Positions 1 to 64,000 of a DNA stretch of 64,000 nucleotides are shown here, piece by piece (the first letter of the stretch is position 1; the number at the start of each line of letters is the position of its first letter). This DNA comes from Candidatus Microgenomates bacterium (GTDB lineage Bacteria; Patescibacteriota; Microgenomatia; UBA8517): NCBI GenBank assembly GCA_049519355.1, contig JBEKQV010000003.1, positions 83,646 through 147,645 on the forward strand, written 5' to 3'. The notes below the pieces were generated by a model. That model saw only the letters and a list, made by a program, of their open reading frames with translations, did no database searches and was not told the DNA's origin. Both the position numbers and the translations under genes were made by a program.

Positions 1-180
1 GGTGGCGGTCATTGGTTAATGACAATTGGTATTGTCGCCTTAGTTTACGGGATAATGTCTTGGTTGGTCATGTCGTACATGTGGGCTCCTTACGTAGGTT
101 GGATTGTCGGAGGTATTGTTCTTATTATCATCGGCTGGATGAAAAAGGCGATGAAAAGGAACATGATGGAAAAAATGTAA
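1..180 (+). CDS. C-terminal fragment of a small hydrophobic membrane protein; the ORF enters from the left window edge and stops with TAA at 178-180
   Basis: Frame-1 open from base 1. Translation ...GGHWLMTIGIVALVYGIMSWLVMSYMWAPYVGWIVGGIVLIIIGWMKKAMKRNMMEKM* shows two hydrophobic helices. No family recognised. Confidence 0.3.
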   Translation, partial: GGGHWLMTIGIVALVYGIMSWLVMSYMWAPYVGWIVGGIVLIIIGWMKKAMKRNMMEKM

Positions 181-230
181 CTTGATCTTCCCCGAAACGG
201 CTGGGGTAACTCCCCAACCGTTCAGGGAAG

Positions 231-1400
231 TTATTTCGCAGATTTCTTCTTTAACTCCGTTAAGTAAAACGCAGCAAAGAAAGTTGTAAGAGGAACGGCT
301 GCCACAAGTCCAATACTTCCCGATAAAGTTCTGACGGCTTCCTCAATAATCAGTCCGTCATTAAGTATCAGCCAGCTCGGAGAATGATTTACATTTAGAA
401 TTATCATCAAAAATATAGGAAGTCCCGAACCGGCGTATGCAAGAACCAGAGTGTTAACAAGAGACGAAATATGCTCTCTTCCGATTGAAAGGCCTGCAGC
501 AAAAAGTTGACGGAACTTTAGAGCCGGGTTTGCCTTAGCAAGCTCGAAAACTGACGCGGAAAGTCCGGTGGTCACATCATCAAGAACACCTAAAGCCCCT
601 ATTAATATTCCCCCAAGAAGAAGTCCTCTGAAATCGATATTACTGGTTGCTCCGAATCTCAAAGACGCCGCGTCTTCACTCCCCAATCCTGTAAGAAAAG
701 TAAGTTTTACAAAAAGAGTTGAGAGAATTCCTATTCCGACAAGAGTAATAAAGGTCGAAAGAACCGCAATGGAAATTTTCGTTGAAAATCCGTGAGCCAG
801 ATAAATAGTCGTAACCATTATGATGAGACAGCCAATAATGCTAATGGTTAACGGATTGTGCCCCGCCAAAATTTCGGGAACAATAAATTTAAGGATTACG
901 GCAAGGCTTATGACCATTCCGACGATTGATCCAACACCTTTCCATTGACTTAAGAGAATTATTATCAGAAAAAATAAAATGATAATAGGCCAAACGGAAT
1001 TCAATCTGTATTCATCGGTTATTTGATATGTCGCCTGATTTCCGGGTCCCAAAGTTTTGTCAATTACCACCGTGTCCCCGACATTTATCAACTGATCCTT
1101 CATCAGGTTCATATCCTTCCCGTATTCAATCGTCATCTCTTTTCCCGCCATGTCACCATTCAGAAATTTTACTTCAACCTCCTGAAAAGGATTCGTCCCA
1201 GCGTTTGTCACTAATTCGCCATTTGATAGTGCCACAACCGTTGCCCGGTAAAAAGTGTCAGGCGCCGGTACCGAACTTTGAGCCTTGGCTATCCGTGAAG
1301 ACAAAATTACCAATAAAGTAAAAATTACAACAACACTAAATATTTTCTTTAACATTGCGGACAGATAATTATACCAGCTGTTGGGGGGTGTTACCTCCAA
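231..1400 (-). CDS. YibE/F-family integral membrane protein
   Basis: 389-aa ORF. N-terminal signal/TM, a soluble segment (VVALSNGELV...EYGKDMNLMKDQLINVGDTVVID), then about 8 TM helices typical of the YibE/F family. Internal Met16 (top coordinate 1355) would avoid a 32-nt overlap with the next gene. Confidence 0.55.
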   Translation of the reverse strand: MEVTPPNSWYNYLSAMLKKIFSVVVIFTLLVILSSRIAKAQSSVPAPDTFYRATVVALSNGELVTNAGTNPFQEVEVKFLNGDMAGKEMTIEYGKDMNLMKDQLINVGDTVVIDKTLGPGNQATYQITDEYRLNSVWPIIILFFLIIILLSQWKGVGSIVGMVISLAVILKFIVPEILAGHNPLTISIIGCLIIMVTTIYLAHGFSTKISIAVLSTFITLVGIGILSTLFVKLTFLTGLGSEDAASLRFGATSNIDFRGLLLGGILIGALGVLDDVTTGLSASVFELAKANPALKFRQLFAAGLSIGREHISSLVNTLVLAYAGSGLPIFLMIILNVNHSPSWLILNDGLIIEEAVRTLSGSIGLVAAVPLTTFFAAFYLTELKKKSAK

Positions 1401-2355
1401 TCATAGGAGGAATATTTGAATTCTTTTTACCTTTTCCTTTTTGAACAACAACTATTAAACCTATTACAACAATTCCCGAAACGATAAGAATAATGGCCAG
1501 ATTTTTAAAAGTTGAAGTTCCGGTTTCCTGGGTCGGAATAGGGGTTGGTGATCCCATTATGTCGGATGTTACATCAACCGGTGTGTCGGTTGGATTAACC
1601 AAATCCGAAGTGGTAGGCAAAACTTCAGGAGCAATCGTCGGTTCGGGGGTTGGGGCGGGAGTTGCCGGAAGCGGGGCCGCAACAACCGACATTTCATTGG
1701 AAAAGGCGCTTGCTCCACAGTTATTACTTGCGGCGACCACAAAATAATACTTCGTATCCCCCATTAAACTTCCGATTGTTGTCGAAGTTGTCCCCTGCCC
1801 GCCTACATTCGGATTCCCGTAAACATACTTTCCGGAAGTAATCCCATAAGAAACCAAATAATTACTTACAGGGTTTGCCGAATCGGTCCAACTCAAAGTT
1901 GCGGTGTGATCGGTAGTAGATGTAACCGAATTAAGTACGGGCGCGGCAGGAACATTTGAGCATCCCAGTGTCGCCGAATAAAAAGTTACAGTAAACCAAT
2001 CGGTAAAGGTTGCTGAATTTGTATTGTCCGTCAAGGTTACATTTGTAGTCCCCGCTGTTGTGGACGTTATAGTAAAAGTTGCATTACCGCTACCGTCGGT
2101 TGTTTGGGAATTATTAAAGACTGCCGTGCCGTCGTTTGAAGAGGAGAGACTGATTGAATCCGATGTAACGTTATTTCCGGAGGAATCTTCCAGATGAACA
2201 GAAATGGTACCTGTTGTGGTTCCGTCAGCAGGGAGCGAGCTAGAAGGAGCAGTGTAACTGGAATTCGATTGGCTGGGAGGGCCGCTGGCAAAAATTAATG
2301 TGGGGAGAGATAAAAAACCTAAAAAAACCAGGATTAGTGCCGCCAGTTTTTTCAT
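1369..2355 (-). CDS. Cell-surface protein: signal peptide, Ser/Thr-rich region, fibronectin-III-like domain, Pro/Thr linker, C-terminal TM anchor with a KGKGKK tail
   Basis: N-terminus MKKLAALILVFLGFLSLPTLIFA. FN3-like stretch ATLSWTDSANPVSNYLVSYGITSGKYVYGNPN...TKYYFVVAASNNCGASAFSNE. PT-rich PLPATPAPTPEPTIAPEV. C-terminal hydrophobic LAIILIVSGIVVIGLIVVV followed by QKGKGKK. Confidence 0.5.
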   Translation of the reverse strand: MKKLAALILVFLGFLSLPTLIFASGPPSQSNSSYTAPSSSLPADGTTTGTISVHLEDSSGNNVTSDSISLSSSNDGTAVFNNSQTTDGSGNATFTITSTTAGTTNVTLTDNTNSATFTDWFTVTFYSATLGCSNVPAAPVLNSVTSTTDHTATLSWTDSANPVSNYLVSYGITSGKYVYGNPNVGGQGTTSTTIGSLMGDTKYYFVVAASNNCGASAFSNEMSVVAAPLPATPAPTPEPTIAPEVLPTTSDLVNPTDTPVDVTSDIMGSPTPIPTQETGTSTFKNLAIILIVSGIVVIGLIVVVQKGKGKKNSNIPPMIGGNTPQQLV

Positions 2356-2402
2356 TTACACCATAGTACTTTTGATAGCTGAGAACTGACTGAAAGTAGA
2401 TA

Positions 2403-3593
2403 CTATTTTGGGAAACCAGGGTTTATATAATTTTTAAGCTTGGAGATTTGCCACATAAGTACTGAATTTAAAGTCAGTATTAAAACAAAAATTAGGATTA
2501 GAGCGTTCCCTCCCAAAAAAATTCCTCCGATTAGGGCAACTATTGCCGCGCCCATAATGGTCACAACGTTATCCATTCCGATTCCGACCAACGCATCACC
2601 AATTCGTCCTTTAGGATTGGTGGTGTAGTCATGAATAACAAGAATCTCGCCGAGACACCCGACCACACCGGTTAACACTCCGGAAATGACAAAAGGAAGG
2701 CCCGTAATCACCGAAAAAGTTTCAACAGCTGTGACCATCGCCTCGGCTGCCAGAAGAATAGCCCCGCCAGATATTAAAAGATGCAGCCAGATGGTTACAC
2801 CGGATTTATGTTCGTAATACCTTTCTTCATTTTCAATTTCCGGTACGGGGCTTTTTTCTCTCTTGGTTTTTCTGAAACGAAAAATGATCACGATTGTTAA
2901 AACCAAAATCAAAAGCCCTATGGGCCTGACCAGCTGATATAAATCCCCAGTAATTCCGGCCGGAGGATTTGCAATCCTTCCAAAAATAACCATGCTAACC
3001 GCAACCACCATAGTCAAAAGTGTAAGTGCATTAATTACATCCATAGAGATATCAATTTCCTCCATCGCCGGCAGGTTTATGTGCTGACTCATTGGTTTAA
3101 CAGTTCCACCCTTTTTCAAAAAAGGAAAAATATTTATCGGATGGCCCAGTCTGTTGGCACTATTTTGCCGGAAAACGCACCAAATTGCGTAACCAATGTT
3201 ATAAATATTTGAGCCGAAAGTTGTCGCGGCGGCAATAATTGCAAAGTTTATCGCAGCAGCATAATCGGAATCCCGAAGCCTTAAGCTTATTACCGCGGCA
3301 ACAATTCCCAAAACCATGTCAGGAAAAGCAGTTCCAACCGATTGAAGCACACCGCCGGCAATTTTTGTCCGTTCACTTAAAACCTCTGTCGTCTCCTCGA
3401 TAATTCCCGCCGTCCCCTGAAGAACATAAAATGCTCCAAATCCGATAATAAGAATTATTCCCAGTATTTTCACCCAAAATGAGTTTCCGGAAGCTAAAAA
3501 ACCAACGACGTAAAACTGCAAAAAAGCTCCAACAACAAGCATGCTTAAAATGTATATGTACCTTCTTTGCTGAAATTTTTCAAACATAACCAA
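2403..3593 (-). CDS. Ca2+/cation antiporter (CaCA, YrbG-like) family membrane protein, putative
   Basis: 396 aa, about 10 TM helices. Two internal alpha-repeat-like segments: GTAFPDMVLGIVAAVISL...GSNIYNIGYAI and LTGVVGCLGEILVIHDY...GMDNVVTIMG. Confidence 0.4.
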   Translation of the reverse strand: MVMFEKFQQRRYIYILSMLVVGAFLQFYVVGFLASGNSFWVKILGIILIIGFGAFYVLQGTAGIIEETTEVLSERTKIAGGVLQSVGTAFPDMVLGIVAAVISLRLRDSDYAAAINFAIIAAATTFGSNIYNIGYAIWCVFRQNSANRLGHPINIFPFLKKGGTVKPMSQHINLPAMEEIDISMDVINALTLLTMVVAVSMVIFGRIANPPAGITGDLYQLVRPIGLLILVLTIVIIFRFRKTKREKSPVPEIENEERYYEHKSGVTIWLHLLISGGAILLAAEAMVTAVETFSVITGLPFVISGVLTGVVGCLGEILVIHDYTTNPKGRIGDALVGIGMDNVVTIMGAAIVALIGGIFLGGNALILIFVLILTLNSVLMWQISKLKNYINPGFPK

Positions 3594-3594
3594 T

Positions 3595-4074
3595 TCAAAT
3601 ATAAATCAAAGTTCCCCAAATAAAAAGAATGACGGAAACGCTAAGCGGGGTTATTACCGGCCCAATCCAAGGAACCGGGATCAAAAAATAAATGTCTGTG
3701 TTGAAAACGCTTGTCGGCCAACCTGTAAGAAGTTTCAAGAAGACATAATAAAAAATATCCCAAAGGGCAAAGGCAATTAAAAAAGCACCGAATCTTTGTT
3801 TTAGTTTTTTGGCGGATAAATACGCCACGCTTCCAAGCATTAATATTGTTGTAACTTCCCTGATGATTTCCGCCCTGGCAATTTGCAAAGTTCCCAGAAT
3901 CGGAGTTTTAGTTGTGATAAAACTAATGAAATTGGAGCTAAAAAGAACTTGATAATTTCCAAGAGGATAATTTAGGTTGTAACCCAGAAGAAGCCTTAGA
4001 TAAAAGACAACCGCCGCCTCAACAAAACCAAAGGCAATCCCAAAGACAATCAAGGCAGTTAGATTTCTTTTCAC
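3595..4074 (-). CDS. Hypothetical small integral membrane protein (4-5 TM)
   Basis: 159-aa ORF, hydrophobic throughout, with a 1-bp gap to the upstream gene. No motif recognised. Confidence 0.4.
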   Translation of the reverse strand: MKRNLTALIVFGIAFGFVEAAVVFYLRLLLGYNLNYPLGNYQVLFSSNFISFITTKTPILGTLQIARAEIIREVTTILMLGSVAYLSAKKLKQRFGAFLIAFALWDIFYYVFLKLLTGWPTSVFNTDIYFLIPVPWIGPVITPLSVSVILFIWGTLIYI

Positions 4075-4076
4075 TA

Positions 4077-4385
4077 TTACTTATTATACCTCTCGACCGT
4101 TAGAGTGCATTCGGTCAAAAGCGCCGCTATTGTCCCCACCGCCGCCAGCATGGGAGCAATTAGTGCTCCTACCACTCCTATGGTTAGAGGAAATGTGACA
4201 ATTTCTTTCCCCTTTTTATCGGAAATGGTAATTCTACGAATATTTCCTTCTTTAATCAGTTCCTTAACTTTTTTCAGAACCTCCTCACCTTTTAGTCTGA
4301 ATTCTTCCCTCCTTACGGCTCTTGCTTTTCTCCTCGCCGCCTTTGTTTTTCTTTTTGCCTCTTTTGCTTTCTTCATTAATATCAA
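4077..4385 (-). CDS. DUF4342-like small protein: Lys/Arg-rich N-terminus plus conserved hydrophobic beta-hairpin
   Basis: 102 aa. KKAKEAKRKTKAARRKARAVRRE N-terminal tail. Core GNIRRITISDKKGKEIVTFPLTIGVVGALIAPMLAAVGTIAALLTECTLTVER matches the DUF4342 pattern. Confidence 0.45.
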   Translation of the reverse strand: MILMKKAKEAKRKTKAARRKARAVRREEFRLKGEEVLKKVKELIKEGNIRRITISDKKGKEIVTFPLTIGVVGALIAPMLAAVGTIAALLTECTLTVERYNK

Positions 4386-4436
4386 CCCCGATCCACCACA
4401 AATATACCACCAAAATTTAACGTTGCAACAGAAAAA

Positions 4437-4856
4437 TTAAGGTTTCGCCGCAGGAGATTTTCGGAATACCAGAAGAAGACCAAGAATAAAGACCGTAATC
4501 ATGTCGAGTTGGCAGGCGGTACAAACCGGACAAACAACATGAAGCTGGAATAGCTCGCGGAAAGCAATGTAAAGACAAAATGCCAAACCAAAAGTTGCCA
4601 TCCCCAAAACCAATTTTGGCATTTTCTTGAAAGCGGCAATCATAATCACAATGTAGCCGATAAAACCATATAAAGGCGTCGGAATCCCCAAAGTCTTAGA
4701 AACGGCGCCGCTTATGACTGCATTGCAGTTAACAGTTGAGTTAATATTGCAGGGAATAAATTTGGAAGGAAAAGCCTGTTCCCAAAGAAGGTAAGTTGCA
4801 AGAATAATTCCAATCCCCGCTAAAATTTTTACCCAATCAAAATATTTTTCTTTCAC
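4437..4856 (-). CDS. Vitamin K epoxide reductase (VKOR) family membrane thiol oxidoreductase
   Basis: 139 aa, 4 TM. Loop cysteines C..NINSTVNC. The CPVCTAC active-site CxxC lies at the start of the last TM, as in VKOR. Confidence 0.55.
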   Translation of the reverse strand: MKEKYFDWVKILAGIGIILATYLLWEQAFPSKFIPCNINSTVNCNAVISGAVSKTLGIPTPLYGFIGYIVIMIAAFKKMPKLVLGMATFGLAFCLYIAFRELFQLHVVCPVCTACQLDMITVFILGLLLVFRKSPAAKP

Positions 4857-4877
4857 CTTTTTAGTATAACAGATTTT

Positions 4878-6320
4878 TTAAGCAAATCCCGGAAAATAAT
4901 CGGTTTTGATTTGACTGTTCGCTACACTCAGTTGCCTAAGCGTATTCTTAAACCCGTCAACCATAGACTTTGGGCCCGATAGATAAAATATCCGGTTTTT
5001 ATAATCCGGAACTTCCTTAAAAATAAAATTCTCCTGAAAACGACCAACATTATAATAAGTTTTAATTCCAAGTTTATAATGAGCTTGATCAAAAACATCT
5101 TTATATACAAAATCCCCTTCTTTTGCGGAATACATCAGGACAATATCCCGCCTTTGGTTCGTATCGATTAAGTATTTGACCATGCTTCGAAATGGAGTAA
5201 CCCCTATTCCCCCCGCGATAAAAACCAATTTTTTGCCCATATCTTTCGGCATGGTAAAATCGCCGATGAGTTGTCCTGCGACAATTTTTTGCCCCGGAAC
5301 AAGATTCATTAACTTTCTTTTGAAAGAACTCGGAGGAGAGCCGACTTTAACCCCAATTCTTACTTCATCCTCGGTTGGACTGGAAGCCAACGATAAATAT
5401 CTTCTATTTCCCCTCGTATCAGGTTTTTCATGCTCAAGCGTCCATTCCATATATTGCCCCGGCGTAAAATTTACGTTATTGTCGGGAACAAAAACGAAAT
5501 CGATTAGGTCAGGTGCCAACCGGATTTTTTCTTTTAAAGTTAAAACCAATTTGTATTTCGGGCTTACGATATAAGAAAAGATATTGCCGATAATAAGGGC
5601 AATTTCTGGAGTTGTATAGATACTTCCGAAATGAACTTGCGGAGCAAACAAAAATCCGACAAGTGCACCGTACAAAATTCTTAAAGTTTTGGTTGGAGGT
5701 GTGGTTAAAGGTTCGGTTAACATTACGGCCGCGAAAAATATTAAGGGCGTATCACTAACCGATCTGATCCACCTTGCCGGTCCGATTAAAATTAATGCGA
5801 CAACTAAAAAACTCAAAACCATATCCCATCTTTTGATCTTCCTGACTATCAAAAATCCTCCTAGTATCACAACTGGAAGCATTGAGGATACTCCCACCCA
5901 CCAATCTGCACTTGCTCCAATTGCAAACGCAGTAATAGCAACGGAGATCGCAACCGGATTAAAGATGTGTTTTTTCCCGATTGCTAAAACAAATTTTGAA
6001 GTAACCATAAGTACAGCCGCCCAACCCAGAAAAATAACATCATGTATGGATTTTGGAGGCGCAATAATAAGGCCCAAAATTAGGGCAGAAATGATCCAGC
6101 TCTCAACATTTGCCTGAGCCTCATATACTTTGGCAAAAATTTTATTGGCCATCCCAGCAACAACGAGAAGAAAGGTAAATGAAAAAACATAACTTACGGG
6201 ATCGAAAGGAAGAACACCCGCGATGGAATAAATCAAGCCGACCACGCCCAACAAAATTAAAAAGTACAGAATCAATCTGTACATAGTGATGCTATTTAAA
6301 AAGTCGTCCAGGGCTTTCAT
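4878..6320 (-). CDS. Membrane-embedded FAD/NAD(P)-binding oxidoreductase: N-terminal multi-TM domain fused to a ferredoxin-NADP-reductase-like domain
   Basis: 480 aa. First ~235 aa are hydrophobic helices. C-terminus has the FNR-type FAD motif RRYLSLASSP, the NAD motif GGIGVTPF and the YLSGPKSMV tail. No Cys cluster for Fe-S. Confidence 0.6.
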   Translation of the reverse strand: MKALDDFLNSITMYRLILYFLILLGVVGLIYSIAGVLPFDPVSYVFSFTFLLVVAGMANKIFAKVYEAQANVESWIISALILGLIIAPPKSIHDVIFLGWAAVLMVTSKFVLAIGKKHIFNPVAISVAITAFAIGASADWWVGVSSMLPVVILGGFLIVRKIKRWDMVLSFLVVALILIGPARWIRSVSDTPLIFFAAVMLTEPLTTPPTKTLRILYGALVGFLFAPQVHFGSIYTTPEIALIIGNIFSYIVSPKYKLVLTLKEKIRLAPDLIDFVFVPDNNVNFTPGQYMEWTLEHEKPDTRGNRRYLSLASSPTEDEVRIGVKVGSPPSSFKRKLMNLVPGQKIVAGQLIGDFTMPKDMGKKLVFIAGGIGVTPFRSMVKYLIDTNQRRDIVLMYSAKEGDFVYKDVFDQAHYKLGIKTYYNVGRFQENFIFKEVPDYKNRIFYLSGPKSMVDGFKNTLRQLSVANSQIKTDYFPGFA

Positions 6321-7042
6321 TTCTTTACATATTTCTCAAAACCGCCAGTCATTGTCGCAATCCCCCGTGAGTCAATCATGTAACCTTCCAAACCTTCCCG
6401 CTTCTCAATAAATTCAATACCTTTTATCCCCATTGCAAACGCAGGAGTTGAAAACTTATCGGCTTCAAAAACGTCCGGACCAATTACCGTCAAACTGACA
6501 ATGTCCAAAATTATATTTTTCTTTCCGATAGGGTCATAGATATGCTGCCCCCTTTCATAAGTCCCGGATGTTGCAATTCCGCAATCGGAAAGTTCGAGAA
6601 CTTTAACAATCTCACTTACGTTAAATGGATTCCTAATTCCCCAAGTCCAATTTTTCCCGACGATTTCGGCGTCTCCCCCGGCATCAACATAAAACCGTTT
6701 GTATCCGAGTTTTTTTAATATTTCCGCTCCATTTTTAATTGCCCAGCCTTTTACAATACCTGAAGGATCAATTTTCCCGTCGAGTCTTCTAATATCAAAA
6801 TACCCGTTAGTCTCCTTTTTTAAATCCTCCGATAATCCCAAAATCATTTTCATCTCCGAAGAAACTTCTTCTCCTCTATTCAGTTTGGCAACCTGACTGG
6901 TTTCTTTATAAGGGCTATACTCTTCGTCCACGTAATTAAAATAATCGAAAACCTTTTGAAGATCTTTCTTGGTCTTTCGCAATTCATTCCCGGCAATTTT
7001 AACTATAACCGGCATCCCCATGATCAACCTTATTTGCTTCAT
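6317..7042 (-). CDS. apbE: ApbE-family FAD:protein FMN transferase (flavinylation enzyme)
   Basis: 241 aa. DPSGIVKGWAIKNGAEILKKLGYKRFYVDAGGD and GIATSGTYERG are typical ApbE core segments. It overlaps the upstream oxidoreductase gene by 4 bp (operon). Confidence 0.7.
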   Translation of the reverse strand: MKQIRLIMGMPVIVKIAGNELRKTKKDLQKVFDYFNYVDEEYSPYKETSQVAKLNRGEEVSSEMKMILGLSEDLKKETNGYFDIRRLDGKIDPSGIVKGWAIKNGAEILKKLGYKRFYVDAGGDAEIVGKNWTWGIRNPFNVSEIVKVLELSDCGIATSGTYERGQHIYDPIGKKNIILDIVSLTVIGPDVFEADKFSTPAFAMGIKGIEFIEKREGLEGYMIDSRGIATMTGGFEKYVKK

Positions 7043-7048
7043 ATTTGT

Positions 7049-7546
7049 TTAGCTGGCCTGAGAGAGAGCACTTTGCAATGACTGAATAAACGCCCCGCTT
7101 GTTGCTGTGGCACCACTAACTCCGTCAACCTGTGCCGACTGGGCCTGAATTGCTTCCTGAATAAGATACGGCATTGCTTGTGAATTAATCATTCTTGATG
7201 TGCTTCGGTCACTTGGATACTGCAAAAAGGTCACGTCAGTAATATTGCCGCCGAAAATCGTAACCTGCACCTGAACATTTCCGTAAAACGCATCGGCAAT
7301 GCTCCCTACATAAGTTCCATTCTTGTATCTTCCTTGAGGTGTCGCGGCCGGAACGGGAGTTTGAAGCGGCGCCTGTCCCGGTGTCGGGCCAAGTGTCGCA
7401 ACAGGAGTATCTGTCGGCAACGGGGTTGGAATAACCGTATTTGGTTTTATAACAATCGACGAAGCGCTCTCGTTCTCCAAATTTGTGTGCAGGGCGTAGA
7501 CAACAAAAATTGTTATTACTAAAGCAGATAACAAAAGCTTTCTCAT
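7049..7546 (-). CDS. Secreted FMN-binding domain protein, the likely ApbE substrate
   Basis: 165 aa. N-terminal signal/TM MRKLLLSALVITIFVVYAL, Pro/Thr linker, FMN_bind-type domain GSIADAFYGNVQVQVTIFGGNITDV...MPYLIQEAIQAQSAQVDGVSGATATS. It contains the [S/T]GAT flavin-attachment motif. Confidence 0.65.
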   Translation of the reverse strand: MRKLLLSALVITIFVVYALHTNLENESASSIVIKPNTVIPTPLPTDTPVATLGPTPGQAPLQTPVPAATPQGRYKNGTYVGSIADAFYGNVQVQVTIFGGNITDVTFLQYPSDRSTSRMINSQAMPYLIQEAIQAQSAQVDGVSGATATSGAFIQSLQSALSQAS

Positions 7547-7624
7547 GTTTTAGATTAGCATGTAGTAACTGAAAAGTAACTTAATTTTAGAGGAGAAAAC
7601 TAAGGTCCCGAGATTACCGGGAGA

Positions 7625-8089
7625 TTATGGAGTTGCGCTCGGAGCGGGAGATCCTGCAGGTCTGGCAAACTGGGGATTGATTTGTACATTTGTTGCGGTA
7701 ACCGAACCATCCGAATTTGCAGTTCCCAAAACCATTACGTTCGAACCTGTTTTAAGATCGCTTTGAGAGGCTGAGGCAGTATTGGAATAAGTTGTGCTTC
7801 CTCCAAGAATAACTATCTTAGTTGAACCGTCGGCAAGCTTCACTGTCATTGAGTTTGTATCGATCGAAAGAATGCTTCCTGTAACTGCTCCCCCACCTGC
7901 ACGGGCTCCCGTACCGGAACGTGATCCCGTAAACCTCTGGAAAGTTCCGCTAGCTCCTCCTGCACCTGCAGCAAAACTACCGCGACTTTGACTAAGCCTG
8001 TAGTTTCTGTATTGATAGCCGCCGAAAAATCCGGCCCCAAGGCCTACCAAAACTAGAATTATCGGAACAATAACCTTCGTGTTTTTCAT
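7625..8089 (-). CDS. Hypothetical secreted Gly/Ser/Thr-rich protein with an N-terminal TM or signal
   Basis: 154 aa. MKNTKVIVPIILVLVGLGAGFFGG, then low-complexity GSRSGTGARAGGG and a beta-rich TVKLADGSTKIVILGGSTTY segment. Confidence 0.4.
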   Translation of the reverse strand: MKNTKVIVPIILVLVGLGAGFFGGYQYRNYRLSQSRGSFAAGAGGASGTFQRFTGSRSGTGARAGGGAVTGSILSIDTNSMTVKLADGSTKIVILGGSTTYSNTASASQSDLKTGSNVMVLGTANSDGSVTATNVQINPQFARPAGSPAPSATP

Positions 8090-8138
8090 ACTCTCGTAGT
8101 ATATTATATTCCGTACCTGAGGGAAAGCTTAAAAGCAA

Positions 8139-9362
8139 CTATTCATAACGTAGGGCTTCAATCGGCTGAAGGTCGGAGGCTTTCTTGGCAGGATACCAAC
8201 CAAAGAGAATTCCGATTCCGGCCGAAACCCCAATGGCAAGTGCCACCGAGCCCACTGAAATCGCAAACGGAATACTCACAAGTTTGGAAATAACTACAGA
8301 AATTAAAACTCCGACAATCATTCCAATTACTCCCCCGGCAAAGGTTAAAATAATTGCCTCAACCAAAAACTGGGTAATAATATCTTTTTTCTTGGCACCA
8401 AGCGCTTTTCTAAGTCCAATTTCGCGTGTTCTTTCGGTAACGGTAACAAGCATGATATTCATAATTCCTATTCCTCCGACAATCAGAGAAATTGCCGCAA
8501 TGCCGGAAAGTAGCGCCGTAAATGTTCCTGTTACTGAAGAAGCAGTAGAAAGAATATCGTTTTGGGAAAGAATGGTGAAATCGGCATTAGCAACCTGACT
8601 AATACCGTGTCTATCAAGAAGAAGATAACCAACTTGGTCTTCCACCGAATTCATTACACTTTCATTTTTTGCCTCAACCGCAACTGAGGTTAAACTGGTC
8701 GCACCAAAGATGTCGTTCATTGCTGTGGAAAGCGGAATATAGATAGTATCATCCTGGTTACCAAACCCTGTCCCGCCCTTACTGATCGTAATCCCAATAA
8801 TCTTGAAGGATTGGCCCTGAATTCTAATTGATTGTCCGAGAGGATCGACATTTACTCCAAATAAATCCGATACGACGGTTGGCCCGACTACCGCAACTTT
8901 TGATTGCCTGGCGTTATCGTTATCCGAAATGAACTGTCCTTCCGAAACACCGACTTTATGGACCGTTGCATAAACCGCCTGAACCCCGACAATTGAGGTA
9001 TTAGTGTTCTTACTGCCTGCAGTCACTTGTGCGCGCCTGGAGTACTCAGGTGAAACATTCACCACATCGGTAACCGTCGGAGAGCTAGCAATAGCCTGTG
9101 CGTCGGCAAGAGTCAAGGTGGTGGCACTCCCCGCTCCGCCCTGAATAAATCCGCCCCTTTGGCTTCCGGGGGAAATCGTCAAAAGATTGGCGCCCAGCGC
9201 CTGAATTTGGCTTGAAACTGCCGCTTGGGAACCCTGTCCCAACGCAACGAGGGCAATAACACTTCCGATTCCGATGACAATCCCGAGAATTGCCAGAAAA
9301 GTTCTCAGTTTATTTATCCTGAGGGTACTTAATGCCTCCAAAATTATTTCGTTAAAATTCAT
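8139..9362 (-). CDS. ABC transporter permease, MacB/FtsX type
   Basis: 407 aa. N-terminal TM LRINKLRTFLAILGIVIGIGSVIALVALGQG, large periplasmic domain, and a C-terminal FtsX-like 3-TM bundle. Confidence 0.8.
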   Translation of the reverse strand: MNFNEIILEALSTLRINKLRTFLAILGIVIGIGSVIALVALGQGSQAAVSSQIQALGANLLTISPGSQRGGFIQGGAGSATTLTLADAQAIASSPTVTDVVNVSPEYSRRAQVTAGSKNTNTSIVGVQAVYATVHKVGVSEGQFISDNDNARQSKVAVVGPTVVSDLFGVNVDPLGQSIRIQGQSFKIIGITISKGGTGFGNQDDTIYIPLSTAMNDIFGATSLTSVAVEAKNESVMNSVEDQVGYLLLDRHGISQVANADFTILSQNDILSTASSVTGTFTALLSGIAAISLIVGGIGIMNIMLVTVTERTREIGLRKALGAKKKDIITQFLVEAIILTFAGGVIGMIVGVLISVVISKLVSIPFAISVGSVALAIGVSAGIGILFGWYPAKKASDLQPIEALRYE

Positions 9363-9363
9363 A

Positions 9364-10062
9364 TTATTTGATTATGACTCTTTGCTTGTGATCACGCCCG
9401 TCTTTAACAACCTTTCCGTCCAATATGTGAATAATTCTCTGAGCATGTTCAGCAATATCCGATTCGTGAGTAATCATTACAATTGTGTGGCCTTCTTTGT
9501 TTAACTTTTGAAAAATCGCCATAATTTCGGCAGCTTGGCTGGAAGCAATATTTCCTGTAGGTTCATCAGCCAAAATTATTGAAGGGTTCATAACAAGACT
9601 CCGGGCTATAGCAACCCTTTGCTGTTGTCCTCCCGAAAGTTGATTCGGAGCGTTATTTAATCTATCGGACAGTCCCACCATGTCCAAATATTTCCTAGCG
9701 ATTTTTTCCCTATCAACCTTATCAACACCGCCGTAAGTCATCGGAAGCTCAACGTTTTTAAGAGCTGAGGTTCTCGGAAGCAAGTTAAAAAACTGAAAGA
9801 TAAAACCGATTTTTCTGTTTCTGATATCAGCCAGTTCATCATCGGAAAGATTTTCTACATTTTCCCCATCAAGTACATAAGTACCGGAGGTTGGAGTATC
9901 CAAGGCGCCAATTATATGCATTAAGGTTGACTTGCCAGATCCCGAAGGACCCATTATTGCCACAAATTCGCCTTTTTTTATCTCAAATGAAACATCATCA
10001 AGCGCTTTAACCTCAACGTCTCCAGTTTGATAGATTTTACTTACATGAGAAACACTAATCAT
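9364..10062 (-). CDS. ABC transporter ATP-binding protein (MacB/LolD-like)
   Basis: Walker [11 protein letters not shown]-loop, ABC signature [15 protein letters not shown], Walker [11 protein letters not shown]-loop ITHE. Confidence 0.85.
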
Positions 10063-10067
10063 GAAGA

Positions 10068-11426
10068 CTAACCTCCTCTCCCTCCGGTTACGGCCCTGAT
10101 TGTCCCTCCGCCAAACCCGCCGGTTCCGGAACTGAATACGGATCTTGTCGAAGAAGTGGTTGAACTTGCCGCAACGGTTCCCGTAATCACAGTTTCACCT
10201 TCGGTTAGTCCCGAGGTTATAACAGTATTTGTATCATCGGAAATTCCAACCTCAACCGGCACCTGAACCTCTTTGCCGTTTTGTAGTACTTGGGCATAAT
10301 TTTGTCCGTTTTGGGTTACGAGAGCCGCCGAAGGAATATAAAGTGCATCGGTCGCGGTCGAGGTAATAATATTTGCCGTTGCGGCCATGTTGGGCAAGAT
10401 TTGATCACTGCCGCTATCAAGCTTGATATTTACTCCATAGCTTGTAACGTTTGAGGAAACTGTTCCGATTCTGTCAACCGTCGCCACAACTCCGGTAAAA
10501 GTCTCATTTGTAATGGAATCAAAAGTGATTGTTGCTTTTTGTCCTATTTGAACATTCGGCACGTCGGTTTCTCCCAAAGTTACGTTAACAATCGGGGTGG
10601 CGTTATTCTTAATAACCGCGATCCTCTGCGAAGAGACGGCACCCGATGTTGAGTTTGTACTTGCTGTGATAACCATTCCTTCAACCAAATTAATGTCAGC
10701 TATTGTTCCTGTATAAGGAGCCGTAATTGTAGGAGAGGAAAGCTGCAAATTGACGGCAGCATTGCTTAAAGATATTTTGGCCTGGTTCAAAGTCGTTTGC
10801 TGATTTTCAAAACTGGCCTGAGCCGCAAGCCAGGCATCGTTTTCCTGAATATAAGTAGGATCAGTCGTATCCAAGTTCCTGGCAGCGGCATCGTTTACAA
10901 AAGCCTGATTTGCCTTAAACTCAGCCGATTGAAGGTTGTAATAATCATTCTGGGCCGAAACCAAACCACTCTGGGCCGAATAATAACTTGAAAGAGCCTG
11001 TGCATATTGCTGTTGTCCGGTTTGGTCCACAGTAATATCGGCAATCTTCTGACCTTGAAACACGCTGTCCCCGTCTTTTACATAAACTTTGGAAACAATA
11101 CCTGAAGTATCTGTACTTATTGGAAGAACACTTGTTGAAATTGCCCGGCCCGAGGCACTCACCGTAGAAACAACTGTCCCTTTTTGAACTGTTGAAGTCT
11201 GATATTGGACCTTATTGGCACCAGCCGTGACCAGCCTCCAGATCCCAAAAATCATTAGGAGAACGATGATAATAGCTCCAACCATTCTCATTTTACCGGC
11301 ACGGATCCAGCCAAAAAAAGATTTTATTTTCGAACCGGTTTTTTGCCAAAAGTTAGGCTTAATTTCAGATTCATTGATAATGTCTGGTCCGACAATTTCT
11401 TTTTCCTCTTTTGTCTTTTTTGCCAT
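10068..11426 (-). CDS. HlyD/MacA-family periplasmic adaptor (membrane fusion protein) with a Gly-rich C-terminal tail
   Basis: 452 aa. N-terminal TM MRMVGAIIIVLLMIFGIW, long coiled-coil region (QQYAQALSSYYSAQSGLVSAQNDYYNLQSAEFKANQAF), beta-barrel/MP domains. C-terminus GTGGFGGGTIRAVTGGRGG. It directly precedes the ATPase and permease genes. Confidence 0.7.
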   Translation of the reverse strand: MAKKTKEEKEIVGPDIINESEIKPNFWQKTGSKIKSFFGWIRAGKMRMVGAIIIVLLMIFGIWRLVTAGANKVQYQTSTVQKGTVVSTVSASGRAISTSVLPISTDTSGIVSKVYVKDGDSVFQGQKIADITVDQTGQQQYAQALSSYYSAQSGLVSAQNDYYNLQSAEFKANQAFVNDAAARNLDTTDPTYIQENDAWLAAQASFENQQTTLNQAKISLSNAAVNLQLSSPTITAPYTGTIADINLVEGMVITASTNSTSGAVSSQRIAVIKNNATPIVNVTLGETDVPNVQIGQKATITFDSITNETFTGVVATVDRIGTVSSNVTSYGVNIKLDSGSDQILPNMAATANIITSTATDALYIPSAALVTQNGQNYAQVLQNGKEVQVPVEVGISDDTNTVITSGLTEGETVITGTVAASSTTSSTRSVFSSGTGGFGGGTIRAVTGGRGG

Positions 11427-11519
11427 AAATATAGGTAAATTATTATACCTTGCAGCCGTATTCTGAGTCCAGATGCTGAAAGCAAGCTTAGAGTAATCAA
11501 CCTGATATAATAAATCTTA

Positions 11520-12671
11520 GTGAACATTTTAATCGCCACCGAAACATACCTTCCTTATATTTCCGGAGTTGCGGTTTCAACAGACTCGATTGCCAGGTAT
11601 ATGGTTTCGCAGGGGCATAGTGTTACCGTGGTTGCCCCAACATATAATATTGATAAACCCGTAACTCCTATGCCCGGATTAACAATAGTAAGAATCCCCT
11701 CTATCCCCAATCCGTTTTACCGAGGTATGTCTTCCGCAATTTTTCCCTTCTGCCTTCCCTATATTGAAAAAGTCTTCAAGGGACAAAAATTTGATATCGT
11801 CCATATTCAGGAACCCACTGCAATTGGAATTTCGGCCCTAATTCTGGCCAAAAAATATAAAATTCCTGTCGTTGGAGCGCTTCATTTTACCCCGGAACAA
11901 ATAAGCCGTATGGTCCCGGGGAAGCCGGAAAAAATAGTTAGCCCCCTCGTCAGAAAGTACATAAAATTTATTTACAATAAATACGACGCAGTCATGGTGC
12001 CTACCCAAACTTTTGCGGATTTTCTGGTTGGCGATGGGGTAAAAAAACATATTGAGGTGGTCTCAAATGGAGTCAACATAAACAATTTTCACCCGGCAAG
12101 TCGTAGTGAGGCAATCAGAAAAAAACTTGGTATAGGCAAAGAGGATGTTGTATTTTTCTTTCTGGGAAGACTCGAACTGGACAAAAACGTAATTACTCTT
12201 ATTAAAGCCCTACCTTACGTCGGTGAAAAGATGAAGCTCCTTGTCGTCGGAACCGGAAAGATAGAAAAGGTTTTACATTCGCTGGCAAGTAGGTTAAAAG
12301 TCGAGGATAGGATTATTTGGGTTAAACATATAACTGATGCCGAAATGCCGGATTATTACCACGTAGCAGACTGTTTCACCATTATGTCTCCTTACGAAGT
12401 TCAAAGCATTGTTACTCTTCAGGCAATTGCATCAGGACTTCCGATTATTGCCGCGCGTGCAGGTGCCCTGCCGGAACTATGTAGGGACCATAAGAACGGC
12501 TTTTTGGTTGATACTTACGATTACAAAACCTTGGCTGCCAGAATGGATGAACTCTATCACAACAAAAAAATGCGCGACGACTTTGGAAAGGAAAGTAGAA
12601 AAATGAGCCTTGCTCACAATAAACCTGACGTACTTCACAAACTGGAGTTACTTTACAAAAGTCTTGCCTAG
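11520..12671 (+). CDS. Glycosyltransferase family 4 (GT-B, Glycos_transf_1)
   Basis: 383 aa. N-terminal MNILIATETYLPYISGVAVSTDSIARYM and C-terminal E-x7-E-like region GLPIIAARAGALPEL typical of GT4 enzymes. Confidence 0.75.
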   Translation: MNILIATETYLPYISGVAVSTDSIARYMVSQGHSVTVVAPTYNIDKPVTPMPGLTIVRIPSIPNPFYRGMSSAIFPFCLPYIEKVFKGQKFDIVHIQEPTAIGISALILAKKYKIPVVGALHFTPEQISRMVPGKPEKIVSPLVRKYIKFIYNKYDAVMVPTQTFADFLVGDGVKKHIEVVSNGVNINNFHPASRSEAIRKKLGIGKEDVVFFFLGRLELDKNVITLIKALPYVGEKMKLLVVGTGKIEKVLHSLASRLKVEDRIIWVKHITDAEMPDYYHVADCFTIMSPYEVQSIVTLQAIASGLPIIAARAGALPELCRDHKNGFLVDTYDYKTLAARMDELYHNKKMRDDFGKESRKMSLAHNKPDVLHKLELLYKSLA

Positions 12672-13727
12672 ATTAAGCTTTCCCTGAGCCGACGGAAGTT
12701 GAACCGAAAATGTACTTCCCTTACCGACAACGCTTACCACTTTAATCTTTCCGTTCATTTTATCGACAATCGACTTGGCTATGGATAGACCCAGTCCATA
12801 ACCGTCAACTTTTTCATTGGACCTTGACGTTTCAACCCTATAGAATCTGTCAAAAATATGCGGAAGCTCGGCTTCGCTTACACCAACCCCAAAATCCTCA
12901 ACTTCGAAAATTCCACCATTTTTTGTCCTGACTACAATCCTCTTACTTTTACCTGAATATTTTATGGCGTTGTCTATTAGTATTGTTGCAAGTTCGGTTA
13001 GAGCGCTTTCATTGGTGCTAACCTCAACTTTCGGCAGGTTTGCATTTATTTTGATCCTTCTCGCAATCGCAAGAGGTCTGACCTTTTCGATTGCGGCAAG
13101 CATTACTTTACTCAAGTCAACTTTTCCGGTTTCAAGTTTAATATCAGAATTTTCATACTTATTGAGCTCAAGCAAATAATTTGAAAGACGCTGCATGTGG
13201 TTAACATCTTCCAGGTTGCTTTTCAAAAGCTTTTTGGCTTCACCGATATCTATTTTTTTGTCCCTTAGCGCAACTTCAATTTCGGTCTTAAGCGATGTCA
13301 GCGGAGTACGGAGTTCATGAGATGCATTTCCGACAAATTCCTTTTGATCTTCAACCATTTTTGATATCGGGTCCAGAGTGAGTCCCGCCAGAATGTACCC
13401 GCCGGCACCGGAGAGAATCAAAATTGAAAGATTTATAATTCCAAGAATGGAAATAATCCGGACCCTGGCTTCCTCCACAGTTTCCGAGTCGAGAGATTGA
13501 ACTTCAGGAGGAACCGAAAGCCCATTTTGCGTCAAGAAGCTGCTAATTGTATCGACTCTCTCCTGTCTAACTCTTTGCAAATTGTCAATTCTCGTAAGTT
13601 CTCTATCGACACTGACATAAATTGCTATCGAAAAACTAAGACTTATCACCATGATGATGAGAAGATACCAACCGGTGAGTCTTATTCGTGCTTTCTCAAA
13701 CATTTTCGATTTTACTATCAGCGTCAC
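12648..13727 (-). CDS. Sensor histidine kinase (two TM segments, short extracytoplasmic loop, HisKA + HATPase_c)
   Basis: H-box NASHELRTPLTSL; N/G1/G2 boxes LIDNAIKYS, DFGVGV, GYGLGLSIAKSIV. Translationally coupled to the response regulator upstream. Confidence 0.75.
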   Translation of the reverse strand: MTLIVKSKMFEKARIRLTGWYLLIIMVISLSFSIAIYVSVDRELTRIDNLQRVRQERVDTISSFLTQNGLSVPPEVQSLDSETVEEARVRIISILGIINLSILILSGAGGYILAGLTLDPISKMVEDQKEFVGNASHELRTPLTSLKTEIEVALRDKKIDIGEAKKLLKSNLEDVNHMQRLSNYLLELNKYENSDIKLETGKVDLSKVMLAAIEKVRPLAIARRIKINANLPKVEVSTNESALTELATILIDNAIKYSGKSKRIVVRTKNGGIFEVEDFGVGVSEAELPHIFDRFYRVETSRSNEKVDGYGLGLSIAKSIVDKMNGKIKVVSVVGKGSTFSVQLPSAQGKLNLGKTFVK

Positions 13728-14404
13728 CGCTGAGAGCCAAGGTTTGAATCATATTCTATTTTATAACCAAACCCTCTGACCGTCTTTATAAAATCGCCAC
13801 CAATTTTATCACGCAAGTAACCAACAAAAACTTCAACTGTATTAGGTAAGATATCACTCTCATAGTCCCAGACATGAGCAATGATATTCTCCTTGGAAAC
13901 AACCTTGCCTGCGTTGCGCATAAGATATTCCAAAAGTGCAAATTCTTTCCTAGAAAGCTCAATCACCTTACTGCCTTTTTTCACTTCAAAACTATTTACA
14001 TTAAGTTCAAGATCTTTTACCTTTAAGGTGGTTCCGATTCCTTCTTTGGGACGACGGGAAAGTGCCCTAACTCTGGCCAAAAGTTCTTCAAAAGCAAACG
14101 GTTTGACCAAATAATCATCCGCACCTGTATTTAGACCATTAACTTTATCGGCGAGCTCGCCTCTCGCGGTGAGTATTAAAATCGGAGTGTGATTCTCTTC
14201 GGCACGTAGCTTCCGGCAAATTTCCATTCCGTCCATCCTTGGAAGCATCAAGTCAAGTACAATCACGTCATAATCTTCGGATGAAGCCATGTCGAATCCG
14301 GTTTCGCCATCATAGGCAACGTCGGTTGCCCAAGACTCCTGTTCAAACCCACGTTTTATGGAGTTGGCAATTTTGTGTTCGTCTTCTACAACAAGTATTC
14401 TCAT
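13724..14404 (-). CDS. OmpR/PhoB-family response regulator
   Basis: Receiver MRILVVEDEHK...DVIVLDLMLPRMDG with conserved Asp and TAR/K residues. C-terminal winged helix ...VWDYESD...NTVEVFVGYLRDKIG. Confidence 0.85.
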   Translation of the reverse strand: MRILVVEDEHKIANSIKRGFEQESWATDVAYDGETGFDMASSEDYDVIVLDLMLPRMDGMEICRKLRAEENHTPILILTARGELADKVNGLNTGADDYLVKPFAFEELLARVRALSRRPKEGIGTTLKVKDLELNVNSFEVKKGSKVIELSRKEFALLEYLMRNAGKVVSKENIIAHVWDYESDILPNTVEVFVGYLRDKIGGDFIKTVRGFGYKIEYDSNLGSQR

Positions 14405-14512
14405 GAGTTGAAGCCAATATTATATCATTTTAGCTGAAAACCAGCTGAGGGCCAACTCCGCTACTATATGACTCTTGCAATCACGGACTGATATAGTTTA
14501 CAATTTTACATT

Positions 14513-15316
14513 GTGGCAAACGAAAATATTATCGAGGTAAAGAATTTAGTCAGAAAATTCGGCACTTATTCAGCGGTTGATAATATCTCCTTTGATGTAA
14601 AAAAAGGAGAAATTTTTGCGTTCCTTGGACCTAACGGTGCAGGAAAAACGACATCAATTAAAATGCTGACAACACTTCTCCACCCAACTTCCGGCAATAT
14701 TCTCATAAACGGATTTAATCCCGTAACCCAACAACACGATGCCAGAAAATCGTTTGGAATTGTTTTCCAGGATCCATCTCTTGATGATGAGTTGACGGCT
14801 TATGAAAATTTGGAATTCCATGGGGTAATTTACGGAGTTCCAAATCCACTGAGAAAACAAAGAATTGAGGAGCTTTTGAAATATGTCGATCTTTGGGAAA
14901 GACGCAATTCTTTAGTTAAAACTTTTTCCGGAGGGATGAAAAGAAGGCTTGAAATTGCACGGGGTCTTCTTCATCACCCCAAGATTTTCTTTTTGGATGA
15001 ACCGACTCTTGGACTTGATCCCCAAACCAGAAATCATATTTGGAGTTACATAAAGGCCCTAAACAAAAAAGAAGGTATCACTGTATTTTTCACAACACAC
15101 TATATGGATGAAGCCGCGCGTGTTGCCGACCGCGTTGCAATTATTGACCATGGTAACATTATCCAAACCGGTACCGTCCCAGAGCTACTTAAAAAGACCA
15201 AGAAAACCAATCTTGAGGATGCTTTCCTGGCCATGACCGGACACGAAATCAGAGATGAATCGATTGGCGCACAGGAACAATTTAGAATGCACCACCAGAC
15301 TTGGACAAGACACTAA
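14513..15316 (+). CDS. ABC transporter ATP-binding protein (ABC-2/DrrA-like); GTG start
   Basis: Walker A GPNGAGKTT, signature FSGGMKRRLEIARGL, Walker B FFLDEPTLGLD. Confidence 0.85.
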   Translation: MANENIIEVKNLVRKFGTYSAVDNISFDVKKGEIFAFLGPNGAGKTTSIKMLTTLLHPTSGNILINGFNPVTQQHDARKSFGIVFQDPSLDDELTAYENLEFHGVIYGVPNPLRKQRIEELLKYVDLWERRNSLVKTFSGGMKRRLEIARGLLHHPKIFFLDEPTLGLDPQTRNHIWSYIKALNKKEGITVFFTTHYMDEAARVADRVAIIDHGNIIQTGTVPELLKKTKKTNLEDAFLAMTGHEIRDESIGAQEQFRMHHQTWTRH

Positions 15317-15319
15317 AAT

Positions 15320-16066
15320 ATGAAATCTATATATATTATCTGGCTCAGACAACTTAAGAGATATTTCCGTTCCCGCTCAAGAATTGTAGGAAGTTTGGGA
15401 CAACCGATTCTTTTCCTTGTCGCACTCGGATTTGGTCTGGGACCCGTTTTTGCCAAAGCCGGACAAGGAAACTATCTTGAATTCATTGCTCCCGGAATAA
15501 TTTCCATGAGCATTCTTTTCACCGCCGTATTCTCCGGAATTGAAATTATTTGGGACAGGCAATTCGGATTTTTGAAGGAACTCTTGGTTGCACCCGTAAC
15601 AAGGTGGCAAATAATGATTGGTAGAACCATTGGAGGCGCAACTGTCGCGGTTTTTCAGGGAATAATTGTTTTAATTCTTTCTCTATTCTTCGGATTTAAG
15701 ATAGAAACATTTACACTTGTTCCACAGATGCTTCTTTTTATGATTTTGATTGCGCTTCTTTTCACCGCGCTCGGAACAGCCATTGCATCAATTCTCGAGG
15801 ATATGCAAGGATTCCAACTTATTATGAACTTTCTCATCATGCCCCTCTTCTTCCTTTCAGGAGCCCTCTTCCCTCTTTCCGGAGTCCCGGGAGTACTTAA
15901 TGTCGTTGCCAGTATCGATCCCCTCTCTTATGGGGTTGACGGTTTAAGAGGTGCTATTACAAATTCATTTCATTTTGGTCTTCCAGCGGACCTACTGGTT
16001 CTTTCAATCGCCACCGCAGTCCTAATCGGCATCGGTACTTATCTCTTCAGTAAGATACAAATATAA
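15320..16066 (+). CDS. ABC-2 type transporter permease
   Basis: 248 aa, 6 TM. It sits immediately downstream (3-bp gap) of the ATPase, with a typical ABC-2 hydrophobicity pattern. Confidence 0.7.
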   Translation: MKSIYIIWLRQLKRYFRSRSRIVGSLGQPILFLVALGFGLGPVFAKAGQGNYLEFIAPGIISMSILFTAVFSGIEIIWDRQFGFLKELLVAPVTRWQIMIGRTIGGATVAVFQGIIVLILSLFFGFKIETFTLVPQMLLFMILIALLFTALGTAIASILEDMQGFQLIMNFLIMPLFFLSGALFPLSGVPGVLNVVASIDPLSYGVDGLRGAITNSFHFGLPADLLVLSIATAVLIGIGTYLFSKIQI

Positions 16067-16111
16067 AAATCAAGCCTTGATTTTGCTTCACCTTTCCGAC
16101 AGAATTTCTAA

Positions 16112-16450
16112 ATGACCAAATACAAGGAATACTTCGATAAAATGGTTTCAGAAAACAAAGATGCCTTTGACGCCTTTATCTCCGCTCATTTCGAATACTC
16201 TACCAACCAGGATAAATACCAAGAGCAGTTTAATTCGGAGGGTGAAAAAATCTTAAAGATCATTCACGAGTGGGAAGATAGATTATGTAAACATTCAGAA
16301 GGCGCAGGATTTGGGAAATATACTTCAAATTTAGCTGAGAAATTTCAAACCGAAGTTAAAAGCCACTTTCCTCTCATCGACCACATCGGAATTATTGTAA
16401 CCAAACACGCGGCTCCGGAAAAATTCACTCTAAAGAAAATTACCTTTTAA
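16112..16450 (+). CDS. Hypothetical cytoplasmic protein
   Basis: 112-aa ORF. No motif recognised. Confidence 0.35.
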   Translation: MTKYKEYFDKMVSENKDAFDAFISAHFEYSTNQDKYQEQFNSEGEKILKIIHEWEDRLCKHSEGAGFGKYTSNLAEKFQTEVKSHFPLIDHIGIIVTKHAAPEKFTLKKITF

Positions 16451-17058
16451 ATCACCAGAAGAATTGCCCCAATAATCGCCGCGGCCCCGACTCCTGCCCC
16501 GACAACCGTTGGCCAATCAGTCCCTGTAACCGGAATGGGAAGCGGGCTTGTCTGCACCAGGGGCTTTGCGGAAGCACTGGCTGTTGGTGTAGCAGATGCT
16601 GTAGCGTTTAGTAAAGCACTTCCGCTTGCCGTAGGCATGATTGTTGGTGTAGGAGAAGGTGTTGAACAAAGCGTCAAATCAGTTGTCCAGGAAGCTCCAA
16701 TTGACGGACAGCAATATTGACTGGGACCACAGGCTTTAATTTGTCCAACCATCGCAAGAGTTGATGCACAACTAAAACTCTGTGGGGTTCCGTCGGCATT
16801 TGACGGATTGCAACTTAAAAGCAACCCCGGTTGTCCGACAACCGGACAGGCTTCAGCACTAGGACAAAGATTCGCAGCAGCTCTTTCCTGAACATTTTGT
16901 TGTTGTCTTACAAGAAGAACCCCCGCAACTACGCTAAGAATCAAAAAGACTACAATAACTATTGCAATTACCAATCCTTTTTTTCCACCCTTGCCGGATT
17001 TCTTGCTTGTAACTATTTCAAAAGGAGAGTTTGTGGCAGAATCATTTTGATTGGGCAT
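16447..17058 (-). CDS. Hypothetical membrane-anchored, Cys-rich secreted protein with a PVTG-containing C-terminal hydrophobic tail
   Basis: 203 aa. N-terminal TM LVIAIVIVVFLILSVVAGVLLV, about 12 Cys in the middle (CPSAEACPVV...CNPSNADGTPQSFSCAS...CGPSQYCCPS), a Thr/Pro/Ala-rich stretch, and a C-terminal LPIPVTGTDWPTVVGAGVGAAAIIGAILLVI. Confidence 0.45.
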   Translation of the reverse strand: MPNQNDSATNSPFEIVTSKKSGKGGKKGLVIAIVIVVFLILSVVAGVLLVRQQQNVQERAAANLCPSAEACPVVGQPGLLLSCNPSNADGTPQSFSCASTLAMVGQIKACGPSQYCCPSIGASWTTDLTLCSTPSPTPTIMPTASGSALLNATASATPTASASAKPLVQTSPLPIPVTGTDWPTVVGAGVGAAAIIGAILLVI

Positions 17059-17071
17059 AACTTATTATATC

Positions 17072-18472
17072 TCACAATTTAGCATTTTTGTCTTTAACCT
17101 CAAATCCTAATTTCTGAATTTGGTCCCGGATTTTATCCGCTTCTTTATAATTGCCATCAGACCGGAGTTTTTCCCTCTCTTCAAACAAAACCTTTACGTC
17201 TTCCGGGATTTCAACAACTTTCGCCTCTCCCAATTTCAACCCCAAAATTTCATCAAAACTCATAGCCAAATCGTACTTGTCGCCGGACGGAATATTGCTT
17301 TTGAGCATATCCCATGTAACGGCCAATGCCTCGGAAGTGTTTAAATCATCGCCCATCGCTTCCATGAAGCGGTTTCTGAACTCCTCCGTTTGTTCTTCCT
17401 TTTCCTGCGAAAGGGCGGTTCTTTCACTTTGTCCTTTAAGCGCAGAGACCTGATTCCTTAATTTATCCAAGGCATTTTGCGAAGCACTCAAAGAGTCCCA
17501 TGTAAAATTCAACGGGTCACGGTAGTGGGCACCAAGGTAAAGATAACGTAGAGCGAGAGGATCGAATCCCTTTTTCTCAACATCATCTACCGTGTAAAAA
17601 TTTCCCAAACTTTTACTCATCTTCCTGCCGTCAACCATAAGAAATGCCGTATGAATCCAATATTTTACAAAAGGAGACTTCCCGGTTGCCGCTTCGCTTT
17701 GTGCGATTTCATTTGGATGGTGAATGGAAAGATGGTCCTCCCCACCTGTATGGATATCAAATTGTTCTCCAAGGTATTTCATACTCATGGCAGAACATTC
17801 AATGTGCCAGCCGGGAAATCCGTCGCCCCAAGGAGATTCCCAATGCATGGTGTGGTTTTCAAATCTTCCAACCCTCTTGAACCAAAGTGCAAAGTCTTGG
17901 GGATTTCTTTTGTGCTCGCCTTTATTAATTTCCTCCCGGACTCCAATTTTCTTTTCTTCCAGTTTCTGTCCGAAAAGCTGATCATATTTTTTAAATTTTG
18001 TTATATCAAAATAGACCGCCTCAGGAGTGTCATAACCATAACCTTTGTCGACAAGTTTTTGAACCAGTTCAATTATTTCTTTTATATGATCCGTAGCTTT
18101 ACAAATAACATCAGGGCGGATCACGTTAAGTTTGTCCATTGAATCATAAAAATACTTCGAAAAAAATTCCGAGACTTCCCAAACGGTTTTACCAGTTTTA
18201 ACTGCACCTTTTTCCAGCTTATCCTCACCCTCGTCGGCATCCGAAACTAAATGCCCGACATCAGTCACATTTTCAACATGTTTTACTGTATAACCGCTTA
18301 CGGTAAGAAGTCTCTTGAGAATATCATCGGTAACATATTTCCGGCCATGACCTATATGCGCATAATCGTAAGCCGTAATTCCGCATGAGTACATTCCGAC
18401 ATCCGGGGGGTTAATAGGAATAAACTTTTCTTTTTTCCGGGTTAAAGAATTAGTTAAAAAAATATCCACCAC
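17072..18472 (-). CDS. cysS: Cysteinyl-tRNA synthetase
   Basis: HIGH motif (AHIGHGR), KMSKS motif (KMSKSLGN), Zn-binding Cys in YSCGITAYD, class I CysRS architecture. Confidence 0.9.
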
Positions 18473-18507
18473 GCTCTAATTGTAATTTGATAAGGACCAA
18501 ATGTAAA

Positions 18508-19047
18508 TCAGCCTGAAGGAGGAACCGGTTTTTCGACGTGAGTTTGCTCTCTTTGGGCCTCTTCCTTCCGTGTTTCCCCAAATCTCCGGCCTTTTTTGGA
18601 AGTTGGGGTTTTAAATCCTTCCTGAGACTGCGCATATGCCGCCTGTTGTTTTTGAAACTTCACGGCTTCCATTTGGGCTTTAAGTACTTGCTTTTGCTCC
18701 ATGGAAAGTTCCGCATAGTCTTCAAGCGGAATTTCAATTCCTTGGGCGATTTTTGCCTGAAGATCTTTAAACAAATCCTGCTTGTGAATATCTTTTAACT
18801 CCTGGTTGAGAGCCTCCATCCTGCGGGTCGTCTTCAAAGTATCCTGAAGTTTTTGCTGTTCCTGAAGATTCCTCTGTTGATTTTTGTTTTGACCCTGCTC
18901 CGGACCGGGCTGTGCTGGCGCTTCCGTATCGGAAACTTGCTCCTTGGCGGTTCTCAAAACCTCCAACGGTTCCTGTGCAATTTGCCTGGCAATTTTTTGG
19001 GCAAGATCGCGTGTTGTTTGACCGGTTTGTTTGGCAGTACTATTCAT
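18508..19047 (-). CDS. Hypothetical Gln/Lys/Glu-rich coiled-coil protein
   Basis: 179 aa of low-complexity charged sequence. No motif recognised. Confidence 0.35.
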   Translation of the reverse strand: MNSTAKQTGQTTRDLAQKIARQIAQEPLEVLRTAKEQVSDTEAPAQPGPEQGQNKNQQRNLQEQQKLQDTLKTTRRMEALNQELKDIHKQDLFKDLQAKIAQGIEIPLEDYAELSMEQKQVLKAQMEAVKFQKQQAAYAQSQEGFKTPTSKKGRRFGETRKEEAQREQTHVEKPVPPSG

Positions 19048-19056
19048 TTAAGGTTT

Positions 19057-19659
19057 TTACAGTTCCCTTCTTCCCTCAAGTGCCTGTGTCAATGTTACTT
19101 CATCAGCATACTCCAGGTCGGCTCCGGTAGGAATTCCCATTCCGAGTCTCGTAACCCTTGGGTGTGAATTCGCTGCCGTTAATTGTTTTTTAAGGTACAT
19201 TGCCGTTGCTTCCCCTTCCATTGTCGGATTTGTTGCAATGATTATTTCTTTAACTTTACTTCCCTTAACCCTGTCGATAAGCGGGTCTATGTAAATTTCA
19301 TCCGGCCCTATATTTTCCAAAGGATTTATAGCCCCGTGCAGAACATGGTAAACACCCTTAAACCTACCCGTTTTTTCAAATGCCAAAATATCCAGCGGTT
19401 CCTCAACAACCATAATTTGGGTTTTATCACGGGATGGATCGGAGCAAATCGGACAAGGGTCAGTTTCGCTCACGTTTTTACAAACCGAGCAAAGAACAGT
19501 GTCTTTTTTAAGGCGGGAGATACTTTCTGCAAAATCATCAAGCTGGGTTTGAGGAACATGGAGCAAATAATAAGTAAGCCTTTGCGCCGATTTCGGACCG
19601 ATTCCGGGAAGTTTTTGGAAAGATTCAATTAAAGCTGCAATCGGACGCGCGATTTTCAT
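19057..19659 (-). CDS. recR: Recombination protein RecR
   Basis: HhH (LPGIGPKSAQRL), C4 zinc finger (CSVCKN...CPICSD), Toprim domain. Start chosen at internal Met (MKIARPIAALIE); the longer ORF to 19731 would overlap ybaB. Confidence 0.85.
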   Translation of the reverse strand: MKIARPIAALIESFQKLPGIGPKSAQRLTYYLLHVPQTQLDDFAESISRLKKDTVLCSVCKNVSETDPCPICSDPSRDKTQIMVVEEPLDILAFEKTGRFKGVYHVLHGAINPLENIGPDEIYIDPLIDRVKGSKVKEIIIATNPTMEGEATAMYLKKQLTAANSHPRVTRLGMGIPTGADLEYADEVTLTQALEGRREL

Positions 19660-19702
19660 AACATACCATTCTATCAAAAAAATGAAGTTTGTTTGCGAGA
19701 TT

Positions 19703-19987
19703 CTACTTAAGCCCGCCAAGAAGTCCACCAAGTCCTCCGCCCATTTCCATCATTTTTTTAGCGGACTCCTTCTGAACATCTTTCATTAAATCATTAATTA
19801 GATCGGTGAGATCCTTCAAATCCTCCTCGCCCTTTTTGATATAGCGGATTTTTTGGTCCCCGGTAACGGAAACCGAATACCCGTGTTTATCCTGAGTTTT
19901 AATAATTTTCTCAAGCTCCTTTTGAAGCTCCATCGCCTTCTGGCGCATCTTCGCCAAATCTTTTAGTTGATTGAATTTGTCAAACAT
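19703..19987 (-). CDS. ybaB: Nucleoid-associated protein YbaB/EbfC
   Basis: 94 aa, MFDKFNQLKDLAKMRQKAMELQKELEKI...GGGLGGLLGG tail. Canonical dnaX-ybaB-recR arrangement. Confidence 0.85.
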   Translation of the reverse strand: MFDKFNQLKDLAKMRQKAMELQKELEKIIKTQDKHGYSVSVTGDQKIRYIKKGEEDLKDLTDLINDLMKDVQKESAKKMMEMGGGLGGLLGGLK

Positions 19988-19989
19988 GT

Positions 19990-21498
19990 TTAATTTCCAA
20001 ATATCTCCTCTGCAGCTTTAATTATATCTTTATCTTTTCCTTCAGTCAAAACAGTTTTCACTTCCGCCTCCACAATCACCTTTTTGGGAGGAGGATCGAT
20101 AAGCGTACAAACAACCTTAGTTGGAGATTGGAATACTTTTGCGACCACATCCTCCAGAACTTTTCTGTGATTGGCGTCCTCAAGACGTTCCTTATGAAAT
20201 TTATAATAAACACCTAAAGTCAAAACTTTTCCGTCAAAGGCCATGGGCCTTGCCGCCCTGAGAAGTGCTTCGATGGAGGCATTAATCGGCTTAACCAAAG
20301 CCAAAATATTCTTCCAGGCTTCGTCGTTTACGCTCCCGCCAGTCAGAAAATCGGCGGACTGTATATGTACTTCCTCAATTGAAGCGCTTTTACCCGGCTG
20401 ACCGCTGACCGCGCCGGCGTCAGGATGTGGGTTTTGTTCCGGACGAACTGACTCTCGCCGGTCTTCCTCTGCCTCACCACACCATTTTATAACTGCAATT
20501 TCCAGCGGCATTTCTTCAATCGGAGAGGTGGAAACTTCCTCTAATGCTCCCGAAAGAAGTTCAATTAAATCAATCAAGCTTTCTTTACTTAGCTGTCCCA
20601 GCTCATCAGTACCAATTCCAACTTTTGCCAAAAGCGCCACTCTTAGTTTTCGAAGCAATGCCTCAAGAAAGTTATCGATGGATACTCCTTTAACGCTCAA
20701 CTTTCCGATCTCTTCTATCAAACTTTTTGTGTCCTTTTTAATCAGAAGTCCGATAAATTTGTCCAGATCAAAAGCTTTTTTCTTAAAAAGAAATTCTTCA
20801 AGAAATTCTTTTGTGAGATCTTTTTCTTCAGCCACCAACTGCTCCAAAATTTTTATCCCGTCTCTGAACGAACCATCTGATGCTTCGGCAATAACATTAA
20901 GGGTGTCGGAATCTATCTTAATTTTTTCACCCGTTACAACTCTTTTAAGTGATCTAACGATTTCTTCGGAAGTTGCCTTTCGGAAAGGAATATAAGTAGT
21001 TCTTGAACGGATTGTTTCTATCAGTTTTTCGGGGTTAGTTGTGGCCAAAATAAAAATAACATGTTCCGGAGGCTCTTCTAAAGTTTTAAGAAGTGCATTA
21101 CTGGCCTCTGTGGTCAACATATGCGCCTCATCAATTATGTAAATTTTTTTCTTTGCGGAAACGGGGCTTAGTTTAACCGCATCCCTTAAAATCCTGACGT
21201 CATCGATACCTCTATGGCTTGCGGCATCCATTTCAATTACATCCAGATTATTGCCGTTTGTAGTCGAGGTACACTCCTTACATTTATCGCAAGGTGTACC
21301 GTCTTTGCCTAAGTTTTCGCAGTTAATTATTTTTGCCAAGATTCTGGCGGCCGAAGTTTTTCCCGTTCCCTTAGGCCCAGCAAAAAGAAAAGCGTGTGGA
21401 ATACTTTTCTTTGAAACTATTTTTTTGAGGGATTCGCCAACGTCGCTTAAATCGAGTTCATCCAAATTTTTCGGCCGGTATTTTAAATAAAGAGTCAT
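19990..21498 (-). CDS. dnaX: DNA polymerase III subunit gamma/tau
   Basis: AAA+ Walker A GPKGTGKTS, Zn module CENLGKDGTPCDKCKEC, sensor motifs. Confidence 0.85.
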   Translation of the reverse strand: MTLYLKYRPKNLDELDLSDVGESLKKIVSKKSIPHAFLFAGPKGTGKTSAARILAKIINCENLGKDGTPCDKCKECTSTTNGNNLDVIEMDAASHRGIDDVRILRDAVKLSPVSAKKKIYIIDEAHMLTTEASNALLKTLEEPPEHVIFILATTNPEKLIETIRSRTTYIPFRKATSEEIVRSLKRVVTGEKIKIDSDTLNVIAEASDGSFRDGIKILEQLVAEEKDLTKEFLEEFLFKKKAFDLDKFIGLLIKKDTKSLIEEIGKLSVKGVSIDNFLEALLRKLRVALLAKVGIGTDELGQLSKESLIDLIELLSGALEEVSTSPIEEMPLEIAVIKWCGEAEEDRRESVRPEQNPHPDAGAVSGQPGKSASIEEVHIQSADFLTGGSVNDEAWKNILALVKPINASIEALLRAARPMAFDGKVLTLGVYYKFHKERLEDANHRKVLEDVVAKVFQSPTKVVCTLIDPPPKKVIVEAEVKTVLTEGKDKDIIKAAEEIFGN

Positions 21499-21884
21499 TC
21501 TTCGTGATGAACGCCCATTAGGTGCAACGCCCCGTGTTCAATTAACTCGTAAATCCTTTCATTTATCAAAACATTTTCCTGTTGAGATTCTTTAACAGCC
21601 AGCGGATAGCAAACAATAATTTCTCCCAGATGAATTATCCCATCCGGCGGAAAAACAAAACTAGCTTTGGCCTCGTTTGGGACAAACGAGAGTACATTAT
21701 GAAGTTTTTTGTCCTTCAAATATTTTGCCCCGACTGCCATCATTTTTTTCTCTCCAATAATCGCCACAGAAACCTCGGCGTCGGAAACGATGCCGTTTTT
21801 AGCCAAGAATTCGGCTAATTTTTTCTTGACCGCCGGTATATTAACCGGGTAGTTAGACTGTTTGCTTACGGAGACTTTAATCAT
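21495..21884 (-). CDS. ybeY: rRNA maturation endoribonuclease YbeY
   Basis: 129 aa with the HGALHLMGVHH metal-binding motif (H-x3-H-x5-H) at the C-terminus. Confidence 0.7.
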   Translation of the reverse strand: MIKVSVSKQSNYPVNIPAVKKKLAEFLAKNGIVSDAEVSVAIIGEKKMMAVGAKYLKDKKLHNVLSFVPNEAKASFVFPPDGIIHLGEIIVCYPLAVKESQQENVLINERIYELIEHGALHLMGVHHEE

Positions 21885-21901
21885 TTCTAAACACTCACTC
21901 C

Positions 21902-22339
21902 TTACGAAAGTTTTGCCTTTACCATTTCTGCAATTTTACCCCCATCCGCATTAGGTGCTTTGGCCTTAATAAAGCCAATAACTTTCCCCATATCGGCCAT
22001 AGATGTTGGATTAATTTGATGAACCGCTTCCTCGACAAGTTTGGTTAGTTCGGCTTCTCCCATTTCCGGCGGCAAATATTTGGCCAAAATTTCCAGTTCT
22101 TTCGCTTCTTTAGCGGCACGGTCGGGAGCTCCCGCTTTTTCATACATCTCAATTGCTTCTTTTCTTTTCTTCGCCTCGCGCCGAATTACAACCAGTTCTT
22201 CCTCGTTTGTTAGATCATGCTGCTTGTCAATCTTTTCATAATTAAATGCCGAAAGAAGAAGCCTTAAAGTTGAGGTACGAATTTCATCATGAGCTTTCAT
22301 CGACTCCCCAATTTTTGCCTGTAATGTTTGATAAATCAT
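21902..22339 (-). CDS. GatB/YqeY domain protein
   Basis: 145 aa. LRLLLSAFNYEKI...ELVVIRREAKKRKEAIEMYEKAGAPDRAAKE resembles the YqeY family. Confidence 0.7.
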   Translation of the reverse strand: MIYQTLQAKIGESMKAHDEIRTSTLRLLLSAFNYEKIDKQHDLTNEEELVVIRREAKKRKEAIEMYEKAGAPDRAAKEAKELEILAKYLPPEMGEAELTKLVEEAVHQINPTSMADMGKVIGFIKAKAPNADGGKIAEMVKAKLS

Positions 22340-22821
22340 ATGTTTAATCTTTTCGCCGTCTCTCTTATTTTAGCAGCTAATTTAACTAATTCTTTATCGT
22401 CTGCTCTTTCGGAGTCGTTTGATGGCAGATATCCGGGGTATTTTTCAAAAAAAGCTTTCATCTTGTTTCCGCTTTCAATTTTTTTCCATTCCTTCAGCTT
22501 CCCTATCCCGTGCATCGGAAAGAGTTTCGAGTGCAAATGATCAACTCCAAATCCTTCGTAAAACATTCCGGTTCTTCCTACATCATCAAAACTTGCATCA
22601 AGGAGCTTTCCTACTTTTTTTGTCGCAATGGTTAAATCAGCCAATGTTTTATCATCATTGTCAAACGCATATGAAGGTTTATGCTCTTTAGTCATAACTA
22701 CCGTAAATCCTGGAGTATTGGGAAAAATGCTTAGAATGGCGAGGTGTTTATCATCTTCCCAAATCTTGTACGCCGGTGCCTCTCCCTTAATTATTTTACA
22801 AAAAATACAATCTTCCATCAT
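22336..22821 (-). CDS. HIT-family (histidine triad) hydrolase
   Basis: CIFCKII N-terminal motif and histidine-triad-like VDHLHSKLFPMHG. Confidence 0.7.
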   Translation of the reverse strand: MMEDCIFCKIIKGEAPAYKIWEDDKHLAILSIFPNTPGFTVVMTKEHKPSYAFDNDDKTLADLTIATKKVGKLLDASFDDVGRTGMFYEGFGVDHLHSKLFPMHGIGKLKEWKKIESGNKMKAFFEKYPGYLPSNDSERADDKELVKLAAKIRETAKRLNI

Positions 22822-24050
22822 TTGCCAAGTTTTTTGATAACCTCATCGAAGCTCAAAAGTGCTGTTTTCTCCGAAGATCTTTCTTTCCACTCAATTTTGT
22901 CTCCATTCCGCTCCGATATCACCAATCTGACCGGAATTCCGATAAGGTCGGCGTCTCCAAACTTTTCCCCGGCTTGAATATTCCTGTCATCCCACAAAAC
23001 ACCAATCCCTTTTTCTTTTAGTTCGTTATAAATCTCTTCGGCACGTTTTGCCCCGGGGAGTTCAATCAGATGAACATCAAAAGGAGCAACCTGCGGATAC
23101 CAGATTATTCCTTTGTCGTCGTGGGAAACTTCAACCAAAGCTCCCATCACTCTGGTCGGCCCGATTCCGTAACTGGCAAACCAAACCGGTTTTTTGCCAC
23201 CGTCACGGTCGGTGAAGTAAACTCTCATTCTTTCGGCGTACCAAGTTCCAAGAGGGAAAATATTACCCACTTCGACGACTCCGGTTACTTTTTCAATTTT
23301 TCCTTTTTTGCACTTAGGGCAAATCTCTCCTTCCTTACCTTCAAAAATTTCTTTATTTACCGCGTAGTCGCATTTATTGCAGGCGTATATTGTATCTTCA
23401 CCATTCGCATTCAAAACCTGAAATTCGTGGGTATGCTTATCGGTAAATACTCCACCAGAAGCTTCAACAACTTTGAAATTAAATCCAAGCCGCGTAAATA
23501 TTTTTGAATAAGCGCCCTTTACTTTTTCGTAATAATCCATCATATCCGCCTCACTGACATGAGCCGAATAAAGATCCTTCATCATAAACTCCCTTCCTCT
23601 TAAAATCCCGCTCCTGGCCCGCGGCTCGTTTCTGAATTTTGTTGAGAAGTGGTACACGGCAACCGGCAAATCCTGGTAGCTTTTTATGTTCTTCCTAAGA
23701 AGATCCATCACAACCTCCTCGTGGGTAAATGAAAGTACGTACTCTTTTTTCCTACTGTCCGTCAGTTTATACATTATCTCATCGGCCTTATCCCAGCGGC
23801 CGGTTTCACTCCAAAGTTCTTTCGGATGAAGAAGAGGCATTAGCATTTCCTGACCTCCAACCGCGTTCATTTCTTCCCGGATTATTTGATTTATTTTAGT
23901 GACAACCCGAAATCCCAACGGAAGAAGTGTCCAGCTCCCGGACATTAGTTGGTCAACAAACCCTCCGCGCACAAGAAGTTTATGGTTAATACTCTCCGCA
24001 TCTTTTGGAGCTTCTTTTCTGGTTTTCGGAAAAAGAACTGATTGCCGCAT
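22818..24050 (-). CDS. proS: Prolyl-tRNA synthetase: short form lacking the INS editing domain, with a CxxC...CxxC insertion
   Basis: Class II motifs 1-3 present (FRNEPRARSGILRGREF). The N-terminus MRQSVLFPKTRKEAPKDAESINHKLLVRGGF is ProRS-typical. Only 410 aa, with ACNKCDYAVNK...EICPKCKKGK in place of INS. Confidence 0.85.
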   Translation of the reverse strand: MRQSVLFPKTRKEAPKDAESINHKLLVRGGFVDQLMSGSWTLLPLGFRVVTKINQIIREEMNAVGGQEMLMPLLHPKELWSETGRWDKADEIMYKLTDSRKKEYVLSFTHEEVVMDLLRKNIKSYQDLPVAVYHFSTKFRNEPRARSGILRGREFMMKDLYSAHVSEADMMDYYEKVKGAYSKIFTRLGFNFKVVEASGGVFTDKHTHEFQVLNANGEDTIYACNKCDYAVNKEIFEGKEGEICPKCKKGKIEKVTGVVEVGNIFPLGTWYAERMRVYFTDRDGGKKPVWFASYGIGPTRVMGALVEVSHDDKGIIWYPQVAPFDVHLIELPGAKRAEEIYNELKEKGIGVLWDDRNIQAGEKFGDADLIGIPVRLVISERNGDKIEWKERSSEKTALLSFDEVIKKLGK

Positions 24051-24078
24051 ATGAAGCTATTGTATCACCACTAATACC

Positions 24079-25197
24079 TCATTTCCCTATCGAATTAATA
24101 AATCCGTTAATACTGCCTGCAGAGATTAGATGCCTAACATCGCCAATCGTAATTAAAAGAAGAAGAGCCAAAAGAATTAGAAAACCGATATTATTAATCG
24201 TGGCTTCAACTTTCGGAACAATTTTTCTTCCGATAATTCCTTCGATTCCGATAAAAAGGAGCCTTCCGCCATCCAATGCAGGGAAAGGAACAATATTGAG
24301 AATTGCCAGATTCACCGAAAGAATTCCGACAAAATTAACTAAAGTTAAAATTCCGCTTTTTGCCGCCTCAGTAGTTACTGCAAAAATTCCAACCGGCCCC
24401 GAAACTCCTTGCGGGACTTGGCCTTTAACTAGACTCGTGATTATTCCCCAAAGTCCAAGAACTATCGTTTGTCCCCAGAAAATCGCGTCTTTAAATCCAT
24501 AGTAAATTCCATAAAACGGCCGTAGCCAAATTGGAGGATAATAAAGTTCCATTGTTGTAATTGTTACGCCAATTGGTCCTTCTCCAGGAGGCGGATTCTC
24601 CCTGGGAGTAAGCATCAGTTTAACCGCGGTTACCTGACCACCAACCATCCTTTGAACTTCAAAAATTGTACTTTTCCCTTTTAGCGCGGCAGTTTTGGCA
24701 ATGAAATCATCAGCAGACGTCACACTCACCGGCCCGACTTTGGTTATAACGTCACCAACAACAATACCGGCCACTTGTGCCGGAGAACCGGCGGAAACGT
24801 CCACCACTTTTATTTTCCCCGTATCGCGTGGAATTCCTGAAAATGAATAAACAATCGCAAATGCCAATATTCCTAAAATAAAGTTCATCACAACTCCGGC
24901 TGTCACTACCATAGACCTGATTTTTTTGCTCTTATTCATGAATGCCCTACCGGAGTTGGGATCGGACGCTCCTTCTTCTTCCTGCTCCCCATGAAGCCTG
25001 ACAAATCCTCCGAACGGTAGCCAATTGAGAGAATAAATAGTGTCGCCGATCTTTTTACCGACAATTCGGGGCGGAAGCCCAAAACCAAATTCCTCGACCA
25101 TAACTCCAGCACGCCGTGCAACCAAAAAGTGTCCCAGTTCATGAACCAAAACCAAAATTGAAAGAACCAAAATGAAAATCAATATTGAAACTATCAC
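24079..25197 (-). CDS. rseP: RIP (site-2) zinc metalloprotease RseP, M50 family
   Basis: HELGHFLVARR (HExxH) in TM1, a PDZ domain in the middle, and an LDGG motif in a C-terminal TM. Confidence 0.8.
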   Translation of the reverse strand: MIVSILIFILVLSILVLVHELGHFLVARRAGVMVEEFGFGLPPRIVGKKIGDTIYSLNWLPFGGFVRLHGEQEEEGASDPNSGRAFMNKSKKIRSMVVTAGVVMNFILGILAFAIVYSFSGIPRDTGKIKVVDVSAGSPAQVAGIVVGDVITKVGPVSVTSADDFIAKTAALKGKSTIFEVQRMVGGQVTAVKLMLTPRENPPPGEGPIGVTITTMELYYPPIWLRPFYGIYYGFKDAIFWGQTIVLGLWGIITSLVKGQVPQGVSGPVGIFAVTTEAAKSGILTLVNFVGILSVNLAILNIVPFPALDGGRLLFIGIEGIIGRKIVPKVEATINNIGFLILLALLLLITIGDVRHLISAGSINGFINSIGK

Positions 25198-25210
25198 AGT
25201 TAAGAGTATA

Positions 25211-25768
25211 TCAGATTTGAAGCAATTCCTGTTCCTTCTTTTTACCCATCTCTTCTATCTTTCCGACAAATTCATCGGTTATTTCCTGAAGTTTTTTCTC
25301 GTTTGAAAATTTTTCATCTTCGGTCATTTCTTTCTCTTCAAATTTTTTCTTAATTTCATGCATTTCATCGGCTCTTACCTGACGCATCATAACCTTGCCG
25401 TTTTCAAGTTTTCCCGAAAGAAGCTTCACATATTTTTCCCTATCTTCTGTTGTCAAAGGCGCCATCGTAATCCTTATTATTTCCCCGTCAATCGAAGGGT
25501 TCATGCCGATATTCGCTTCTTCTATTCCCTTCCTGATATCACCAATTATCGATTTATCATATGGATTAATAATAATTTGTGTAGGATCCGGCGCAGTAAT
25601 TGTTGCCAGCTCAACTACCTTTAATCTCTGTGTTCCGCCGTAAGCGGGACAGATTATGTTTTCGACTAGGGCCGGGGTCGCACGGCCGGTTCTAATTCCT
25701 GCAATATCGGAGGTCACAACGTCCAAAGTAGATTGCATTTTGGCTCTAATAGAAGATTCATCCATCAA
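25211..25768 (-). CDS. frr: Ribosome recycling factor
   Basis: 185 aa, full-length similarity to RRF (VTSDIAGIRTGRATPALVENI...). Confidence 0.9.
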   Translation of the reverse strand: MMDESSIRAKMQSTLDVVTSDIAGIRTGRATPALVENIICPAYGGTQRLKVVELATITAPDPTQIIINPYDKSIIGDIRKGIEEANIGMNPSIDGEIIRITMAPLTTEDREKYVKLLSGKLENGKVMMRQVRADEMHEIKKKFEEKEMTEDEKFSNEKKLQEITDEFVGKIEEMGKKKEQELLQI

Positions 25769-26217
25769 TGACCTAATTCTACACGAAAAACCCGTCCTAT
25801 GCGAACGTTTTCTCCTGTTTTGGCTATGACTTCTTTAACCAAATCCGAAATCTTTTTGGAAGGGTCTTTTATGGATTCCTGATCCATTAATTTTTCCTCC
25901 CCCATGGAAGCTACTTGCATTGCAAGATCTTTTCCGAGAATTTCAAAAAGTTCGTTTTTGGCAACGAAATCCGTCTCGCAGAGAAGCTCAACTACCCCAA
26001 CCACCCGTCCGGTGTGATGTGCATAAACGAAGATTTTTCCTTGACCCGTTTCTCTCCCCTCACGTTTTGCGGCTTTTTCAAATCCTTCTTTTTTAAGAAT
26101 GCTCAGTGCTTTTTTCTCGTCTCCGCCAACTTCCTCCAGAACTTCCCTAATACGTATGATTGCAACACCGGTTTGTTCACGGAGTTTTTTAATTAAATTA
26201 ATATCAATTTTTGCCAT
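25765..26217 (-). CDS. tsf: Elongation factor Ts, unusually short (~150 aa)
   Basis: N-terminal UBA-like MAKIDINLIKKLREQTGVAIIRIREVLEEVGGDEKKALSILKK, then a single core domain. Start set at the internal MAKIDI; the long ORF would overlap rpsB by 86 nt. Confidence 0.75.
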   Translation of the reverse strand: MAKIDINLIKKLREQTGVAIIRIREVLEEVGGDEKKALSILKKEGFEKAAKREGRETGQGKIFVYAHHTGRVVGVVELLCETDFVAKNELFEILGKDLAMQVASMGEEKLMDQESIKDPSKKISDLVKEVIAKTGENVRIGRVFRVELGH

Positions 26218-26239
26218 TTTAGGTCGATTCAAGCTCTGC

Positions 26240-26944
26240 TTATTTAGCCGACTTTTTCTTACCCTCCAGTATAGCTTCTTTAACCAAGCCAAGAACATAT
26301 TCAAGTGCTTTGCTGGCATCGTCATTCATAGGAATCGGATAATCAATAACATCGGGGTCGGAGTTGCTGTCAACAATTCCGATAACCGGAACTTTCTTCT
26401 CATTGGCCTCGTGAACCGCACCAGCTTCCCTTTTGGTATCAATCACAAAAAGAACGTCCGGAATATCGGTTAGTGTTTTTATTCCGCCAAAAAATCTCTC
26501 CAATCTTGCAATTTCCCTATCGATTAGAAGTCTTTCTTTCTTTGTATATTTGTTATAAACCCCCGAAGTCATGTTGACCTTCATTTCCTCCATTTTCTTG
26601 AGAGACTTTTTCATTTGGGAAAAGTTGGAGATTATTCCTCCCAACCATCTTTCGTTGATATAAGGAACTCCGGCTTCCAGCGCAACCTCGGCAACTTTAT
26701 CCTTGATCTGCTTTTTTGTTCCGAGAATCAAAACTGTTTTGCCCTCACGAATAGACTTGGTGATAAACTCCAACGCTTCCTCAAGGAGAGGTTTTGTCTT
26801 GGTTAAATCAAAAATATGAACTCCGTTTTCGGATCCAAAAAGATATTCCTCCATCTTGGGGTTCCAACGGCGGGTCTGATGTCCAAAATGGGCACCAGTT
26901 TCAAGTAGCGTATCCAGTGAAACGTTCGGCTTTGACATTATCAA
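26240..26944 (-). CDS. rpsB: 30S ribosomal protein S2
   Basis: LLETGAHFGHQTRRWNPKM signature. Canonical rpsB-tsf-frr order. Confidence 0.9.
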   Translation of the reverse strand: MIMSKPNVSLDTLLETGAHFGHQTRRWNPKMEEYLFGSENGVHIFDLTKTKPLLEEALEFITKSIREGKTVLILGTKKQIKDKVAEVALEAGVPYINERWLGGIISNFSQMKKSLKKMEEMKVNMTSGVYNKYTKKERLLIDREIARLERFFGGIKTLTDIPDVLFVIDTKREAGAVHEANEKKVPVIGIVDSNSDPDVIDYPIPMNDDASKALEYVLGLVKEAILEGKKKSAK

Positions 26945-27021
26945 TGTTGTTTCCTTTTGCCGCCGCAGATCGGAAGAATCCAGGAAACATGACCTGCGTG
27001 TGTATTGGTATTTTACCAGCC

Positions 27022-27528
27022 TTATTTCAAATTGGCAAGGGTTCTTTTATTAATCTCAATATTCTCCTCGGCAGCTTGAATTGCAGCAAAAGCCAAATGC
27101 TCCGCACTCATTGCATCCGAGTGGGCGTTGACATTCCCCAATTTAGCCGCAATCTCAGCCAGTTCCCTGACATTCTCACAAATCTCGGCAGTTTTTTGCG
27201 GAACCTCAATCGCCGTCAAAAGACCGGCCTTTATTTTTGCTTTGTTACCCATCTTATAGGCTTTCATTACCTCTTCAAAAGCACCCGAATCGCGGTCCGC
27301 AAGCTCGATAAGTTCGGCCCCGAGTTCGCTAGCCCTTTCGGCAATCCTAATCATCTCATCCTGAACGTGAGGATATTTTTTATTGCCAATCGTCAGATTG
27401 CAAACCATCTCGGTTAGCGATGCCGCCATAGCACCGACCACAGCCGCAACAGCTCCACCGCCGGGTGTGGGTGTTTTTGAGGAAACCTCATCCAAAAATT
27501 CTTCTATTTTTTGATCTTTAACTTTCAT
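27022..27528 (-). CDS. Formiminotetrahydrofolate cyclodeaminase-like protein (FTCD C-terminal domain, stand-alone)
   Basis: PTPGGGAVAAVVGAMAASLTEMVCNLT is the hallmark of the cyclodeaminase/cyclohydrolase family. Confidence 0.7.
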   Translation of the reverse strand: MKVKDQKIEEFLDEVSSKTPTPGGGAVAAVVGAMAASLTEMVCNLTIGNKKYPHVQDEMIRIAERASELGAELIELADRDSGAFEEVMKAYKMGNKAKIKAGLLTAIEVPQKTAEICENVRELAEIAAKLGNVNAHSDAMSAEHLAFAAIQAAEENIEINKRTLANLK

Positions 27529-28409
27529 TCGTATAACTTCTTTTCCAGGACCTGGTCAGATTTAAAAGTCTCCGCCTTAAATGTATTTTTTATTGCAGCA
27601 ACAAGAGATTCAAGCGGAATCATACCATATATTTCGGAGTTTTTGATCTTAACTCCCAGTTTTTCAGCTTCGGCCTCAACTGCGCGGTAAGCCGCGTCGA
27701 AGTTTGTCTTCTCATAATCGACCAAATTCATGGAAACCTGAGCCAACCCGTCCACTTCAAACCCTAAAGCCTTAGCTCCTGGTAAGCCCCCGTTTTTCTC
27801 ACGGATTATTCCTGCAATTTTTTTGGCAACTTCAACGTCAAGCGTTGAAAGATTTATATTGAAAGCAACTAAGTATTTTCTGGCACCGATTACCATCGCT
27901 CCGGCCGTGGCGTGCATTTTGTTGGGACCGAAATCCGGGTCCCTCATTTTTAATTTCAATCCTTCATATTCACCCTGCCTAACATCCGCCAAATTTCTGT
28001 ACTCAGGACGCGAGGCAGCTGCCTCATAAAGAAAAACAGGAATTTTAAGCTCCTCCCCGACTTTTCTTCCAAGCTTTTTGGACAACTCCACACATTCCTC
28101 CATTGAAACCCTGGAAACCGGAACAAAAGGAACAACATCAGTCGCTCCGATTCTGGGATGTTCTCCCTTATGTCTTTCCATATTGATAAGTTTTGTAGCA
28201 ACTTTTATAGATTCAAAAACTGAAGATAAAACTGCCTCCGGCTCCCCGACTATTGTAAATAGGCAACGATTGTGGTCTTTGTTGTATTCCAATTCAAAAA
28301 CCTTAACCGATTTGATAGTTTTAGCCGCATCAAAAATGGCATTAATGATTTTAAGGTCTTTCCCCTCGCTAAAGTTCGGCACGCACTCAACAATTTTCTG
28401 CATGGTCAA
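27525..28409 (-). CDS. Glutamate formimidoyltransferase (FTCD N-terminal domain, stand-alone)
   Basis: MQKIVECVPNFSEGKD...NRCLFTIVGEP start and two-subdomain length (294 aa) typical of the formiminotransferase domain. 4-bp overlap with the cyclodeaminase gene. Confidence 0.75.
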   Translation of the reverse strand: MTMQKIVECVPNFSEGKDLKIINAIFDAAKTIKSVKVFELEYNKDHNRCLFTIVGEPEAVLSSVFESIKVATKLINMERHKGEHPRIGATDVVPFVPVSRVSMEECVELSKKLGRKVGEELKIPVFLYEAAASRPEYRNLADVRQGEYEGLKLKMRDPDFGPNKMHATAGAMVIGARKYLVAFNINLSTLDVEVAKKIAGIIREKNGGLPGAKALGFEVDGLAQVSMNLVDYEKTNFDAAYRAVEAEAEKLGVKIKNSEIYGMIPLESLVAAIKNTFKAETFKSDQVLEKKLYE

Positions 28410-28427
28410 ATTATATCTTAATCGGGC

Positions 28428-29087
28428 TTATCTTTGAAGCTTCTTTTCAAAAATATCTTCCAAAACCTTCGCTACAGACTCTGAAACAACTTCAGGAGCT
28501 GGTTCTCCATTTATCACAAACCACTGCAATCCTCCCCAACCACTCGCAGACATTTCCCTGTATCCAGCAACAAGCCTATCCATATACTCAGGAGTTTCTC
28601 TGTCAAACGGATCACCGTTCGTGTCTTTGCCGCGGCGCTTCATTGAAGTCTCCCTAGAAATATCCAAAAGTAGAATCGCGTCGGGTTTAAGCTCTCCCAT
28701 TACAATGTCAGCAATCCTCAGGATTCGTTTTTGGTCTCCTCCTTCCGCATATCCCTGATAAGCCCCGGTCGATGTATAGCATCTATCACCCAAGACGTGA
28801 ACACCACTTTTAATTTTCGGGGCAACTAAACCGTCTACCCAAAACTTCCTAGCAGTAAAAAACATAACCATCTGCCCCTCGGCACCAATCAATCCTTCAC
28901 CTTTTAGGGCAAATATAAGTTCTCGAATTTCTTCACTTGAACCGACACCCCCTGGTTCACGAGTCGACACTACCTGCAACCCATTTCTAACAAGAAGTTG
29001 TCTTGCTATTTCAATTTGAGTTCCTTTTCCACAACCACCAACCCCCTCAAAAACCACAAATTTTCCTCTTTCTCCTTCTTGAGTCAT
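28428..29087 (-). CDS. tmk: Thymidylate kinase
   Basis: P-loop FVVFEGVGGCGKGTQ, TREPGG motif, LID region. Confidence 0.8.
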   Translation of the reverse strand: MTQEGERGKFVVFEGVGGCGKGTQIEIARQLLVRNGLQVVSTREPGGVGSSEEIRELIFALKGEGLIGAEGQMVMFFTARKFWVDGLVAPKIKSGVHVLGDRCYTSTGAYQGYAEGGDQKRILRIADIVMGELKPDAILLLDISRETSMKRRGKDTNGDPFDRETPEYMDRLVAGYREMSASGWGGLQWFVINGEPAPEVVSESVAKVLEDIFEKKLQR

Positions 29088-29092
29088 ATTTT

Positions 29093-29677
29093 TTAGTTAA
29101 GTCTCATCCCGATTTCTCTCAAAATATTTTCAACGTTAGCTGCATTGTAAAAATTTCTTGTTTCCGTTCTAACAGTTACAAATTTCATTCCGGGATTTTC
29201 ATCAATATAAGTTAATACCTCACCGCGGACAGCCTTTTCTTTCGGAGAATTCCCCCCTTCATCAACTAAAATTCCCAGGTCAGCTTTCTTAACCGCGCCA
29301 ATTTCAACCATCGGATCAAAAACACCACGATAAAGTTCCAGGTCTCTTTGGCTTATTAGCCCAAGTTTCCGCTCCGCTTGCATCTCCAATAAATCCATCT
29401 CAAATGACATACCCAAGATCACACTCTTTCCGGAATATTTTTTAATACTTTCAACCTTGTCAACCAAAAGCTGTATATGGAATCTTAAACTACTTTCCGC
29501 CGGATCTCTCAAATAGTCTCCCCGATATGGATTTCTAATCGAATTATTATTTATTAAGTGGGCACCAAGTTTTCCTGAAAGAATCACGGGTAAAAAAGAC
29601 TTTTCAAATTCTGAAACACCGAAAAAACCGATAATTTTCGGTTCTTTTGCAAATCTTTCCTTTAATTCTGCCAACAT
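29093..29677 (-). CDS. Hypothetical protein
   Basis: 194 aa, no P-loop or other motif recognised. Co-oriented and tightly packed with tmk. Confidence 0.35.
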   Translation of the reverse strand: MLAELKERFAKEPKIIGFFGVSEFEKSFLPVILSGKLGAHLINNNSIRNPYRGDYLRDPAESSLRFHIQLLVDKVESIKKYSGKSVILGMSFEMDLLEMQAERKLGLISQRDLELYRGVFDPMVEIGAVKKADLGILVDEGGNSPKEKAVRGEVLTYIDENPGMKFVTVRTETRNFYNAANVENILREIGMRLN

Positions 29678-29679
29678 AA

Positions 29680-29901
29680 TTACATTGATAAAGTCCGCCC
29701 AGGGACAGGATCAGGAGGTCCTTGTCTTTCACTCAAAGGCTTATGTTCAAAATTCGCACATTGAAAAAGATCTCCGTCAACTCTTTCGAAATATACATCT
29801 TTACCGTGTACCGGACAATCTGCCCTCACATAATCATCTTGAATTCCCTTAATAATCTTTTGAAAAATTTCCAAACCGCGTCGGGCAGTTCTTTCCACCA
29901 C
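29680..29901 (-). CDS. Small hypothetical protein with a Cys/His pattern (C-P-V-H...C...H)
   Basis: 73-aa ORF, 2-bp gap to the next gene. Possible zinc-binding mini-protein. Confidence 0.3.
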   Translation of the reverse strand: MVERTARRGLEIFQKIIKGIQDDYVRADCPVHGKDVYFERVDGDLFQCANFEHKPLSERQGPPDPVPGRTLSM

Positions 29902-29904
29902 GAC

Positions 29905-31704
29905 TTATACCCCCAACTCCTTTCTTTTTTTATCTGTCCATTTTTCCGATTCCCGCCGGGCAAGCGAGTAATCATTCATATCAACCTTCATACCGGCAAA
30001 CAAGTCCGGATGAACGGCACTGGCTTGAGTCGCCATCTCCTGAACTATATGCCTGTAATGCGAACGGCCTTGGGGACCGGTCCGAAGTTCGCCCATGTAG
30101 TACATTTCTCTAGCGGTTAAGTTAACATACCAATGCTGGATATAAGCAAACGCAACAGTATACTGTGCAACTTCGGGAAATTCTTTGTGGATTAATTCAT
30201 AAACTGGAGAGACAAGCTTAAGAGCGATTTCAATTTCATTAACAAAGGGCGAGGCCAAAACCTCTTTTTCGACATCATAACCCCATTTCGTCGTAAAAGG
30301 CTGACGCTCCTGGGTAAGCAGGCGGTGTCTGTGAAGATCTCTATAGTCGCCGCCTCTTGCCCAAAGTGCAAAAGTGTATCTCGAATTCTCAAAAGCCCTG
30401 GGAACTCTTTTAAATCTTACGTCCTCTCTTTTTGGGTTGTTATTGCCGGGGCTTCTTTGTTCAAATATCCTTTCAAAGATTTTTCTTCTCTCGTCCTTCG
30501 ACATTCCGACAACTCTCGCCCGAACCTCAGAGTAGTTAGGAGACGACCCCCCACCAAATATAAAAGCCGTTAGAACATCTACTTCCCCTGTCTTTGTGTA
30601 GTCAATAAGTTTTGACCAACCACCCCTTTCCATTTCTACCACACCCTTGAATTTCTCATCGGAAATTTCGTCACGGAGTCTCCTAATGTCTTTCTTATAC
30701 TCCTGGAGTTCCTTCCCCATTGGAGTATCAACCCTTCGAATAAATGAGGGTGTTACGCGCTGCAGTTCAGAAGCGATTTTAGAACCCCAATAACGCAACT
30801 CTCCCAATGGATGTCTGGCAATCCGGTTAATCAAATATTCGTATGATCTGCCGTTGCCGTACAAACCAATATTTGTCAGCGTAGAAAAAGTCAATAAATC
30901 TCTCAAATCATCAAAAACTTTGGCCCGGCGTGATTTTTCAAATGATGCATCACTTTCGTCATCTCCTTTTGGAAAAACGTCTTTTATATAGTTAAAGTAA
31001 GGCTCTACCAATCTAGCGTAAGTTCCAAAAAGAATATCCGTCATAGCTCGATAGGAACGCTCGTATACTGTGCCCTTTATTTCTCCCGGAACAACATATT
31101 TATAATTACCATCAGGAAGCTTGTCTGCAAATGAAACATACCTTGACGATTTTTCGATTGGTGAAATTCCAATTCTTTGATCCTCAATCTCTTTGGTTGC
31201 TACATTCGAGAGCCCTTCTATACAAAGGTGGATTCCTCCAAGTTCCGATATGGAATCGTCTCCAAAATCCACAAGCCATTTATTAAAAAAGTTTCTGCCT
31301 CTTTGAATATTAACAATATAATCAATGCCTCCATTGGTGTTCAAAAAATTAATCAGCTCAACAAATTTTTGCCGCGACAGTAGCGTTTCCTGCTGTTCCT
31401 TGTGGGACAAACTCGACCAATTTTTTTGACTTTCAGGATGAACAATCGGTTCTACATACTCTTTAAGAAATGTTCTGCGCATGCTTTCGGTTGCACGGCT
31501 ATATTTCGCCGACAAAGCCCCGATTACTTCCTCAGGAAGATGTTGAACAACAAAAACAGATTGATCAATATTGCTGAAAAACGGATTTAAGTACCGGACT
31601 TCCTCCGGAGTAAATTTTTCGGAAGTATATGGGGGAGCAAATTGTTCAAGATTCTCACCTTCGACTTCTTCCCGTCTAAAACTATGTGCGGCAAATTCCG
31701 GCAT
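29905..31704 (-). CDS. Large RHR-motif protein, tentatively a long flavin-dependent thymidylate synthase (ThyX-like) paralogue
   Basis: 599 aa. LHRHRLLTQERQ resembles the ThyX RHRx7-8S dUMP-binding signature and ALSAKYSRATE resembles the ThyX N-terminal AARVSY segment. It lies between tmk and MazG/dCMP-deaminase genes. The assignment is weak. Confidence 0.3.
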   Translation of the reverse strand: MPEFAAHSFRREEVEGENLEQFAPPYTSEKFTPEEVRYLNPFFSNIDQSVFVVQHLPEEVIGALSAKYSRATESMRRTFLKEYVEPIVHPESQKNWSSLSHKEQQETLLSRQKFVELINFLNTNGGIDYIVNIQRGRNFFNKWLVDFGDDSISELGGIHLCIEGLSNVATKEIEDQRIGISPIEKSSRYVSFADKLPDGNYKYVVPGEIKGTVYERSYRAMTDILFGTYARLVEPYFNYIKDVFPKGDDESDASFEKSRRAKVFDDLRDLLTFSTLTNIGLYGNGRSYEYLINRIARHPLGELRYWGSKIASELQRVTPSFIRRVDTPMGKELQEYKKDIRRLRDEISDEKFKGVVEMERGGWSKLIDYTKTGEVDVLTAFIFGGGSSPNYSEVRARVVGMSKDERRKIFERIFEQRSPGNNNPKREDVRFKRVPRAFENSRYTFALWARGGDYRDLHRHRLLTQERQPFTTKWGYDVEKEVLASPFVNEIEIALKLVSPVYELIHKEFPEVAQYTVAFAYIQHWYVNLTAREMYYMGELRTGPQGRSHYRHIVQEMATQASAVHPDLFAGMKVDMNDYSLARRESEKWTDKKRKELGV

Positions 31705-31788
31705 GATTTATTTCTTAAGAGTATTTACCAACAAATAAAAATCGTGTCAATACGCAAAGATTTACCCTCATAACTCAACAGTTAGTAT

Positions 31789-32145
31789 TTACCTTTTGTC
31801 TCCGCTTCCGTGAAGGGTTCCGCGTTTTTGGCGAGATGCAAGTTTTTCTAAATTCGCCTTAAAAACATCGGAGAATTTTATTCCCAGTTCGGTTGAAAGT
31901 TGGGCGGTATACCACATCATGTCGCCAATTTCCGCTTTAATTTCATCACGCCTCACGTTATTAATCTTTCCTTTGTCATCACGGATAAGTTTTTTAATTT
32001 TATTGGCAACTTCCCCCGCCTCTCCCATTAATCCAATGGTTGGATAAGAAAAATTTTTACCGATTTTCGGATAAACGGCGGTTTTCTTACACTGTTTTTG
32101 ATAATCATCAAAATCTGAAAAGGTCATTGAAAAAGATTTTATCAT
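31789..32145 (-). CDS. MazG-like nucleoside triphosphate pyrophosphohydrolase (all-alpha NTP-PPase)
   Basis: YPTIGLMGEAGEVANKIKK ... EIGDMMWYTAQLSTELGI are the two metal-binding EExxE/D-like helices of the MazG family. Confidence 0.65.
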   Translation of the reverse strand: MIKSFSMTFSDFDDYQKQCKKTAVYPKIGKNFSYPTIGLMGEAGEVANKIKKLIRDDKGKINNVRRDEIKAEIGDMMWYTAQLSTELGIKFSDVFKANLEKLASRQKRGTLHGSGDKR

Positions 32146-32162
32146 ATATTAATGTGACGACA

Positions 32163-32717
32163 ATGCTAGTTATCGGTATAACAGGAACTTTAGGTGCGGG
32201 AAAAGGAACCATTGTTGATTATTTGGTCTGGCAAAAAGGATTTAAGCACTTCTCGGTTGGAGATTTCATTAAAGAAAGCGTTATAAAAAAGGGGTTGGAT
32301 CCAAATCGCGATAATCTCCGTGTTGTTGGCAACGAAATTAGAAAAAAATTTGGCCCTGATTATTTTACTCGAATACTTTTTGAGCGCGCAAAAAAAACTG
32401 GGTCGGATTCAATAATAGAAAGCATTAGAAATCCCAAGGAAGTAGAGTTTATTAAGAAAAATGGTGGATATTTATTCGCCGTAGATGCAAATCAGAAAAC
32501 GAGATATGAAAGAATCAAGGATAGAGGTACCACCAAAGACATGGTAACTTTTGATCAATTTAAAATTCAGGAAGAAAAAGAAGGACAATCGAAGGATCCT
32601 AACGCTCAAAATTTACCGAAATGCATATCAATGGCAGATTATAAATTTGACAATAATGGTAGTATAAAAAAACTTTATGAAGAAGTCGAAAAAGTCATCA
32701 ACAAAATCAAAAGTTAA
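32163..32717 (+). CDS. P-loop nucleotide/nucleoside monophosphate kinase (dNMP-kinase or dephospho-CoA-kinase-like)
   Basis: Start at MLVIGITGTLGAGKGT (Walker A). The longer ORF from 32040 would overlap the divergent MazG gene. ~185 aa with a LID-like RYERIKDRG. Confidence 0.55.
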   Translation: MLVIGITGTLGAGKGTIVDYLVWQKGFKHFSVGDFIKESVIKKGLDPNRDNLRVVGNEIRKKFGPDYFTRILFERAKKTGSDSIIESIRNPKEVEFIKKNGGYLFAVDANQKTRYERIKDRGTTKDMVTFDQFKIQEEKEGQSKDPNAQNLPKCISMADYKFDNNGSIKKLYEEVEKVINKIKS

Positions 32718-32718
32718 A

Positions 32719-33213
32719 ATGATTCGAAAATATGCACGTCCCACTTGGGATGATTATTTTATGGAAGTTGCCGATGCCGTTTCCAAAAGAGCAACATGCG
32801 ACAGGGCAAGAAGCGGCTGTGTAATTGCTAAAGATAAACAAATACTGGCGACGGGTTATGTCGGTTCACCAATGGGGTTTCCCCACTGTGACGATGTCGG
32901 CCACGATCTCAGGAAAGCCTTCAATGAAGACGGAACAATTTCACAACACTGTGTTAGAACCGTCCACGCGGAACAAAATGCGATTTGCCAGGCAGCAAAA
33001 CGCGGGGTTTCTATCGATGGTGCAACCGTTTACTGCCGAATGACACCCTGCCGGGTTTGTACAATGCTGCTAATAAATTGTGGTATTAAAAGAGTTTATG
33101 CGGAAAGAAAATATCATACCGGGCGTGAATCCGAAAAGATCTTCAAAAAGGCTGGAATAAAAATCGTATATAAATATAACGAGATTCAGAAATACGCGAA
33201 TCAAAAGGCTTAA
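32719..33213 (+). CDS. dCMP deaminase (ComEB-like)
   Basis: Zinc motifs HAEQNAI and PCRVCTMLL (H-A-E ... P-C-x-x-C). Start at MIRKYARPTWDDYFM, 1 nt after the kinase stop. Confidence 0.8.
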   Translation: MIRKYARPTWDDYFMEVADAVSKRATCDRARSGCVIAKDKQILATGYVGSPMGFPHCDDVGHDLRKAFNEDGTISQHCVRTVHAEQNAICQAAKRGVSIDGATVYCRMTPCRVCTMLLINCGIKRVYAERKYHTGRESEKIFKKAGIKIVYKYNEIQKYANQKA

Positions 33214-35159
33214 TTAGTACCTGGTGCCGCTTCTTCTTTCTTGGGGCTTCTCCAACTCGCCCATTTGCAATCGGGGTAGCGTGAACAGCCAAAAAACTTT
33301 CTGCCCTTTCCCGTCTTTTTGACAATCACATCCCCGATTTTACATTCGGGACATTTAACTCCGACTTTTTCCAAATATTTTTCCGTGTATTTGCAATCGG
33401 GAAAACGGGAACAGGAAATAAACTTACCGAATCTTCCGGTCCGGACAACCAACTCTCCGATTCCACATTCCGGGCATTTTTTACCGAGCTTCTCAACTTC
33501 AATCTTTACCCTTTTTGCATTTTTCTCAACCTCCGATAGCCTCTTTTCAAAAGGTCCGTAAAATTCCTTAATCGGCGTCTCCCATTTAAGAATCCCATTG
33601 GCAATATCGTCAAGTTCCCCTTCCATCTGTGCAGTAAATTGATATTCAAAAATTCCGGGGAAATTATCAATCAAAAAATCATTAACTGCAACTCCGATTG
33701 CCGTCGGGACAAATTGCTTGCTGTCATTTTTCTCTACATAATTCCTAATTTGAATAGTAGAAATAGTCGGGGCATAAGTCGATGGCCGACCTATACCCAA
33801 CTTTTCCAAAGTTTTAATTAGCGAAGCCTCGTTATATCTTGCCGGCGGCTGGGTAAACTTTTGTTCCCCCCAAGTTTTTATTAAATCGAGACTCTCATCC
33901 TTCGAAACTTCGGGCAAAACTATAGCCGCTTCCGAATCCAACTTGCTCGGAATTACTTTTCTCCAACCGTCGAAATTCATGATTTGCCCGGAAGCTCTCA
34001 AAAGATAAACTCCCGCCGAAACATCGATTGTGGTTTCATCATAGATAGAAGGTGTCATCTGGCAGGCGACAAACCTCCGCCAAATCAAATCATAAAGTTT
34101 CGAAAAGTCTTGCTCTTCCAAGTTTATTTGATGATTGGAAACATCCGTCGGACGGATTGCTTCATGAGCTTCCTGCGCAACTTTTGAGGTAGTCTTGTAA
34201 AAACGCGGTTTTTCGGGCAAATATTTGTCCCCATACTCTTTCTTAATAAAATCGCGGGCCTTGCCAACTGCCGCCGCATTCAAATTAAGTGAATCGGTTC
34301 TATGATATGTAATCAAACCTTCCTCATATAATTTTTGGGCGATCGACATTGTCTTTTTGGATGACCATCCAAAAATTCTGGCTCCGGCCTGTGTCATTGT
34401 CGAAGTTGTAAAAGGAGCATAAGGACTTTTTACGATCTGCCGTTTTCTGACATCGACAACTTTATACTTTTCTTTCCCGAGTTCCCCTAAAATTTTATCC
34501 GACTCGGCCTTGGTCTTAACTTTGGCATTTTTATCGCCAATATTTACAAGCTGGACTGTAAATTCACTTTTGCCCTTAACTGTTGAGAAAATTTCCCAAT
34601 ATTCTTCTGACCTAAATTTTTCGATTTCCCTTTCCTTTTCAACAATCAACCGCACAGCAACCGATTGAACCCTTCCGGCTGAAAGTCCGACTCTTACCTT
34701 TTTCCAAAGCAGAGGGGAAAGTTTGTACCCCACAAGCCGGTCCAAAACACGCCTTGCCGTCTGGGCATCAACTAAATTTGTATCAATATCCCGAGGATTA
34801 TTAAGTGCTTCTTCAACCGCTTCCTTCGTAATTTCATGAAAAGTAATTCTTTCAATCTTATGCTTTCCGTCGATAATTTCTTTTACATGAGAGGCAATTG
34901 CTTCACCTTCGCGGTCAGGATCGGAGGCAATATAAGTAACTTTCGCTTTTTTACTTTTGGCGATAAGGTCGTTTATTGTCTGCTCTCTTTTCGGAACATC
35001 TACATACTGTGGAGCGAAATTATGCTCTATATCAACACCCAAGGTGCTTTTGGGCAAGTCCTTAATATGCCCCATTGTTGCCTCAACGTCGTAATCTGGC
35101 CCGAGAAAACGGCCCAGTGTTTTGGCTTTTGTTGGTGACTCGACGATAATTAAATCCAT
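33210..35159 (-). CDS. topA: DNA topoisomerase I
   Basis: Toprim start MDLIIVESPTKAKTLGRFLG, catalytic Tyr region, C-terminal Zn ribbons (CPECG...C..C twice). Start at the internal Met. Confidence 0.9.
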   Translation of the reverse strand: MDLIIVESPTKAKTLGRFLGPDYDVEATMGHIKDLPKSTLGVDIEHNFAPQYVDVPKREQTINDLIAKSKKAKVTYIASDPDREGEAIASHVKEIIDGKHKIERITFHEITKEAVEEALNNPRDIDTNLVDAQTARRVLDRLVGYKLSPLLWKKVRVGLSAGRVQSVAVRLIVEKEREIEKFRSEEYWEIFSTVKGKSEFTVQLVNIGDKNAKVKTKAESDKILGELGKEKYKVVDVRKRQIVKSPYAPFTTSTMTQAGARIFGWSSKKTMSIAQKLYEEGLITYHRTDSLNLNAAAVGKARDFIKKEYGDKYLPEKPRFYKTTSKVAQEAHEAIRPTDVSNHQINLEEQDFSKLYDLIWRRFVACQMTPSIYDETTIDVSAGVYLLRASGQIMNFDGWRKVIPSKLDSEAAIVLPEVSKDESLDLIKTWGEQKFTQPPARYNEASLIKTLEKLGIGRPSTYAPTISTIQIRNYVEKNDSKQFVPTAIGVAVNDFLIDNFPGIFEYQFTAQMEGELDDIANGILKWETPIKEFYGPFEKRLSEVEKNAKRVKIEVEKLGKKCPECGIGELVVRTGRFGKFISCSRFPDCKYTEKYLEKVGVKCPECKIGDVIVKKTGKGRKFFGCSRYPDCKWASWRSPKKEEAAPGTN

Positions 35160-35335
35160 ATTAGATTTTCTTATAAATTCCACGCCCAATATCTTTTACC
35201 ATCCTTCCACTCCCATGATTGTCAGTCTAGCAGAAATATCTGTGGTTTTGGCACCTGATATTCTAACAAGCATATCAATATATAAGTTCGGTCTGTTCTA
35301 GTTTAAACAATTAACTCCTCCTGATAAAGAACAAA

Positions 35336-36949
35336 TTATTGACTGCTTTGCGAAGAGAAGTACTCATTGGCAATTGTTCTGGCAACGGGTCCAGCAACCG
35401 ATGAACCCTCTCCGCCGCGCTCAAATAAAACCGTAACAACTATCTGAGGATTATCGGCAGGAGCAAAAAAAGTAAACCATGCATGTGGAATTCCGTCGGT
35501 TTCAACCTCAGCAGTCCCAGTTTTACAAGCTACCTGCATTCCGTTGTGAGTCGCGGCAAAATCAAAAAAAGTAAAGGCTGTTCCTCCTGTCGAACAAGCA
35601 TCTTCCATCCCCTGTTTTATTAAGTCCAAATTATTTTTAGAAACGGCAACCGTGTGACAAACCGCGGAGCTCGCGGCATCAAACGTCGGTTGGCAAATTT
35701 TGCCTCCTTCCGCAATTCCGGAAATATAAGTATTAAGTTCAACCGGAGTTATAGAAACATCCCCCTGACCTATTGCCATATGGTATGTGTCGCCCAAAAA
35801 CCACGACTCATCTTTGGTTGCCTGCTTCCATTCGGGAGTCGGGATTAGTCCTTCCGTTTCTCCCGGAATATCGATGCCGGTTGGAGCGTTCAAACCGAAT
35901 TTGTCGGCCCATTTTGCAATCGCATCCGGCCCGACCATTTGCCCAACCTTATAGAAAAAGGTATCGGTCGAGCGGGCAATAGCACGGACCAAACCGATAT
36001 TACCTTCGGTTCTTCCATACTCGGTAAAATACCAGTTTTTATAGGAAAAACCATTTACATTAATAACGCCCGGATCGTTGAAAATAAAATTCTTATCAAT
36101 TGCTCCTTCTTCCAACGCCGCTATTGCCACGATGGGTTTAAAAACGGAGCCCGGATGAAAAGTTCCGCTAACGACTCTATCCAGAAGAGGAAGATTAGAA
36201 TCGGTTAGGGACGGCACCAAATTGGTAGGGTCAAAGCTCGGTGAAGAATAAAAAGCCAAAATTTGCCCTTGAGGGTTTGTAACAATCACTCCGCCCTTTT
36301 TACCACCCATATTGGAAGCAACCAACGACTGCAAATTATAATCAATCGTAGTCTTAAGATCCTGTCCCGGAATTGGATCCCGTCTTCCCAACACTCTAAC
36401 TTCGTGTCCGCTCGTATTAACCTCAATAAGCTCCTCACCCGGAATCCCCCTTAACTGACAATCGTAATGTTCTTCCAGGCCTGTCGTTCCGACAAGATCT
36501 CCCAAGTTAAAAGGACCTTTGTCCGGACAATTCGGATCAATTTTCCCTATCTCACCACTCCCAACAACCGACAAGTATCCAACCGCATGAGCTGCAACAT
36601 CTCCCAAGGGATAAACTCTTTTATAATCTGTTACCATTTCCTCCAGTGTTGCATCCGTCAAGTCATCTGAGATGGTAAAACCGCTTTGTTCACTAAATAT
36701 TATCCTTTTCTGAATTCCGACGTTTCCCGCCAAGACTTCTCCGCCGCTTGCCAAAATCTGGCCTCTGGGAGCGGGAATCGGTACATGTCTAATCCTGTTC
36801 TCTTGAGAAAGTGTCCGGTAATAGTCACCTTTTATTATTTGAATTTCGAAAAGTTTCGTAAGGAGAATTAAAAATAGAAGAATTAAGATTCCTCTTAAAA
36901 ACCAGGAAAGCCAGGATTGATTATTGCTCGAGGCCAAAGAATTCATCAA
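35336..36949 (-). CDS. mrdA: Penicillin-binding protein 2 (class B transpeptidase)
   Basis: N-terminal TM, SxxK (SVFKP), SxN-like and KTGTAE motifs. Adjacent to mreB. Confidence 0.8.
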   Translation of the reverse strand: MMNSLASSNNQSWLSWFLRGILILLFLILLTKLFEIQIIKGDYYRTLSQENRIRHVPIPAPRGQILASGGEVLAGNVGIQKRIIFSEQSGFTISDDLTDATLEEMVTDYKRVYPLGDVAAHAVGYLSVVGSGEIGKIDPNCPDKGPFNLGDLVGTTGLEEHYDCQLRGIPGEELIEVNTSGHEVRVLGRRDPIPGQDLKTTIDYNLQSLVASNMGGKKGGVIVTNPQGQILAFYSSPSFDPTNLVPSLTDSNLPLLDRVVSGTFHPGSVFKPIVAIAALEEGAIDKNFIFNDPGVINVNGFSYKNWYFTEYGRTEGNIGLVRAIARSTDTFFYKVGQMVGPDAIAKWADKFGLNAPTGIDIPGETEGLIPTPEWKQATKDESWFLGDTYHMAIGQGDVSITPVELNTYISGIAEGGKICQPTFDAASSAVCHTVAVSKNNLDLIKQGMEDACSTGGTAFTFFDFAATHNGMQVACKTGTAEVETDGIPHAWFTFFAPADNPQIVVTVLFERGGEGSSVAGPVARTIANEYFSSQSSQ

Positions 36950-36953
36950 GCTA

Positions 36954-38033
36954 TTATAACCCCTTTGTTACCCTCATCCTTTTAAGAAGTCCGTTATCCT
37001 CCAAACAAGCACCACAGCCGCGGACAACACAGGTTAACGGATCATCGGCAATCCAAACAGGCATTTTTGTCGCCTCCGAAATCACCTTATCAATCCCCGG
37101 GATTAAAGACCCGCCTCCGGCTAAAGTAATTCCGCGCTCCATTATGTCACTTGTCAGCTCCGGCGGAGTTTCTTCCAATGTATCAACAATGTTACCGATA
37201 ATTTCCTGGATGATGGGACTTAGTGCCTCCTGAATCTCGCCGCTTGTAAGCTTAATAGACTTCGGAAGTCCCACTTCAAGATCCCTACCTCTGACGACCG
37301 CGAATCTATCTTTCTTCTCGGTTCCTTCCTTCGTTCTACCCGCCGATCCGATTGCAAACTTTACCGCCTCAGCAGTTGGCTGGCCCAAAAGCAAAGAGTA
37401 CTTAAGTCTGACATAACTAATTATCGCCTCATCCATTTCATCGCCGGCAACTCTGACACTTCTTCCAAGAACCATTCCACCCAGTGAGATTACGGCAATC
37501 TCGCTTGTTCCGCCGCCAATATCAACAATAAAAGTTCCTTCAGGCCCTTCAATAGGAAGCTTTGCACCAATCGCCGCCGCCATCGGCTCTTCAATCAAAT
37601 TTGCCTCTCTCGCACCGGCATCCAAACACGCATCAGCAACAGCTCTTCTTTCGACTTCGGTAACCCCCGACGGAATTCCGATTACAACTTTAGGACGGGG
37701 AATTTTTGGCATGGCGCTACCTGACTCATGAACTTTTTTAATGTAATAAGTAAGCATTGCCGCAGTTGCGTCAAAATCCGCAATAACCCCGTCCCGGAGC
37801 GGGCGTATTACTTCAATAGAGGCCGGAGCACGCCCCAGCATTTTTTTTGCAGAGGCGCCAATTGCCAAAATTTCTTTTGATTTTTTATGTCTTGCGACCG
37901 CCGAGGGTTCACGAATTACTATTCCTTTGCCTTTTACGTAAACCAAAGTATTAGCGGTTCCCAAATCAATTCCAATATCATGCGAGAAAAGTCCTAATAG
38001 TTGATCGATGGGGTTATAAAATTTCATCCGCAA
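36954..38033 (-). CDS. mreB: Rod-shape-determining protein MreB
   Basis: DIGIDLGTANTLVYV phosphate-1 motif, actin-fold motifs throughout, 359 aa. Confidence 0.9.
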   Translation of the reverse strand: MRMKFYNPIDQLLGLFSHDIGIDLGTANTLVYVKGKGIVIREPSAVARHKKSKEILAIGASAKKMLGRAPASIEVIRPLRDGVIADFDATAAMLTYYIKKVHESGSAMPKIPRPKVVIGIPSGVTEVERRAVADACLDAGAREANLIEEPMAAAIGAKLPIEGPEGTFIVDIGGGTSEIAVISLGGMVLGRSVRVAGDEMDEAIISYVRLKYSLLLGQPTAEAVKFAIGSAGRTKEGTEKKDRFAVVRGRDLEVGLPKSIKLTSGEIQEALSPIIQEIIGNIVDTLEETPPELTSDIMERGITLAGGGSLIPGIDKVISEATKMPVWIADDPLTCVVRGCGACLEDNGLLKRMRVTKGL

Positions 38034-38103
38034 CGCAGTATACCTATTTAACGGAAAGTTGCAAAGGGTTTTTGGCAGAAAACTTTATGTTACAATCGTA
38101 TAA

Positions 38104-40125
38104 GTGAAGGCGTATCAAAAAATAATCTTTTGGCTTTTTGCAATCCTTCTTTTTTTCGTTCCCTTAATTCTTTGGCCTTTTACTTCCGAAGTTTTCGAAT
38201 TCAATAAAATGGTTCTGGTTTATATTTTGACAACTTTAATTACAGGGACGTGGTTGGCCGAAATGATAATTGAAAAGAAATTTGTATTCCGTCGCACAAT
38301 ATTGGATATACCGATACTTGCTTTCATAGGATCGCAAATAATTTCAACAATTCTTTCAATCGATCCTTTGACATCTTTCCTTGGATACTATTCAAGATTT
38401 AACGGCGGACTTGCCTCCGTCTTTTGCTATGCCCTTCTCTACTGGGCTTTCGTAAGTGTCATCGATATAAAACAAACGATGAAATTAATCTACATCACAT
38501 TAGGTTCCGCCACATTGGTTGCAATTTATGGAGTATTGGAACATTTCGGAATCGATAAAAATCTTTGGGTTCAGGATGTCCAATCGAGAGTTTTTTCAAC
38601 CCTCGGGCAACCGAATTGGCTCGCTGCATGGTTAATTGCCCTTACCCCCGCCACCTGGTACTTAATTTTGACAACCAATTTTAATTTCAGGGATTATAAA
38701 TTCTGGCTTTATTTTTCGCTCTCGATTCTTTTATTCTGGACGACAATATTCACAAAATCCCGATCGGGTTATCTTGGTTTTGCAACCGCCTTTATAATCT
38801 TTTGGGCTCTGGCAGTCTGGAAAAAGAAAAAGGATGAAATCGGGAAACTTATTATTCCTTTTATAATTATCGGCGTTAGCGTCTTTGCTGTTTGTTTGAT
38901 TAGCGGAACCGAATTAACCCCAAGCATCGGGCAACTCATTAGCCATAAGCCCGCCACCGCTCTGACAGACACAAGTACAACCGCACTTGAAACCGGGGGC
39001 ACGGAATCCGGCACTATAAGAAAAATAGTCTGGAAAGGTGCAATTCAAGTCTGGCTGCACTATCCCATTTTCGGAACTGGTATCGAAACTTTTGCCTTTT
39101 CTTATTTTAAGTACAGACCTCCCGAACATAACTTAACCAGCGAGTGGCAATTTATCTACAATAAAGCCCACAACGAATATCTCAATTTTATGGCCAATTC
39201 CGGCACCGTCGGAATTCTGACTTATCTTTCTGTAATCGGGTTTTCAATTTATGTTTTTGTCAAAAATCGTAAAAATTTACTTATCGTCAGTTTATTTGCG
39301 GGTTACCTAAGCTTGCTTGTCACAAATTTCTTCGGTTTCTCTGTCGTACCTACTCAACTCGAACTCTTTTTATTCCCTGCTATGGCATTTGTAATCGCCA
39401 AAGAATTACCTACCTCCGGAAACAAATCCGATAATCTCAACGGAATTCAAAAATTTTTCCTATTGGTTATTGTCTTTTGCGGATTATCGGTTTTATTTGC
39501 TATCGGTAAATACTGGTACGCCGATACCCTTTATGCTTCAGGGAAAGCATACAATTCCGTTGGCAAGCCCGATGTTGCAACAAATTATCTAACCCGCGCC
39601 ATAAGTCTGGAACCCGGGCAGCCTTGGTACTACAGCGAACTTGCCAACTCTTACGCAAGCCTGGCTGTAGGACTCAATCAGGCCAAAGATACTGCTGACG
39701 CTCAAAAATATAGCGATCTTGCCGTTACCACATCCGATAAAGTCGCCGCTCTTGCACCCGCGAACTTCATTTTCAAAATGTCCAGGTTCGGAGTTTTTGT
39801 AATGCTCTCAACCGTAAATCCCAATTATCTCCTTCAAGCCCAGGCGGCACTCCTTGATGCAATAAACTCCGCACCAACTTACGCCAGCCTTTATTACAAC
39901 CTGGGGCTAACTTACGCCCGCACTAATCAAACCGACTTGGCAATTCAAGCCCTTCAAAAAGCGATCGAGCTGAAAGCCGATTACGCAGATGCCAGGCTCG
40001 CTTATGCCATCCTTCTTATCGGCCAAAAACAAAACGCGGAAGCTAAGGTCCAACTTAACTATATCCTGACTAAGATTGACCCGAATAACTCCCTCGCCAA
40101 ACAAACCCTCGCAAGCATCAAGTAA
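38104..40125 (+). CDS. O-antigen ligase/polymerase-like membrane protein (Wzy_C) fused to C-terminal TPR repeats
   Basis: About 12 TM with the Wzy_C signature region AHNEYLNFMANSGTVGILTY. The C-terminal ~200 aa have TPR-like repeats (YYNLGLTYARTNQTDLAIQALQKAIEL). Confidence 0.65.
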   Translation: MKAYQKIIFWLFAILLFFVPLILWPFTSEVFEFNKMVLVYILTTLITGTWLAEMIIEKKFVFRRTILDIPILAFIGSQIISTILSIDPLTSFLGYYSRFNGGLASVFCYALLYWAFVSVIDIKQTMKLIYITLGSATLVAIYGVLEHFGIDKNLWVQDVQSRVFSTLGQPNWLAAWLIALTPATWYLILTTNFNFRDYKFWLYFSLSILLFWTTIFTKSRSGYLGFATAFIIFWALAVWKKKKDEIGKLIIPFIIIGVSVFAVCLISGTELTPSIGQLISHKPATALTDTSTTALETGGTESGTIRKIVWKGAIQVWLHYPIFGTGIETFAFSYFKYRPPEHNLTSEWQFIYNKAHNEYLNFMANSGTVGILTYLSVIGFSIYVFVKNRKNLLIVSLFAGYLSLLVTNFFGFSVVPTQLELFLFPAMAFVIAKELPTSGNKSDNLNGIQKFFLLVIVFCGLSVLFAIGKYWYADTLYASGKAYNSVGKPDVATNYLTRAISLEPGQPWYYSELANSYASLAVGLNQAKDTADAQKYSDLAVTTSDKVAALAPANFIFKMSRFGVFVMLSTVNPNYLLQAQAALLDAINSAPTYASLYYNLGLTYARTNQTDLAIQALQKAIELKADYADARLAYAILLIGQKQNAEAKVQLNYILTKIDPNNSLAKQTLASIK

Positions 40126-40172
40126 AACACTTTCGCCCCTAAGATAGGCGTAAAATGATATAATTAGGCCGT

Positions 40173-40706
40173 ATGATCCGAAAGATTCTACAATCAAACG
40201 ATCCTCTTTTGCGGAAAAAATCCAAACCGGTGGCAAAAGTGGATAAAAAAGTTGCCAGTATTGTCAAAGATTTAAAAGATACCTTAAGCACGCAGAAAGA
40301 ACCCGAGGGGGTTGGGCTGGCTGCCCCGCAGCTTGGAAAACTTTTGAGGATTTTTGTGGCAAACTATAAGGGTTTTGAAAGAGTTGTGATTAATCCTGAA
40401 ATAATCAATATTGAGAAGCCTTTACCCGAAACAAGCGGAAAACCGGCTAAAAAAGAAATCCTTGAAGGCTGCCTGTCCCTTCCCTATTACTACGGACCAT
40501 TAAAAAGGGCAAGCAAAATAACCGTCAAATACTTAAACGAAAAAGGCGAAGAAGTTGTCGAAACTTTCGAAGGTTTTAACGCCCAAATAATTATGCATGA
40601 GATCGATCACCTTGAAGGAATCCTTTTTATCGACCATCTGATTAAGGAAAAGAAGCCACTATATAAAGTCGAGGGTAATGAATGGGAGGAGGTTGAACTG
40701 ATTTGA
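40173..40706 (+). CDS. def: Peptide deformylase
   Basis: Motifs GVGLAAPQLG, EGCLSLP, HEIDHLEG. Confidence 0.9.
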   Translation: MIRKILQSNDPLLRKKSKPVAKVDKKVASIVKDLKDTLSTQKEPEGVGLAAPQLGKLLRIFVANYKGFERVVINPEIINIEKPLPETSGKPAKKEILEGCLSLPYYYGPLKRASKITVKYLNEKGEEVVETFEGFNAQIIMHEIDHLEGILFIDHLIKEKKPLYKVEGNEWEEVELI

Positions 40707-41584
40707 AAATAGTTTTTTTTGGAACACCCGAATATGTAATGCCAATTCTTACGGCACTTCACAAGAAGTTTGTGACGGGACCGGGAAAGTCCCCAATTGT
40801 TGCTGTTGTTACACAATCACCAAAACCTATCGGTAGAAAACAAATTCTTTCTTATTCTCCGATTGATAAATGGGCCCATGAACATGGAATTCCTATGCAC
40901 TACACAGCTTCCGAGTTGGCTATTGATAAGATTAATGCTGACATTGGAGTGCTGGCTTCGTACGGAGAAATCATTGGCAAAGATATAATTAATCTTTTTC
41001 CTCACGGAATTTTAGTGATTCATCCCTCGCTTTTGCCGAAATATAGAGGTGCCTCGCCGGTCCCGGCCGCAATCGCAGCCGGCGATACACTTACGGGCGT
41101 CACCATTTTCAGAATGGACGAAAAAGTTGATCACGGTCCGGTTATCTCCCAGTTTAAAGAAGAAATCTTACCCCAGGACACAGGTGAAACTTTACGCGCC
41201 AGACTTTTTGAAAGGTCGGCAGAGGTTCTTATTGAACTTTTAGAACCCTACCTCCAGGGCAAAATCACTCCAAAGATCCAAGATGAAACTCAGGCCTCCT
41301 ACACAAAAATTGTAACCAGAGAGGATGGAAAAATTGACTTGAACGAAAAGTCAGCCGAAGAAGCCGATAGATTTATCCGTGCAATGCTACCCTGGCCGGG
41401 AGCTTGGACCCTGGTTCATATTTCCCCAACCGATACCAAAAACCGAAGACTAAAGATTCTAAAAGCACATGTTGAGGAAGGAAAGCTAGTCCTGGATGAA
41501 GTACAACTTGAAGGGAAACTCCCGACAACCTGGAAACAGTTTAAAGAAGGCTACAAGGATGCAACTTTCGAAACCATCGGTTGA
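40703..41584 (+). CDS. fmt: Methionyl-tRNA formyltransferase
   Basis: MKIVFFGTPEY start, formyltransferase motif HPSLLPKYRGASP, C-terminal domain. 4-bp overlap with def. Confidence 0.9.
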   Translation: MKIVFFGTPEYVMPILTALHKKFVTGPGKSPIVAVVTQSPKPIGRKQILSYSPIDKWAHEHGIPMHYTASELAIDKINADIGVLASYGEIIGKDIINLFPHGILVIHPSLLPKYRGASPVPAAIAAGDTLTGVTIFRMDEKVDHGPVISQFKEEILPQDTGETLRARLFERSAEVLIELLEPYLQGKITPKIQDETQASYTKIVTREDGKIDLNEKSAEEADRFIRAMLPWPGAWTLVHISPTDTKNRRLKILKAHVEEGKLVLDEVQLEGKLPTTWKQFKEGYKDATFETIG

Positions 41585-41814
41585 AACTTCTTAATTTTCC
41601 CCGTCTTTCTAAACTTCGAAATACAATCTGCACAAAGTCTCATTTGAGCTTTCTTGCCATTGATCATTACGGCAATTTTCTGGAGATTCGGCTTAAACAT
41701 TCTGAACGTTTTGGGGGCTCTTTTCCTCCATCTTTTTCCAGCAACACCCCTGCCGTGGGTACTTTGCCGGCCGTAAACTATTGTCTTTCCGCAGTTATCA
41801 CACATGTATGCCAT
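41551..41814 (-). CDS. rpmB: 50S ribosomal protein L28 (with a short insertion)
   Basis: MCDNCGK...PNLQKIAVMINGKKAQMRLCADC matches the L28 pattern (C-x-x-C-G-K, NLQK, NGK, C-x-x-C). Its 3' end overlaps the fmt 3' end convergently by 34 nt. Confidence 0.6.
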   Translation of the reverse strand: MAYMCDNCGKTIVYGRQSTHGRGVAGKRWRKRAPKTFRMFKPNLQKIAVMINGKKAQMRLCADCISKFRKTGKIKKFQPMVSKVASL

Positions 41815-41862
41815 ATTATTTTTAGCTGTCGTAGATTATACTATTAATCACGCTCAACCGCA

Positions 41863-42525
41863 ATGGAGATTTTATTTCTTATCATCATTGTAATCGGCAT
41901 CGCCATGGCAATAATTACTCACGAAGTTGCCCATGGTTACGTGGCAGACAGACTCGGAGATCCGACGGCAAGGCTCTCAGGCAGACTTACCCTCAATCCA
42001 ATCCCCCACATCGACCTAGTTGGAACAATTATCGTGCCCCTAATTTTCTATTTTTCCCCACTACATATAATATTCGGCTGGGCCAAGCCTGTGCCGATTG
42101 ATCCTTACAACCTGAAAAACCCCAAAAAAGATTTACTCCTGATTTCGTTGGCCGGCCCTGCAACCAATATCGCCTTTGCCGTTATATTGGCCGTATTTTT
42201 GAGAATCCTTATTATAATATTACCCGGAGAAGCCTCCTATGAAATTCTTTCCGGACTATTCGGAAGCTTAATCGGGACAAATGTCCTTTTGGCTGTTTTT
42301 AATCTAATCCCCATTCACCCATTGGACGGAGGCAAAATTTTGGTCGGTATTTTGCCAAATAGGCAGTCCCGTGAAGTCGATGCATTCTTAAACAGATTCG
42401 GCTTGATCCTACTCCTCTTTTTAATCCTACCGATATTTGGCGGCAATTCCCTTATTTCACCCATTGTTGGTCCAATAATGAACTTCGTCCTCCGCATTCT
42501 TATTCCCGGTTTTTCCACAATCTAG
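41863..42525 (+). CDS. M50-family (site-2 protease-like) membrane metalloprotease, small form
   Basis: HEVAHGYVADRLGD (HExxH) in TM1, 6 TM, and an LDGG-type motif (HPLDGGKIL) near the C-terminus. Confidence 0.65.
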   Translation: MEILFLIIIVIGIAMAIITHEVAHGYVADRLGDPTARLSGRLTLNPIPHIDLVGTIIVPLIFYFSPLHIIFGWAKPVPIDPYNLKNPKKDLLLISLAGPATNIAFAVILAVFLRILIIILPGEASYEILSGLFGSLIGTNVLLAVFNLIPIHPLDGGKILVGILPNRQSREVDAFLNRFGLILLLFLILPIFGGNSLISPIVGPIMNFVLRILIPGFSTI

Positions 42526-42727
42526 TTGTTTTTCACAGTTGACTTTCATGGTATTATTAAATTGACCCTGTAGAGAAGAGTAACGGTTTTAATTTCCTGA
42601 TCAAGTAAATTTAACTTGGGAGGGCGGAGTCCGACCGAAGTCTTTGTACTGAGGAAGGCAGCTCACCCACCTGGATTCTCCAGGAATGCCACCGGACTTT
42701 TCAAAACGGGGTCATTTTTTGGCAAAA

Positions 42728-42817
42728 TGGTGCTGAGGTCAGGATTCGAACCTGAGTAGCCCTTTCGGACGCGAGATTTACAGTCTCGTGCGTTTGACCG
42801 CTCCGCCACCTCAGCGC
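42728..42817 (-). tRNA. tRNA-Tyr (anticodon GTA), type II with long variable arm, CCA encoded
   Basis: Reverse complement folds as acceptor GCGCTGA, D arm with GG, anticodon loop CTGTAAA, variable arm CGTCCGAAAGGGCTAC, T arm CAGGTTCGAATCCTG, and 3' ACCA. Confidence 0.85.
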
Positions 42818-42838
42818 AATGATTATTATACTTCTTTG

Positions 42839-42910
42839 AGCCGACGAGAGGATTCGAACCTCTGACTTGCTGTTTACAAAACAGCTACTCTACCGCTGAG
42901 TTACGCCGGC
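42839..42910 (-). tRNA. tRNA-Thr (anticodon TGT)
   Basis: Reverse complement: acceptor GCCGGCG/CGTCGGC, D arm ACTCAGCGGTAGAGT, anticodon stem GCTGT/ACAGC with loop TTTGTAA, T arm AGAGGTTCGAATCCTCT. CCA not encoded. Confidence 0.85.
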
Positions 42911-42954
42911 TTATGGCTGTATTATAGCTTATTTCGAGCGTATAATTCCATCGT

Positions 42955-43995
42955 ATGAAGACTTCCGACTTCAACTACGAATTGCCAAGAAATCTCATTG
43001 CCAATTCCCCCGCCAAACCCCGCGATTACTCAAGACTAATGGTAATTGACCGGAAAACCGGCCAAATTTCCCATCACAGGTTTTATGAAATCGAAAAATT
43101 CTTAAGGCCAAACGACGTTTTGGTTCTAAATAAAACCAAAGTATTCCCCGCCAGACTATTTGCAAAAAAGATAACCGGCGGTAAAGTTGAGCTGCTTTTT
43201 ATTGATGAGGTTAAACCCGAAGTTTGGAGGGCAATGACTCACCCGGGGCTTAAAAAAGGATCCCAAATTACATTCAAAAAGTATATTTTCGATGTCGCAG
43301 GCCAGGAAGGTATGACCGCAATTATCAACACAAAAATGGATAAGGATGCGGTTTTGAAACTGCTAAAGGTTTTTGGTAATACCCCGCTTCCCCCATATAT
43401 CCATACAAAAGAGACGGAAGGAAAATTAAGAAAGGAGTACCAAACGGTTTATGCAAAGCTGACAGGCTCGGTTGCCGCACCCACAGCCGGATTCCACTTT
43501 ACCGAAAGGTTACTTACAAGATTAAAGAAAAAGGGAGTCCAGATTGAATACGTCACACTCCATGTCGGCATTGGAACCTTTGCACCGGTCAAAACCAAAA
43601 CTCTTGAGGAACACAAAATGCATGAAGAGGAGTTTTTTGTGGATAAACCAACCTTCGGCAGGTTAATCCGTGCGAAAAAGGAGGGAAAAAGGATTGTTGC
43701 CGTGGGAACAACTTCAACCAGAGTTTTGGAAACCATAACTCCCAAGAAACTATCCGGCTCGACCAACATTTTTATTTATCCACCTTACAAATTCAAGTTC
43801 GTCGATGCCTTAATCACCAATTTTCACCTCCCCGCCTCAACTCTATTGGCTTTGGTTTCAGCATTCGTAAGTTACCCAAATACGAAAGAAAAATTCAATG
43901 ACTTTAGTTCATCTCTAATGGGAAGAGCTTACCAAGAAGCTATCAAAGAAAAGTACCGGTTTTACTCCTTTGGAGATTCATCGCTTATTATCTGA
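42955..43995 (+). CDS. queA: S-adenosylmethionine:tRNA ribosyltransferase-isomerase
   Basis: MKTSDFNYELPRNLIANSPAKPRDYSRLMVIDRKTG...VLVLNKTKVFPARL is a QueA N-terminus; 346 aa. Confidence 0.9.
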   Translation: MKTSDFNYELPRNLIANSPAKPRDYSRLMVIDRKTGQISHHRFYEIEKFLRPNDVLVLNKTKVFPARLFAKKITGGKVELLFIDEVKPEVWRAMTHPGLKKGSQITFKKYIFDVAGQEGMTAIINTKMDKDAVLKLLKVFGNTPLPPYIHTKETEGKLRKEYQTVYAKLTGSVAAPTAGFHFTERLLTRLKKKGVQIEYVTLHVGIGTFAPVKTKTLEEHKMHEEEFFVDKPTFGRLIRAKKEGKRIVAVGTTSTRVLETITPKKLSGSTNIFIYPPYKFKFVDALITNFHLPASTLLALVSAFVSYPNTKEKFNDFSSSLMGRAYQEAIKEKYRFYSFGDSSLII

Positions 43996-44066
43996 GCCTG
44001 AGGTGAGGATTGAACTCACGACCCCGTACTTACCAAGTACGTGCTCTACCACTGAGCTACCCAGGC
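43995..44066 (-). tRNA. tRNA-Thr (anticodon GGT)
   Basis: Reverse complement: acceptor GCCTGGG/CTCAGGC, D arm GCTCAGTGGTAGAGC, anticodon stem CGTAC/GTACG with loop TTGGTAA, T arm GTGAGTTCAATCCTCAC. CCA not encoded. Its 3' end abuts the queA stop. Confidence 0.85.
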
Positions 44067-44136
44067 ATTCGATGACAATTATATCAGAATAACAAGCTTG
44101 CCACTACGCTTCGCTTCATGCTACAATACCGTTCGT

Positions 44137-44322
44137 ATGGCAAAAAAAGGAGCCCGTGAACTCGTCGCTTTAAATTGTTCCATTTGTAAAAACCAAAACT
44201 ACATTACAACCAGGAACAAGGTTAACATGGACACCAAAGGCAAGGGCAAGCTGGGACTCATGAAATACTGCAAGTTCTGCAAGAAAGTTCAACTTCACAA
44301 AGAGTCCTCAAAGCTAAAATAA
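44137..44322 (+). CDS. rpmG: 50S ribosomal protein L33
   Basis: MAKKGARELVALNCSICKNQNYITTRNK...KYCKFCKKVQLHKE matches L33, including its C4 zinc ribbon. Start at the internal ATG. Confidence 0.8.
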   Translation: MAKKGARELVALNCSICKNQNYITTRNKVNMDTKGKGKLGLMKYCKFCKKVQLHKESSKLK

Positions 44323-44333
44323 GAAGTAACTTA

Positions 44334-44852
44334 TTAATCCAACGGGTGCTCAACAGAACTTTTGAAACCCGGGGCGGGGTTTTCGGGAACAATTTGAGAA
44401 GCCGCTTTTCTAATAGCAGCCATATTCATATTCACCTTTTCACCCATATTTCTATCGAAGTAATGATCCAAGCGGTCATTAAGGATATCAATTAGGGTAT
44501 TATCCTTCATGTCCTGTGACTGTATTCCTATTTTTTCGCAAATAGAAGCTTTTATCTCCCCGAAGATGGTGATTGAGTTTGCCTTTTCAGCACCACTTTT
44601 AGTAGCAGACTGGTACAGGCTCATCACTCTTCCAAGAACTACGGCATCAAGATAAGACCTAACTTCGGGCATTTGCTGTATAGCAACAAAGGCCCCTCCC
44701 TCACCGCCGGCAGCCAGCTGTGGTAGTACGTGTGCATGGGCCAAACCCAGGTCAAAGACAGCACTAGCCTCAGAAATATTAAGTTCTGTGCCGGATTGAA
44801 TCTTCTGGCCGATAGCTTTATAATCGAATGGCAATTTAAGCTCAGGTGACAT
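44334..44852 (-). CDS. Hypothetical protein (GC content visibly above surroundings)
   Basis: 172-aa ORF. No motif recognised. Confidence 0.35.
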   Translation of the reverse strand: MSPELKLPFDYKAIGQKIQSGTELNISEASAVFDLGLAHAHVLPQLAAGGEGGAFVAIQQMPEVRSYLDAVVLGRVMSLYQSATKSGAEKANSITIFGEIKASICEKIGIQSQDMKDNTLIDILNDRLDHYFDRNMGEKVNMNMAAIRKAASQIVPENPAPGFKSSVEHPLD

Positions 44853-44900
44853 AATTGTATAGGGAATTTTACACTATAGGAGAAGAAAGTCAATATTTTT

Positions 44901-45491
44901 ATGTTTCGCGATACAGAAGGGCGTACCGGCCCATACATTCAGGCAAATTTTAATCCGGACAGCCAACACTTTGGCGAGATGCTCCGGAGATCGTCTTTTT
45001 CCATTCTCGATGTGGGTTGCGGCGAGAAACCAAGACTTTCTTGGGCCTTGAGTGCGGGTGATCTTTGGGTGGGTTGTGATCCTGCAGCCACAAATGGAAT
45101 CGTAATTAAAGGCGAACGCCCGGTCAGGCAAAGCGCAGGTCTCGTCGTTTTTCCTTACACGGCAGATGAAATTCCCCTTTTCAAACCGGATGTCATATCA
45201 GTTATCGCACCCAATCAGGAGGACATCGTCAAAGGGCGCGTTTTCAACGACGGATTGGAGAAACTTCTTGATCCGGGAAAGGAGCAAACAATGGTTGTTT
45301 TATTAGATACAAGAACGCATGAATCACAAACTTTTCAGGAAGAGGCGAAACACTTTATAAGCAGATGGAGAAGGGAAAACGGATTCAAACCTGATGCCGA
45401 AAATCCGGTTTTGGATAAATTCAGACTCAATTCGGCTGATGCCGGGGCAAAAAATATTCGTTTTTGTTACATCCGCAACTCCTCACGATAG
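44901..45491 (+). CDS. Hypothetical protein, weakly class-I SAM-methyltransferase-like (ILDVGCGEKP)
   Basis: 196-aa ORF. A Gly-rich motif-I-like ILDVGCG is followed by an acidic residue spacing. GC-rich relative to neighbours. Confidence 0.3.
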   Translation: MFRDTEGRTGPYIQANFNPDSQHFGEMLRRSSFSILDVGCGEKPRLSWALSAGDLWVGCDPAATNGIVIKGERPVRQSAGLVVFPYTADEIPLFKPDVISVIAPNQEDIVKGRVFNDGLEKLLDPGKEQTMVVLLDTRTHESQTFQEEAKHFISRWRRENGFKPDAENPVLDKFRLNSADAGAKNIRFCYIRNSSR

Positions 45492-45543
45492 GCAAAATAG
45501 CAACGATTGCTGATATAATATAGCCATAGGCTGGCACACTCGT

Positions 45544-45614
45544 AGGCCGATAGGTAAATGGTATACCGGTGGTCTCCAAAACCATCATTGGGGGTCCGAT
45601 TCCCTCTCGGCCTG
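45544..45614 (+). tRNA. tRNA-Trp (anticodon CCA), 71 nt, T-loop TCCGATT (C at position 55), 3' tail G-CACC (no CCA)
   Basis: Acceptor AGGCCGA/TCGGCCT, D arm GGTA-AATGGTA-TACC, anticodon stem GTGGT/ACCAT with loop CTCCAAA (identical to the E. coli tRNA-Trp loop), variable CATT, T arm GGGGG-TCCGATT-CCCTC, discriminator G. Confidence 0.75.
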
Positions 45615-45630
45615 CACCTTAGTTTCAAAA

Positions 45631-46335
45631 TTACGATTTAAACACATCAATACCGTGAAGCGTTAACTCTCCGCTTTTATTCTTAGTTCTACGTAATTGT
45701 TCATTCTTCTTAAGCATTTTTCTATAAACTCCAGGCAGTTTTCTTCTCAAAAATACTTTGGTCCCTTCATAGGCCTTATATTCCCATTGGTATTTTGAGC
45801 TGTTCAGTCGTTTCACAAGCCTCTGTACCACTGGATCATCATACTTATTTATAATACCTTCAATCGATATAAAGCTTGTGCGAATTTCTCTTGGGACACT
45901 AGATAAAATATCTCTGACAAATTTTTCGTGTGTTCGGAAAGAAATACTCGCAACGTTTGACCATCCTTTCTCTTTACTAAGTTTTGAGAGTGTTCCTATT
46001 TCCTCCTCTGTATTATATTCTTCTTCATTCATGAAAATATTCTCTTTTGGTACATTGTATTTATTCACCAACTCATCCATTATTACCGATGCTGTAGAAG
46101 GATACGATGGCCCCTTTACTTTTCCCCCAACTACCACAATGTTCCTTGCTAATCCCTCATAATACAAAAGCGCTGCTGCTCTGGCCGCTAAACGGGAGCG
46201 AAGGCTTCCTTTAAAGGGTTCTTGCTCGGCTGAAGGGTCTTTTATTCGTGAAATCAAAAAGCTATGGACCAATATTGCATCAAATTGCGGTCTTTGCTCC
46301 GTTTCTACAGTTGGATTTACACTTTCGCCTTCCAT
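45631..46335 (-). CDS. DUF218 (YdcF/SanA/ElyC-like) domain protein
   Basis: DAILVHSF...LRSRLAARAAALLYYEGLARNIVVVGGKV and STASVIMDELVNKYNVPKENIFMNEEEYNTEEE match the DUF218 core. Confidence 0.5.
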   Translation of the reverse strand: MEGESVNPTVETEQRPQFDAILVHSFLISRIKDPSAEQEPFKGSLRSRLAARAAALLYYEGLARNIVVVGGKVKGPSYPSTASVIMDELVNKYNVPKENIFMNEEEYNTEEEIGTLSKLSKEKGWSNVASISFRTHEKFVRDILSSVPREIRTSFISIEGIINKYDDPVVQRLVKRLNSSKYQWEYKAYEGTKVFLRRKLPGVYRKMLKKNEQLRRTKNKSGELTLHGIDVFKS

Positions 46336-46526
46336 ACCGAAATTATACTACGGCAGTACTATAAGGAAAAACCGGTTGAGGATTAAGAAACTTCTGAACT
46401 TTATCTATATCAAACAGGCTCATACTATTCCAGATTGTTCGAAGTTCGGCTACTAAGGCCTGCAAAACTAAATAATCTATTCTCTTCTCTTGATTATTTA
46501 GCCTCCCTAATATAGACTTCCCCAAA

Positions 46527-47096
46527 ATGGGAAGCGAAATTATCCTAAGCTCAAAAGAGCTAATTCATGGAACAACAATCACCGTAAATCGCCTTAGAGT
46601 CACGGGTGCTAATCACTTTGGCAGACCGAAAACGGAAATGGCTGATACGCAAACATTTCAAGACCTCAGAATAGCATTAGTTTGGGTGGCCGAATCACCT
46701 GAGTACTCACACTACTTTAGCATCCCACTTACCGGTGTCCAAATATCCGGAGAGTTATTTGGACCCAGGTATAAAGATCACGAAATGTTGGCCATTAGAC
46801 ATAACGGCAAGGTTGGTGAATCTATGAGGGATGTAGAAGGGCATCATGGTGTCTCAACGGATCACAGCGATGATTTTTTCGATTTAATAGTCAATCTTGA
46901 GCCAAACCAGGGTCCTCTTTTCGACCGCGGTGTCGTGTGGGTTGATATAGCCAAAAAAAACCCTGACCCTTTATTGAAGTTTCATATTAACGCAGGTATT
47001 CACACTCCAGAAGAGATAGAGGCGGGCATAACCCAAATGGCATCACGGGTAAACCAAGTTTTAGGCAATCTGGTTCAGGGAATGGGAATCCTATAA
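46527..47096 (+). CDS. Hypothetical protein
   Basis: 189-aa ORF. No motif recognised. Confidence 0.35.
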   Translation: MGSEIILSSKELIHGTTITVNRLRVTGANHFGRPKTEMADTQTFQDLRIALVWVAESPEYSHYFSIPLTGVQISGELFGPRYKDHEMLAIRHNGKVGESMRDVEGHHGVSTDHSDDFFDLIVNLEPNQGPLFDRGVVWVDIAKKNPDPLLKFHINAGIHTPEEIEAGITQMASRVNQVLGNLVQGMGIL

Positions 47097-47145
47097 TAAT
47101 ACCACGCATCAAATTGTTTGAGGCTGTATATTAAAGCCTGCAGAG

Positions 47146-48162
47146 TTACTTCTCGACTCCAAACCTCTTCACTGCTGAGGATATAATTTCACCAACCACC
47201 TTCACCGGGGTAAACCCTGCAACCCTCGCCGCGAGAGGAAAATAACTTGTTACGTTTGGATCGAAATTAAGGCCCGGGAGAGTGTTAACTTCGAGGAAAT
47301 AAAGCCTTCCTTTTTTGTCCATTCTATAATCAATTCTTGCTGCGTCTCTAACATTCAAAAAGTCAAAAATTGTCAACGACGTCGATTCAATTAATTCTTT
47401 CTCCTTTTTTGTAAGATGAGCCGGACAGTCGTAGGCATCCGACAGGTTTTTAAGTTTATCCTCAAAAAACCATTTTAATTCATACCCTGCAATTTTTTTA
47501 TAACCCTTGGGAAGAAAGTCAAATTTTTGCTCGACAATCGGTAAAACCCTCGGTTTTCCTCCCAAAAGGGCCACCGTGAATTCCCGCCCGTCAATAAATT
47601 CCTCAACCAATGTCGATCCGAAATTTTTGATCATAAACCTTGCCCGTTCTTCCAAATCCTTTTTGTTGTCAACTACATTTTTGTCATAAACTCCTTTACT
47701 CGAGCCTTCCATGTTTGGTTTAAGGATAAGCGGAAAATTTAAATTGATATCCGAAAGCTCCTTAAGTGAACTAATTACTTCCCAATCCGGAACACAAACA
47801 TCATCGGCTTTGAGAATCTTTTTAGTAATGGATTTATTTAAACACGTCGCGTGGACGCTGGGAGTCGAATGGGTATAAGGGATTTCCAACATTTCACAAA
47901 AGATCGGAATCTGCGATTCTCTGGCATCCCCTCGAAGACCCTCGGCAATATTGAAAACCAAGTCAATCTTTCCCTTCAAACTTCTAAGTTTATCGAATGC
48001 ATCTAAGTTTGCTTCAACCATCGTAACTTCATGACCAAGTTCCTCGATCGCCGTTTTAATCAAACCGATGGTTATCGGAAAGTCAAACTCAGCATCTTCT
48101 TGCTCTTTGGGGTTAAGCGAAGGCGACCCCTTTTTTACATTAAAGGCCAGGGCAATTCTCAT
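47146..48162 (-). CDS. ATP-grasp ligase of the D-Ala-D-Ala ligase (Ddl/L-amino-acid ligase) family, divergent
   Basis: 338 aa. Ddl-like N-domain (DLVFNIAEGLRGDARESQIPIFCEMLEIPYTHS), central FPLILKPNMEGSSKGV, C-terminal REFTVALLGG...YFLEVNTLPGLN. Lacks the canonical N-terminal GGxSxEHEVS. Confidence 0.65.
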   Translation of the reverse strand: MRIALAFNVKKGSPSLNPKEQEDAEFDFPITIGLIKTAIEELGHEVTMVEANLDAFDKLRSLKGKIDLVFNIAEGLRGDARESQIPIFCEMLEIPYTHSTPSVHATCLNKSITKKILKADDVCVPDWEVISSLKELSDINLNFPLILKPNMEGSSKGVYDKNVVDNKKDLEERARFMIKNFGSTLVEEFIDGREFTVALLGGKPRVLPIVEQKFDFLPKGYKKIAGYELKWFFEDKLKNLSDAYDCPAHLTKKEKELIESTSLTIFDFLNVRDAARIDYRMDKKGRLYFLEVNTLPGLNFDPNVTSYFPLAARVAGFTPVKVVGEIISSAVKRFGVEK

Positions 48163-48272
48163 TTCATGGAGGTTATGTTAGAAGACAAAGGATCCTCGCC
48201 GTCAGAGGAAGTTGTAATAATCATAATGAACAGATTATATAACATTGGTATTTAATTAAAACAAGAAGTTAT

Positions 48273-48911
48273 TTAGGAAGCCTTCATGCCGAGTTTCCTA
48301 GGCCAATTCTCCCCTTTCGGAGCTATTATGAAAAGCATTTTTTTGTCGGTTACACTTTTCTTTCCGATTATATTTACATCCCACCATCTTTTCTCGAAGT
48401 CTTTAAGTTTAAACTTTCTGTCAACCCCGGCGAATTTGAAAAAGGGATCCGCAAGTCTTAGATAACCCGCTTCTCTATTTACCCTGGTCACCACACAGTA
48501 ATGACCATTGTCGCCATCCGCGTATTCGTAGAAAACTCCTTGCCACTCGACTCCCACAGGATACTGGTACTTATTTACAATTAGGGATAGGTTGGAAATC
48601 GTAGAATTGGCCTTCCTCCAAAAAACAAACTTGCCCTTGCCGAGTTTTTTAACCGACGACCCTAATTCGTCGACGTTCAAACCGGTGCTTTTTATCTTCC
48701 CACCGGCTCTAATCGATCTGACCACGAGCGCCTGGGAAACCTTATAACCCAAAAAGGAAAAAAGAGTTTCAATTACGGCCGGCCCGCAGTGGGAAGAGGT
48801 AACTTGCTTCGCTCTTTTCATCTTGGGGAAAGGCTTGCCTACAACCTTATCCTCAAGCTGAAGCAGCCTGCGGACGAGCCTCCTGGTTTTGGGGTTTTTC
48901 TCGAGTGGCAT
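48273..48911 (-). CDS. Papain-fold cysteine peptidase, C39-like / BtrH-N-like
   Basis: Gln-x5-Cys context KQVTSSHCGPAVIETL (nucleophile Cys in C-G-x-A) and downstream DNGHYCVVTRV (GH-aromatic-hydrophobic His motif). Confidence 0.5.
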   Translation of the reverse strand: MPLEKNPKTRRLVRRLLQLEDKVVGKPFPKMKRAKQVTSSHCGPAVIETLFSFLGYKVSQALVVRSIRAGGKIKSTGLNVDELGSSVKKLGKGKFVFWRKANSTISNLSLIVNKYQYPVGVEWQGVFYEYADGDNGHYCVVTRVNREAGYLRLADPFFKFAGVDRKFKLKDFEKRWWDVNIIGKKSVTDKKMLFIIAPKGENWPRKLGMKAS

Positions 48912-48946
48912 AATTGGCCTATTCTAGGACTAGAAGTCAAATTTGT

Positions 48947-50023
48947 CTAGACGAGACCTTTAGCGTACTTGGAAAGAAGACTTGCCATAATTTCCGAAAA
49001 CTCGACATTGTACATCGCCATTACCTCCGTCATCGGAAGTCCCATATCAGGACCGAACGCCGTATTGGGATTACTGTCTGTAAAATACGGAGTTGATGTT
49101 TCCTCATCAACTCGGACATCAAACTTGGCATAATCATTATGCTGGAGTCCGCCGAAAGCCCTAACCGCAAGTTTTGTAATTTCATATCTAAGATCATCCT
49201 CCACCGGAACATACTTATATGCTTTTTCGTCTTCGTATGATTCAAAACTGGTGAAGAAATGTTTGCCGTCGGGTTTCTTCCTGAAAACCTTTTGTGCCAT
49301 AAAGACATGGCGCTTTGTACCGTCATCAAAAACCACCACAGTAATTTCCGGTCCCCCTATAAACTTCTCGACAACCACCGGGTAGCGGTAAGTCGTAATC
49401 ATTTTATTAACCCTGAGCATTGCGGCCCTAAAACTTTCTTTAACGGCATGGTTATCAATACCCACACTTCCCCCGCCTTCATTTAACTTGACGATTAAAG
49501 GAAGGCCCAAATCCTCATCGATCGAGGTTCCCGCCCGGCGGATAAACTGGAAAGGAGGAGTGGGAATATCGTAAGCCATGAGAAGCCTTTTGGTCAGGTT
49601 CCTGTTGTTACCGATGATAAGCCCCTCCATTCCTGCTCCGGTATAAGGAATATTGGCAAGTTCCAGTGCCGCGGGAACGGACGGTTGAAGTTGGTCGCGG
49701 CCTTTTAGAGTATCAACAAGATTAACAACCAAATCCGGTTTATCTACCAACAAGTTTGTGTAAAAATATTGGTCTCCCGGAAGAGTTCTCACAGGAATTC
49801 CGAGTTTTCTGATTTCTTCCGAAACTTCGATCGCCCGCTCTTCGACTTCAACTTCCGCTTCATATGCGGACTTTGTAGCAAAATGTTCGCGTTGAACTGA
49901 CGAGTAAGCAACGACAACCAGACGGAATTTCTTTAAAGCATCTTTATCAACCGCAAGTTTAATTTTCTCCTTCGGAGTAGTTTTTTTTACTAAAGCTTCG
50001 TCTTCACTTTTTGAGGAGGGCAT
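48947..50023 (-). CDS. Second Ddl-family ATP-grasp ligase, divergent
   Basis: 358 aa. LPLIVKLNEGGGSVGIDNHAV, PEITVVVFDDG, and a C-terminal AKFDVRVDEE...D...N Mg-binding region. Confidence 0.6.
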   Translation of the reverse strand: MPSSKSEDEALVKKTTPKEKIKLAVDKDALKKFRLVVVAYSSVQREHFATKSAYEAEVEVEERAIEVSEEIRKLGIPVRTLPGDQYFYTNLLVDKPDLVVNLVDTLKGRDQLQPSVPAALELANIPYTGAGMEGLIIGNNRNLTKRLLMAYDIPTPPFQFIRRAGTSIDEDLGLPLIVKLNEGGGSVGIDNHAVKESFRAAMLRVNKMITTYRYPVVVEKFIGGPEITVVVFDDGTKRHVFMAQKVFRKKPDGKHFFTSFESYEDEKAYKYVPVEDDLRYEITKLAVRAFGGLQHNDYAKFDVRVDEETSTPYFTDSNPNTAFGPDMGLPMTEVMAMYNVEFSEIMASLLSKYAKGLV

Positions 50024-50046
50024 ACATTCATAATATAATATGCAAG

Positions 50047-50466
50047 ATGAAAAAAGTAGTCTTGGTTGGCGGTTGTTTCGACATTATCCATTATGGACAC
50101 ATCCACTTCCTAAAACATGCAAAAACTTTGGGTGATTATCTGATTGTGGCATTGGAATCAGATAAAAACATCAGAAGATTGAAAGGCAAAAAGCGCCCAA
50201 TTCACGGCCAAAATCAAAGACGGGAAATGCTTGAGTCTCTTAGCTTTGTCGACCAGGTGATTATTCTTAAAGATGAAATGAAGGATAAAGATTATTTTGA
50301 TTTGGTCAAAAAAGTAAAACCCCAAATAATAGCAGTAACTAAAGGAGATCTAATTATCGGAAAGAAAAAGAAACAGGCGGAAGAAATCGGAGCGGAAGTA
50401 ATCGAAATATCTAAAGTTGACTCCCCATCTACTTCCGAGATTGCCAAACTTTTGAAGATTGAATAA
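50047..50466 (+). CDS. Cytidylyltransferase-like nucleotidyltransferase (TagD / RfaE-II / RibL family)
   Basis: MKKVVLVGGCFDIIHYGHIHFLKHAKTLGDYLIVAL carries the (H/T)xGH motif and aligns with the TagD N-terminus. Start at internal ATG 50047. Confidence 0.6.
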   Translation: MKKVVLVGGCFDIIHYGHIHFLKHAKTLGDYLIVALESDKNIRRLKGKKRPIHGQNQRREMLESLSFVDQVIILKDEMKDKDYFDLVKKVKPQIIAVTKGDLIIGKKKKQAEEIGAEVIEISKVDSPSTSEIAKLLKIE

Positions 50467-51717
50467 TTAGTCCCACTTTTCCATTTCCTTTTGGGGAAGA
50501 CGGAGTTTCTTCGGAGTCAGAAAAATTAAAATAATCGCAACCACGACCACTAATCCGCCGACAATGCTAAAAGTTAATCTCTCTCCAACTATTAGCGCAA
50601 TGTATCCTGCAACCGGCGGCCAGATAACGTAAGCAACATTGGTTATGGAACTAATTAGTCCAATCATTTCTTTTCTCTCTTTTCCCATTCTAGCAACGAT
50701 ATCGGTGTAAACTCCGTCAACTAATGGATAACAAACTGCCAGTGCAATAGAGGAAAGAAGAACCATCGTCAACTGCCATGCAATAGTTCCGCTTAGCGCT
50801 AGGCCGATTAAAAATAGTCCCGCGAGAATCAATATTTTTTCACTCAGTATTTTTTTGCCTTTATAAATTCCCCAACTTGCTATGAAAACTCCCAAAAAAA
50901 TCGATGGAAACTGATAAAGAGGTAGGAAAAGTCCGCCAAGAAGATTAACACTCGCCAACTTCTCCGACCAGACCGCACCGGTTGTCCAAAAAGTTGAATC
51001 TATAATTCCTAAAAGGAGACTCAAGATAATCGCCGGCCAAATATGTTTTGAAAGTGTTAACCAGTGTTTAAGTTCAACCCAAGGATTAACCTCCTTAAGG
51101 TCTATTTGTGTAGGTGCATCATGAGAACTTTTGGTTAAAGTAAAAATAATAAAAGCGATAATTAAGCAAAGAAGAATTACTAACTCCAAATTAAAATAAC
51201 CCCGAATAAGAAGGTAGGCGGCAATCAAAGGTCCCAAAAAATAGGCTAAATTTATAAACATCCCGGCAATTGCCCAAGCACCCGAACGCATCTGGGGTGG
51301 CACTACACTTCCCATAAATTGGTAGCTGCCAAAAACGGCCAGCTCATAATAAATTCCCCAAAGAGCCATTGTTACCAGGAATATCAGAACAAATGGTTTA
51401 AACACCGAGGCCACCAAGAAAAATGAAGTCAGAGCCGATAGGATTATACTTAAGAAAATTAGGCGTCTTGTCTTGGTCGTCCGAAGCATTTTTGGAAAAA
51501 CCAAATCGGCCGCAAATCCAACAACAGACTGGAAACTTATAATTAAACCCATCACAACGGGACTGGCCAAAACCGACTGAATTTGATTTGGAGCCCAAAA
51601 ACTAATTATCGCATCGGCTAGCCGGATAAAAAAGATTGTAAAGCAATAAAGAATTACCTTCGACCAAACCACGTCCTTTGTGAAGGCAAAATGCCTACGA
51701 AAAAAAGGGGCAAACAT
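50467..51717 (-). CDS. MFS-type transporter
   Basis: 416 aa, about 12 TM helices with the 6+6 pattern and a central loop. Confidence 0.6.
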   Translation of the reverse strand: MFAPFFRRHFAFTKDVVWSKVILYCFTIFFIRLADAIISFWAPNQIQSVLASPVVMGLIISFQSVVGFAADLVFPKMLRTTKTRRLIFLSIILSALTSFFLVASVFKPFVLIFLVTMALWGIYYELAVFGSYQFMGSVVPPQMRSGAWAIAGMFINLAYFLGPLIAAYLLIRGYFNLELVILLCLIIAFIIFTLTKSSHDAPTQIDLKEVNPWVELKHWLTLSKHIWPAIILSLLLGIIDSTFWTTGAVWSEKLASVNLLGGLFLPLYQFPSIFLGVFIASWGIYKGKKILSEKILILAGLFLIGLALSGTIAWQLTMVLLSSIALAVCYPLVDGVYTDIVARMGKERKEMIGLISSITNVAYVIWPPVAGYIALIVGERLTFSIVGGLVVVVAIILIFLTPKKLRLPQKEMEKWD

Positions 51718-51840
51718 ACTTCATGATGGAGCTTCCCAACCAAAAATTCAATAACAGCCGATTTTGCAAAATAGCCTATACTATGTTAATATTTCAGTAG
51801 TTGCAGCCTGAATAGGCAGCAAAATTCCGATTAAAGGAGA

Positions 51841-52053
51841 GTGTGGATGAACGCGAGTGTGCTAGACCTGATCAAGGAAGCTCATTGCGGTCTTACTGTA
51901 GACCAACTCAAAAAGAAAGCGAAGAAGGCTGGCATTGAGGATCCGTTTGTCGAGCTCCAAAGGCTCGTTAGAAATGGACTCGTCAAAAGGATCGAAAAGG
52001 GCGGAAGAAAACGGCCGGTAATTTTCAAGGCTACGCCAGAAACATCCCAGTAA
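51841..52053 (+). CDS. Small hypothetical protein, possibly winged-helix DNA-binding
   Basis: 70 aa. Basic C-terminus GRKRPVIFKATPE. GC content above surroundings. No upstream SD recognised. Confidence 0.25.
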   Translation: MWMNASVLDLIKEAHCGLTVDQLKKKAKKAGIEDPFVELQRLVRNGLVKRIEKGGRKRPVIFKATPETSQ

Positions 52054-52273
52054 AATTTCATCTCCTCCTCCAAAGGTTGGGACAGGCAACTGTCCTAACC
52101 GAAAAATTCCGAATTTGCAATTGCGCAGATTCAAATTTTTATCGGTTGCTAAGTTAGCTCTCATTATTATTGGTATTGGCGTATCTGGGACACATCCAGG
52201 TTTTTTAAAAATACAATACAAAACCCAGATCCAGATACGCCAAGCTTTTCCCCTCAATGAAGTTTCCGGACAG

Positions 52274-53281
52274 TTATTTTAACCTCGCTATATGAGCATC
52301 AACCATCATGTGGACAAGTTCTTCAAATGTAGTTTTTGGTTCCCAACCAAGTAGCTTTTTAGCTTTTGCAGGATTGGCAATAAGAGGACCTGTTTCAGTC
52401 GGACGAACAAATCTTTTATCAACCTCGACAAAATCTTTCCAATTCAAACCGACATAATTAAAGGCTTCCTCACAAAGTTCCTGAATAGTATGGGTTTTAC
52501 CCGTTCCGATTACAAAATCATCGGGCTCTTTATATTGCATCACCAACCACATGGCTTCTACATAATCACCAGTAAATCCCCAATCCCTTTTAGCCTCAAG
52601 GTTTCCTAAAGCAACTTTCCCGTTTTTTACAATCGGCTCTCCCTCCTCATTTAGGTGTTCCGAATTTTTAATTCCGAGTTTTGCGCAGGCCGCACCATAA
52701 GCTACCTTTTGGGTAACAAAATTCAAATGCCTTCTTGGAGACTCATGATTAAAAAGAATTCCGCAGGTCGCGAACATGTTGTAGCTTTTTCTATAAATGC
52801 GCGTCATGGAATGCGCGTAAAGCTTTGCCGCAGCGTAAGGATTGGCGGGATTAAATGGAGTTTCCTCGCTTTGGGGAATTTCTTTAACCCAGCCGTACAT
52901 TTCGGAACTACTGGCTTGATAGAATTTCGCTTCTGGTACAATATCCCAAGTCGCATCCAGTACCCTATGGGCACCTATCGCCGTAATTTCGGCAGTATGA
53001 ATAGGCTGTTTAAAACTTTCCGCGGGATGGCTTTGCGCAGCCAAATTATAAACTTCATCCGGGCGGACTTTTTGGATTGCCTCGCGGAGCGACACAGGGT
53101 CCAGAAGATCTGCCTGAATTAGATGAAGTTCATTTTGAATATGTCCTATGTTTTCATAAGCCATATTGCTGGTTTTTCTGACTGTGCCCGCAACTTCATA
53201 ACCTTTTTTGAGTAAAAACTCAGCCAGGTATGAACCGTCCTGTCCCGTAATTCCCGTAATAAATGCAGTCTTCTTCGCCAT
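52274..53281 (-). CDS. gmd: GDP-mannose 4,6-dehydratase
   Basis: MAKKTAFITGITGQDGSYLAEFLLKKGYEV Rossmann start, SDR YxxxK, full-length GMD similarity. Start at the internal Met. Confidence 0.9.
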   Translation of the reverse strand: MAKKTAFITGITGQDGSYLAEFLLKKGYEVAGTVRKTSNMAYENIGHIQNELHLIQADLLDPVSLREAIQKVRPDEVYNLAAQSHPAESFKQPIHTAEITAIGAHRVLDATWDIVPEAKFYQASSSEMYGWVKEIPQSEETPFNPANPYAAAKLYAHSMTRIYRKSYNMFATCGILFNHESPRRHLNFVTQKVAYGAACAKLGIKNSEHLNEEGEPIVKNGKVALGNLEAKRDWGFTGDYVEAMWLVMQYKEPDDFVIGTGKTHTIQELCEEAFNYVGLNWKDFVEVDKRFVRPTETGPLIANPAKAKKLLGWEPKTTFEELVHMMVDAHIARLK

Positions 53282-53435
53282 TTCAACCAAAATATTAGCA
53301 CAATTGTAATTAAAACCCAATGGACAACGGCCAGTTATCACAAATTAGCCGTGTGTAGTTTTGGTTTTGTTGTGATAAAATAAGCGCTATAGGTAGGAAG
53401 GGAGGCGAATTTACGTTAGCAAACAAAAATAACAA

Positions 53436-53630
53436 ATGTTCATACTAAAAAAGAAAAAGGGTGAAACCGATGATAAACTAATCGCCCGTTTCCGCAAAAA
53501 AACCATTGTTGAAGGTGTTATGCAAGAATATAGAGATCGCGAGCATTACAAGAAACCGTCAGAAAAAAGGAAAGAAGACAAATACCGCATCGCCCACTCT
53601 ATTGAGCTTGAGAAGAAGAGGAATTTTTAA
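53436..53630 (+). CDS. rpsU: 30S ribosomal protein S21
   Basis: 64 aa. LIARFRKKTIVEGVMQEYRDREHYKKPSEKRK matches the S21 pattern. Confidence 0.75.
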   Translation: MFILKKKKGETDDKLIARFRKKTIVEGVMQEYRDREHYKKPSEKRKEDKYRIAHSIELEKKRNF

Positions 53631-54435
53631 TCCAGGTTGCCACAAATTGCTTTCTATGCTGGCGTGTTAAACCGTATTTTTTGATGGAATTCCGGTGTTC
53701 CAATGTTCCGTATCCCTTGTTTCTCCCCCAACCATATTTCCGATATTTCGGCCTTTTGCCAAGGTTCAGCATTAGTTTATCTCTATAAACCTTGGCTATA
53801 ATTGAGGCGGCGGCAATAGAAAAGGATTTTTCGTCGCCATTTATAATCGCCTGCTGACGGCCTGATATTTTTTTGTAATACCGGCCTTTTTTATTCTTTC
53901 TACGTCTTGCGGGAAGCCCCGGAACAAAAGAAATAAAGAACGCATCGGACAAAAGAAAGTCAATCGGCTTGCCTAGTCTTTTCCGTGCATTGGAAATAGC
54001 CAACCTGAAAGCTTTTCTTGTCGCTTTTGCCATTCCTTGAGAGTTAATCAGGCCGGCACCAACTTCCCCAATTCCCCAAGCAAGTGCGCTTTCCTTTATC
54101 CAGACGGTGGCTCTTTCCCTTTGCCTCGGCCGCATCTTTTTGGAATCATTAATTGTAATCCCTTCAGGGATTACAAAGGGGTAACGCGAGTGGGTCCTGT
54201 CGGAAGCTCGTCCCGTCCGACTTTCCACGCTTGCGCGGCGGGCGCTCGACGGGACTCCCTCCGCTTCCGCCACCCACTTTGATGGAAATACCACACATCC
54301 AGTAACTATTGGTCCTGCAAAACACCCCTTTCCAACTTCATCCACTCCGGCAATAAATTTATAGCCTTTCTTTACGGCTTTTTGTTCGAAAGAAAAATCA
54401 GGAAATTTCATGCAAGGTTCGGGGATGACGGCCAA
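53599..54435 (-). CDS. rnhB: Ribonuclease HII carrying a ~30-codon GC-rich in-frame insertion
   Basis: GVDEVGKGCFAGPIV (DEVGxG), NDSKKM, IAAASIIAK and GYGTLEH motifs. The insertion VAEAEGVPSSARRASVESRTGRASDRTHS lies between the first beta-hairpin and NDSKK. Confidence 0.8.
   Translation of the reverse strand: MAVIPEPCMKFPDFSFEQKAVKKGYKFIAGVDEVGKGCFAGPIVTGCVVFPSKWVAEAEGVPSSARRASVESRTGRASDRTHSRYPFVIPEGITINDSKKMRPRQRERATVWIKESALAWGIGEVGAGLINSQGMAKATRKAFRLAISNARKRLGKPIDFLLSDAFFISFVPGLPARRRKNKKGRYYKKISGRQQAIINGDEKSFSIAAASIIAKVYRDKLMLNLGKRPKYRKYGWGRNKGYGTLEHRNSIKKYGLTRQHRKQFVATWIKNSSSSQAQ
54189..54278. repeat. GC-rich imperfect palindrome (~90 bp) with 7-bp terminal inverted repeats AGTGGGT/ACCCACT, embedded in-frame in rnhB
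   Basis: Base composition departs sharply from the flanks. Nested complementary segments GTGGGT/ACCCAC, GGAAGC/GCTTCC, GTCCCGTC/GACGGGAC. Confidence 0.45.
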
Positions 54436-54872
54436 AACATCACTATTTTATCTTGAAGCATTGCCAGTTTCTCACTCCTTTGGGTTTGAGTCAAATTACC
54501 CAAGTTTACAGCCGTAAAAAATCTTTCATTTGAGGCAAGAAGCGCACCTGCAATACTTTCCACATCAACCCCTCCCGCCATCAAGGTTGCCAGTGTTCTT
54601 CTCCAAACTTCCTGGGGCTGTTCCTCCGGAAATCTTTTATTCAACTTTTCCAGCTCACTGTCAAGATAAGATTGTCCCGCGGAATCATCAGATTCTCCCA
54701 CCGCAGCCTCAATTGCAAGTGACTTGAGATTTTCGAGTAAATCCGGCGAAATAAATACTTCTTTTGCGGGGTTTTTAACAACCTTGTCTTCTCCGCCCTC
54801 GGTTTTAATCACAATACTTCCTTTCTTCTCTCCAGAAGAAATAGTCTTTTTAAAATGAATTTCGGGTGACAT
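54408..54872 (-). CDS. Hypothetical protein
   Basis: 154-aa ORF, 28-nt overlap with the rnhB start. No motif recognised. Confidence 0.35.
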   Translation of the reverse strand: MSPEIHFKKTISSGEKKGSIVIKTEGGEDKVVKNPAKEVFISPDLLENLKSLAIEAAVGESDDSAGQSYLDSELEKLNKRFPEEQPQEVWRRTLATLMAGGVDVESIAGALLASNERFFTAVNLGNLTQTQRSEKLAMLQDKIVMFWPSSPNLA

Positions 54873-54961
54873 GGCGCTATTATATCAAACCCGGGTCGGA
54901 TAGGCACTTTCTTTTAGCAAACCTTTCTGTTACAATTTACGCCTGAGGTGAAATCAAGAGA

Positions 54962-55147
54962 ATGAAATCAGCCGTTACCTTTTTTTCTGAAGTAAGAAGT
55001 GAGCTTTCAAAAGTTACCTGGCCCAAAAGAGACGAGGTTGTCAGGCTGACACTCATTGTCTTTCTGGTTTCGGGAATCGTCGGAGTTTACGTCGGAATTC
55101 TCGATTACCTGTTTACAAGTGTGCTGACAAAGATATTAACCAAGTGA
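54962..55147 (+). CDS. secE: Preprotein translocase subunit SecE (minimal single-TM form)
   Basis: 61 aa. FFSEVRSELSKVTWPKRDEVVRLTLIVFLVSGIVGVYVGILD carries the SecE signature K-V-x-WP plus a TM. Immediately precedes nusG. Confidence 0.75.
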   Translation: MKSAVTFFSEVRSELSKVTWPKRDEVVRLTLIVFLVSGIVGVYVGILDYLFTSVLTKILTK

Positions 55148-55148
55148 T

Positions 55149-55760
55149 ATGAATGACGATCAATCTCAAGTTGCAGAACGCGGAACCGGGAAGAAAAAAA
55201 TTCCCGGGCACATCATTATCTCCCAAACGGAAGATCCGAAAGCAAAATGGTATGTAGTCCACACTTCCTCGGGCCACGAAATCAGAGTCATGGAAACCCT
55301 CCGCCAAAGAGTTGAGACCATGAATCTCGGAGGCCGTGTTTTTGAAATGCTCGTCCCTACTCAAGACAGGGTCATTATCAGAAGCGGCAAAAAGGCCACA
55401 ATCAAGGAAAAAATCTTCCCGGGTTACCTCCTTATTAAAATGATTTTGGACGACCCCACTTGGCTTGCTGTCAGAACTACAGCAGGGATTACCGGATTTG
55501 TAGGTGCCGGGAATAACCCAACACCCCTTTCTGAGCTGGAAGTCACCAACATTCAAAAGTTTGTCAGCTCACCGGCGCCAAGGTTCAAGACAAAATTCTC
55601 AGTTGGAGAAGCTGTCAAAATAACCGACGGGCCGTTCACCGACTTTCTTGGAACCATTCATGAAATGGATGAGGAAAAGGGCAAGGTCAAGGTTTTGGTT
55701 AGTATCTTCGGCCGTGAGACTCCGGTTGAACTTGATTTTCTGCAAATACAAAAAGTTTGA
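55149..55760 (+). CDS. nusG: Transcription termination/antitermination factor NusG
   Basis: NGN domain (KWYVVHTSSGHE...FPGYLLIKM) and C-terminal KOW (FSVGEAVKITDGPFTDFLGTI). Confidence 0.9.
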   Translation: MNDDQSQVAERGTGKKKIPGHIIISQTEDPKAKWYVVHTSSGHEIRVMETLRQRVETMNLGGRVFEMLVPTQDRVIIRSGKKATIKEKIFPGYLLIKMILDDPTWLAVRTTAGITGFVGAGNNPTPLSELEVTNIQKFVSSPAPRFKTKFSVGEAVKITDGPFTDFLGTIHEMDEEKGKVKVLVSIFGRETPVELDFLQIQKV

Positions 55761-55897
55761 GGACTTTTTGGAATTGTCGGTTGGCAGAAGATATGAAATT
55801 CAGCATAAAGGTGTTATAATACCCTTACCTCGGCTAGTCTGAGGCAGACGCAAGTCGAAACTTCTTACTAAAGCTTCGTTTGCGTACTCAAAACAGA

Positions 55898-56320
55898 ATG
55901 GCAAAAAAGGTTAAAGTAGTCGTCAAAATCAATTTACAGGCAGGGGCCGCAACCCCCGCTCCTCCCGTCGGAACTGCATTGGGACAGCACGGTGTTGCCA
56001 TCATGGATTTTGTTAAGCAGTACAACGACAGAACCAAAGATATGAAAGGGCAGGTCGCCCCCGCAGTAATTACAATTTATGAAGATAGATCCTTCACCTT
56101 CACCATTAAAAAAGCACCTGTCGCCGACATGATTAAAAAGGCGATGGGAATTGAAAAAGGTTCGGGTGTCGCCCCAAGAGAAAGCCCGGGTTCCTTAACT
56201 AAGGCACAGGTAAGAACCATTGCCGAGGAAAAATTGTCCGATCTTAATACCACAGATGTGGAAGCCGCAATGAAAATTGTCGAAGGAACGGCCCGTTCAA
56301 TGGGCATAACTGTGCAATAA
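55898..56320 (+). CDS. rplK: 50S ribosomal protein L11
   Basis: [33 protein letters not shown] is a canonical L11 N-terminus. Confidence 0.9.
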
Positions 56321-56322
56321 AC

Positions 56323-57114
56323 ATGGGAAAAATGAAAATGGCCCCAGTTGGGGAAAACAAAAATAAAGAAAAAAGTGAGAAGGCTCATAAAGCGGAAGCC
56401 GAGAAAGTTCATTTGTCGGGGCTTAAGGGAGGCCAAAGAGTCAAAATGGTGGAAGTTGAAGAAACACCGACGGCTGAAACTACCGCCGAGGGCGAAGCCG
56501 TCAAAAAAGGCGGAAGAAAAATTGTTGAGAAGGTCAGAGGCAAGAAATACGTTGAATCAAAAAAGAAATTTGATAACACCAAAACCTACTCCGCCACCGA
56601 GGCAATTAAACTGGTTAAAGAAACCTCGTACTCAAAATTTGACGGAACCGTCGAGCTTCATTTGATTGTTAAAAAGACGGGAATTTCGGCACAGGTATCC
56701 TTGCCTCACCAGGCCGGTAAAACCAAGAAAATTGAGGTTGCTTCCGACGAAACCGTCGAAAAGTTGAGATCCGGCAACATTGACTTTGATATTTTGGTTG
56801 CCACCCCTGAGATGATGCCAAAACTCGTTCCTTTTGCCAGGCTTCTGGGACCCAAAGGCCTCATGCCAAATCCCAAAAACGGAACGCTTGTCCCTGATTC
56901 CAAAAAGGCTCAAGGCTTCTCATCCAACAGTGTCGTCCTTAAAACCGAAAAAGAGGCGCCCCTTATTCACACCGTAATAGGCAAGGTCAGCCAGGACGGT
57001 AAAGAACTTGCCGAAAATTTGGAAACAATCTTTAAAGCCTTCGGAGGCGGAAAACAGATTGACAAAGCCTATATTAAGGCTACAATGGGGCCGTCTGTTA
57101 AAGTAAAGATTTAA
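56323..57114 (+). CDS. rplA: 50S ribosomal protein L1 with a ~75-aa Lys/Glu-rich N-terminal extension
   Basis: L1 core from KKYVESKKKFDNTKTYSATEAIKLVKE...ELHLIV...PHQAGK. The upstream in-frame region MGKMKMAPVGENKNKEKSEKAHKAEAEK... is low-complexity. Confidence 0.85.
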   Translation: MGKMKMAPVGENKNKEKSEKAHKAEAEKVHLSGLKGGQRVKMVEVEETPTAETTAEGEAVKKGGRKIVEKVRGKKYVESKKKFDNTKTYSATEAIKLVKETSYSKFDGTVELHLIVKKTGISAQVSLPHQAGKTKKIEVASDETVEKLRSGNIDFDILVATPEMMPKLVPFARLLGPKGLMPNPKNGTLVPDSKKAQGFSSNSVVLKTEKEAPLIHTVIGKVSQDGKELAENLETIFKAFGGGKQIDKAYIKATMGPSVKVKI

Positions 57115-57127
57115 CAGGAGAAAAGCT

Positions 57128-57391
57128 ATGATAGAATTTTGTAAAATACCCGGTTATTATCCGGGACATATGGGAGAAGGGCCTAATTCATTAGGGCCGG
57201 GTGCAGTAGATCCTAAAGCACGTGCGATTATCGCCGATGCGGTCAGGAGAATTAATGAAGAATACCAACAAAGCGCGAGACAATTCTCGTCTACTGTTAC
57301 CAGGGTTACCGGAACAGCCGAAGCAGACCGTGCAGCCGGTCAAATGCTAAAACCACCTACTTCATTTATGAAAAAGGGAAGCAGAGGTTGA
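57128..57391 (+). CDS. Questionable small ORF (87 aa) in the rplA-rplJ spacer, with a good SD (AGGAG 8-9 nt upstream)
   Basis: The ORF has an upstream SD, but the region is GC-rich and dense in hairpins (CCCGGTTATTATCCGGG; GGCCTAATTCATTAGGCC), so it may be leader RNA rather than protein-coding. Confidence 0.2.
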   Translation: MIEFCKIPGYYPGHMGEGPNSLGPGAVDPKARAIIADAVRRINEEYQQSARQFSSTVTRVTGTAEADRAAGQMLKPPTSFMKKGSRG

Positions 57392-57421
57392 CATATTGGT
57401 CCGGCTGTCAGATAATACCTA
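57388..57421 (+). promoter_or_regulatory. Sigma70-like promoter for rplJL: TTGACA-18-ATAATA
   Basis: gaggTTGACAtattggtccggctgtcagATAATAcc. Consensus -35 and near-consensus -10 about 100 nt upstream of the rplJ ATG. Confidence 0.45.
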
Positions 57422-57483
57422 GGTCCGAAGAAAGTATGTTTTCCGAAAGGATGTAAACCATACCGAGGCAAAGTTTAGATTAT

Positions 57484-57508
57484 GCGCGCCTCGGGCGCGT
57501 TTTTTTTT
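57484..57508 (+). terminator. Intrinsic-terminator-like hairpin (GCGCGCC-TCG-GGCGCG + T9) in the rplJ leader; candidate L10-leader attenuator
   Basis: GC stem of 6-7 bp followed by TTTTTTTTT, ending 12 nt before the rplJ start codon. Confidence 0.45.
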
Positions 57509-57520
57509 GGATAAATCAAA

Positions 57521-58057
57521 ATGAAAAAGGCAGAAAAAGTCACATTTGTAGATAACTTAAAAGAAGAGCTCAAAGGAGCCAAATCCGTAGTTTTGGTCAA
57601 CTATGCCGGTTTGGGCGTTAAAGCCCAACAAGAGCTTAAAAAGAGACTTTCCGAAAGTGGAGCCAAGATGGTTGTCGTTAAAAACACTCTTTTCAAGCGA
57701 GCAGGTGAAGCCGCAGGTATTGATAAGGAACTCCTAAGCGATTCAATTCTTTCAGGCCAAACCGCGTTGGTAATTTCCAGCGAAGATCCCATTACCCCCA
57801 TCCAAACTCTCGGCAAATTTGCCAAGGAATTTACCAGCGAGGCAGGACTCCCGATTCCTAAATTTAAAGTCGGTGTTGTTGAAGGCTCATTCCAGGACGA
57901 AGGCTCTTTGGTTAAACTCGCCTCTCTTCCGGGACGCGACGCCCTTCTCGGGCAGCTACTTGGAACACTTATGGGTGCCGAATATGGTTTGGTCGGAACA
58001 TTGAATGCAAATTTGCAGAAACTGGTTTATGTCTTAGACACAGCCAGTAAAAAATAA
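57521..58057 (+). CDS. rplJ: 50S ribosomal protein L10
   Basis: 178 aa. MKKAEKVTFVDNLKEELKGAKSVVLVNYAGLGV is L10-typical. Confidence 0.9.
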   Translation: MKKAEKVTFVDNLKEELKGAKSVVLVNYAGLGVKAQQELKKRLSESGAKMVVVKNTLFKRAGEAAGIDKELLSDSILSGQTALVISSEDPITPIQTLGKFAKEFTSEAGLPIPKFKVGVVEGSFQDEGSLVKLASLPGRDALLGQLLGTLMGAEYGLVGTLNANLQKLVYVLDTASKK

Positions 58058-58076
58058 GATAAGGAGGTGAAATAAG

Positions 58077-58484
58077 ATGGCAGAAGAATCAAAGAAAGTA
58101 TCAGAAAAAGTAGAAAATATCGTTTCCGATGTTGCAAAACTTTCCGTAATGGAGTTGTCCGAATTGGTCGGAGCCTTACAGGAAAAGCTAGGAGTTTCCG
58201 CAGCTATGCCGGTTGCCGCAGCAGCGGCCCCAGCTACGGCAGGAGAAGCCCCGGCGGCTGATGCAGGCAACGCAACCCAAACTGTTGTTATGACAGGTTC
58301 GGGTGCCAATAAAATTGCTGTTATTAAGGCTTTGAGGGAAATTAATCCCAATTTAACCTTAATGGATGCAAAAGGCATGACCGAAACACTCCCCGCAGAA
58401 GTTTTGAAAGACGCTAAGGCGGAAGACGCCAAAAGCGCTTCAGAAAAACTGAAGGCAGCCGGAGCAACTGTTGAGCTAAAATAA
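58077..58484 (+). CDS. rplL: 50S ribosomal protein L7/L12
   Basis: N-terminal dimerisation helix, Ala/Pro hinge AAAAPATAGEAPAA, C-terminal domain KIAVIKALREI...LKAAGATVELK. Confidence 0.9.
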   Translation: MAEESKKVSEKVENIVSDVAKLSVMELSELVGALQEKLGVSAAMPVAAAAAPATAGEAPAADAGNATQTVVMTGSGANKIAVIKALREINPNLTLMDAKGMTETLPAEVLKDAKAEDAKSASEKLKAAGATVELK

Positions 58485-58516
58485 CCTTAAAATTATTTTA
58501 GTTTTACAGCAAAATT

Positions 58517-58541
58517 TCCCGCTTAATACGCGGGATTTTTT
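58517..58541 (+). terminator. Rho-independent terminator after rplL
   Basis: TCCCGC-ttaatac-GCGGGA followed by TTTTTT. Confidence 0.6.
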
Positions 58542-58654
58542 GTGGATCAAAATCTCCTTCGCCTTTTATTGGGGATATGAAATTACGCAGATGTTGATGA
58601 TTTTCCGAACAGCTTAATTATTCAATAACTATGTTAAATACCTATATTTCGGAG

Positions 58655-60346
58655 TTAAATTATATGAAGTATTTGGCCTATGTTTTGACCCGCTGCCAGC
58701 CCGGCTTTTATTTTAGGCCATACAACTTTCGCCGTAACCATTTTTGGCTCCTCTACTTTTGTCAAGTCTAAAAGGCCAAGTTTTTCCAAATCAAAAACCG
58801 AAAACAGATCCAATCCGGCAACATAAACCAAGTTTGATATTTCTGTTCCCCGATTATCCTCAGACATAAGGAAATCCAATACAGTCTCTTGTTCGATATA
58901 ATCAATTGCATCCGAAGTCGGTGCATAACCGCTCGCATCGGTTAGCGGAGTGTTTCTCCTAAATATCCGCATCGCCCTTCTAAAGGAATTATCTACGGCT
59001 TCCTGAAATTTGTCTTTGTCTTCAAATAGACTTTTTAGCGGCACTCCAAAATTTCTTTCTGAATAAAGGTCCGCAATGGCCAGAAAAACATCCTTAAAAC
59101 TTCCGCCCGCCATTTTACTTTCCAACCCGGTAAAAAAGTAAGGTTCCGCTCTTCCTTTCATCCCCGCAACCATTTCTTGTGTTTTACCTTCGATATACAT
59201 TGCGGCTCCTTCCGAAAGAATGCCTGTTCTGCCCATCGATTTTTGTTCAAACAACTTTAACGAAACAGGTCCGGCCAGCTCCTTGTTTACATGCCGCAAG
59301 ACATGCCCTTCGATCTCGTGGGCTAAAACCGTCAAAGTATCAACCAGTCCCCTTTCAAAATTTTTCGGGATAGCAATTTTTCTGACCACATCAGAACCGG
59401 ATTTATACTGAACCGCCAAAGTAGACCTGCCGTCTTCGATAACCACATTCCACTTCCGGTCTCCCGAATTAAGTCCATATTCATTAAGAACCATTTCCGC
59501 CAGTACCTTCGCCTGTCCGGAGTTTACCAATACCGAGTTAAACTTCCGGTACTCCGGAGTTTCTATGGGTAATTCCGCTTTCCTTTTTGATGCATATTGA
59601 CGGAGCCGCCCGGGAATACTTTCAAACATTCCTTTGGCGTTAAATTCCGACCCAATTCCATTGAGAAAATGGTCTATTCTCTCCAGCTTCCTCGAATCCA
59701 CTCCCTCATTTTCATAAAGATTTGCAAGTGCCACATTTACTCTTTTCCTGTAAATATTTAAGATTACGCTTTGTCCCTCAAAAAAATCTCCATTATTTCC
59801 GGATTGGGAAATTTCTTTTTTTAGCTCGGCCTTAAGAATCCTGAGATTTTTAATTTCTTCGGCAAGGTCTTCGGGATCAACAACTCTTTTAATTCTTACG
59901 GGATTTTCAACTCCGCCTACATCTCCTTTTGATGCAATCAGTTCTTCCGTAAATTTATTTTTTGCCCACTCATAAGAAAAATCATGAGCTTTTTCCCTTT
60001 TATCTTTGGGAATCTTCGATAAATCCGCTTCCATAAAAATTCTCTCGATGTCCTTTGCGTCAACCTCGCCTAAACGCGGCGTCTCCTTACCGCCTAAATA
60101 GATGTCGGTAAAAAGTTTCTTCCCTTCTTCGGTTGTAAAAGCTCCTGGGTAAATTGTATGCTCCGTAATTTCAAAATGTGTGGCTCTCTCATATTTGGTA
60201 AAAAGCCCTTCCTCGAAAACTTTCAGCCGGACTTTTTCATCCAATGACAACTCCAGGGGCTTAACGGCTAATAACGATTCCATATTTCCAACAGCTTCTG
60301 AAGCTCTCAGAGGGTACGAATAATCGGATTCTGTAGTACCGCTCAT
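58655..60346 (-). CDS. HExxxH metallopeptidase-like protein, inferred DUF1704 / MATCAP-like (gluzincin carboxypeptidase family)
   Basis: 563 aa. LAHEIEGHVLRH (H-E-x-x-x-H spacing) and, ~40 aa downstream, GILSEGAAMYIEG resembling the QEGLA Glu-ligand motif of DUF1704. It is the last gene of a tight operon with three ATP-grasp ligases. Confidence 0.45.
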   Translation of the reverse strand: MSGTTESDYSYPLRASEAVGNMESLLAVKPLELSLDEKVRLKVFEEGLFTKYERATHFEITEHTIYPGAFTTEEGKKLFTDIYLGGKETPRLGEVDAKDIERIFMEADLSKIPKDKREKAHDFSYEWAKNKFTEELIASKGDVGGVENPVRIKRVVDPEDLAEEIKNLRILKAELKKEISQSGNNGDFFEGQSVILNIYRKRVNVALANLYENEGVDSRKLERIDHFLNGIGSEFNAKGMFESIPGRLRQYASKRKAELPIETPEYRKFNSVLVNSGQAKVLAEMVLNEYGLNSGDRKWNVVIEDGRSTLAVQYKSGSDVVRKIAIPKNFERGLVDTLTVLAHEIEGHVLRHVNKELAGPVSLKLFEQKSMGRTGILSEGAAMYIEGKTQEMVAGMKGRAEPYFFTGLESKMAGGSFKDVFLAIADLYSERNFGVPLKSLFEDKDKFQEAVDNSFRRAMRIFRRNTPLTDASGYAPTSDAIDYIEQETVLDFLMSEDNRGTEISNLVYVAGLDLFSVFDLEKLGLLDLTKVEEPKMVTAKVVWPKIKAGLAAGQNIGQILHII

Positions 60347-60388
60347 GTTTATATATTACTCTTTTACAGGCTTTAAAAAGGCAAGTTC

Positions 60389-61330
60389 TTAAGAAAATAG
60401 CGATTTTAAGATGTCTTTTGTGGCATCATATTGGTGCCCCTTAGAGTCCATCCAATGCAAATCATAACCCGGATCTGTGTTAAGTTCGATTATGCAGTAC
60501 GGAGAATTTGCCTTAGTTATATCGGGGCAAATTATGTCTACACCCGAAAACCGGAGGTCAAAAAGTTTAACCGCACGCAAAACCATCTCCCTAAATTTGG
60601 GATTAACAATATTTGTTACATCCTCCACCACTCCGCCGGTGTGAATATTTGCGTTTCTTCTCATCAAAATCTTTTTTCCTTTGGAGGGAATATCGTTTAT
60701 TGTTAGATTCTGCTCCGCCAAAACTCTTTCGACTTCAAAACCCAACTTTAATGAATCTCCTCCCCGGCCGATATTATATTTGGCAACAAGCTCAGAAATT
60801 TTTGTTTTTCCGTCTCCGATAATAGCCGGCGGGACACGTCTGGCAACCGCCAAGATTTTTCCGTCAAGAACCAGGAAACGGAAGTCCTCACCCGGAAAAA
60901 ACTCTTCCACCAAAACCTCATCATAACTTTCCCGTATTTTTTCAAAAGCTTTTTTTAAAACCTCAAGATTTTCAATTTTGACAATTGCCATTTTTCCACC
61001 CAGTGAAGTATCCGGTTTGGTGACCAAAGGAAAATTTATTTTGCCGGTTTTTATTGCGGCCGAAACTTCTTTCCATTCTCCCGTTAAAATTCCTCTTGGC
61101 GCCGGGAAACCTGCATCTCTAAGAACCCTTTTTGTTAAATCTTTCCTTTTAACAATTTCAAAGTCGACTATCGAGTTAAAAGGAAAATGCTTGCCGATTG
61201 TCAAAACACTTTTACCACCTTTTGATATCTTGTAGACTCTACGGTCGGACGGATAAACCTCAACCAAATATCCCAATCTTTCGGCTTTTTCAGCAAAAAC
61301 CTCCATCAGCATTTTGTGTTTGGTTTTCAT
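60389..61330 (-). CDS. ATP-grasp ligase, cyanophycin-synthetase-N-domain-like
   Basis: 313 aa. FPLVTKPDTSLGGKMAIV, VLVEEFFPGEDFRFLVLDGKILAVARRVPPAIIGDGKTKISELV (CphA-like RVPA..GDG segment), IIELNTDPG. Confidence 0.55.
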   Translation of the reverse strand: MKTKHKMLMEVFAEKAERLGYLVEVYPSDRRVYKISKGGKSVLTIGKHFPFNSIVDFEIVKRKDLTKRVLRDAGFPAPRGILTGEWKEVSAAIKTGKINFPLVTKPDTSLGGKMAIVKIENLEVLKKAFEKIRESYDEVLVEEFFPGEDFRFLVLDGKILAVARRVPPAIIGDGKTKISELVAKYNIGRGGDSLKLGFEVERVLAEQNLTINDIPSKGKKILMRRNANIHTGGVVEDVTNIVNPKFREMVLRAVKLFDLRFSGVDIICPDITKANSPYCIIELNTDPGYDLHWMDSKGHQYDATKDILKSLFS

Positions 61331-62220
61331 AAATTTATGAGAAATTTTAAAATCTCCCTTTCAACATTGAAACCCGTGTCTCTTTTAATCGAGTTCCACT
61401 TGGGCGCCGAATTTACCTCCAAAACAAATAATTTTTTATTTTTGGTTTCCAAAATATCTACCCCCGCAATATCAATAGATAATGCTTTTGCGGCTTTTTC
61501 CGCCATACTAGAATACTTAGACGGAACTTTTTTGTAAGAACGATTTGGGGGAAGTTCTTTAGAAAATCTATTCACCCAACGCTGCGGACGAACAATAGCC
61601 GCTTTTGCTTTTTCGCCAATTACAAATACTCTAATTCTTATACTCGCCTTAATAAATTCCTGAACAATAAACCGCTCACATGTCAACTTGCGGGCTTTAA
61701 GTTTTTTGACAAGCTGGGCTAATTCCGATTGATTTCCCGGCGACCAGACCGCCCTTCCCCTTTTACCGTTAGTCCCTTTAACAACAAGAGGAAAACCAAT
61801 TTTATCCGGGGCTTTTGTAACCATCCGGCGCAAGGTCATAAACATCGTATGCGGAACAGGCACTCCACTTTCATAAAGAAGCATTGTTTCCAATCCCTTC
61901 GGCAGCGGAAGCTTAACAAACTCAGGTTTCTCATATAATCTATCCACTATCCTTATACCTCTCCTTTTGGCATAGTCGGCAACGATGGCAGCATTTTCCG
62001 TGCTATCACCCAGAAGTCTGAAATATATGACACCAAAGTCGGCTAGATTCCTATCGCCAATTTTTATAGACGATCCTTTGCCGGCAGACTCAATATCATA
62101 TTCGAGATCGCTAAAGGCCGCTATTTTCAGGTCGGTGCCAAGAACTTTTGCCTCCTTTGAAAACGCGGAAAGATTACTGACTTTTCCTCCCGTTAAAATT
62201 AAAATTTTCTTGTTTTTCAT
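61327..62220 (-). CDS. RimK-type ATP-grasp ligase (alpha-L-glutamate ligase family)
   Basis: 297 aa. FPLVVKGTNGKRGRAV, FIVQEFIKASIRIRVFVIGE, GVDILETKNKKLFVLEVNSAPKW. Small N-terminal pre-ATP-grasp domain as in RimK. Confidence 0.75.
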   Translation of the reverse strand: MKNKKILILTGGKVSNLSAFSKEAKVLGTDLKIAAFSDLEYDIESAGKGSSIKIGDRNLADFGVIYFRLLGDSTENAAIVADYAKRRGIRIVDRLYEKPEFVKLPLPKGLETMLLYESGVPVPHTMFMTLRRMVTKAPDKIGFPLVVKGTNGKRGRAVWSPGNQSELAQLVKKLKARKLTCERFIVQEFIKASIRIRVFVIGEKAKAAIVRPQRWVNRFSKELPPNRSYKKVPSKYSSMAEKAAKALSIDIAGVDILETKNKKLFVLEVNSAPKWNSIKRDTGFNVEREILKFLINL

Positions 62221-63506
62221 TCTGAATTTGGGTTAACCAAAAAACCCGCCATATCGCTTCTACCCATCAAAAATCTGTTTGACATCTTTGACCTATCCGT
62301 GACCGAAACAAAGGATTTGATTCTTTTGCCGGCAACGACATATTCCACTCCTATGACAGGCCTTGCCTGCAATCCGCCGGCGGAGCGGTATTTATCTCTC
62401 CACAAGATATTTCCCTTAACCAAAAGTCCCAATTCTTCGGCAAGTTTCTTATCTATTGAACTCCTTACGGCACCTGTATCTACCCTCGCCATAACTTTAA
62501 CCCTCTTGGATTTGTCAAAACTGTAGACCTTAATTCCCTCCAAACCTTTAAGAGTTTTAATACCTTCCTCAACCGCTCTTCTATTCTCAAACCTTCCGGC
62601 AAAAAGAGCTTTGGCGATCATAACTCCATGTTCCGCATCGGTAACATTAAGATCTTCAACCCTTTCAAGCCTCTTTTTAAGACCTTCCATATTGGCAAGT
62701 TGTATCTGAAGCCCGGGTTGTGCGTTAAGTTCCAACACCATGGGACCCTTATCGGGATGAAGCACTATATCTACTCCTGCATAACCCAACCCCGAGGCAA
62801 TTTGGGCCCGTACCGCAGTCTCCAAAATGGCAGTCCAATTGGGTATTTTTATTCCTCGGAGTTTCCTCTCCGTCCCGGGTTTGAATACAATTTGCTCTCC
62901 GTGCCAAATGGCGGTTGTGGTAATTCCCGTTGCAATGTCTACTCCGACTCCAATGGCACCTTGGTGCAAGTTCGCCCTTCCTCCACTCTCTTTTGTAGGC
63001 AAACGAAGCATCGCCATAACCGGAACTTTGTTAAAAACGATTATCCGAATATCCGGAGTCCCCCGGTATGCCCATCTCCTAAAGACTTTTGCGCGGCCGA
63101 CATATTCCTGAACGAAAGCCACATCCGGAACATTTCCCATAGAGAAAGCGCCTTCCAATATATCAAGTGTATGAAGCTTAAGATCATCAATTTTTACGCG
63201 TGTTTTCTGGGTAGTCATCCAGCCGCTATCCTTGAGCTTTTTTTTGACAACAATGATTCCCTCTCCACCCATACCGCGACTTGGCTTCAGGGCAAATTCA
63301 TCGGGAAGCGTGTTCCAATCAAACTCATAGACATCATTAGGATTCATAAACCTCTTATAAATTGCAGGGTGAGGAACTTCAGCCTTTTTGAGTACTCTTG
63401 CGGTCTGAATTTTGGAATCGGCGATAGCCTTACCACGCCTGGAATTATACCTGTAGGCAAAAAGCTGGGTTCTGGAATTCAATCCCAAAATTGAGGATAT
63501 TTTCAT
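62217..63506 (-). CDS. Fusion: ATPgrasp_ST (alpha-L-glutamate-ligase-related) ATP-grasp domain + C-terminal retropepsin-like aspartyl-protease domain (RimK-associated Zn_protease family)
   Basis: N-terminus LGLNSRTQLFAYRYNSRRGKAIADSKIQTARVL...FALKPSRGMGGEGI. C-terminal ~110 aa VKVMARVDTGAVRSSID...FLMGRSDMAGFLVNP with the D-T-G-A catalytic signature. Confidence 0.65.
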   Translation of the reverse strand: MKISSILGLNSRTQLFAYRYNSRRGKAIADSKIQTARVLKKAEVPHPAIYKRFMNPNDVYEFDWNTLPDEFALKPSRGMGGEGIIVVKKKLKDSGWMTTQKTRVKIDDLKLHTLDILEGAFSMGNVPDVAFVQEYVGRAKVFRRWAYRGTPDIRIIVFNKVPVMAMLRLPTKESGGRANLHQGAIGVGVDIATGITTTAIWHGEQIVFKPGTERKLRGIKIPNWTAILETAVRAQIASGLGYAGVDIVLHPDKGPMVLELNAQPGLQIQLANMEGLKKRLERVEDLNVTDAEHGVMIAKALFAGRFENRRAVEEGIKTLKGLEGIKVYSFDKSKRVKVMARVDTGAVRSSIDKKLAEELGLLVKGNILWRDKYRSAGGLQARPVIGVEYVVAGKRIKSFVSVTDRSKMSNRFLMGRSDMAGFLVNPNSE

Positions 63507-63511
63507 AATTT

Positions 63512-64000
63512 TTAACTCCGGATGAGCTTTCTAAATCTGTAGAATTCCATTACCCTGAGTCCGGTATATTTACCCAAAATCAGATCCGCCGCCGCAACCA
63601 GAATCAGAGAAACCTCCGGATTAAGAAGAACATATTGCTGCAAGGGTTGGAATGTTAGGAACAAGAATGAAATTAAAGACAAAAGAAGTGTCTCAAAAGT
63701 TAGATTTAAGGCGGTTTTAACGCTTTTACCAAGCTGTACTCTGGTAAAGTCCTCTGCCAAAAGCACCAGGAAAAGAACGGCGAAGATAGAAACGTTGGCA
63801 AGGTCCGAAAAATTAAGAACCGGCGCTAGGAATAGAACCCCCAAAACCCCGAGGACCACAGCCCAAAGAATGAACGCCATCCTCGGCAGATATTGGAGCT
63901 TGACCTTAAGCTTCCTGAGAATCATCCTCATGGCAGTTGAGACGACTACAATAACCAGGAAAAGTCCGATTCCGACGATTGGACCTGTCGCTACAAAAAC
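63512..64000 (-). CDS. Partial: C-terminal region of a polytopic membrane protein, candidate 7TM_transglut-type protein; the ORF continues beyond the right window edge
   Basis: The frame stays open to base 64000 (…VFVATGPIVGIGLFLVIVVVSTAMRMILRKLK…). At least 4 TM helices, then YTGLRVMEFYRFRKLIRS*. 5-bp gap to the ATPgrasp_ST gene. Confidence 0.4.
   Translation of the reverse strand, partial: VFVATGPIVGIGLFLVIVVVSTAMRMILRKLKVKLQYLPRMAFILWAVVLGVLGVLFLAPVLNFSDLANVSIFAVLFLVLLAEDFTRVQLGKSVKTALNLTFETLLLSLISFLFLTFQPLQQYVLLNPEVSLILVAAADLILGKYTGLRVMEFYRFRKLIRS

Follow-up and report, generated by a model that had tools for sequence, protein, structure and literature searches.

A further NQR/RNF-like flavinylation-associated locus in a Candidatus Microgenomates bacterium

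Can a short run of genes in a Candidatus Microgenomates (CPR) bacterium carry electrons from cytoplasmic NAD(P)H to a flavin outside the cell and, if so, is the arrangement a new one? The genes lie in a 64-kb window (the whole stretch of DNA that was analysed), in which a sequence-only reading had described four co-oriented genes for VKOR, a membrane-FNR fusion, ApbE and FMN_bind. Coordinates and Pfam matches agree with that description, and the HMM check it had suggested for FMN_bind and ApbE, run with Pfam, identified both. The Pfam matches for FMN_bind, ApbE, VKOR, DUF4342 and the fusion all exceed the gathering scores. The features of the locus are as follows.

7546..7049, minus strand: FMN_bind gene (165-aa ORF), an NqrC/RnfG-like subunit; Pfam PF04205, E 9e-11, and a weak NCBIfam rnfG match
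7106..7126, minus strand: flavinylation motif D141-G-V-S144-G-A-T147 in FMN_bind, found by regular expression; canonical form Dxx(s/t)gA(T/S)
7042..6317, minus strand: ApbE gene (241-aa ORF), a short flavin transferase with no export signal; PF02424, E 1e-35; PDB ApbE matches to E 4e-13
6320..4878, minus strand: NqrB/RnfD-FNR fusion gene (480-aa ORF)
5556..6320, minus strand: NqrB/RnfD-like membrane domain (fusion residues 1-255); PF03116, E 2e-7
4881..5555, minus strand: FNR-type FAD/NAD(P)H domain (fusion residues 256-480); PF00175, E 5e-7
4856..4437, minus strand: VKOR gene (139-aa ORF); PF07884, E 3e-20
4385..4077, minus strand: DUF4342 gene (ORF); Pfam PF14242, E 6e-26
4074..3595, minus strand: gene for a 159-aa membrane protein (ORF)

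The FMN_bind and ApbE genes are separated by 6 nt and the ApbE and fusion genes overlap by 4 nt (ATGA), while gaps of 21 nt and 51 nt separate the fusion from VKOR and VKOR from DUF4342.

Domain identity and class of the locus

The N-terminal polytopic membrane domain of the fusion had been seen from the sequence alone; its NqrB/RnfD-like identity, which is given by both PF03116 and Foldseek, had been missed. PF03116 (NQR2_RnfD_RnfE) scores 31.2 bits on the fusion (cut-off 27.7), and RnfD chain 8ahx_D matches the membrane domain with an E of 0.008. For an AF2 model of residues 1-262 (pLDDT 87), all 15 Foldseek matches in the PDB at E<1e-3 are NqrB or RnfD (TMq 0.57-0.72), with the RnfD chains 8ahx_D, 7zc6_D and 9eri_D at a TMq of 0.70-0.72 over about 290 aligned columns and urea transporters as runners-up. 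The whole 10-helix NqrB/RnfD core is kept in the fusion. In a profile-to-RsxD alignment, RsxD residues 134-225, including SQAT187P, correspond to approximately 16 residues in the fusion; by this alignment, the loop that bears the flavinylated Thr of NqrB/RnfD is lost, and the deletion rules out the canonical covalent FMN on that residue. The [ST]GA[ST] motif does not occur in the fusion, and its membrane domain has no haem ligand signature. The fusion also has no Cys at all, which restricts the electron path to flavins.

The C-terminal part of the fusion is an FNR-type domain, for which PF00175 (NAD_binding_1) scores 30.8 bits (cut-off 22). NCBIfam matches over residues 269-476 are to flavohemoprotein, NqrF and Fre, PDB profile matches are to flavohemoglobin and NqrF, and Foldseek gives a TMt of 0.79 to 4eh1 together with matches to the NqrF and SpNOX dehydrogenase domains. 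The earlier RxYS motif does not hold in its strict form, the conserved sequence being R306-R307-Y-L-S310 (RRYLS 306-310), but the proposed GGxGxxP is matched exactly by GGIGVTP at 370-376; the domain also carries a C-terminal DYFPGFA. Its position after the last helix of the NqrB/RnfD fold, at a K-rich junction, suggests that it is cytoplasmic.

Given that the membrane domain is an NqrB/RnfD homologue, the locus belongs to the NQR/RNF-like system, which was defined by Meheust et al. 2021 from 127 clusters, mainly in Actinobacteria and CPR (PMC8238504), and modelled by Huang et al. 2024 (PMC10979944). The definition is a PF03116 + PF00175 fusion in a flavinylation-associated cluster (PMC8238504, supplementary file 2), that is, one with ApbE and/or FMN_bind within five genes and at least one protein with an export signal (PMC8238504). 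Here, an N-terminal PF03116 and a C-terminal PF00175 are found on one polypeptide, ApbE and FMN_bind lie immediately upstream of it, and FMN_bind has a signal or anchor. The locus also has the NqrC/RnfG-like second subunit with a flavinylation motif and the NqrB-like subunit without a flavinylated Thr of the system as modelled (Huang 2024). Nothing essential is different at this locus, and there are two apparent subunits in both. The main text of PMC8238504 and PMC10979944 makes no mention of the signal-free, shortened ApbE of the cluster, of the VKOR adjacency in one Microgenomates-like sub-clade or of the frequent HlyD-ABC-MacB-DUF5666 neighbour operon.

A canonical Na+-NQR or RNF, a six-subunit complex that includes NqrA/RnfC and NqrD/E (RnfA/E) with an intramembrane 2Fe-2S cluster, does not fit: the fusion has no Cys, and among 78 ORFs of the window (every ORF of 150 aa or more that looks genuine, together with DUF4342 and VKOR) Pfam gave no match to other Nqr/Rnf subunit families, PF03116 occurring only on the fusion. 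Na+-NQR (NqrABCDEF) shares with the locus homologues of the membrane flavin subunit NqrB, of NqrC with its outer covalent FMN and of the NqrF FAD/NADH domain, as well as the maturation factor ApbE. However, it has NqrA, NqrD/E and the NqrF 2Fe-2S domain, all three of which the locus lacks; its NqrB bears the covalent-FMN loop that is deleted here; its NqrF-like and NqrB-like parts are not fused; and its path is semicircular to quinone, whereas a one-way outward path is predicted at the locus. Rnf (RnfABCDGE), or E. coli Rsx, shares the RnfD-like and RnfG-like components but has RnfA/E, RnfB and RnfC, which the locus lacks, and handles NAD(P)H with the NuoF-like RnfC instead of an FNR module. 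The NOX/ferric-reductase family (SpNOX of Streptococcus pneumoniae, PDB 8qt6) is analogous in joining a transmembrane electron-conducting domain to a C-terminal FNR-type domain, although its membrane domain has a bis-haem ferric-reductase fold and the locus has an NqrB/RnfD fold plus an additional covalent-FMN subunit.

The FMN-binding subunit and its flavin transferase

FMN_bind consists of R2 and K3, a hydrophobic segment (residues 1-19), a Pro/Thr-rich linker and a C-terminal FMN-binding domain, as seen from hydropathy and charge. The hydrophobic segment and linker indicate that it is signal-anchored or secreted, in line with the secreted protein proposed earlier, and R2 and K3 before the helix with acidic residues after it predict an N-in/C-out topology, the basis being hydropathy, the positive-inside rule and homology. 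All orthologues have a K/R-then-hydrophobic N-terminus and none has a twin-Arg motif. The weak rnfG match covers the region of the flavinylation motif, which is of the kind described in PMC12052999 and PMC8238504. The earlier concern that the motif Thr might be missing is answered by the alignment, in which T147 is present and VD(I/G)(V/I)SGAT is kept in the orthologues. T147 is the predicted FMN-phosphoryl acceptor.

ApbE belongs to the ApbE/Ftp family by fold and sequence, and its S159 (ATSGTY), H167 (GQHIYDP) and D195 (EADKFST) align with the Ser/His/Asp of E. coli Ftp, the conserved active-site residues defined in PMC12052999. The lipoprotein or Sec signal of the extracytosolic type is absent: hydropathy and alignment revealed no TM or other hydrophobic segment, no signal peptide and no lipobox. 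An in-frame TAA 6 nt before its start leaves no room for a longer ORF, and the protein begins at the first beta-strand. None of the 16 aligned ApbE orthologues, and none of the orthologous clusters that were inspected, has an export signal either. A comparison with E. coli Ftp and 13 orthologues further shows an internal deletion of approximately 54 residues relative to E. coli Ftp, which places the protein in a short ApbE clade without these residues of characterised ApbEs; with them missing, the activity of this ApbE is an assumption.

ApbE had been described as acting outside the cytoplasm, which is not borne out for a protein without an export signal. There is thus a mismatch between a signal-free ApbE and its sole motif-bearing target, predicted to be outside the cell, and the flavinylation of an outside-facing domain is not accounted for. 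The Listeria EET system (Ndh2, EetA/B, PplA, FmnB) shares the concept of passing electrons from cytoplasmic NADH to an ApbE-flavinylated FMN_bind protein outside a cell without periplasm. However, its ApbE (FmnB) is an exported lipoprotein, and it works with a type-II NADH dehydrogenase plus a quinone pool where the locus has a single flavin-only fusion spanning the membrane.

A conserved triad with variable neighbours

The order FMN_bind, ApbE, fusion recurs in 19 of 27 related loci at spacings of -4 to +22 nt, which answers the earlier question of synteny in relatives. They belong to CPR lineages, to Ktedonospora and to MAGs that bear the label Alphaproteobacteria or Methylocapsa, and such an arrangement across several phyla is far above chance. 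An Anaerolineales contig (L008) carries the FMN_bind-ApbE pair immediately before a truncated fusion. IS240 transposase genes flank the triad by itself in Ktedonospora, as expected of a self-sufficient unit. Beyond the triad, neighbours differ widely among lineages; those upstream of it in the window are:

7625..8089, minus strand: DUF5666 membrane-anchored protein, 154 aa, no Cys/His; PF18914, E 4e-6
9362-8139, minus strand: MacB/FtsX permease, from Pfam labels on orthologues
10062-9364, minus strand: ABC ATPase, from Pfam labels on orthologues
11426-10068, minus strand: HlyD/YknX-like adaptor, from Pfam labels on orthologues

DUF5666 recurs upstream of FMN_bind and is beside the module in 9 of 27 loci; here, a terminator-like hairpin (7622-7606) lies between the two, and such matches are not enriched relative to shuffles. 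A MacB gene occurs close to the module at 12 of 27 loci, among which three arrangements are seen, and the HlyD-ABC-MacB(-DUF5666) operon is commoner beside the module than VKOR. It is a recurrent neighbour whose link to the module is not demonstrated. Some relatives have extracytoplasmic partners, which we counted in favour of the export reading: in L089 an anchored type-1 cupredoxin replaces DUF5666 directly upstream of the module, and in L001 an Nramp gene lies directly downstream.

VKOR has four TM segments (6-24, 58-76, 81-99 and 113-131), a Cys pair in a loop (C36/C44) and, where TM4 begins, C109-P-V-C112; all four catalytic Cys of the family are present. It has no fused Trx domain, and no Trx/DsbA Pfam match was found among the searched ORFs of the window. 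VKOR had been presented as part of the module, which is not general: it is near the module in 5 of 27 loci and confined to a sub-clade, adjoining the module in the window, L081, L086 and L088 and lying one gene away in L082. It is absent from L083/84, L087 and L089, and the sole more distant locus with a VKOR match is L012 (weak, E 5e-5, about 750 nt downstream). An alpha/beta-hydrolase sits in its place in several relatives. DUF4342 and the small membrane protein, also pointed out earlier beside VKOR, are near the module in 0 and 3 of 27 loci. Hence, VKOR is a lineage-restricted neighbour outside the conserved core. It is probably co-transcribed with the module here, and the simplest view is of a separate, DsbB-like thiol oxidase sharing the transcription unit by chance in the sub-clade.

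A predicted outward electron path and its alternatives

We consider it roughly 70% probable that these genes specify an Nqr/Rnf-like flavoprotein complex of two subunits and a flavin transferase dedicated to it, and that the complex exports electrons from NAD(P)H. The first subunit (480 aa) would combine the NqrB/RnfD-type 10-helix membrane domain with the FNR-type dehydrogenase at its cytoplasmic C-terminus, and the second (165 aa) would hold its NqrC/RnfG-like FMN domain at the outer membrane face through the N-terminal helix and linker, with FMN placed on T147 by ApbE. A hydride from NAD(P)H would pass to FAD in the FNR domain, and single electrons from there to a non-covalent flavin in the NqrB-like domain, at the riboflavin position of NqrB/RnfD. 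They would then reach the covalent FMN of the second subunit, docked where NqrB/RnfD bear their own covalent FMN, and finally some extracytoplasmic acceptor. The riboflavin of RnfD/NqrB is placed nearer the cytoplasm and RnfG/NqrC outside the cell (PMC12174285), and the docking follows the AF-multimer model of Huang et al. 2024, in which the NqrC-like FMN sits at the NqrB-like flavin site on the outer face (PMC10979944). Overall, this would be the RnfG-RnfD-RnfC (or NqrC-NqrB) half of Rnf/Nqr running outward, the fused FNR module taking the place of RnfC or the quinone site and no Fe-S cluster being used. The earlier proposal, that electrons are relayed from NAD(P)H in the cytoplasm to a covalent flavin outside it, fits the domain content, topology and conserved synteny. 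The sequence fixes neither the direction of electron flow nor a preference for NADH or NADPH, no terminal electron acceptor is encoded in the window, and we found no experimental characterisation of any NQR/RNF-like member in the literature searched.

An unlikely alternative is a minimal NAD(P)H:quinone oxidoreductase, in which the NqrB-like domain would bind the membrane quinone that takes up the electrons and the pool would be shared with VKOR, in a quinone-centred redox operon possibly supporting or balancing disulfide formation. NqrB does bear a ubiquinone site in Na+-NQR (PMC12174285), and the quinone-dependent VKOR follows on the same strand after 21 nt and adjoins the module in relatives with 87, 74 and 64% identity. 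However, VKOR is missing at 22 of 27 loci, NqrA and NqrD/E are absent, and both enzymes would reduce quinone with no re-oxidiser nearby. A cytoplasmic FNR feed also needs no outward covalent FMN subunit, yet of all the partners FMN_bind is conserved best. Genes for quinone biosynthesis or a quinol oxidase were not found in the 64-kb window, and CPR bacteria are not generally known to synthesise quinones.

Still less likely is a minimal redox-driven ion pump, in which outward electron transfer would be coupled to Na+ or H+ translocation and oxidation of NAD(P)H would serve a fermentative CPR cell as a source of membrane potential. The full 10-helix core (TMq 0.70-0.72 to RnfD), urea transporters as next-best in Foldseek and the relation of NqrB/RnfD to urea/ammonium transporters, with a proposed Na+ path in NQR (PMC12174285), are consistent with this, but current pumping models for RNF/NQR (PMC12174285) need the NqrD/E (RnfA/E) switch and two-site shuttling by NqrC, both absent here. 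The ion-binding residues are backbone carbonyls, beyond a sequence check, and the usable energy depends on the acceptor.

If ApbE is cytoplasmic, FMN_bind could instead be flavinylated and retained inside, making the complex an inward-facing, membrane-associated NAD(P)H oxidoreductase. We hold this to be less probable again, despite the signal-free ApbE in all orthologous clusters and the precedent of Klebsiella fumarate reductase, in which a cytoplasmic ApbE serves a cytoplasmic FMN_bind domain (PMC12052999). The charge pattern of FMN_bind predicts N-in/C-out, and its linker is long and rich in Pro/Thr/Ser, as exposed tethers typically are. The flavinylated-loop position of RnfD is on the outer face, the RnfG/NqrC homologues are extracellular (PMC12174285), and the outer face is also where the domain docks in the published AF-multimer model (PMC10979944). 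A chance grouping of unrelated redox genes that have no common function is very improbable: poor conservation of VKOR, DUF4342 and the 159-aa membrane protein beyond the triad makes it possible for VKOR, but for the triad it is contradicted by an order and near-zero spacing kept in 19 of 27 loci from distant lineages and by the published class that the triad underlies (PMC8238504).

The outward electron path is thus the preferred reading, and it is not a new one. Calling the relay notable overstated its novelty, given that the same architecture and proposed function are published (PMC8238504, PMC10979944); as the NqrB/RnfD homology had not been recognised, the prior description of the system, also in CPR, was overlooked. 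The locus in Candidatus Microgenomates is a further copy of the described NQR/RNF-like flavinylation-associated system, one more member of a system already on record, CPR included.

Gene content and conservation of the locus

All six genes of the locus were found on the minus strand at the coordinates proposed in the sequence-only reading.

Features of the locus and its upstream flank (window positions; L numbers are related loci in other genomes)
7546-7049, minus strand: FMN_bind protein, 165 aa (Pfam E 9e-11)
7042-6317, minus strand: ApbE, 241 aa (Pfam E 1e-35)
6320-4878, minus strand: membrane plus FNR fusion, 480 aa (Pfam NAD_binding_1 and PF03116)
4856-4437, minus strand: VKOR, 139 aa (Pfam E 3e-20)
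4385-4077, minus strand: DUF4342 protein (Pfam E 6e-26)
4074-3595, minus strand: multi-pass membrane protein, 159 aa (no match in Pfam or NCBIfam)
7625-11426, minus strand: HlyD/YknX-ABC-MacB genes with DUF5666 (or DUF5667), also at L003, L006, L019, L061 and L081-L089

The gene spacing is operon-like, with gaps of 6 nt (FMN_bind/ApbE), 21 nt (fusion/VKOR) and 51 nt (VKOR/DUF4342) and an ATGA overlap at the ApbE/fusion junction. The Rfam scan returned no riboswitch or other element near the locus, and predicted promoter and terminator sites were no more numerous than in shuffled sequence, giving a weak hint only for the operon boundaries.

The remainder of the window consists of ordinary housekeeping genes, and the window ORFs searched include no genes for respiration, quinone biosynthesis or Dsb/thioredoxin proteins. 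Next to the locus (2403-3593, minus strand) lies a 396-aa protein with at least eight hydrophobic helices and no Pfam match, whose GSNIYN and GMDNV motifs presumably recall the alpha-repeats of Ca2+/cation antiporters. Further away we observed an unusually long ThyX-like protein of 599 aa with two separate Thy1-domain stretches (29905-31704, minus strand) and two minus-strand clusters of ATP-grasp ligase genes, one combining D-Ala-D-Ala-ligase-like genes with a Peptidase_C39 gene and an MFS transporter (47146-51717), the other two RimK-like genes with an ATPgrasp_ST protein bearing a Zn-protease-like tail (60389-63506). Both clusters may serve peptide modification or biosynthesis.

Conservation was assessed at 27 loci with a full-length fusion (L083 and L084 being near-duplicates), whose ORFs were searched with jackhmmer profiles seeded by the window proteins. 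FMN_bind is present at 20 loci, ApbE at 22, and the complete triad of FMN_bind, ApbE and fusion, in the same order and nearly abutting, at 19. Its hosts are CPR-type MAGs (Microgenomates-like, Peribacteria, Amesbacteria, Nomurabacteria, Adlerbacteria, Saccharibacteria), Ktedonospora formicarum and several MAGs labelled as other phyla; outside the 27, a truncated Anaerolineales contig (L008) has the same FMN_bind and ApbE genes ahead of an incomplete fusion. In K. formicarum the bare triad (L005:5765-10451) is bracketed by IS240-family DDE transposase genes, which suggests that it moves as a unit. VKOR occurs at 5 of the 27 loci: directly downstream in L081 (87% identity), L086 (74%) and L088 (64%), with one gene in between in L082, and as a weak match in L012. 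None was found at L083/84, L087, L089 or the other distant loci, and an alpha/beta-hydrolase often takes its position. The window's VKOR shows four hydrophobic helices, a cysteine pair in the loop (C36/C44) and C109PVC112. DUF4342 is absent from all 27, and the 159-aa membrane protein is present at three (L004:9524-10006, L081:10338-10817, L082:13347-13838), adjoining the fusion directly downstream in an Amesbacteria MAG. On these counts the triad is a functional unit and VKOR a sub-clade-specific passenger or accessory; of the four-gene module originally proposed, the triad holds, and VKOR is no general part of it.

A MacB-type permease was found at 12 of the 27 loci and DUF5666 at 9, and a related DUF5667 protein lies upstream of FMN_bind in L001 and L006. 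The HlyD-ABC-MacB operon takes three placements: it precedes the triad in the same orientation, follows it in the reverse orientation (L003), or follows it co-oriented (L061, an Actinomycetes MAG). It may be functionally linked to the triad or merely be common synteny. DUF5666 gave no informative PDB match, and the literature search on it yielded nothing useful. Close relatives also have a two-component system upstream, located in the window at 12648-14404.

The fusion protein and its class

The membrane half of the fusion, described previously as a polytopic domain, is homologous to NqrB/RnfD. It matches Pfam PF03116 at 31.2 bits (cut-off 27.7), and phmmer of the N-terminal domain against the PDB gave one marginal match, to Azotobacter RnfD (8ahx_D, E 0.008). 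An AlphaFold2 model of residues 1-262 (pLDDT 87, pTM 0.86) retrieved 15 Foldseek PDB matches at E<1e-3, every one an NqrB or RnfD chain (TMq 0.57-0.72), followed after a 1000-fold E-value gap by urea transporters, which are known structural relatives of NqrB/RnfD (PMC12174285). The fold was exposed only by modelling this domain alone: the full-length model matched the FNR domain only, and the proteins listed for the fusion profile against the PDB were likewise FNR-domain proteins only, including flavohemoglobin and NqrF.

The C-terminal half forms a complete FNR-type module of two subdomains, spanned by NCBIfam alignments at residues 269-476 and matched by Foldseek to 4eh1 (TMt 0.79) and to the NqrF and SpNOX dehydrogenase domains. 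Of the two motifs previously assigned to it, GGxGxxP is present as GGIGVTP (residues 370-376), and RxYS is approximated by R306-R-Y-L-S310 without a strict match. An identical (100%) NCBI protein from a Candidatus Microgenomates bacterium MAG is annotated as RnfD with a start at M13 (468 aa). Residues 1-12 (6285-6320, minus strand) are conserved among homologues, with D5, L8, I11 and T12 at 90% or more, which favours the longer start at the upstream ATG overlapping the ApbE stop codon.

The N-terminal-domain profile of the family aligns with E. coli RsxD in two blocks (21-132 with 23-133, and 149-252 with 226-333), and therefore only about 16 residues stand in place of RsxD 134-225, the region containing SQAT187P. 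The [ST]GA[ST] motif is absent from the whole fusion, and the protein has no cysteine, which excludes Fe-S clusters.

This architecture is the one by which Meheust et al. 2021 (PMC8238504) operationally defined their NQR/RNF-like flavinylation-associated system, and the locus is thus of an already described, bioinformatically defined kind. In the Ktedonobacter complex modelled with AlphaFold-multimer by Huang et al. 2024, the flavinylation site is gone from the NqrB/RnfD-like subunit, and the NqrC-like FMN reaches the flavin site of that subunit (PMC10979944); the window fusion shows the same loss. The family is sizeable. Clustered at 50% identity, matches to the N-terminal domain alone number 317 representatives at E<=1e-30 and 738 at E<=1e-10, the best of them being mostly 480-515 aa, that is, fusions. 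We found no experimental study of the class in the literature searched. New here are the conserved ApbE without export signal, the VKOR linkage of a sub-clade and the recurrent MacB/DUF5666 neighbourhood.

FMN_bind and an ApbE without export signal

The FMN_bind subunit is NqrC/RnfG-like, and its conserved flavinylation motif is intact, the motif check returning D141-G-V-S-G-A-T147 as first reported. Its N-terminus (R2 K3, 17 hydrophobic residues, then acidic residues) is a Sec-type anchor followed by a tether rich in Pro and Thr. The 17 closest orthologues likewise have a short K/R-rich start with a hydrophobic anchor directly after it. Tat export of a pre-flavinylated, folded protein was rejected, as none of these 17 has a twin-arginine motif; some over-extended ORFs at high-GC loci have Arg-rich leaders.

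ApbE retains the conserved Ser159, His167 and Asp195. It has no hydrophobic segment and starts at the strand equivalent to 'LEGKTMGTFW' of E. coli Ftp, where this strand comes after a 20-residue lipoprotein signal. The ORF cannot be extended, with an in-frame TAA 6 nt upstream. No signal peptide, lipobox or TM segment was found in any of the 16 aligned orthologues, which represent CPR, Chloroflexota and Actinobacteria (L001-L006, L008-L011, L013, L015, L019, L024, L081, L083), and the main clade is missing about 54 residues of canonical ApbE. An overlooked N-terminal extension was rejected, since the ORFs are maximal; the longer versions seen in L004, in L082 and at the high-GC loci overlap FMN_bind out of frame, ahead of the conserved start. 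Stop-codon read-through fusing the two proteins was considered because in the window they are in frame, separated by TAA and two codons. It was rejected, as frame and spacing vary among orthologues, the genes overlapping by 4 nt at one extreme and lying about 20 nt apart at the other.

The only motif-bearing ApbE substrate in these clusters, FMN_bind, is predicted to be extracytoplasmic, yet its ApbE lacks an export signal. Known cytoplasmic ApbEs have cytoplasmic targets (PMC12052999), and neither class paper (PMC8238504, PMC10979944) comments on the missing export signal. We speculate that the near-C-terminal motif receives its flavin in the cytoplasm, either ahead of Sec export or while it proceeds. 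The tight coupling of the genes in translation would agree with this, as would the ability of ApbE to use 7-residue peptide tags (PMC12052999). If so, no FAD export would be needed in a cell without a periplasm.

Proposed electron path and significance

In Rnf and Nqr, electrons pass from the external FMN of RnfG/NqrC to FMN and then riboflavin in RnfD/NqrB, and from there, near the cytoplasm, to RnfC or quinone (PMC12174285). The triad probably runs this half-path outward: NAD(P)H would reduce FAD in the FNR domain, from which electrons would move first to a flavin held non-covalently by the NqrB-like domain and next to covalent FMN at T147 of the tethered subunit, filling the FMN position vacated in NqrB; an external acceptor would receive them last.

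Neighbouring genes supply acceptor leads. In a 58%-identical relative the gene directly upstream of FMN_bind encodes a type-1 cupredoxin with a membrane anchor (L089:4255-4743, plus strand; ligand pattern GTHDF ... YYCSVGNHRQM), in the slot occupied by DUF5666 elsewhere, making it a candidate extracytoplasmic acceptor. An Nramp divalent-metal transporter directly downstream of the fusion (L001:7824-9071, plus strand) hints that some lineages reduce or assimilate metals and parallels the association with VIT1 that Meheust et al. described (PMC8238504). Taken together, this context suggests that metals are reduced, or small redox carriers used, by part of the lineages. Other neighbours are thioredoxin-reductase-like (L013) and DoxX (L011). 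The generic benefit is NAD(P)+ regeneration for a fermenter.

A miniature NAD(P)H:quinone reductase that has its quinone pool in common with VKOR is disfavoured: VKOR is missing from most loci, both proteins would reduce quinone, and the outward FMN subunit would be superfluous. The retained NqrB fold would suit a minimal redox-driven ion pump, which we consider improbable as the NqrD/E switch, central to current models, is absent. Similarly improbable is a self-contained, two-subunit, flavin-only Rnf/Nqr descendant that couples the outward passage of electrons from NAD(P)H to ion translocation through the retained NqrB/RnfD fold, with a cytoplasmic ApbE maturing the NqrC-like subunit no later than its export by Sec; if true, it would energise the membrane of a CPR bacterium without a respiratory chain. 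An inward-facing assembly would accommodate a cytoplasmic ApbE and is at odds with the topology signals; we consider it improbable too. Chance adjacency is excluded for the triad.

The outward relay remains our preferred reading, and the observation behind the sequence-only reading is confirmed, while its interpretation is partly supported. The prevailing view of CPR/Patescibacteria is that they are fermentative episymbionts lacking electron-transport chains. A dedicated route for NAD(P)H electrons out of the cell would bear on NAD(P)+ regeneration, reduced-metal uptake and redox contact with hosts. The window locus does not open this question, because the class is already in the literature, but it sharpens two points: where and how an outward FMN domain is flavinylated when its cognate ApbE has no export signal, and which acceptor takes the electrons. 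As a compact, cysteine-free, three-gene unit it is well suited to heterologous reconstitution, and its relatives offer cupredoxin, Nramp, VKOR and the MacB-type ABC system with DUF5666 as leads to the acceptor.

Follow-up and report, generated by a model that had tools for sequence, protein, structure and literature searches.

A 599-residue tandem-domain ThyX from a Microgenomates bacterium with signature residues divided between its two halves

Introduction

Many bacteria and archaea can reach thymidylate only through the flavin-dependent thymidylate synthase ThyX, which is also an antibiotic target. Canonical enzymes, such as TM0449 of Thermotoga maritima (Tm; 1O26), Rv2754c (Mtb ThyX; 2AF6/3GWC), the H. 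pylori protein (3N3Y) and A674R of PBCV-1, are chains of 216-258 aa with one domain each. They form four identical active sites, each made from three identical subunits (PMC6514825). In each site, subunit A contributes the RHR motif and Arg199, subunit B contributes Ser71 and Arg190, and subunit C contributes Ser105, Arg107 and Tyr108; Ser71 contacts FAD, and Arg87, also from subunit C, is a dUMP ligand (PMC6514825). The PBCV-1 enzyme concurs, with Gln75 and Arg182 provided by one monomer and Ser88 and Gln89 by another (PMC3498832). R174 activates dUMP, and methylene transfer becomes slower when S88, R90 or Y91 is replaced by Ala (PMC8316439). Because the sites are made from three identical subunits, the roles of the individual subunits are hard to dissect.

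Some ThyX proteins depart from this standard. Thermus thermophilus Thy1 (PDB 6J61, 270 aa), a non-standard ThyX-fold protein, has an extra C-terminal domain, and the ‘atypical’ ThyX of Corynebacterium glutamicum (3FNN/3GE9, about 250 aa) is non-standard in architecture or role. Both are among the structural matches of the protein described here, but each contains a single ThyX domain, with no second one and no split signature. The Chlamydia trachomatis ThyX (CT632) has been characterised biochemically and used in assays (PMC3498832). No description of a fused, tandem or duplicated ThyX was found in the literature searched, an absence that is no proof of novelty. Here we describe a long ThyX that combines a predicted ordinary enzyme function with an unusual, apparently undescribed architecture.

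Results and discussion

The 599-aa protein is a ThyX of tandem architecture

The gene lies on the minus strand of the window (the whole 64,000-nucleotide stretch of a Candidatus Microgenomates contig that was analysed) at 29905-31704. In the list of open reading frames it runs from an ATG start to a stop codon at 29905-29907 and encodes 599 aa; its parts are given below as window positions on the same strand. A preliminary description, made from the letters of the DNA, had considered it either an oversized, possibly duplicated ThyX or an unrelated new family. The protein is a member of the ThyX family with a tandem architecture, and the new-family option is refuted by the Thy1 profile and by the fold. 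The profile comparison proposed at that time gave a match far beyond chance to Pfam Thy1/ThyX (PF02511), in which the full-length sequence aligned in two stretches (E=1.3e-26, 94 bits; gathering score 24.8). Each half alone also exceeds this cutoff, the N half with 56.3 bits and the C half with 41.7 bits. The NCBIfam equivalog TIGR02170 (thyX), which was built from single-domain enzymes, scores 42.8 bits, below its cutoff of 87.9.

The AlphaFold2 (AF2) model of the 599-aa chain, the second check proposed, is confident (pLDDT 89.4, pTM 0.86). Its best 50 Foldseek matches in the PDB are all ThyX structures (probability 1.00, target-normalised TM 0.56-0.70), and every match spans only about one half of the model. 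A single-sequence phmmer search of PDB sequences gave only a chance match (E=0.1), and a family profile was required to reach the ThyX chains of the PDB. With this profile the N half aligns to residues 65-227 of Mtb ThyX (3GWC/2AF6) and the C half to residues 61-211 of H. pylori ThyX (3N3Y), while half-specific HMMs map both halves onto TM0449, in a sequence that was checked to be identical to the 1KQ4/1O26 chain. The long form shares its Pfam family and fold with the canonical enzymes, from which it differs in carrying two diverged domains on one chain. In the ThyX fold, a central alpha/beta domain has helical domains above and below it.

When the N half was compared with the C half by hhalign, no significant similarity was found (probability 0.4%), and the tandem-duplication reading is reached only by way of each half's own match to Thy1. 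The two halves may have originated either by internal duplication or by fusion of two old paralogs. PADLOC gave no defence-system match for the long ThyX itself.

The N half retains the substrate loop

The division of residues described below was examined in 37 close relatives, in 79 genome loci (CPR, DPANN, Terriglobia and others) and in 138 representatives obtained by clustering at 50%. The protein starts with an N-terminal extension that is specific to the long form (residues 1-49, 31558-31704), of which residues 1-13 are disordered in the AF2 model. The extension includes a conserved PFF[ST]NxD motif, whose P41, F42, F43 and N45 are invariant in the 37 close relatives; the motif is weaker yet recognisable in the 138 representatives.

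The N-half ThyX domain, the proposed donor of the substrate loop, comprises residues 50-322 (30739-31557), and its residues 137-320 match Thy1 profile positions 39-191. Close to the start of the domain is the ALSAKYSR segment (residues 63-70, 31495-31518), which is present as first reported. The AF2 model places it on helix 58-68, which follows strand 50-53 directly, an order also seen in the ThyX fold. By sequence and position the segment is the counterpart of T. maritima A26-A-R-V-S30-F, and by the same motif and position its Ser is the counterpart of Tm S30. S69 and R70 are found in 136 of the 138 representatives, and R or K at position 67 in 127.

Residues 71-136 (31297-31494; about 66 residues) then form a helical insert in the AF2 model, with helices 75-88, 101-124 and 133-147 in the region. 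The insert is shorter in family members of 505-560 aa, and many representatives align over a short N-terminal stretch and then only from about residue 125-135. Beyond it, G148-D149-D150-S151-I152 (31249-31263) is the counterpart of Mtb G68-H69-F70-S71, to which it was aligned, and of Tm G52-H53-E54-T55. S151, at the position of Mtb Ser71, is present in 138/138 representatives. Position 149 corresponds to Tm His53, a residue that stacks on folate/NADPH; Asp is found there in 125 of the 138 and His in the other 13, so the handling of folate or NADPH may differ in the long form.

The N-half signature, D175-Q176-R177...K185-S186-S187-R188-Y189 (31138-31182), aligns to Mtb R95-H96-R97...S105-Q106-R107-Y108. 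Its RHR is degenerate, with the third Arg (R177, 133/138) alone retained and position 175 most often Asp (70 representatives), less often Arg (23) or Trp (15). The Ser-x-Arg-Tyr substrate loop is intact, and S186 (138/138), R188 (138/138) and Y189 (136/138) are almost invariant. R268 (30901-30903) was identified both by an hmmsearch of TM0449 with the N-half HMM and by the Mtb alignment as the counterpart of the dUMP phosphate ligand Tm Arg147/Mtb Arg172, and the position is R in 135 and K in 3 of the 138. Other positions of this half are less well kept. Its equivalent of Arg174, position 294, is Arg in 47 of the 138 representatives and Lys in 63; R286, the N-half partner of S151, is Arg in only 79; and the position of Mtb Arg87 is occupied by N167, with no Arg counterpart.

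The C half carries the RHR motif

The two domains are joined by a linker (residues 323-363, 30616-30738) with a long helix, 328-351, in the secondary structure of the AF2 model, and pLDDT drops to about 70 at residues 351-360. The C-half ThyX domain, the proposed donor of RHR and of the Arg174 equivalent, comprises residues 364-570 (29995-30615), and its HMM aligns to TM0449 residues 56-204. The RHR motif pointed out in the preliminary description, LHRHRLLTQERQ (residues 457-468, 30301-30336), is real. It contains an intact R459-H460-R461, aligned to Tm R78-H79-R80, and these residues are found in 138, 133 and 137 of the 138 representatives, respectively.

The RHR is followed by L-L-T-Q-E-R-Q-P-F, a family-specific T-Q-E-R-Q loop with no Ser-Arg-Tyr, and in the C-half HMM alignment nothing matches the Tm L87-Y91 segment. 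Conservation of Q465, R467 and Q468 in the loop is moderate. The Ser first noted as missing is indeed absent at the canonical spacing after this RHR, but it is present in the N half as part of K185-S186-S187-R188-Y189. In E539-L-R541-T-G-P-Q545 (30070-30090), R541 corresponds to Tm Arg174/Mtb Arg199 in both the TM0449 and the 3N3Y alignments, and it is present in 136/138. The TM0449 alignment places Q514 of A513-Q514-Y515 (30160-30168) at the position of Tm Arg147. As this position is Q in 95 and R in only 6 of the 138, the C half has lost the phosphate-binding Arg. The equivalent of Arg190 in this half is R532 (128/138), and the Ser71 position there is R436.

One set of catalytic residues per chain

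A contiguous RHRx7-8S (+R-Y) signature within one domain was found in neither half. The N half reads D-Q-R-x8-S-S-R-Y, and the signature residues occur once per chain, divided across the halves. Taken together, each chain includes a complete set of FAD and dUMP ligands (R459, H460, R461, S186, R188, Y189, R268, R532/R286, R541 and S151), each present in at least 128 of the 138 representatives save R286 (79/138). In terms of the canonical enzymes, the long form has counterparts for R78/H79/R80, S88, R90, Y91, R147, R165, R174 and T55/S71. Tm His53 (Asp149 here) and Mtb Arg87 (N167 in the N half) are not retained, and the Asp for His53, the 66-residue helical insert and the conserved terminal extensions distinguish the long form from canonical ThyX.

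The lack of a full RHRx7-8S in either half alone could be taken to mean that the protein is a catalytically dead ThyX relic with a structural or regulatory role, or an unrelated new family with a mere RHR tripeptide. The canonical catalytic residues are nevertheless present once per chain, and their split is near-invariant across 138 diverse representatives, a pattern that marks selection for catalysis. Profile and fold are also decisive for homology to ThyX, and such readings are left with hardly any probability.

Composite active sites are proposed

Overall, the residue mapping is best explained by a ThyX in which two fused domains divide the catalytic residues and which forms a dimer with two composite sites, an explanation that we consider probable. 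The enzyme is predicted to catalyse the canonical reaction, in which dUMP would be converted to dTMP with methylene-tetrahydrofolate, FAD and NADPH. The N half would contribute S186, R188 and Y189 of the mobile substrate loop, R268 to bind the phosphate and S151 to contact the flavin. The C half would contribute R459-H460-R461, holding the FAD phosphates and contacting the flavin ring and dUMP, as well as R541, activating uracil. Two fused chains could then assemble as a pseudo-tetramer. Two of its active sites would be complete composites, with the C half acting as ‘subunit A’ and the N half as ‘subunit C’, and the two reciprocal pockets would be altered, without canonical residues.

This assembly is proposed because in canonical ThyX the residue sets of a site come from different subunits. 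Since each chain has the set only once, in split form, at most two canonical sites are expected per four domains, as against four in the canonical enzyme. The same residue logic is the only basis for placing the N and C halves face to face at an ‘A-C’ type interface, and we likewise infer the dimer of fusions, the number of its active sites and its activity. Which half would serve as donor in the third role, that of subunit B, is ambiguous from the residues. Monomeric herpesvirus dUTPase offers an analogy, and an analogy only. In that enzyme a duplicated, fused subunit has complementary motif subsets, and a multi-subunit site is rebuilt in one chain; it differs from the long ThyX in its unrelated fold and reaction and in having one site per monomer, not two per dimer.

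Pairing of like with like would give a different arrangement, with the N loop opposite the N-half D-x-R and the C-half RHR opposite the T-Q-E-R-Q loop. The pockets would then be of two non-canonical kinds: an N-N site might catalyse the reaction without the first Arg and His, for instance, and a C-C site might bind only flavin or NADPH. The N half is in fact nearly a whole ThyX (S30-like motif, equivalents of T55, R80, S88, R90, Y91 and R147, and partly of R174), Arg is still found at position 175 in 23/138, and the C-half loop and R436 show conservation, not random variation. However, no pocket of this kind would have the full residue set that mutagenesis calls for (PMC8316439), and the N-half equivalent of Arg174 is R in a minority of representatives and more often K. 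The simplest explanation for the complementary conservation of RHR and R541 on the one side and of the loop on the other is that the two come together in a single site, and we regard like-with-like pairing as quite improbable.

Within the composite-site arrangement, the two non-canonical pockets might be conserved for a second function and not be decayed sites, which we think unlikely. Such pockets would be lined by the N-half D175-x-R177 and R/K294 and by the C-half T-Q-E-R-Q-x-[FL] loop, R436 and Q514-Y515, and they could serve as a dedicated NADPH/flavin-reduction site or as an allosteric nucleotide-sensing site. If so, steps that canonical ThyX runs by turns in a single pocket would become physically separate, and the long form would be a natural ThyX of a two-site type and not a half-dead one.

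With two composite sites, an ‘RHR/Arg174 donor’ and a ‘Ser-Arg-Tyr loop donor’ would be separate, individually mutable domains in a widespread, natural protein. The long form would then be a ready-made tool for studying subunit roles and half-of-sites behaviour. It is also relevant to annotation, since neither equivalog models nor the classic RHRx7S motif test recognises it.

Long ThyX proteins are widespread

Relatives of 500-610 aa form about 930 clusters from CPR bacteria, DPANN archaea, Acidobacteriota, Actinomycetota and Armatimonadota; the homologs of about 600 aa numbered 928. Their names in the NCBI and JGI databases are ‘FAD-dependent thymidylate synthase’ and ‘thymidylate synthase ThyX’, and at the family level the earlier view of the protein as the least understood in its cluster does not stand. 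The long form is abundant in Acidobacteria, where it occurs on contigs of up to 6.4 Mb; a survey found Acidobacteria to be ThyX-positive and ThyA-negative in 6/6 genomes (PMC5954106). It was absent from the viral contigs searched. Chlamydia was not found among the cluster names examined, which included only Levybacteria, Ferrimicrobium and Armatimonadota. C. trachomatis CT632 is about 529 aa long and resembles, by length alone, many of the 505-560-aa members of the long form. If CT632 does belong to it, the function is already proven, and the novelty would lie in the architectural reading only.

The gene is linked to thymidylate metabolism

The long thyX belongs to a tightly packed string of minus-strand genes that also encodes the next enzyme of the pathway, dTMP kinase (tmk, 28428-29087, minus strand; TIGR00041 116.9 bits, cutoff 83). 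Directly downstream of tmk are two folate one-carbon enzymes, a formiminotransferase (27525-28409, minus strand; FTCD_N 230.6 bits, FTCD 78.5 bits) and a cyclodeaminase (27022-27528, minus strand; FTCD_C 170 bits), and the same pair follows tmk in locus L011. On the other side are genes for a MazG domain protein (31789-32145), a P-loop kinase (32040/32163-32717) and a dCMP-deaminase-type enzyme (32677/32719-33213). All of the neighbours listed in the preliminary description (tmk, the MazG-like protein, the P-loop kinase and the dCMP deaminase) were thus recovered. Its statement that no other thyA or thyX is present holds for the window, as a Pfam scan of the approximately 57 other open reading frames found neither ThyA (PF00303) nor a second Thy1 protein. 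Scans for promoters and terminators between 26800 and 33400 remained at chance level (13 against 12.7 expected and 10 against 6.7 expected, respectively). Separately, orf194 had no homolog among 5.8 billion proteins.

This neighbourhood bears on whether the substrate could be another nucleotide, the protein being a Thy1-fold flavin methylase acting on UMP (as the polyoxin enzyme PolB), dCMP or another pyrimidine rather than dUMP. The score under the TIGR02170 cutoff, the change of His53 to Asp, the large helical insert and the extra conserved N- and C-terminal segments would suit such an enzyme, and a ribothymidylate-forming relative of ThyX is known (mentioned in PMC5954106). Against this, the readers of uracil and phosphate are all retained (R188=R90, R541=R174, R268=R147, S186=S88), and the gene stands beside tmk, thymidine or deoxynucleoside kinases and dCMP deaminase. 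It is also the sole thymidylate synthase candidate in the window, and in many small genomes it lies between topA and rpsB as a gene of housekeeping type, outside any secondary-metabolite cluster. A substrate other than dUMP therefore appears very unlikely.

In relatives the gene order is topA, long thyX, a slot for a salvage kinase, tmk and rpsB. Of 80 loci, 26 have a tmk homolog no more than 8 kb from the long thyX, and it is adjacent or overlapping in loci L002 and L003. That tmk and salvage kinases recur beside the gene supports a role in dTMP synthesis, and the reduced genomes of CPR and DPANN are predicted to keep de novo dTMP synthesis beside salvage enzymes. In loci L001 and L011 the gene that adjoins thyX encodes a TK1-type thymidine kinase or a deoxynucleoside kinase.

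The long thyX gene and its neighbours

The long thyX gene (29905-31704, minus strand) is an open reading frame of 599 codons with an ATG start. It was found as listed in the preliminary description, together with both of the motifs noted there, LHRHRLLTQERQ at residues 457-468 and ALSAKYSR at residues 63-70. Profile scans also recovered the entire cluster described around it: a dTMP kinase gene, tmk (28428-29087, minus strand), and genes for a MazG-domain protein (31789-32145), a P-loop kinase (32163-32717, plus strand) and a dCMP-deaminase-type protein (32719-33213, plus strand). Pfam scans of ~57 other ORFs in the window identified no ThyA or second Thy1 protein, in agreement with the earlier statement that no other thyA or thyX is present.

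Two ThyX domains in tandem

The Pfam Thy1 (ThyX) profile matches the 599-aa protein in two stretches (E=1.3e-26, 94 bits). Scanned apart, both halves still exceed the gathering score of 24.8, with 56.3 bits for residues 1-325 and 41.7 bits for residues 326-599, and each covers most of the 191 profile positions. With a profile of 37 relatives, the N half (domain at residues 50-322) aligned to Mycobacterium tuberculosis ThyX (3GWC/2AF6) and the C half (residues 364-570) to Helicobacter pylori ThyX (3N3Y). The best 50 PDB matches of an AlphaFold2 model built on the 37-relative alignment (mean pLDDT 89.4, pTM 0.86) are all ThyX chains (probability 1.00), each spanning ~190-240 columns, that is, one half of the model. 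Profile matches, alignments and structural matches all resolve into halves, and the protein thus consists of two ThyX domains in tandem, with a helical linker between them (residues 323-363). It had been proposed to be either a duplicated ThyX or an unrelated new family; the former is borne out, since each half passes Thy1, and the latter is refuted by the profile and the ThyX-only structural matches.

Direct comparison of the N half with the C half by hhalign gave no significant similarity, and the halves appear too diverged to recognise each other. By profile and fold the protein is a member of the ThyX family, and thymidylate synthase function is predicted. The TIGR02170 score lies below the equivalog cutoff (42.8 vs 87.9 bits), and the long form lacks a contiguous RHRx7-8S signature. 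A helical insert of 66 residues lies in the first domain, and both ends of the protein bear conserved additions, an N-terminal extension of 49 residues and a C-terminal tail. Both additions are specific to the long form: the extension contains a conserved PFF[ST]NxD motif (within 31558-31704, minus strand), and in the tail (29908-29994, minus strand) R583 is kept in 134/138 representatives, in Microgenomates as part of an ARRESE motif.

Distribution of active site residues between the halves

According to a review of the M. tuberculosis and H. pylori structures, subunit A of canonical ThyX provides R95-H96-R97 and Arg199 (FAD phosphates, flavin ring and dUMP), subunit B provides Ser71 and Arg190 (FAD contacts), and subunit C provides Ser105, Arg107, Tyr108 and also Arg87 (dUMP, and a lid over the reacting atoms) (PMC6514825; M. 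tuberculosis numbering). The PBCV-1 structure paper agrees with this assignment. In the Thermotoga maritima enzyme R174 activates dUMP, and S88A, R90A and Y91A slow methylene transfer (PMC8316439).

We confirmed the T. maritima TM0449 reference sequence against PDB and mapped both halves onto it. The A26-A-R-V-S30 motif corresponds, by motif and position, to A-K-Y-S69-R70 of the N half and has no counterpart in the C half. G52-H53-E54-T55 is G148-D-D-S151 in the N half, with R436 at the T55 position in the C half. R78-H79-R80 is D175-Q176-R177 in the N half and R459-H460-R461 in the C half, and S88-x-R90-Y91 is S186-S-R188-Y189 in the N half and is replaced by T-Q-E-R-Q-P-F in the C half. R147, R165 and R174 correspond to R268, R286 and R294 in the N half and to Q514, R532 and R541 in the C half. 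Read against the canonical subunit roles, the residues of 'subunit C' are retained in the N half and those of 'subunit A' in the C half. The earlier remark that the RHR motif lacks a Ser at the expected spacing is true of the C half, but the Ser is present in the protein: it sits in the other domain.

The split was upheld in 37 close relatives, in 79 genome-locus proteins and across 138 representatives obtained by clustering at 50%. Among the 138, S186 and R188 of the N half are invariant, with Y189 in 136 and R268 in 135; in the C half R459 is found in all, H460 in 133, R461 in 137 and R541 in 136. The complementary positions are non-canonical: at N-half position 175, 70 representatives have D, 23 have R and 15 have W, and the C-half Q514 position is Arg in just 6/138. 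Either half may supply the 'subunit B' contacts: in the N half S151 is invariant (138/138) but its partner R286 is Arg in only 79/138, and in the C half R532 is kept in 128/138 but R436 stands in place of Ser71.

The T. maritima His53 position (D149; motif at 31249-31263, minus strand) is Asp in 125/138 and His in 13/138 representatives. In canonical ThyX this residue presumably stacks on folate/NADPH, and its replacement suggests that folate or NADPH binding is altered in the long form.

Most likely, two fused chains would form a pseudo-tetramer, the counterpart of the canonical D2 tetramer. If an N half faced a C half across an 'A-C' type interface, this would give two pockets with a complete residue set, which would be the live thymidylate synthase sites, and two reciprocal pockets missing most dUMP ligands. 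Were the halves to pair like with like, no pocket would be complete; that both residue sets are almost invariant makes this improbable. Conservation also extends to the loop of the C half and to R436 and Q514-Y515, and the second pockets could have a function of their own.

Spread of the long form

A word-indexed search returned 928 relatives of ~600 aa, several already named 'thymidylate synthase ThyX' or 'FAD-dependent thymidylate synthase'. Scanning species-representative genomes yielded 391 long-thyX loci, among others in numerous lineages of Patescibacteria, in Aenigmatarchaeota (DPANN) and, on contigs of several megabases, in Terriglobia. A Terriglobia query added >2,000 proteins of 550-560 aa, and exhaustive HMMER searching of 1.84 billion cluster representatives gave 929 clusters at E<=1e-30, mostly of 505-610 aa. 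Ferrimicrobium and Armatimonadota are among the named members; none was found in viral contigs. From these counts and this taxonomic range, the long form is a large, old ThyX branch, already auto-annotated and not peculiar to the source genome, which is from a Candidatus Microgenomates (CPR/Patescibacteria) bacterium. It is abundant in Acidobacteria, which a published survey tallied as ThyX-only (PMC5954106); this agrees with the long form sufficing on its own as thymidylate synthase, provided that the surveyed genomes carry no short ThyX.

The solved ThyX structures among the PDB matches are all single-domain, whereas the long form has two ThyX domains. Chlamydial ThyX, which has been characterised biochemically, is ~529 aa long and could be a member of the long form. 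A literature search of incomplete coverage found no description of a tandem ThyX or a complementary residue split. The predicted function is an ordinary one that annotations already give; what appears to be undescribed is the fused architecture and, with it, the implied presence of two composite sites in place of four.

Gene order and dTMP metabolism

The recurrent order in relatives is topA, long thyX, a 0.6-0.8-kb slot, tmk, rpsB and tsf. A tmk homolog lies <=8 kb from long thyX in 26/80 related loci, and in some loci, L002 and L003, tmk abuts thyX directly instead. Different deoxynucleotide-salvage genes occupy the slot from one relative to the next: a deoxynucleoside kinase in locus L011 (9753-10571), a TK1-type thymidine kinase in L001 (9751-10308) and an HD-domain protein in L021 (9813-10382). 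The company of tmk and salvage kinases supports dTMP synthesis by the long ThyX.

In the window the slot is occupied by an orphan 194-aa ORF, orf194 (29093-29677, minus strand); a search of 5.8 billion proteins found no homolog, and Pfam, NCBIfam and PADLOC gave no match. Its similarity to the L011 kinase is weak but significant and in register (Smith-Waterman z=7.1, 0/500 shuffles), with a degenerate P-loop (GVSEFEKS vs GPVGVGKT); orf194 could be a kinase that is decaying or has taken on another role. A putative 73-aa ORF with a C-x2-H ... C-x4-H pattern (29680-29901, minus strand) lies 3 nt past the thyX stop codon and 2 nt ahead of orf194; it has no family match and no counterpart was detected in the 80 related loci.

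Directly downstream of tmk are two separate, overlapping genes (27022-28409, minus strand) for a formiminotransferase (FTCD_N+FTCD) and a formimino-THF cyclodeaminase (FTCD_C), 75-84% identical to the pair in L011 (11174-12600). With them, a point at which one-carbon units enter the folate pool lies next to a thymidylate synthase that depends on folate, in a genome that is reduced.

The P-loop kinase and deaminase are two genes in the window (TAA 32715-32717, ATG 32719) and are fused into a single 355-aa ORF in L001 (6364-7431). The 225-aa kinase ORF call from 32040 runs into mazG, and the start is likely M42 at 32163. Both parts hit 'dCTPase', a defence model of PADLOC (E=1.5e-21 and 2.3e-18); their scores with NCBIfam 'anti-phage dCTP deaminase', 47 and 57 bits, fall far short of its cutoff of 400. 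Instead of a plain NMP kinase plus dCMP deaminase, the two genes may encode a housekeeping relative of the kinase-deaminase defence enzymes.

Other genes in the window

Two ORFs, of 563 aa (58655-60346, minus strand) and 396 aa (2403-3593, minus strand), have no Pfam match at E<=1e-4. A flavin-handling gene string (4878-7546, minus strand) encodes a membrane protein that resembles RnfD/NqrB and carries a fused NAD-binding oxidoreductase domain, together with the flavin transferase ApbE and an FMN_bind protein. Of four consecutive genes at 60389-63931 (minus strand), two encode RimK-like ATP-grasp proteins, one a 'sugar-transfer associated' ATP-grasp whose tail resembles a Zn protease, and one a 7TM domain of the type that is usually joined to an inactive transglutaminase; the group has the look of a cluster of the peptide-modification type.

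Follow-up and report, generated by a model that had tools for sequence, protein, structure and literature searches.

The conserved unit at this locus is a pair of genes, LigB followed by Pep, encoding a ligase with the D-alanine-D-alanine ligase (Ddl) fold and a C39-type cysteine peptidase. Of 45 informative GTDB loci at species level, 44 had LigB and Pep side by side on one strand, in many cases with the LigB stop codon overlapping the Pep start codon; these loci came from Woese-, Gottesman-, Shapiro-, and Roizmanbacteria, together with a few Chloroflexota. The two genes were arranged alike in 73 of 75 informative metagenome loci. An earlier note on this DNA had taken ligase-peptidase-ligase as the unit. 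Our synteny survey found that arrangement in only about one locus in five, whereas LigB-Pep was invariant. At two loci (L051 and L053), an unrelated 442-aa protein follows LigB where Pep is expected. We tentatively propose that LigB and Pep work together in the cytoplasm as a dedicated synthetase/amidase couple feeding cell-envelope precursors, an explanation that we consider possible, if short of probable.

Six open reading frames of interest were all found in the window (the whole 64-kb stretch of DNA analyzed). LigB (48947-50023, minus strand, 358 aa) is the core member of the module, and Pep (48273-48911, minus strand, 212 aa) begins 35 nt 3' of its stop codon. LigA (47146-48162, minus strand, 338 aa), a second Ddl-family ATP-grasp ligase, lies 110 nt downstream of Pep. 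Divergent from LigB is a cytidylyltransferase-like nucleotidyltransferase gene (50011-50466, plus strand), with its true start probably at the ATG at position 50047; beyond it are genes for an MFS transporter (50467-51717, minus strand; MFS_1, 92.5 bits) and a GDP-mannose 4,6-dehydratase-like protein, gmd (52274-53341, minus strand; GDP_Man_Dehyd, 382 bits; TIGR01472, 371 bits, below the NCBIfam cutoff of 415). Membership of these three genes in the module is uncertain. The nucleotidyltransferase matched PF01467 in the Pfam search (62.5 bits). It had been described as TagD-like; among NCBIfam models, rfaE_dom_II (heptose-1-P adenylyltransferase) was the better match (116 bits, cutoff 181.5, versus 65.7 bits, cutoff 165, for TagD), although both scores fall below their cutoffs. 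This gene is kept beside LigB only in Woesebacteria-like loci. The MFS gene, separated from LigB by the one gene of opposite orientation, is likewise conserved only among Woesebacteria-like genomes (14 of 46 GTDB loci, 30 to 69% identity), while gmd recurs a few kilobases from LigB in several arrangements among relatives. In Woesebacteria-like genomes, including that of the window, co-transcription is clear only for LigB-Pep(-LigA), and the proximity of the other three genes may be mere synteny.

LigB is predicted to have the complete three-domain Ddl fold, preceded by a disordered Lys/Glu-rich tail (residues 1 to 16). With its AF2 model (pLDDT 83), the best Foldseek matches were DdlB and DdlA (E = 9e-22, TM 0.7 to 0.8, ∼20% identity). 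The Pfam match was to Dala_Dala_lig_C (E = 2.5e-17), and the score against the NCBIfam Ddl model NF002378 was 99 bits (cutoff, 243). Alignment of active-site columns showed that K144, E180, E187, D257, and N272 are retained, that D replaces E270, and that Glu57 is the equivalent of DdlB E15. Other Ddl positions are altered: Gly occupies the S150 position and Lys that of R255, and S281/L282 have no counterpart. There is no recognizable K215/Y216 loop, and an invariant motif, DGKHxFTSxESY, stands in place of the omega loop. A canonical Ddl (334 bits) is encoded at the same locus as LigB in two Shapirobacteria (L029 and L033). Judged from these residue losses, the score below cutoff, and the coexisting canonical Ddl, LigB is not an ordinary Ddl. 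It also evolves very slowly: identity across 43 loci averaged 75% (range, 53 to 93%), comparable to NusG and L11, and at L029 LigB was 68% identical, versus 52% for NusG, 61% for L11, and 44% for L1.

Pep is a stand-alone, cytoplasmic cysteine peptidase of the C39/C39_2 type (Peptidase_C39, 28.7 bits against a Pfam cutoff of 22). Its catalytic set comprises the oxyanion Gln36, Cys42, His137, and Asp155. The motifs quoted for it earlier, Q...C-G-P-A and the G-H-Y context, are real: Q36, C42-G43-P44-A45, G136-H137, and D155 were invariant in 25 homologues. The earlier description of Pep as a C39-like cysteine peptidase is thus right, and the enzyme is catalytically intact. From their retained catalytic residues, LigB and Pep both look active. 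The closest structural relatives of Pep are peptide and isopeptide hydrolases. With the C39/C39_2 domains of bacteriocin double-glycine peptidases and endolysins and with the pseudomurein endoisopeptidase PeiR, Pep shares the catalytic Gln, Cys, His, and Asp. Unlike those systems, it has neither an ABC-transporter fusion nor a wall-binding domain, has no Gly-Gly leader substrate nearby, and invariably has an ATP-grasp ligase as its partner. C39_2 also serves as an endolysin catalytic domain (PMC8223927).

LigA is an accessory, occasional third gene rather than part of the invariant unit, adjoining Pep in only ∼20% of loci. It matched Dala_Dala_lig_C (Pfam, E = 7e-29), NF002378 (161 bits), and Ddl structures in the PDB (E = 2e-21), and it retains E15, S150, R255, D257, E270, N272, and S281 in the active-site columns. 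A [FY]ELKW motif, with its K at the K215 position and Trp at that of Y216, was present in 115 of 120 homologues; Tyr replaces Leu282, and H63 and the Gly-rich N terminus are missing. A neighbor-joining tree placed LigA as sister to canonical Ddl, and its NCBI record names it D-alanine--D-alanine ligase. Without LigB-Pep alongside, LigA follows a GT4 gene at L047, and wherever it is apart from Pep it shares its operon with GT4, FdtA, gmd, and GNAT genes, with no mur genes among them.

The earlier note had described both ligases as Ddl-family yet noncanonical, which is borne out by the Dala_Dala_lig_C matches and by scores of 161 and 99 bits, below 243. Its statement that the Ddl N-terminal motif is missing applies to the Gly-rich part, but the E15-equivalent Glu (within A-E-x-[ED]) is invariant in both ligases. 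Checking the omega-loop Tyr and the Ser of the Ddl active site gave a divided picture: LigA keeps S150 and has Trp for Y216, and LigB has lost both. The suggestion that these are L-amino-acid ligases found little to sustain it. The lone such match was 3vot (E = 2e-7 for LigA and 2e-3 for LigB); solved Ddl/Van structures were matched at E = 1e-16 to 1e-21.

Domain fusions reinforce the pairing. On one 2.2-kb contig, a single open reading frame (P0397) encodes LigB::Pep, which might reflect a frameshift between genes that overlap. One lineage carries Pep fused to a GNAT of the RimJ/RimL family (Acetyltransf_3) in both orders, GNAT::Pep and Pep::GNAT, or has a free GNAT gene directly upstream of LigB; the GNAT is missing in most lineages, including this window. 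Envelope genes recur around the pair. In Shapirobacteria, alr-murF-LigB-Pep form one operon of overlapping genes beside ddl; at L051/L053, LigB, gmd, and LigA share one operon (LigB-X-X-FdtA-gmd-LigA); and in other lineages PBP1a or VanW-like genes adjoin the pair. Except in three lineages, the neighbors that suggest an envelope link are variable, and the link is weakened by the general richness of these genomes in envelope genes.

In our proposal, LigB would activate the carboxylate of an α-amino acid as an acyl phosphate, with Glu57 holding the free amine, and, given its remodelled D-Ala2 site, would couple it to an amine acceptor other than D-alanine. We infer that Pep works on the same bond, hydrolyzing or editing the amide made by LigB; alternatively, it may form a thioester with the acyl group before handing it on. 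The remaining free α-amine could be extended by LigA where that gene is at hand (this window, ∼20% of relatives) or, in another lineage, N-acylated by the RimJ/RimL-type GNAT. The product would most likely enter envelope precursors, either the D-Ala branch of peptidoglycan or an amino-sugar/glycan building block. The best reading is that LigB-Pep is analogous to glutathionylspermidine synthetase-amidase and acts on an aminoacyl amide. In the trypanothione/glutathionylspermidine enzymes, an ATP-grasp synthetase and a papain-like amidase act on the same amide (PMC2427367). Like them, the pair would combine an ATP-grasp C:N ligase with a papain-like Cys-His-Asp amidase, and the LigB::Pep fusion mirrors their bifunctional architecture. 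Unlike them, LigB is a Ddl-type rather than GspS-type ATP-grasp enzyme, Pep is C39_2 rather than a CHAP amidase, and the two are mostly encoded by separate genes, that of the ligase preceding. We therefore regard the likeness as one of design, not of family membership. Counting against such a couple, no regulatory rationale for a hydrolase that reverses an ATP-consuming ligase was visible at the locus.

The conservation of LigB would also be expected of an essential housekeeping enzyme, for instance one making D-Ala-D-Ala. It is possible, though unlikely, that one of the two ligases simply provides MurF with D-Ala-D-Ala (or D-Ala-D-X) in this organism, with Pep trimming or editing D-Ala-terminated precursors in the manner of VanX/VanY. 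LigA would be the more likely candidate, given its retention of most Ddl residues (including the K of [FY]ELKW), its position in the tree, and its database name; no canonical ddl was found across the 64 kb of the window plus the 10 kb flanking it on each side. LigB for its part is universal, highly conserved like an essential wall enzyme, and placed right after alr-murF in Shapirobacteria. VanA acts with VanX/VanY in a ligase-peptidase pairing that LigB-Pep echoes, and both ligases share with Ddl and VanA/B/C the full-length three-domain ATP-grasp fold, the Mg/ATP residues, and the Glu for binding the amine of the first substrate. However, LigA and LigB fall short of every curated Ddl or Van cutoff, and far short of that of Ddl; LigA has Trp216 and Tyr282, lacks H63 and the Gly-rich N terminus, and when apart from Pep keeps company with sugar and GNAT genes rather than mur genes; LigB has Gly150, Lys255, a different omega loop, and no S281/L282, and coexists with a true Ddl at L029 and L033. 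Moreover, Pep is a cysteine peptidase and not a zinc D,D-peptidase. Somewhat less likely still, the module may serve to make and turn over a free metabolite (an N-capped di- or tripeptide or aminoacyl-amine) with no direct envelope link, for instance an osmolyte like N-acetylglutaminylglutamine amide (NAGGN) or a thiol/polyamine conjugate like glutathionylspermidine or mycothiol. The glutathionylspermidine/trypanothione design, the GNAT fusions and neighbors, a degree of LigB conservation typical of a central metabolic enzyme, and the nearby MFS transporter all fit this idea, and an ATP-grasp ligase, a GNAT, and a peptidase also make up the NAGGN operon (Ngg, itself GNAT plus ATP-grasp; AsnO; and an M42 peptidase; PMC8070244). 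Yet that operon uses a RimK/CphA-like ATP-grasp domain and an M42 metallopeptidase, and here an AsnO homologue is absent and the GNAT is missing from the window and most lineages; LigA and LigB match only Ddl, not Ngg, GshB, or GspS, and the existing operon links point to alr-murF and deoxy-sugar genes.

Tagging cycles that join a ligase and a peptidase, such as tubulin tyrosine ligase/vasohibin and RimK/RimB, raise the improbable alternative that LigB attaches an amino acid to some conserved protein or joins a processed peptide to its target, with Pep as the processing or de-modifying protease and the GNAT, whose family is that of RimJ/RimL, acetylating an N terminus. Conservation of LigB equal to or above that of NusG, L11, and L1 would suit such a role. 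Against it, the Glu at the E15 position implies that what LigB activates is a free amino acid, Ddl-clade ATP-grasp enzymes are known only with small substrates, and neither a conserved small open reading frame nor a candidate target gene was found accompanying the pair. Because ATP-dependent ligases with Cys-His hydrolase subunits are an established design, Pep might instead release an amine or ammonia to feed LigB, following CarA/CarB or GatD/MurT logic, so that an amino acid or wall precursor is amidated. Tight translational coupling, the LigB::Pep fusion, and loss of the D-Ala2 carboxylate-binding residues from the second-substrate site of LigB are compatible with this scheme, which we consider very improbable: the nearest structural relatives of Pep hydrolyze peptides and isopeptides, to our knowledge no papain-fold enzyme serves as an amidotransferase subunit, and the GNAT and LigA are left unexplained. 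Least credible, and barely so, is a secondary-metabolite cluster, in which either L-amino-acid ligases would produce a dipeptide antibiotic for the MFS transporter to export or a thiotemplated pathway would operate. ATP-grasp and papain-like transacylase pairs do build the butirosin side chain (BtrJ/BtrH) and closthioamide (CtaD/CtaG) (PMC7183216); in these, too, the partner of the ATP-grasp ligase is a C39-related cysteine enzyme of clan CA, CtaG is among the structural matches of Pep, and an MFS gene is close by. Those pathways, however, are templated on carrier proteins in patchy biosynthetic clusters, whereas no carrier protein, decarboxylase, or resistance gene was found at LigB-Pep loci, the pair did not occur on viral contigs, PADLOC gave zero matches, and the ligases cluster with Ddl rather than with L-amino-acid ligases. 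The bacilysin-like cluster proposed earlier is thus unsupported, as the vertically inherited core pair sits among housekeeping genes (rnhB, nusG, L11, def, and fmt) and conservation of the MFS gene is confined to Woesebacteria-like genomes; LigB identity on a par with NusG and L11 also disfavors it.

Of the options raised earlier, the third, peptide decoration of an envelope component, is the one that the gene contexts suggest as the closest fit. LigB-Pep occurs throughout uncultured Microgenomates bacteria and is a vertically inherited core pair of a superphylum with small, roughly 1-Mb genomes. Rather than an antibiotic cluster, it looks like an undescribed module for making and breaking an amide bond.

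The genes of the region are exactly those that the earlier note had described, and their coordinates were confirmed as open reading frames. Three of them follow one another on the minus strand: LigB (48947-50023; 358 aa), a Ddl-family ATP-grasp ligase; Pep (48273-48911; 212 aa), a C39-type cysteine peptidase scoring above the Peptidase_C39 cutoff, beginning 35 nt after the stop codon of LigB; and LigA (47146-48162; 338 aa), a second Ddl-family ligase encoded 110 nt downstream of Pep. Both ligases match Dala_Dala_lig_C. Divergent from LigB on the plus strand is a cytidylyltransferase-like nucleotidyltransferase gene (50011-50466), followed on the minus strand by an MFS transporter (50467-51717) and a GDP-mannose-4,6-dehydratase-like gene, gmd (52274-53341). 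The gmd product scores 371.4 bits against TIGR01472 (cutoff, 415) and matches Pfam GDP_Man_Dehyd over its full length (382 bits). The nucleotidyltransferase had been labeled TagD-like. This label was dropped: the protein reaches 65.7 bits against TIGR01518 (cutoff, 165.4) and belongs to superfamily PF01467 only, with the heptose-1-phosphate adenylyltransferase model rfaE_dom_II scoring best (116 bits, below the cutoff of 181.5). Rfam returned no matches between 46 and 54 kb at an E value of ≤1 and tRNAs alone across the whole window, and promoter and terminator scans gave counts no higher than in shuffled sequence.

Between the tRNA genes and LigA (44334-47096) are a DUF218 protein and three conserved proteins without a family match: 172 aa (44334-44852, minus strand), 196 aa (44901-45491, plus strand), and 189 aa (46527-47096, plus strand), the first two recurring in some related loci. 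Across the window (1-64000), most genes are on the minus strand. Of its 32 bins of 2 kb, 31 have a negative GC skew, and the cumulative curve declines steadily, placing the entire window on one replication arm. At 60389-63506 on the minus strand and continuing past the window end (9126-13118 in L134), a separate cluster holds three ATP-grasp genes encoding a cyanophycin-synthetase-like protein (313 aa), a RimK-family ligase (297 aa), and a fusion of an ATPgrasp_ST/rimK-related ligase to a RimB-like retropepsin (429 aa); a 7TM_transglut gene adjoins it just beyond the window. This cluster is the known RimK-related triad, presumably the "first peptide-ligase locus" of the earlier note.

Homologous loci were compared in two sets: 46 from GTDB species representatives, fetched via Pep, and 80 from metagenomes, fetched via LigB. 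Of the informative loci, 44 of 45 in the GTDB set and 73 of 75 in the metagenome set had LigB directly upstream of Pep in the same orientation, frequently with overlapping stop and start codons. The pair occurs in Woese-, Gottesman-, Shapiro-, and Roizmanbacteria and in a few Chloroflexota bins. All other neighbors vary, and no third gene or small precursor ORF is common to all loci, which have lineage-specific partners only. Accordingly, of the proposed ligase-peptidase-ligase arrangement, the LigB-Pep portion held up, whereas LigA follows Pep in only about one-fifth of loci; what emerges from the comparison is LigB-Pep as a core pair. When a Pep profile was run against 1.84 billion representative proteins, only 406 clusters (50% identity; E ≤ 1e-3) were recovered, so the Pep family is small.

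LigB behaves like a housekeeping gene in its conservation. Across 43 loci, its mean identity to the LigB encoded in the window is 75%, compared with 83% for NusG, 77% for L11, and 78% for gmd; in L029, a distant locus from Shapirobacteria, the figure for LigB is 68%, versus 52% for NusG, 61% for L11, and 44% for L1. Pep evolves far faster than LigB (31 to 83% identity). In Woesebacteria-like genomes, the pair lies among rnhB, nusG, L11, def, and fmt. This conservation and setting indicate a core, vertically inherited function rather than a secondary-metabolite island. A mobile or viral origin and a role in defense were both considered and rejected: no LigB relatives were found in viral contigs, and PADLOC gave no matches for either protein, which is consistent with the core-gene reading.

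Pep is not invariably present as a single copy. One lineage carries a tandem Pep duplication after LigB (L035, 7367-8603). In two Blackburnbacteria-like loci (L051, 3614-4942; L053, 3608-4927), a 442-aa protein follows LigB in place of Pep and shares an operon with FdtA, gmd, LigA, and a 178-aa protein. The 442-aa protein matched nothing in Pfam or NCBIfam and nothing meaningful in the PDB, and it was not homologous to Pep by profile comparison; it may be a nonhomologous substitute. LigB and Pep are encoded as a single ORF on one 2.2-kb soil contig only (protein P0397; L136, 605-2179), where a frameshift across overlapping genes is possible. Fusions of Pep to a GNAT acetyltransferase of the RimJ/RimL type (Acetyltransf_3) are several among the Pep-profile clusters and occur in both domain orders (L129, 9058-10305; L115, 9083-10324; L114, 1141-2322; proteins P0388, P0402, P0405, and P0416). 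Where Pep is fused to GNAT, a second, paralogous GNAT gene is often found upstream of LigB. One metagenome lineage reads GNAT2-LigB-GNAT1::Pep; another reads GNAT1-LigB-Pep. GNAT and LigA are mutually exclusive: loci with GNAT are without LigA, and those with LigA are without GNAT. LigA itself is found in other settings, including the LigB-X442-X178-FdtA-gmd-LigA operon of L051 and L053 and locus L047, where it occurs without LigB-Pep and is translationally coupled to a GT4 glycosyltransferase. A third arrangement tying both ligase types together is seen in L052 (7001-9206), where the gene directly after LigA encodes a basal LigB-like ligase (38% identical to LigB) and there is no peptidase.

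We asked how far the two ligases resemble Ddl. Both score below the Ddl cutoffs of 243 bits (NF002378) and 245.65 bits (TIGR01205), with 161.3 and 136.6 bits for LigA and 99 and 94.6 bits for LigB; as a control, the canonical Ddl of L029 scores 333.7 bits. All three domains of the LigB AlphaFold model (pLDDT, 83) superpose on those of the DdlB and DdlA structures (Foldseek versus PDB Ddl: E value, 9e-22; TM score, 0.7 to 0.8; ∼20% identity). The active sites were aligned for LigA, LigB, E. coli DdlB, and a canonical CPR Ddl; numbering follows the DdlB sequence used, which agreed at all checked positions. Both ligases have the three-domain Ddl/ATP-grasp fold and keep the ATP/Mg residues K144, E180, E187, D257, and N272, with K97 and E270 retained in LigA and replaced by R and D in LigB. 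Neither has the full D-Ala1 site (the E15-S150-Y216 triad with the N-terminal GGxSxExxVS). The earlier note had called the N-terminal motif missing; its Gly-rich part is indeed absent from both proteins, but E15, which holds the first substrate by its amine, is kept in both (Glu57 in LigB). S150 is Ser in LigA and Gly in LigB. At K215/Y216, the HMMER alignment assigns LigA a K-W pair, within [FY]ELKW in 115 of 120 homologues, whereas LigB has no alignable counterpart and carries an invariant DGKHxFTSxESY segment in place of the omega loop. The D-Ala2/transition-state site (K215, R255, S281, L282) is partially matched by LigA (K, R, S, Y); in LigB, R255 is an invariant Lys, S281 is variable, and L282 is Gly. 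In a neighbor-joining tree, LigA was sister to canonical Ddl, with LigB on a separate long branch.

Pep matches PF03412 above the gathering score and carries the catalytic set of the C39 family as invariant residues (Gln36, Cys42, His137, and Asp155; model pLDDT, 86). Its sequence contains no signal peptide and no membrane segment, and its homologues are stand-alone proteins of 192 to 261 aa. Neither a fused or neighboring ABC exporter nor a Gly-Gly leader precursor was found with Pep, and no small ORF is conserved with the pair; the only surveyed locus with an ABC-transporter gene downstream of LigB (L109) lacks Pep.

Within the Ddl family, VanA with VanX/VanY offers a ligase-peptidase analogue. 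By analogy, the nearest functional precedent for LigB-Pep is glutathionylspermidine/trypanothione synthetase-amidase, in which an ATP-grasp ligase is fused to a papain-like amidase acting on the same bond (PMC2427367). The likeness is one of design only: the CHAP-type amidase and GspS-type ATP-grasp domains of those enzymes were not found here, where Pep is C39/C39_2 and both ligases match Ddl only. ATP-grasp ligases together with peptidases and GNATs are a recognized theme (PMC4431377), and the NAGGN operon combines three activities of the LigB/GNAT/Pep type likewise (PMC8070244). The literature searched, with the Iyer et al. 2009 amidoligase survey lying outside the search, gave no account of obligate pairing between a C39_2-type peptidase and a ligase of the Ddl fold; searches on ATP-grasp and C39 proteins in Patescibacteria and on operons of Ddl-like ligases with cysteine peptidases returned nothing on LigB-Pep.

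Several alternative functions were weighed. The suggestion that the ligases are L-amino-acid ligases of the BacD, RizA, or TabS type finds little support at the sequence level, since the solved examples are far more distant than Ddl from both proteins: LigA matches Ddl at 1.8e-21 and BL00235 (3vot) at 1.9e-7, LigB matches them at 2.2e-16 and 1.9e-3, and no chains named as other such ligases (BacD, RizA) were found at an E value of ≤0.001 for LigA or ≤0.01 for LigB. That LigA or LigB is the organism's working Ddl is favored by the finding of no canonical ddl in the window or in 10 kb past either end; the sole further ATP-grasp match in the window was a CphA-like gene (60389-61330). However, two loci from Shapirobacteria, L029 and L033, encode a canonical Ddl that exceeds the cutoff (334 bits) divergently beside LigB-Pep, and we consider the working-Ddl explanation unlikely. 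In L033 (1074-5922), alr, murF, LigB, and Pep overlap end to end; in L029 (4853-8621), where alr was not detected, the order is murF-LigB-Pep. A true Ddl thus accompanies LigB, even though LigB is cotranscribed with the D-Ala branch of wall-precursor synthesis. Upstream is an Hsp70/MreB-like gene.

Given the strict pairing, translational coupling, and fusions, LigB and Pep would act on one molecule. Because LigB retains Glu57, the substrate it activates would most likely be an alpha-amino acid whose amine is free; the remodeled second-substrate site of LigB suggests that this amino acid is ligated to something different from D-Ala. Pep would then hydrolyze or edit the resulting amide or transfer the acyl group from it, with GNAT or LigA capping or extending the amine left over. 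We infer more weakly that the products are destined for cell-envelope precursors, from the operon contexts (alr-murF, FdtA-gmd, GT4, and, in other lineages, PBP1a/VanW-like genes); affinities of the peptidase fold to PeiR and endolysins agree with this. A synthetase/amidase couple feeding envelope precursors is our favored explanation, held tentatively, and through these contexts it comes close to the third option of the earlier note, peptide decoration of an envelope polymer. Other readings are harder to credit: a free N-capped peptide metabolite seems rather improbable, a cycle of protein modification more so, and an amidotransferase logic in which Pep releases the amine quite improbable. 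Least probable is the antibiotic or thiotemplated cluster originally proposed, a reading that conflicts with the core, vertically inherited behavior of the pair; an acyl- or peptidyl-carrier protein, the partner of BtrH_N/CtaG thiotemplated transacylases, was not found in the locus.

A broader reading of the LigB-Pep couple, possible though somewhat doubtful, is that together with GNAT or LigA it constitutes an undescribed core pathway found in Microgenomates only, for a lineage-defining aminoacyl or peptidyl modification of a wall or glycan precursor or for a new small-molecule amide (a novel thiol or osmolyte, for instance), with the Ddl-fold ligase and C39-fold cysteine enzyme working as one bifunctional synthetase/amidase or synthetase/transpeptidase machine. 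Microgenomates are uncultured, and with genomes of ∼1 Mb, few of their conserved genes can be dispensable; LigB is conserved at the level of ribosomal proteins. The pair is routinely misannotated as Ddl and "bacteriocin exporter peptidase." Defining its product would correct this systematic error, which bears on inferring normal peptidoglycan in Microgenomates, would give the Ddl and C39 folds a new substrate class, and could expose a lineage-specific envelope feature or metabolite. The Shapirobacteria alr-murF operon and the GNAT fusions are concrete, testable entry points. If the core-pathway reading is true, both folds would acquire a novel reaction specificity, and the uncultured superphylum a novel essential trait.
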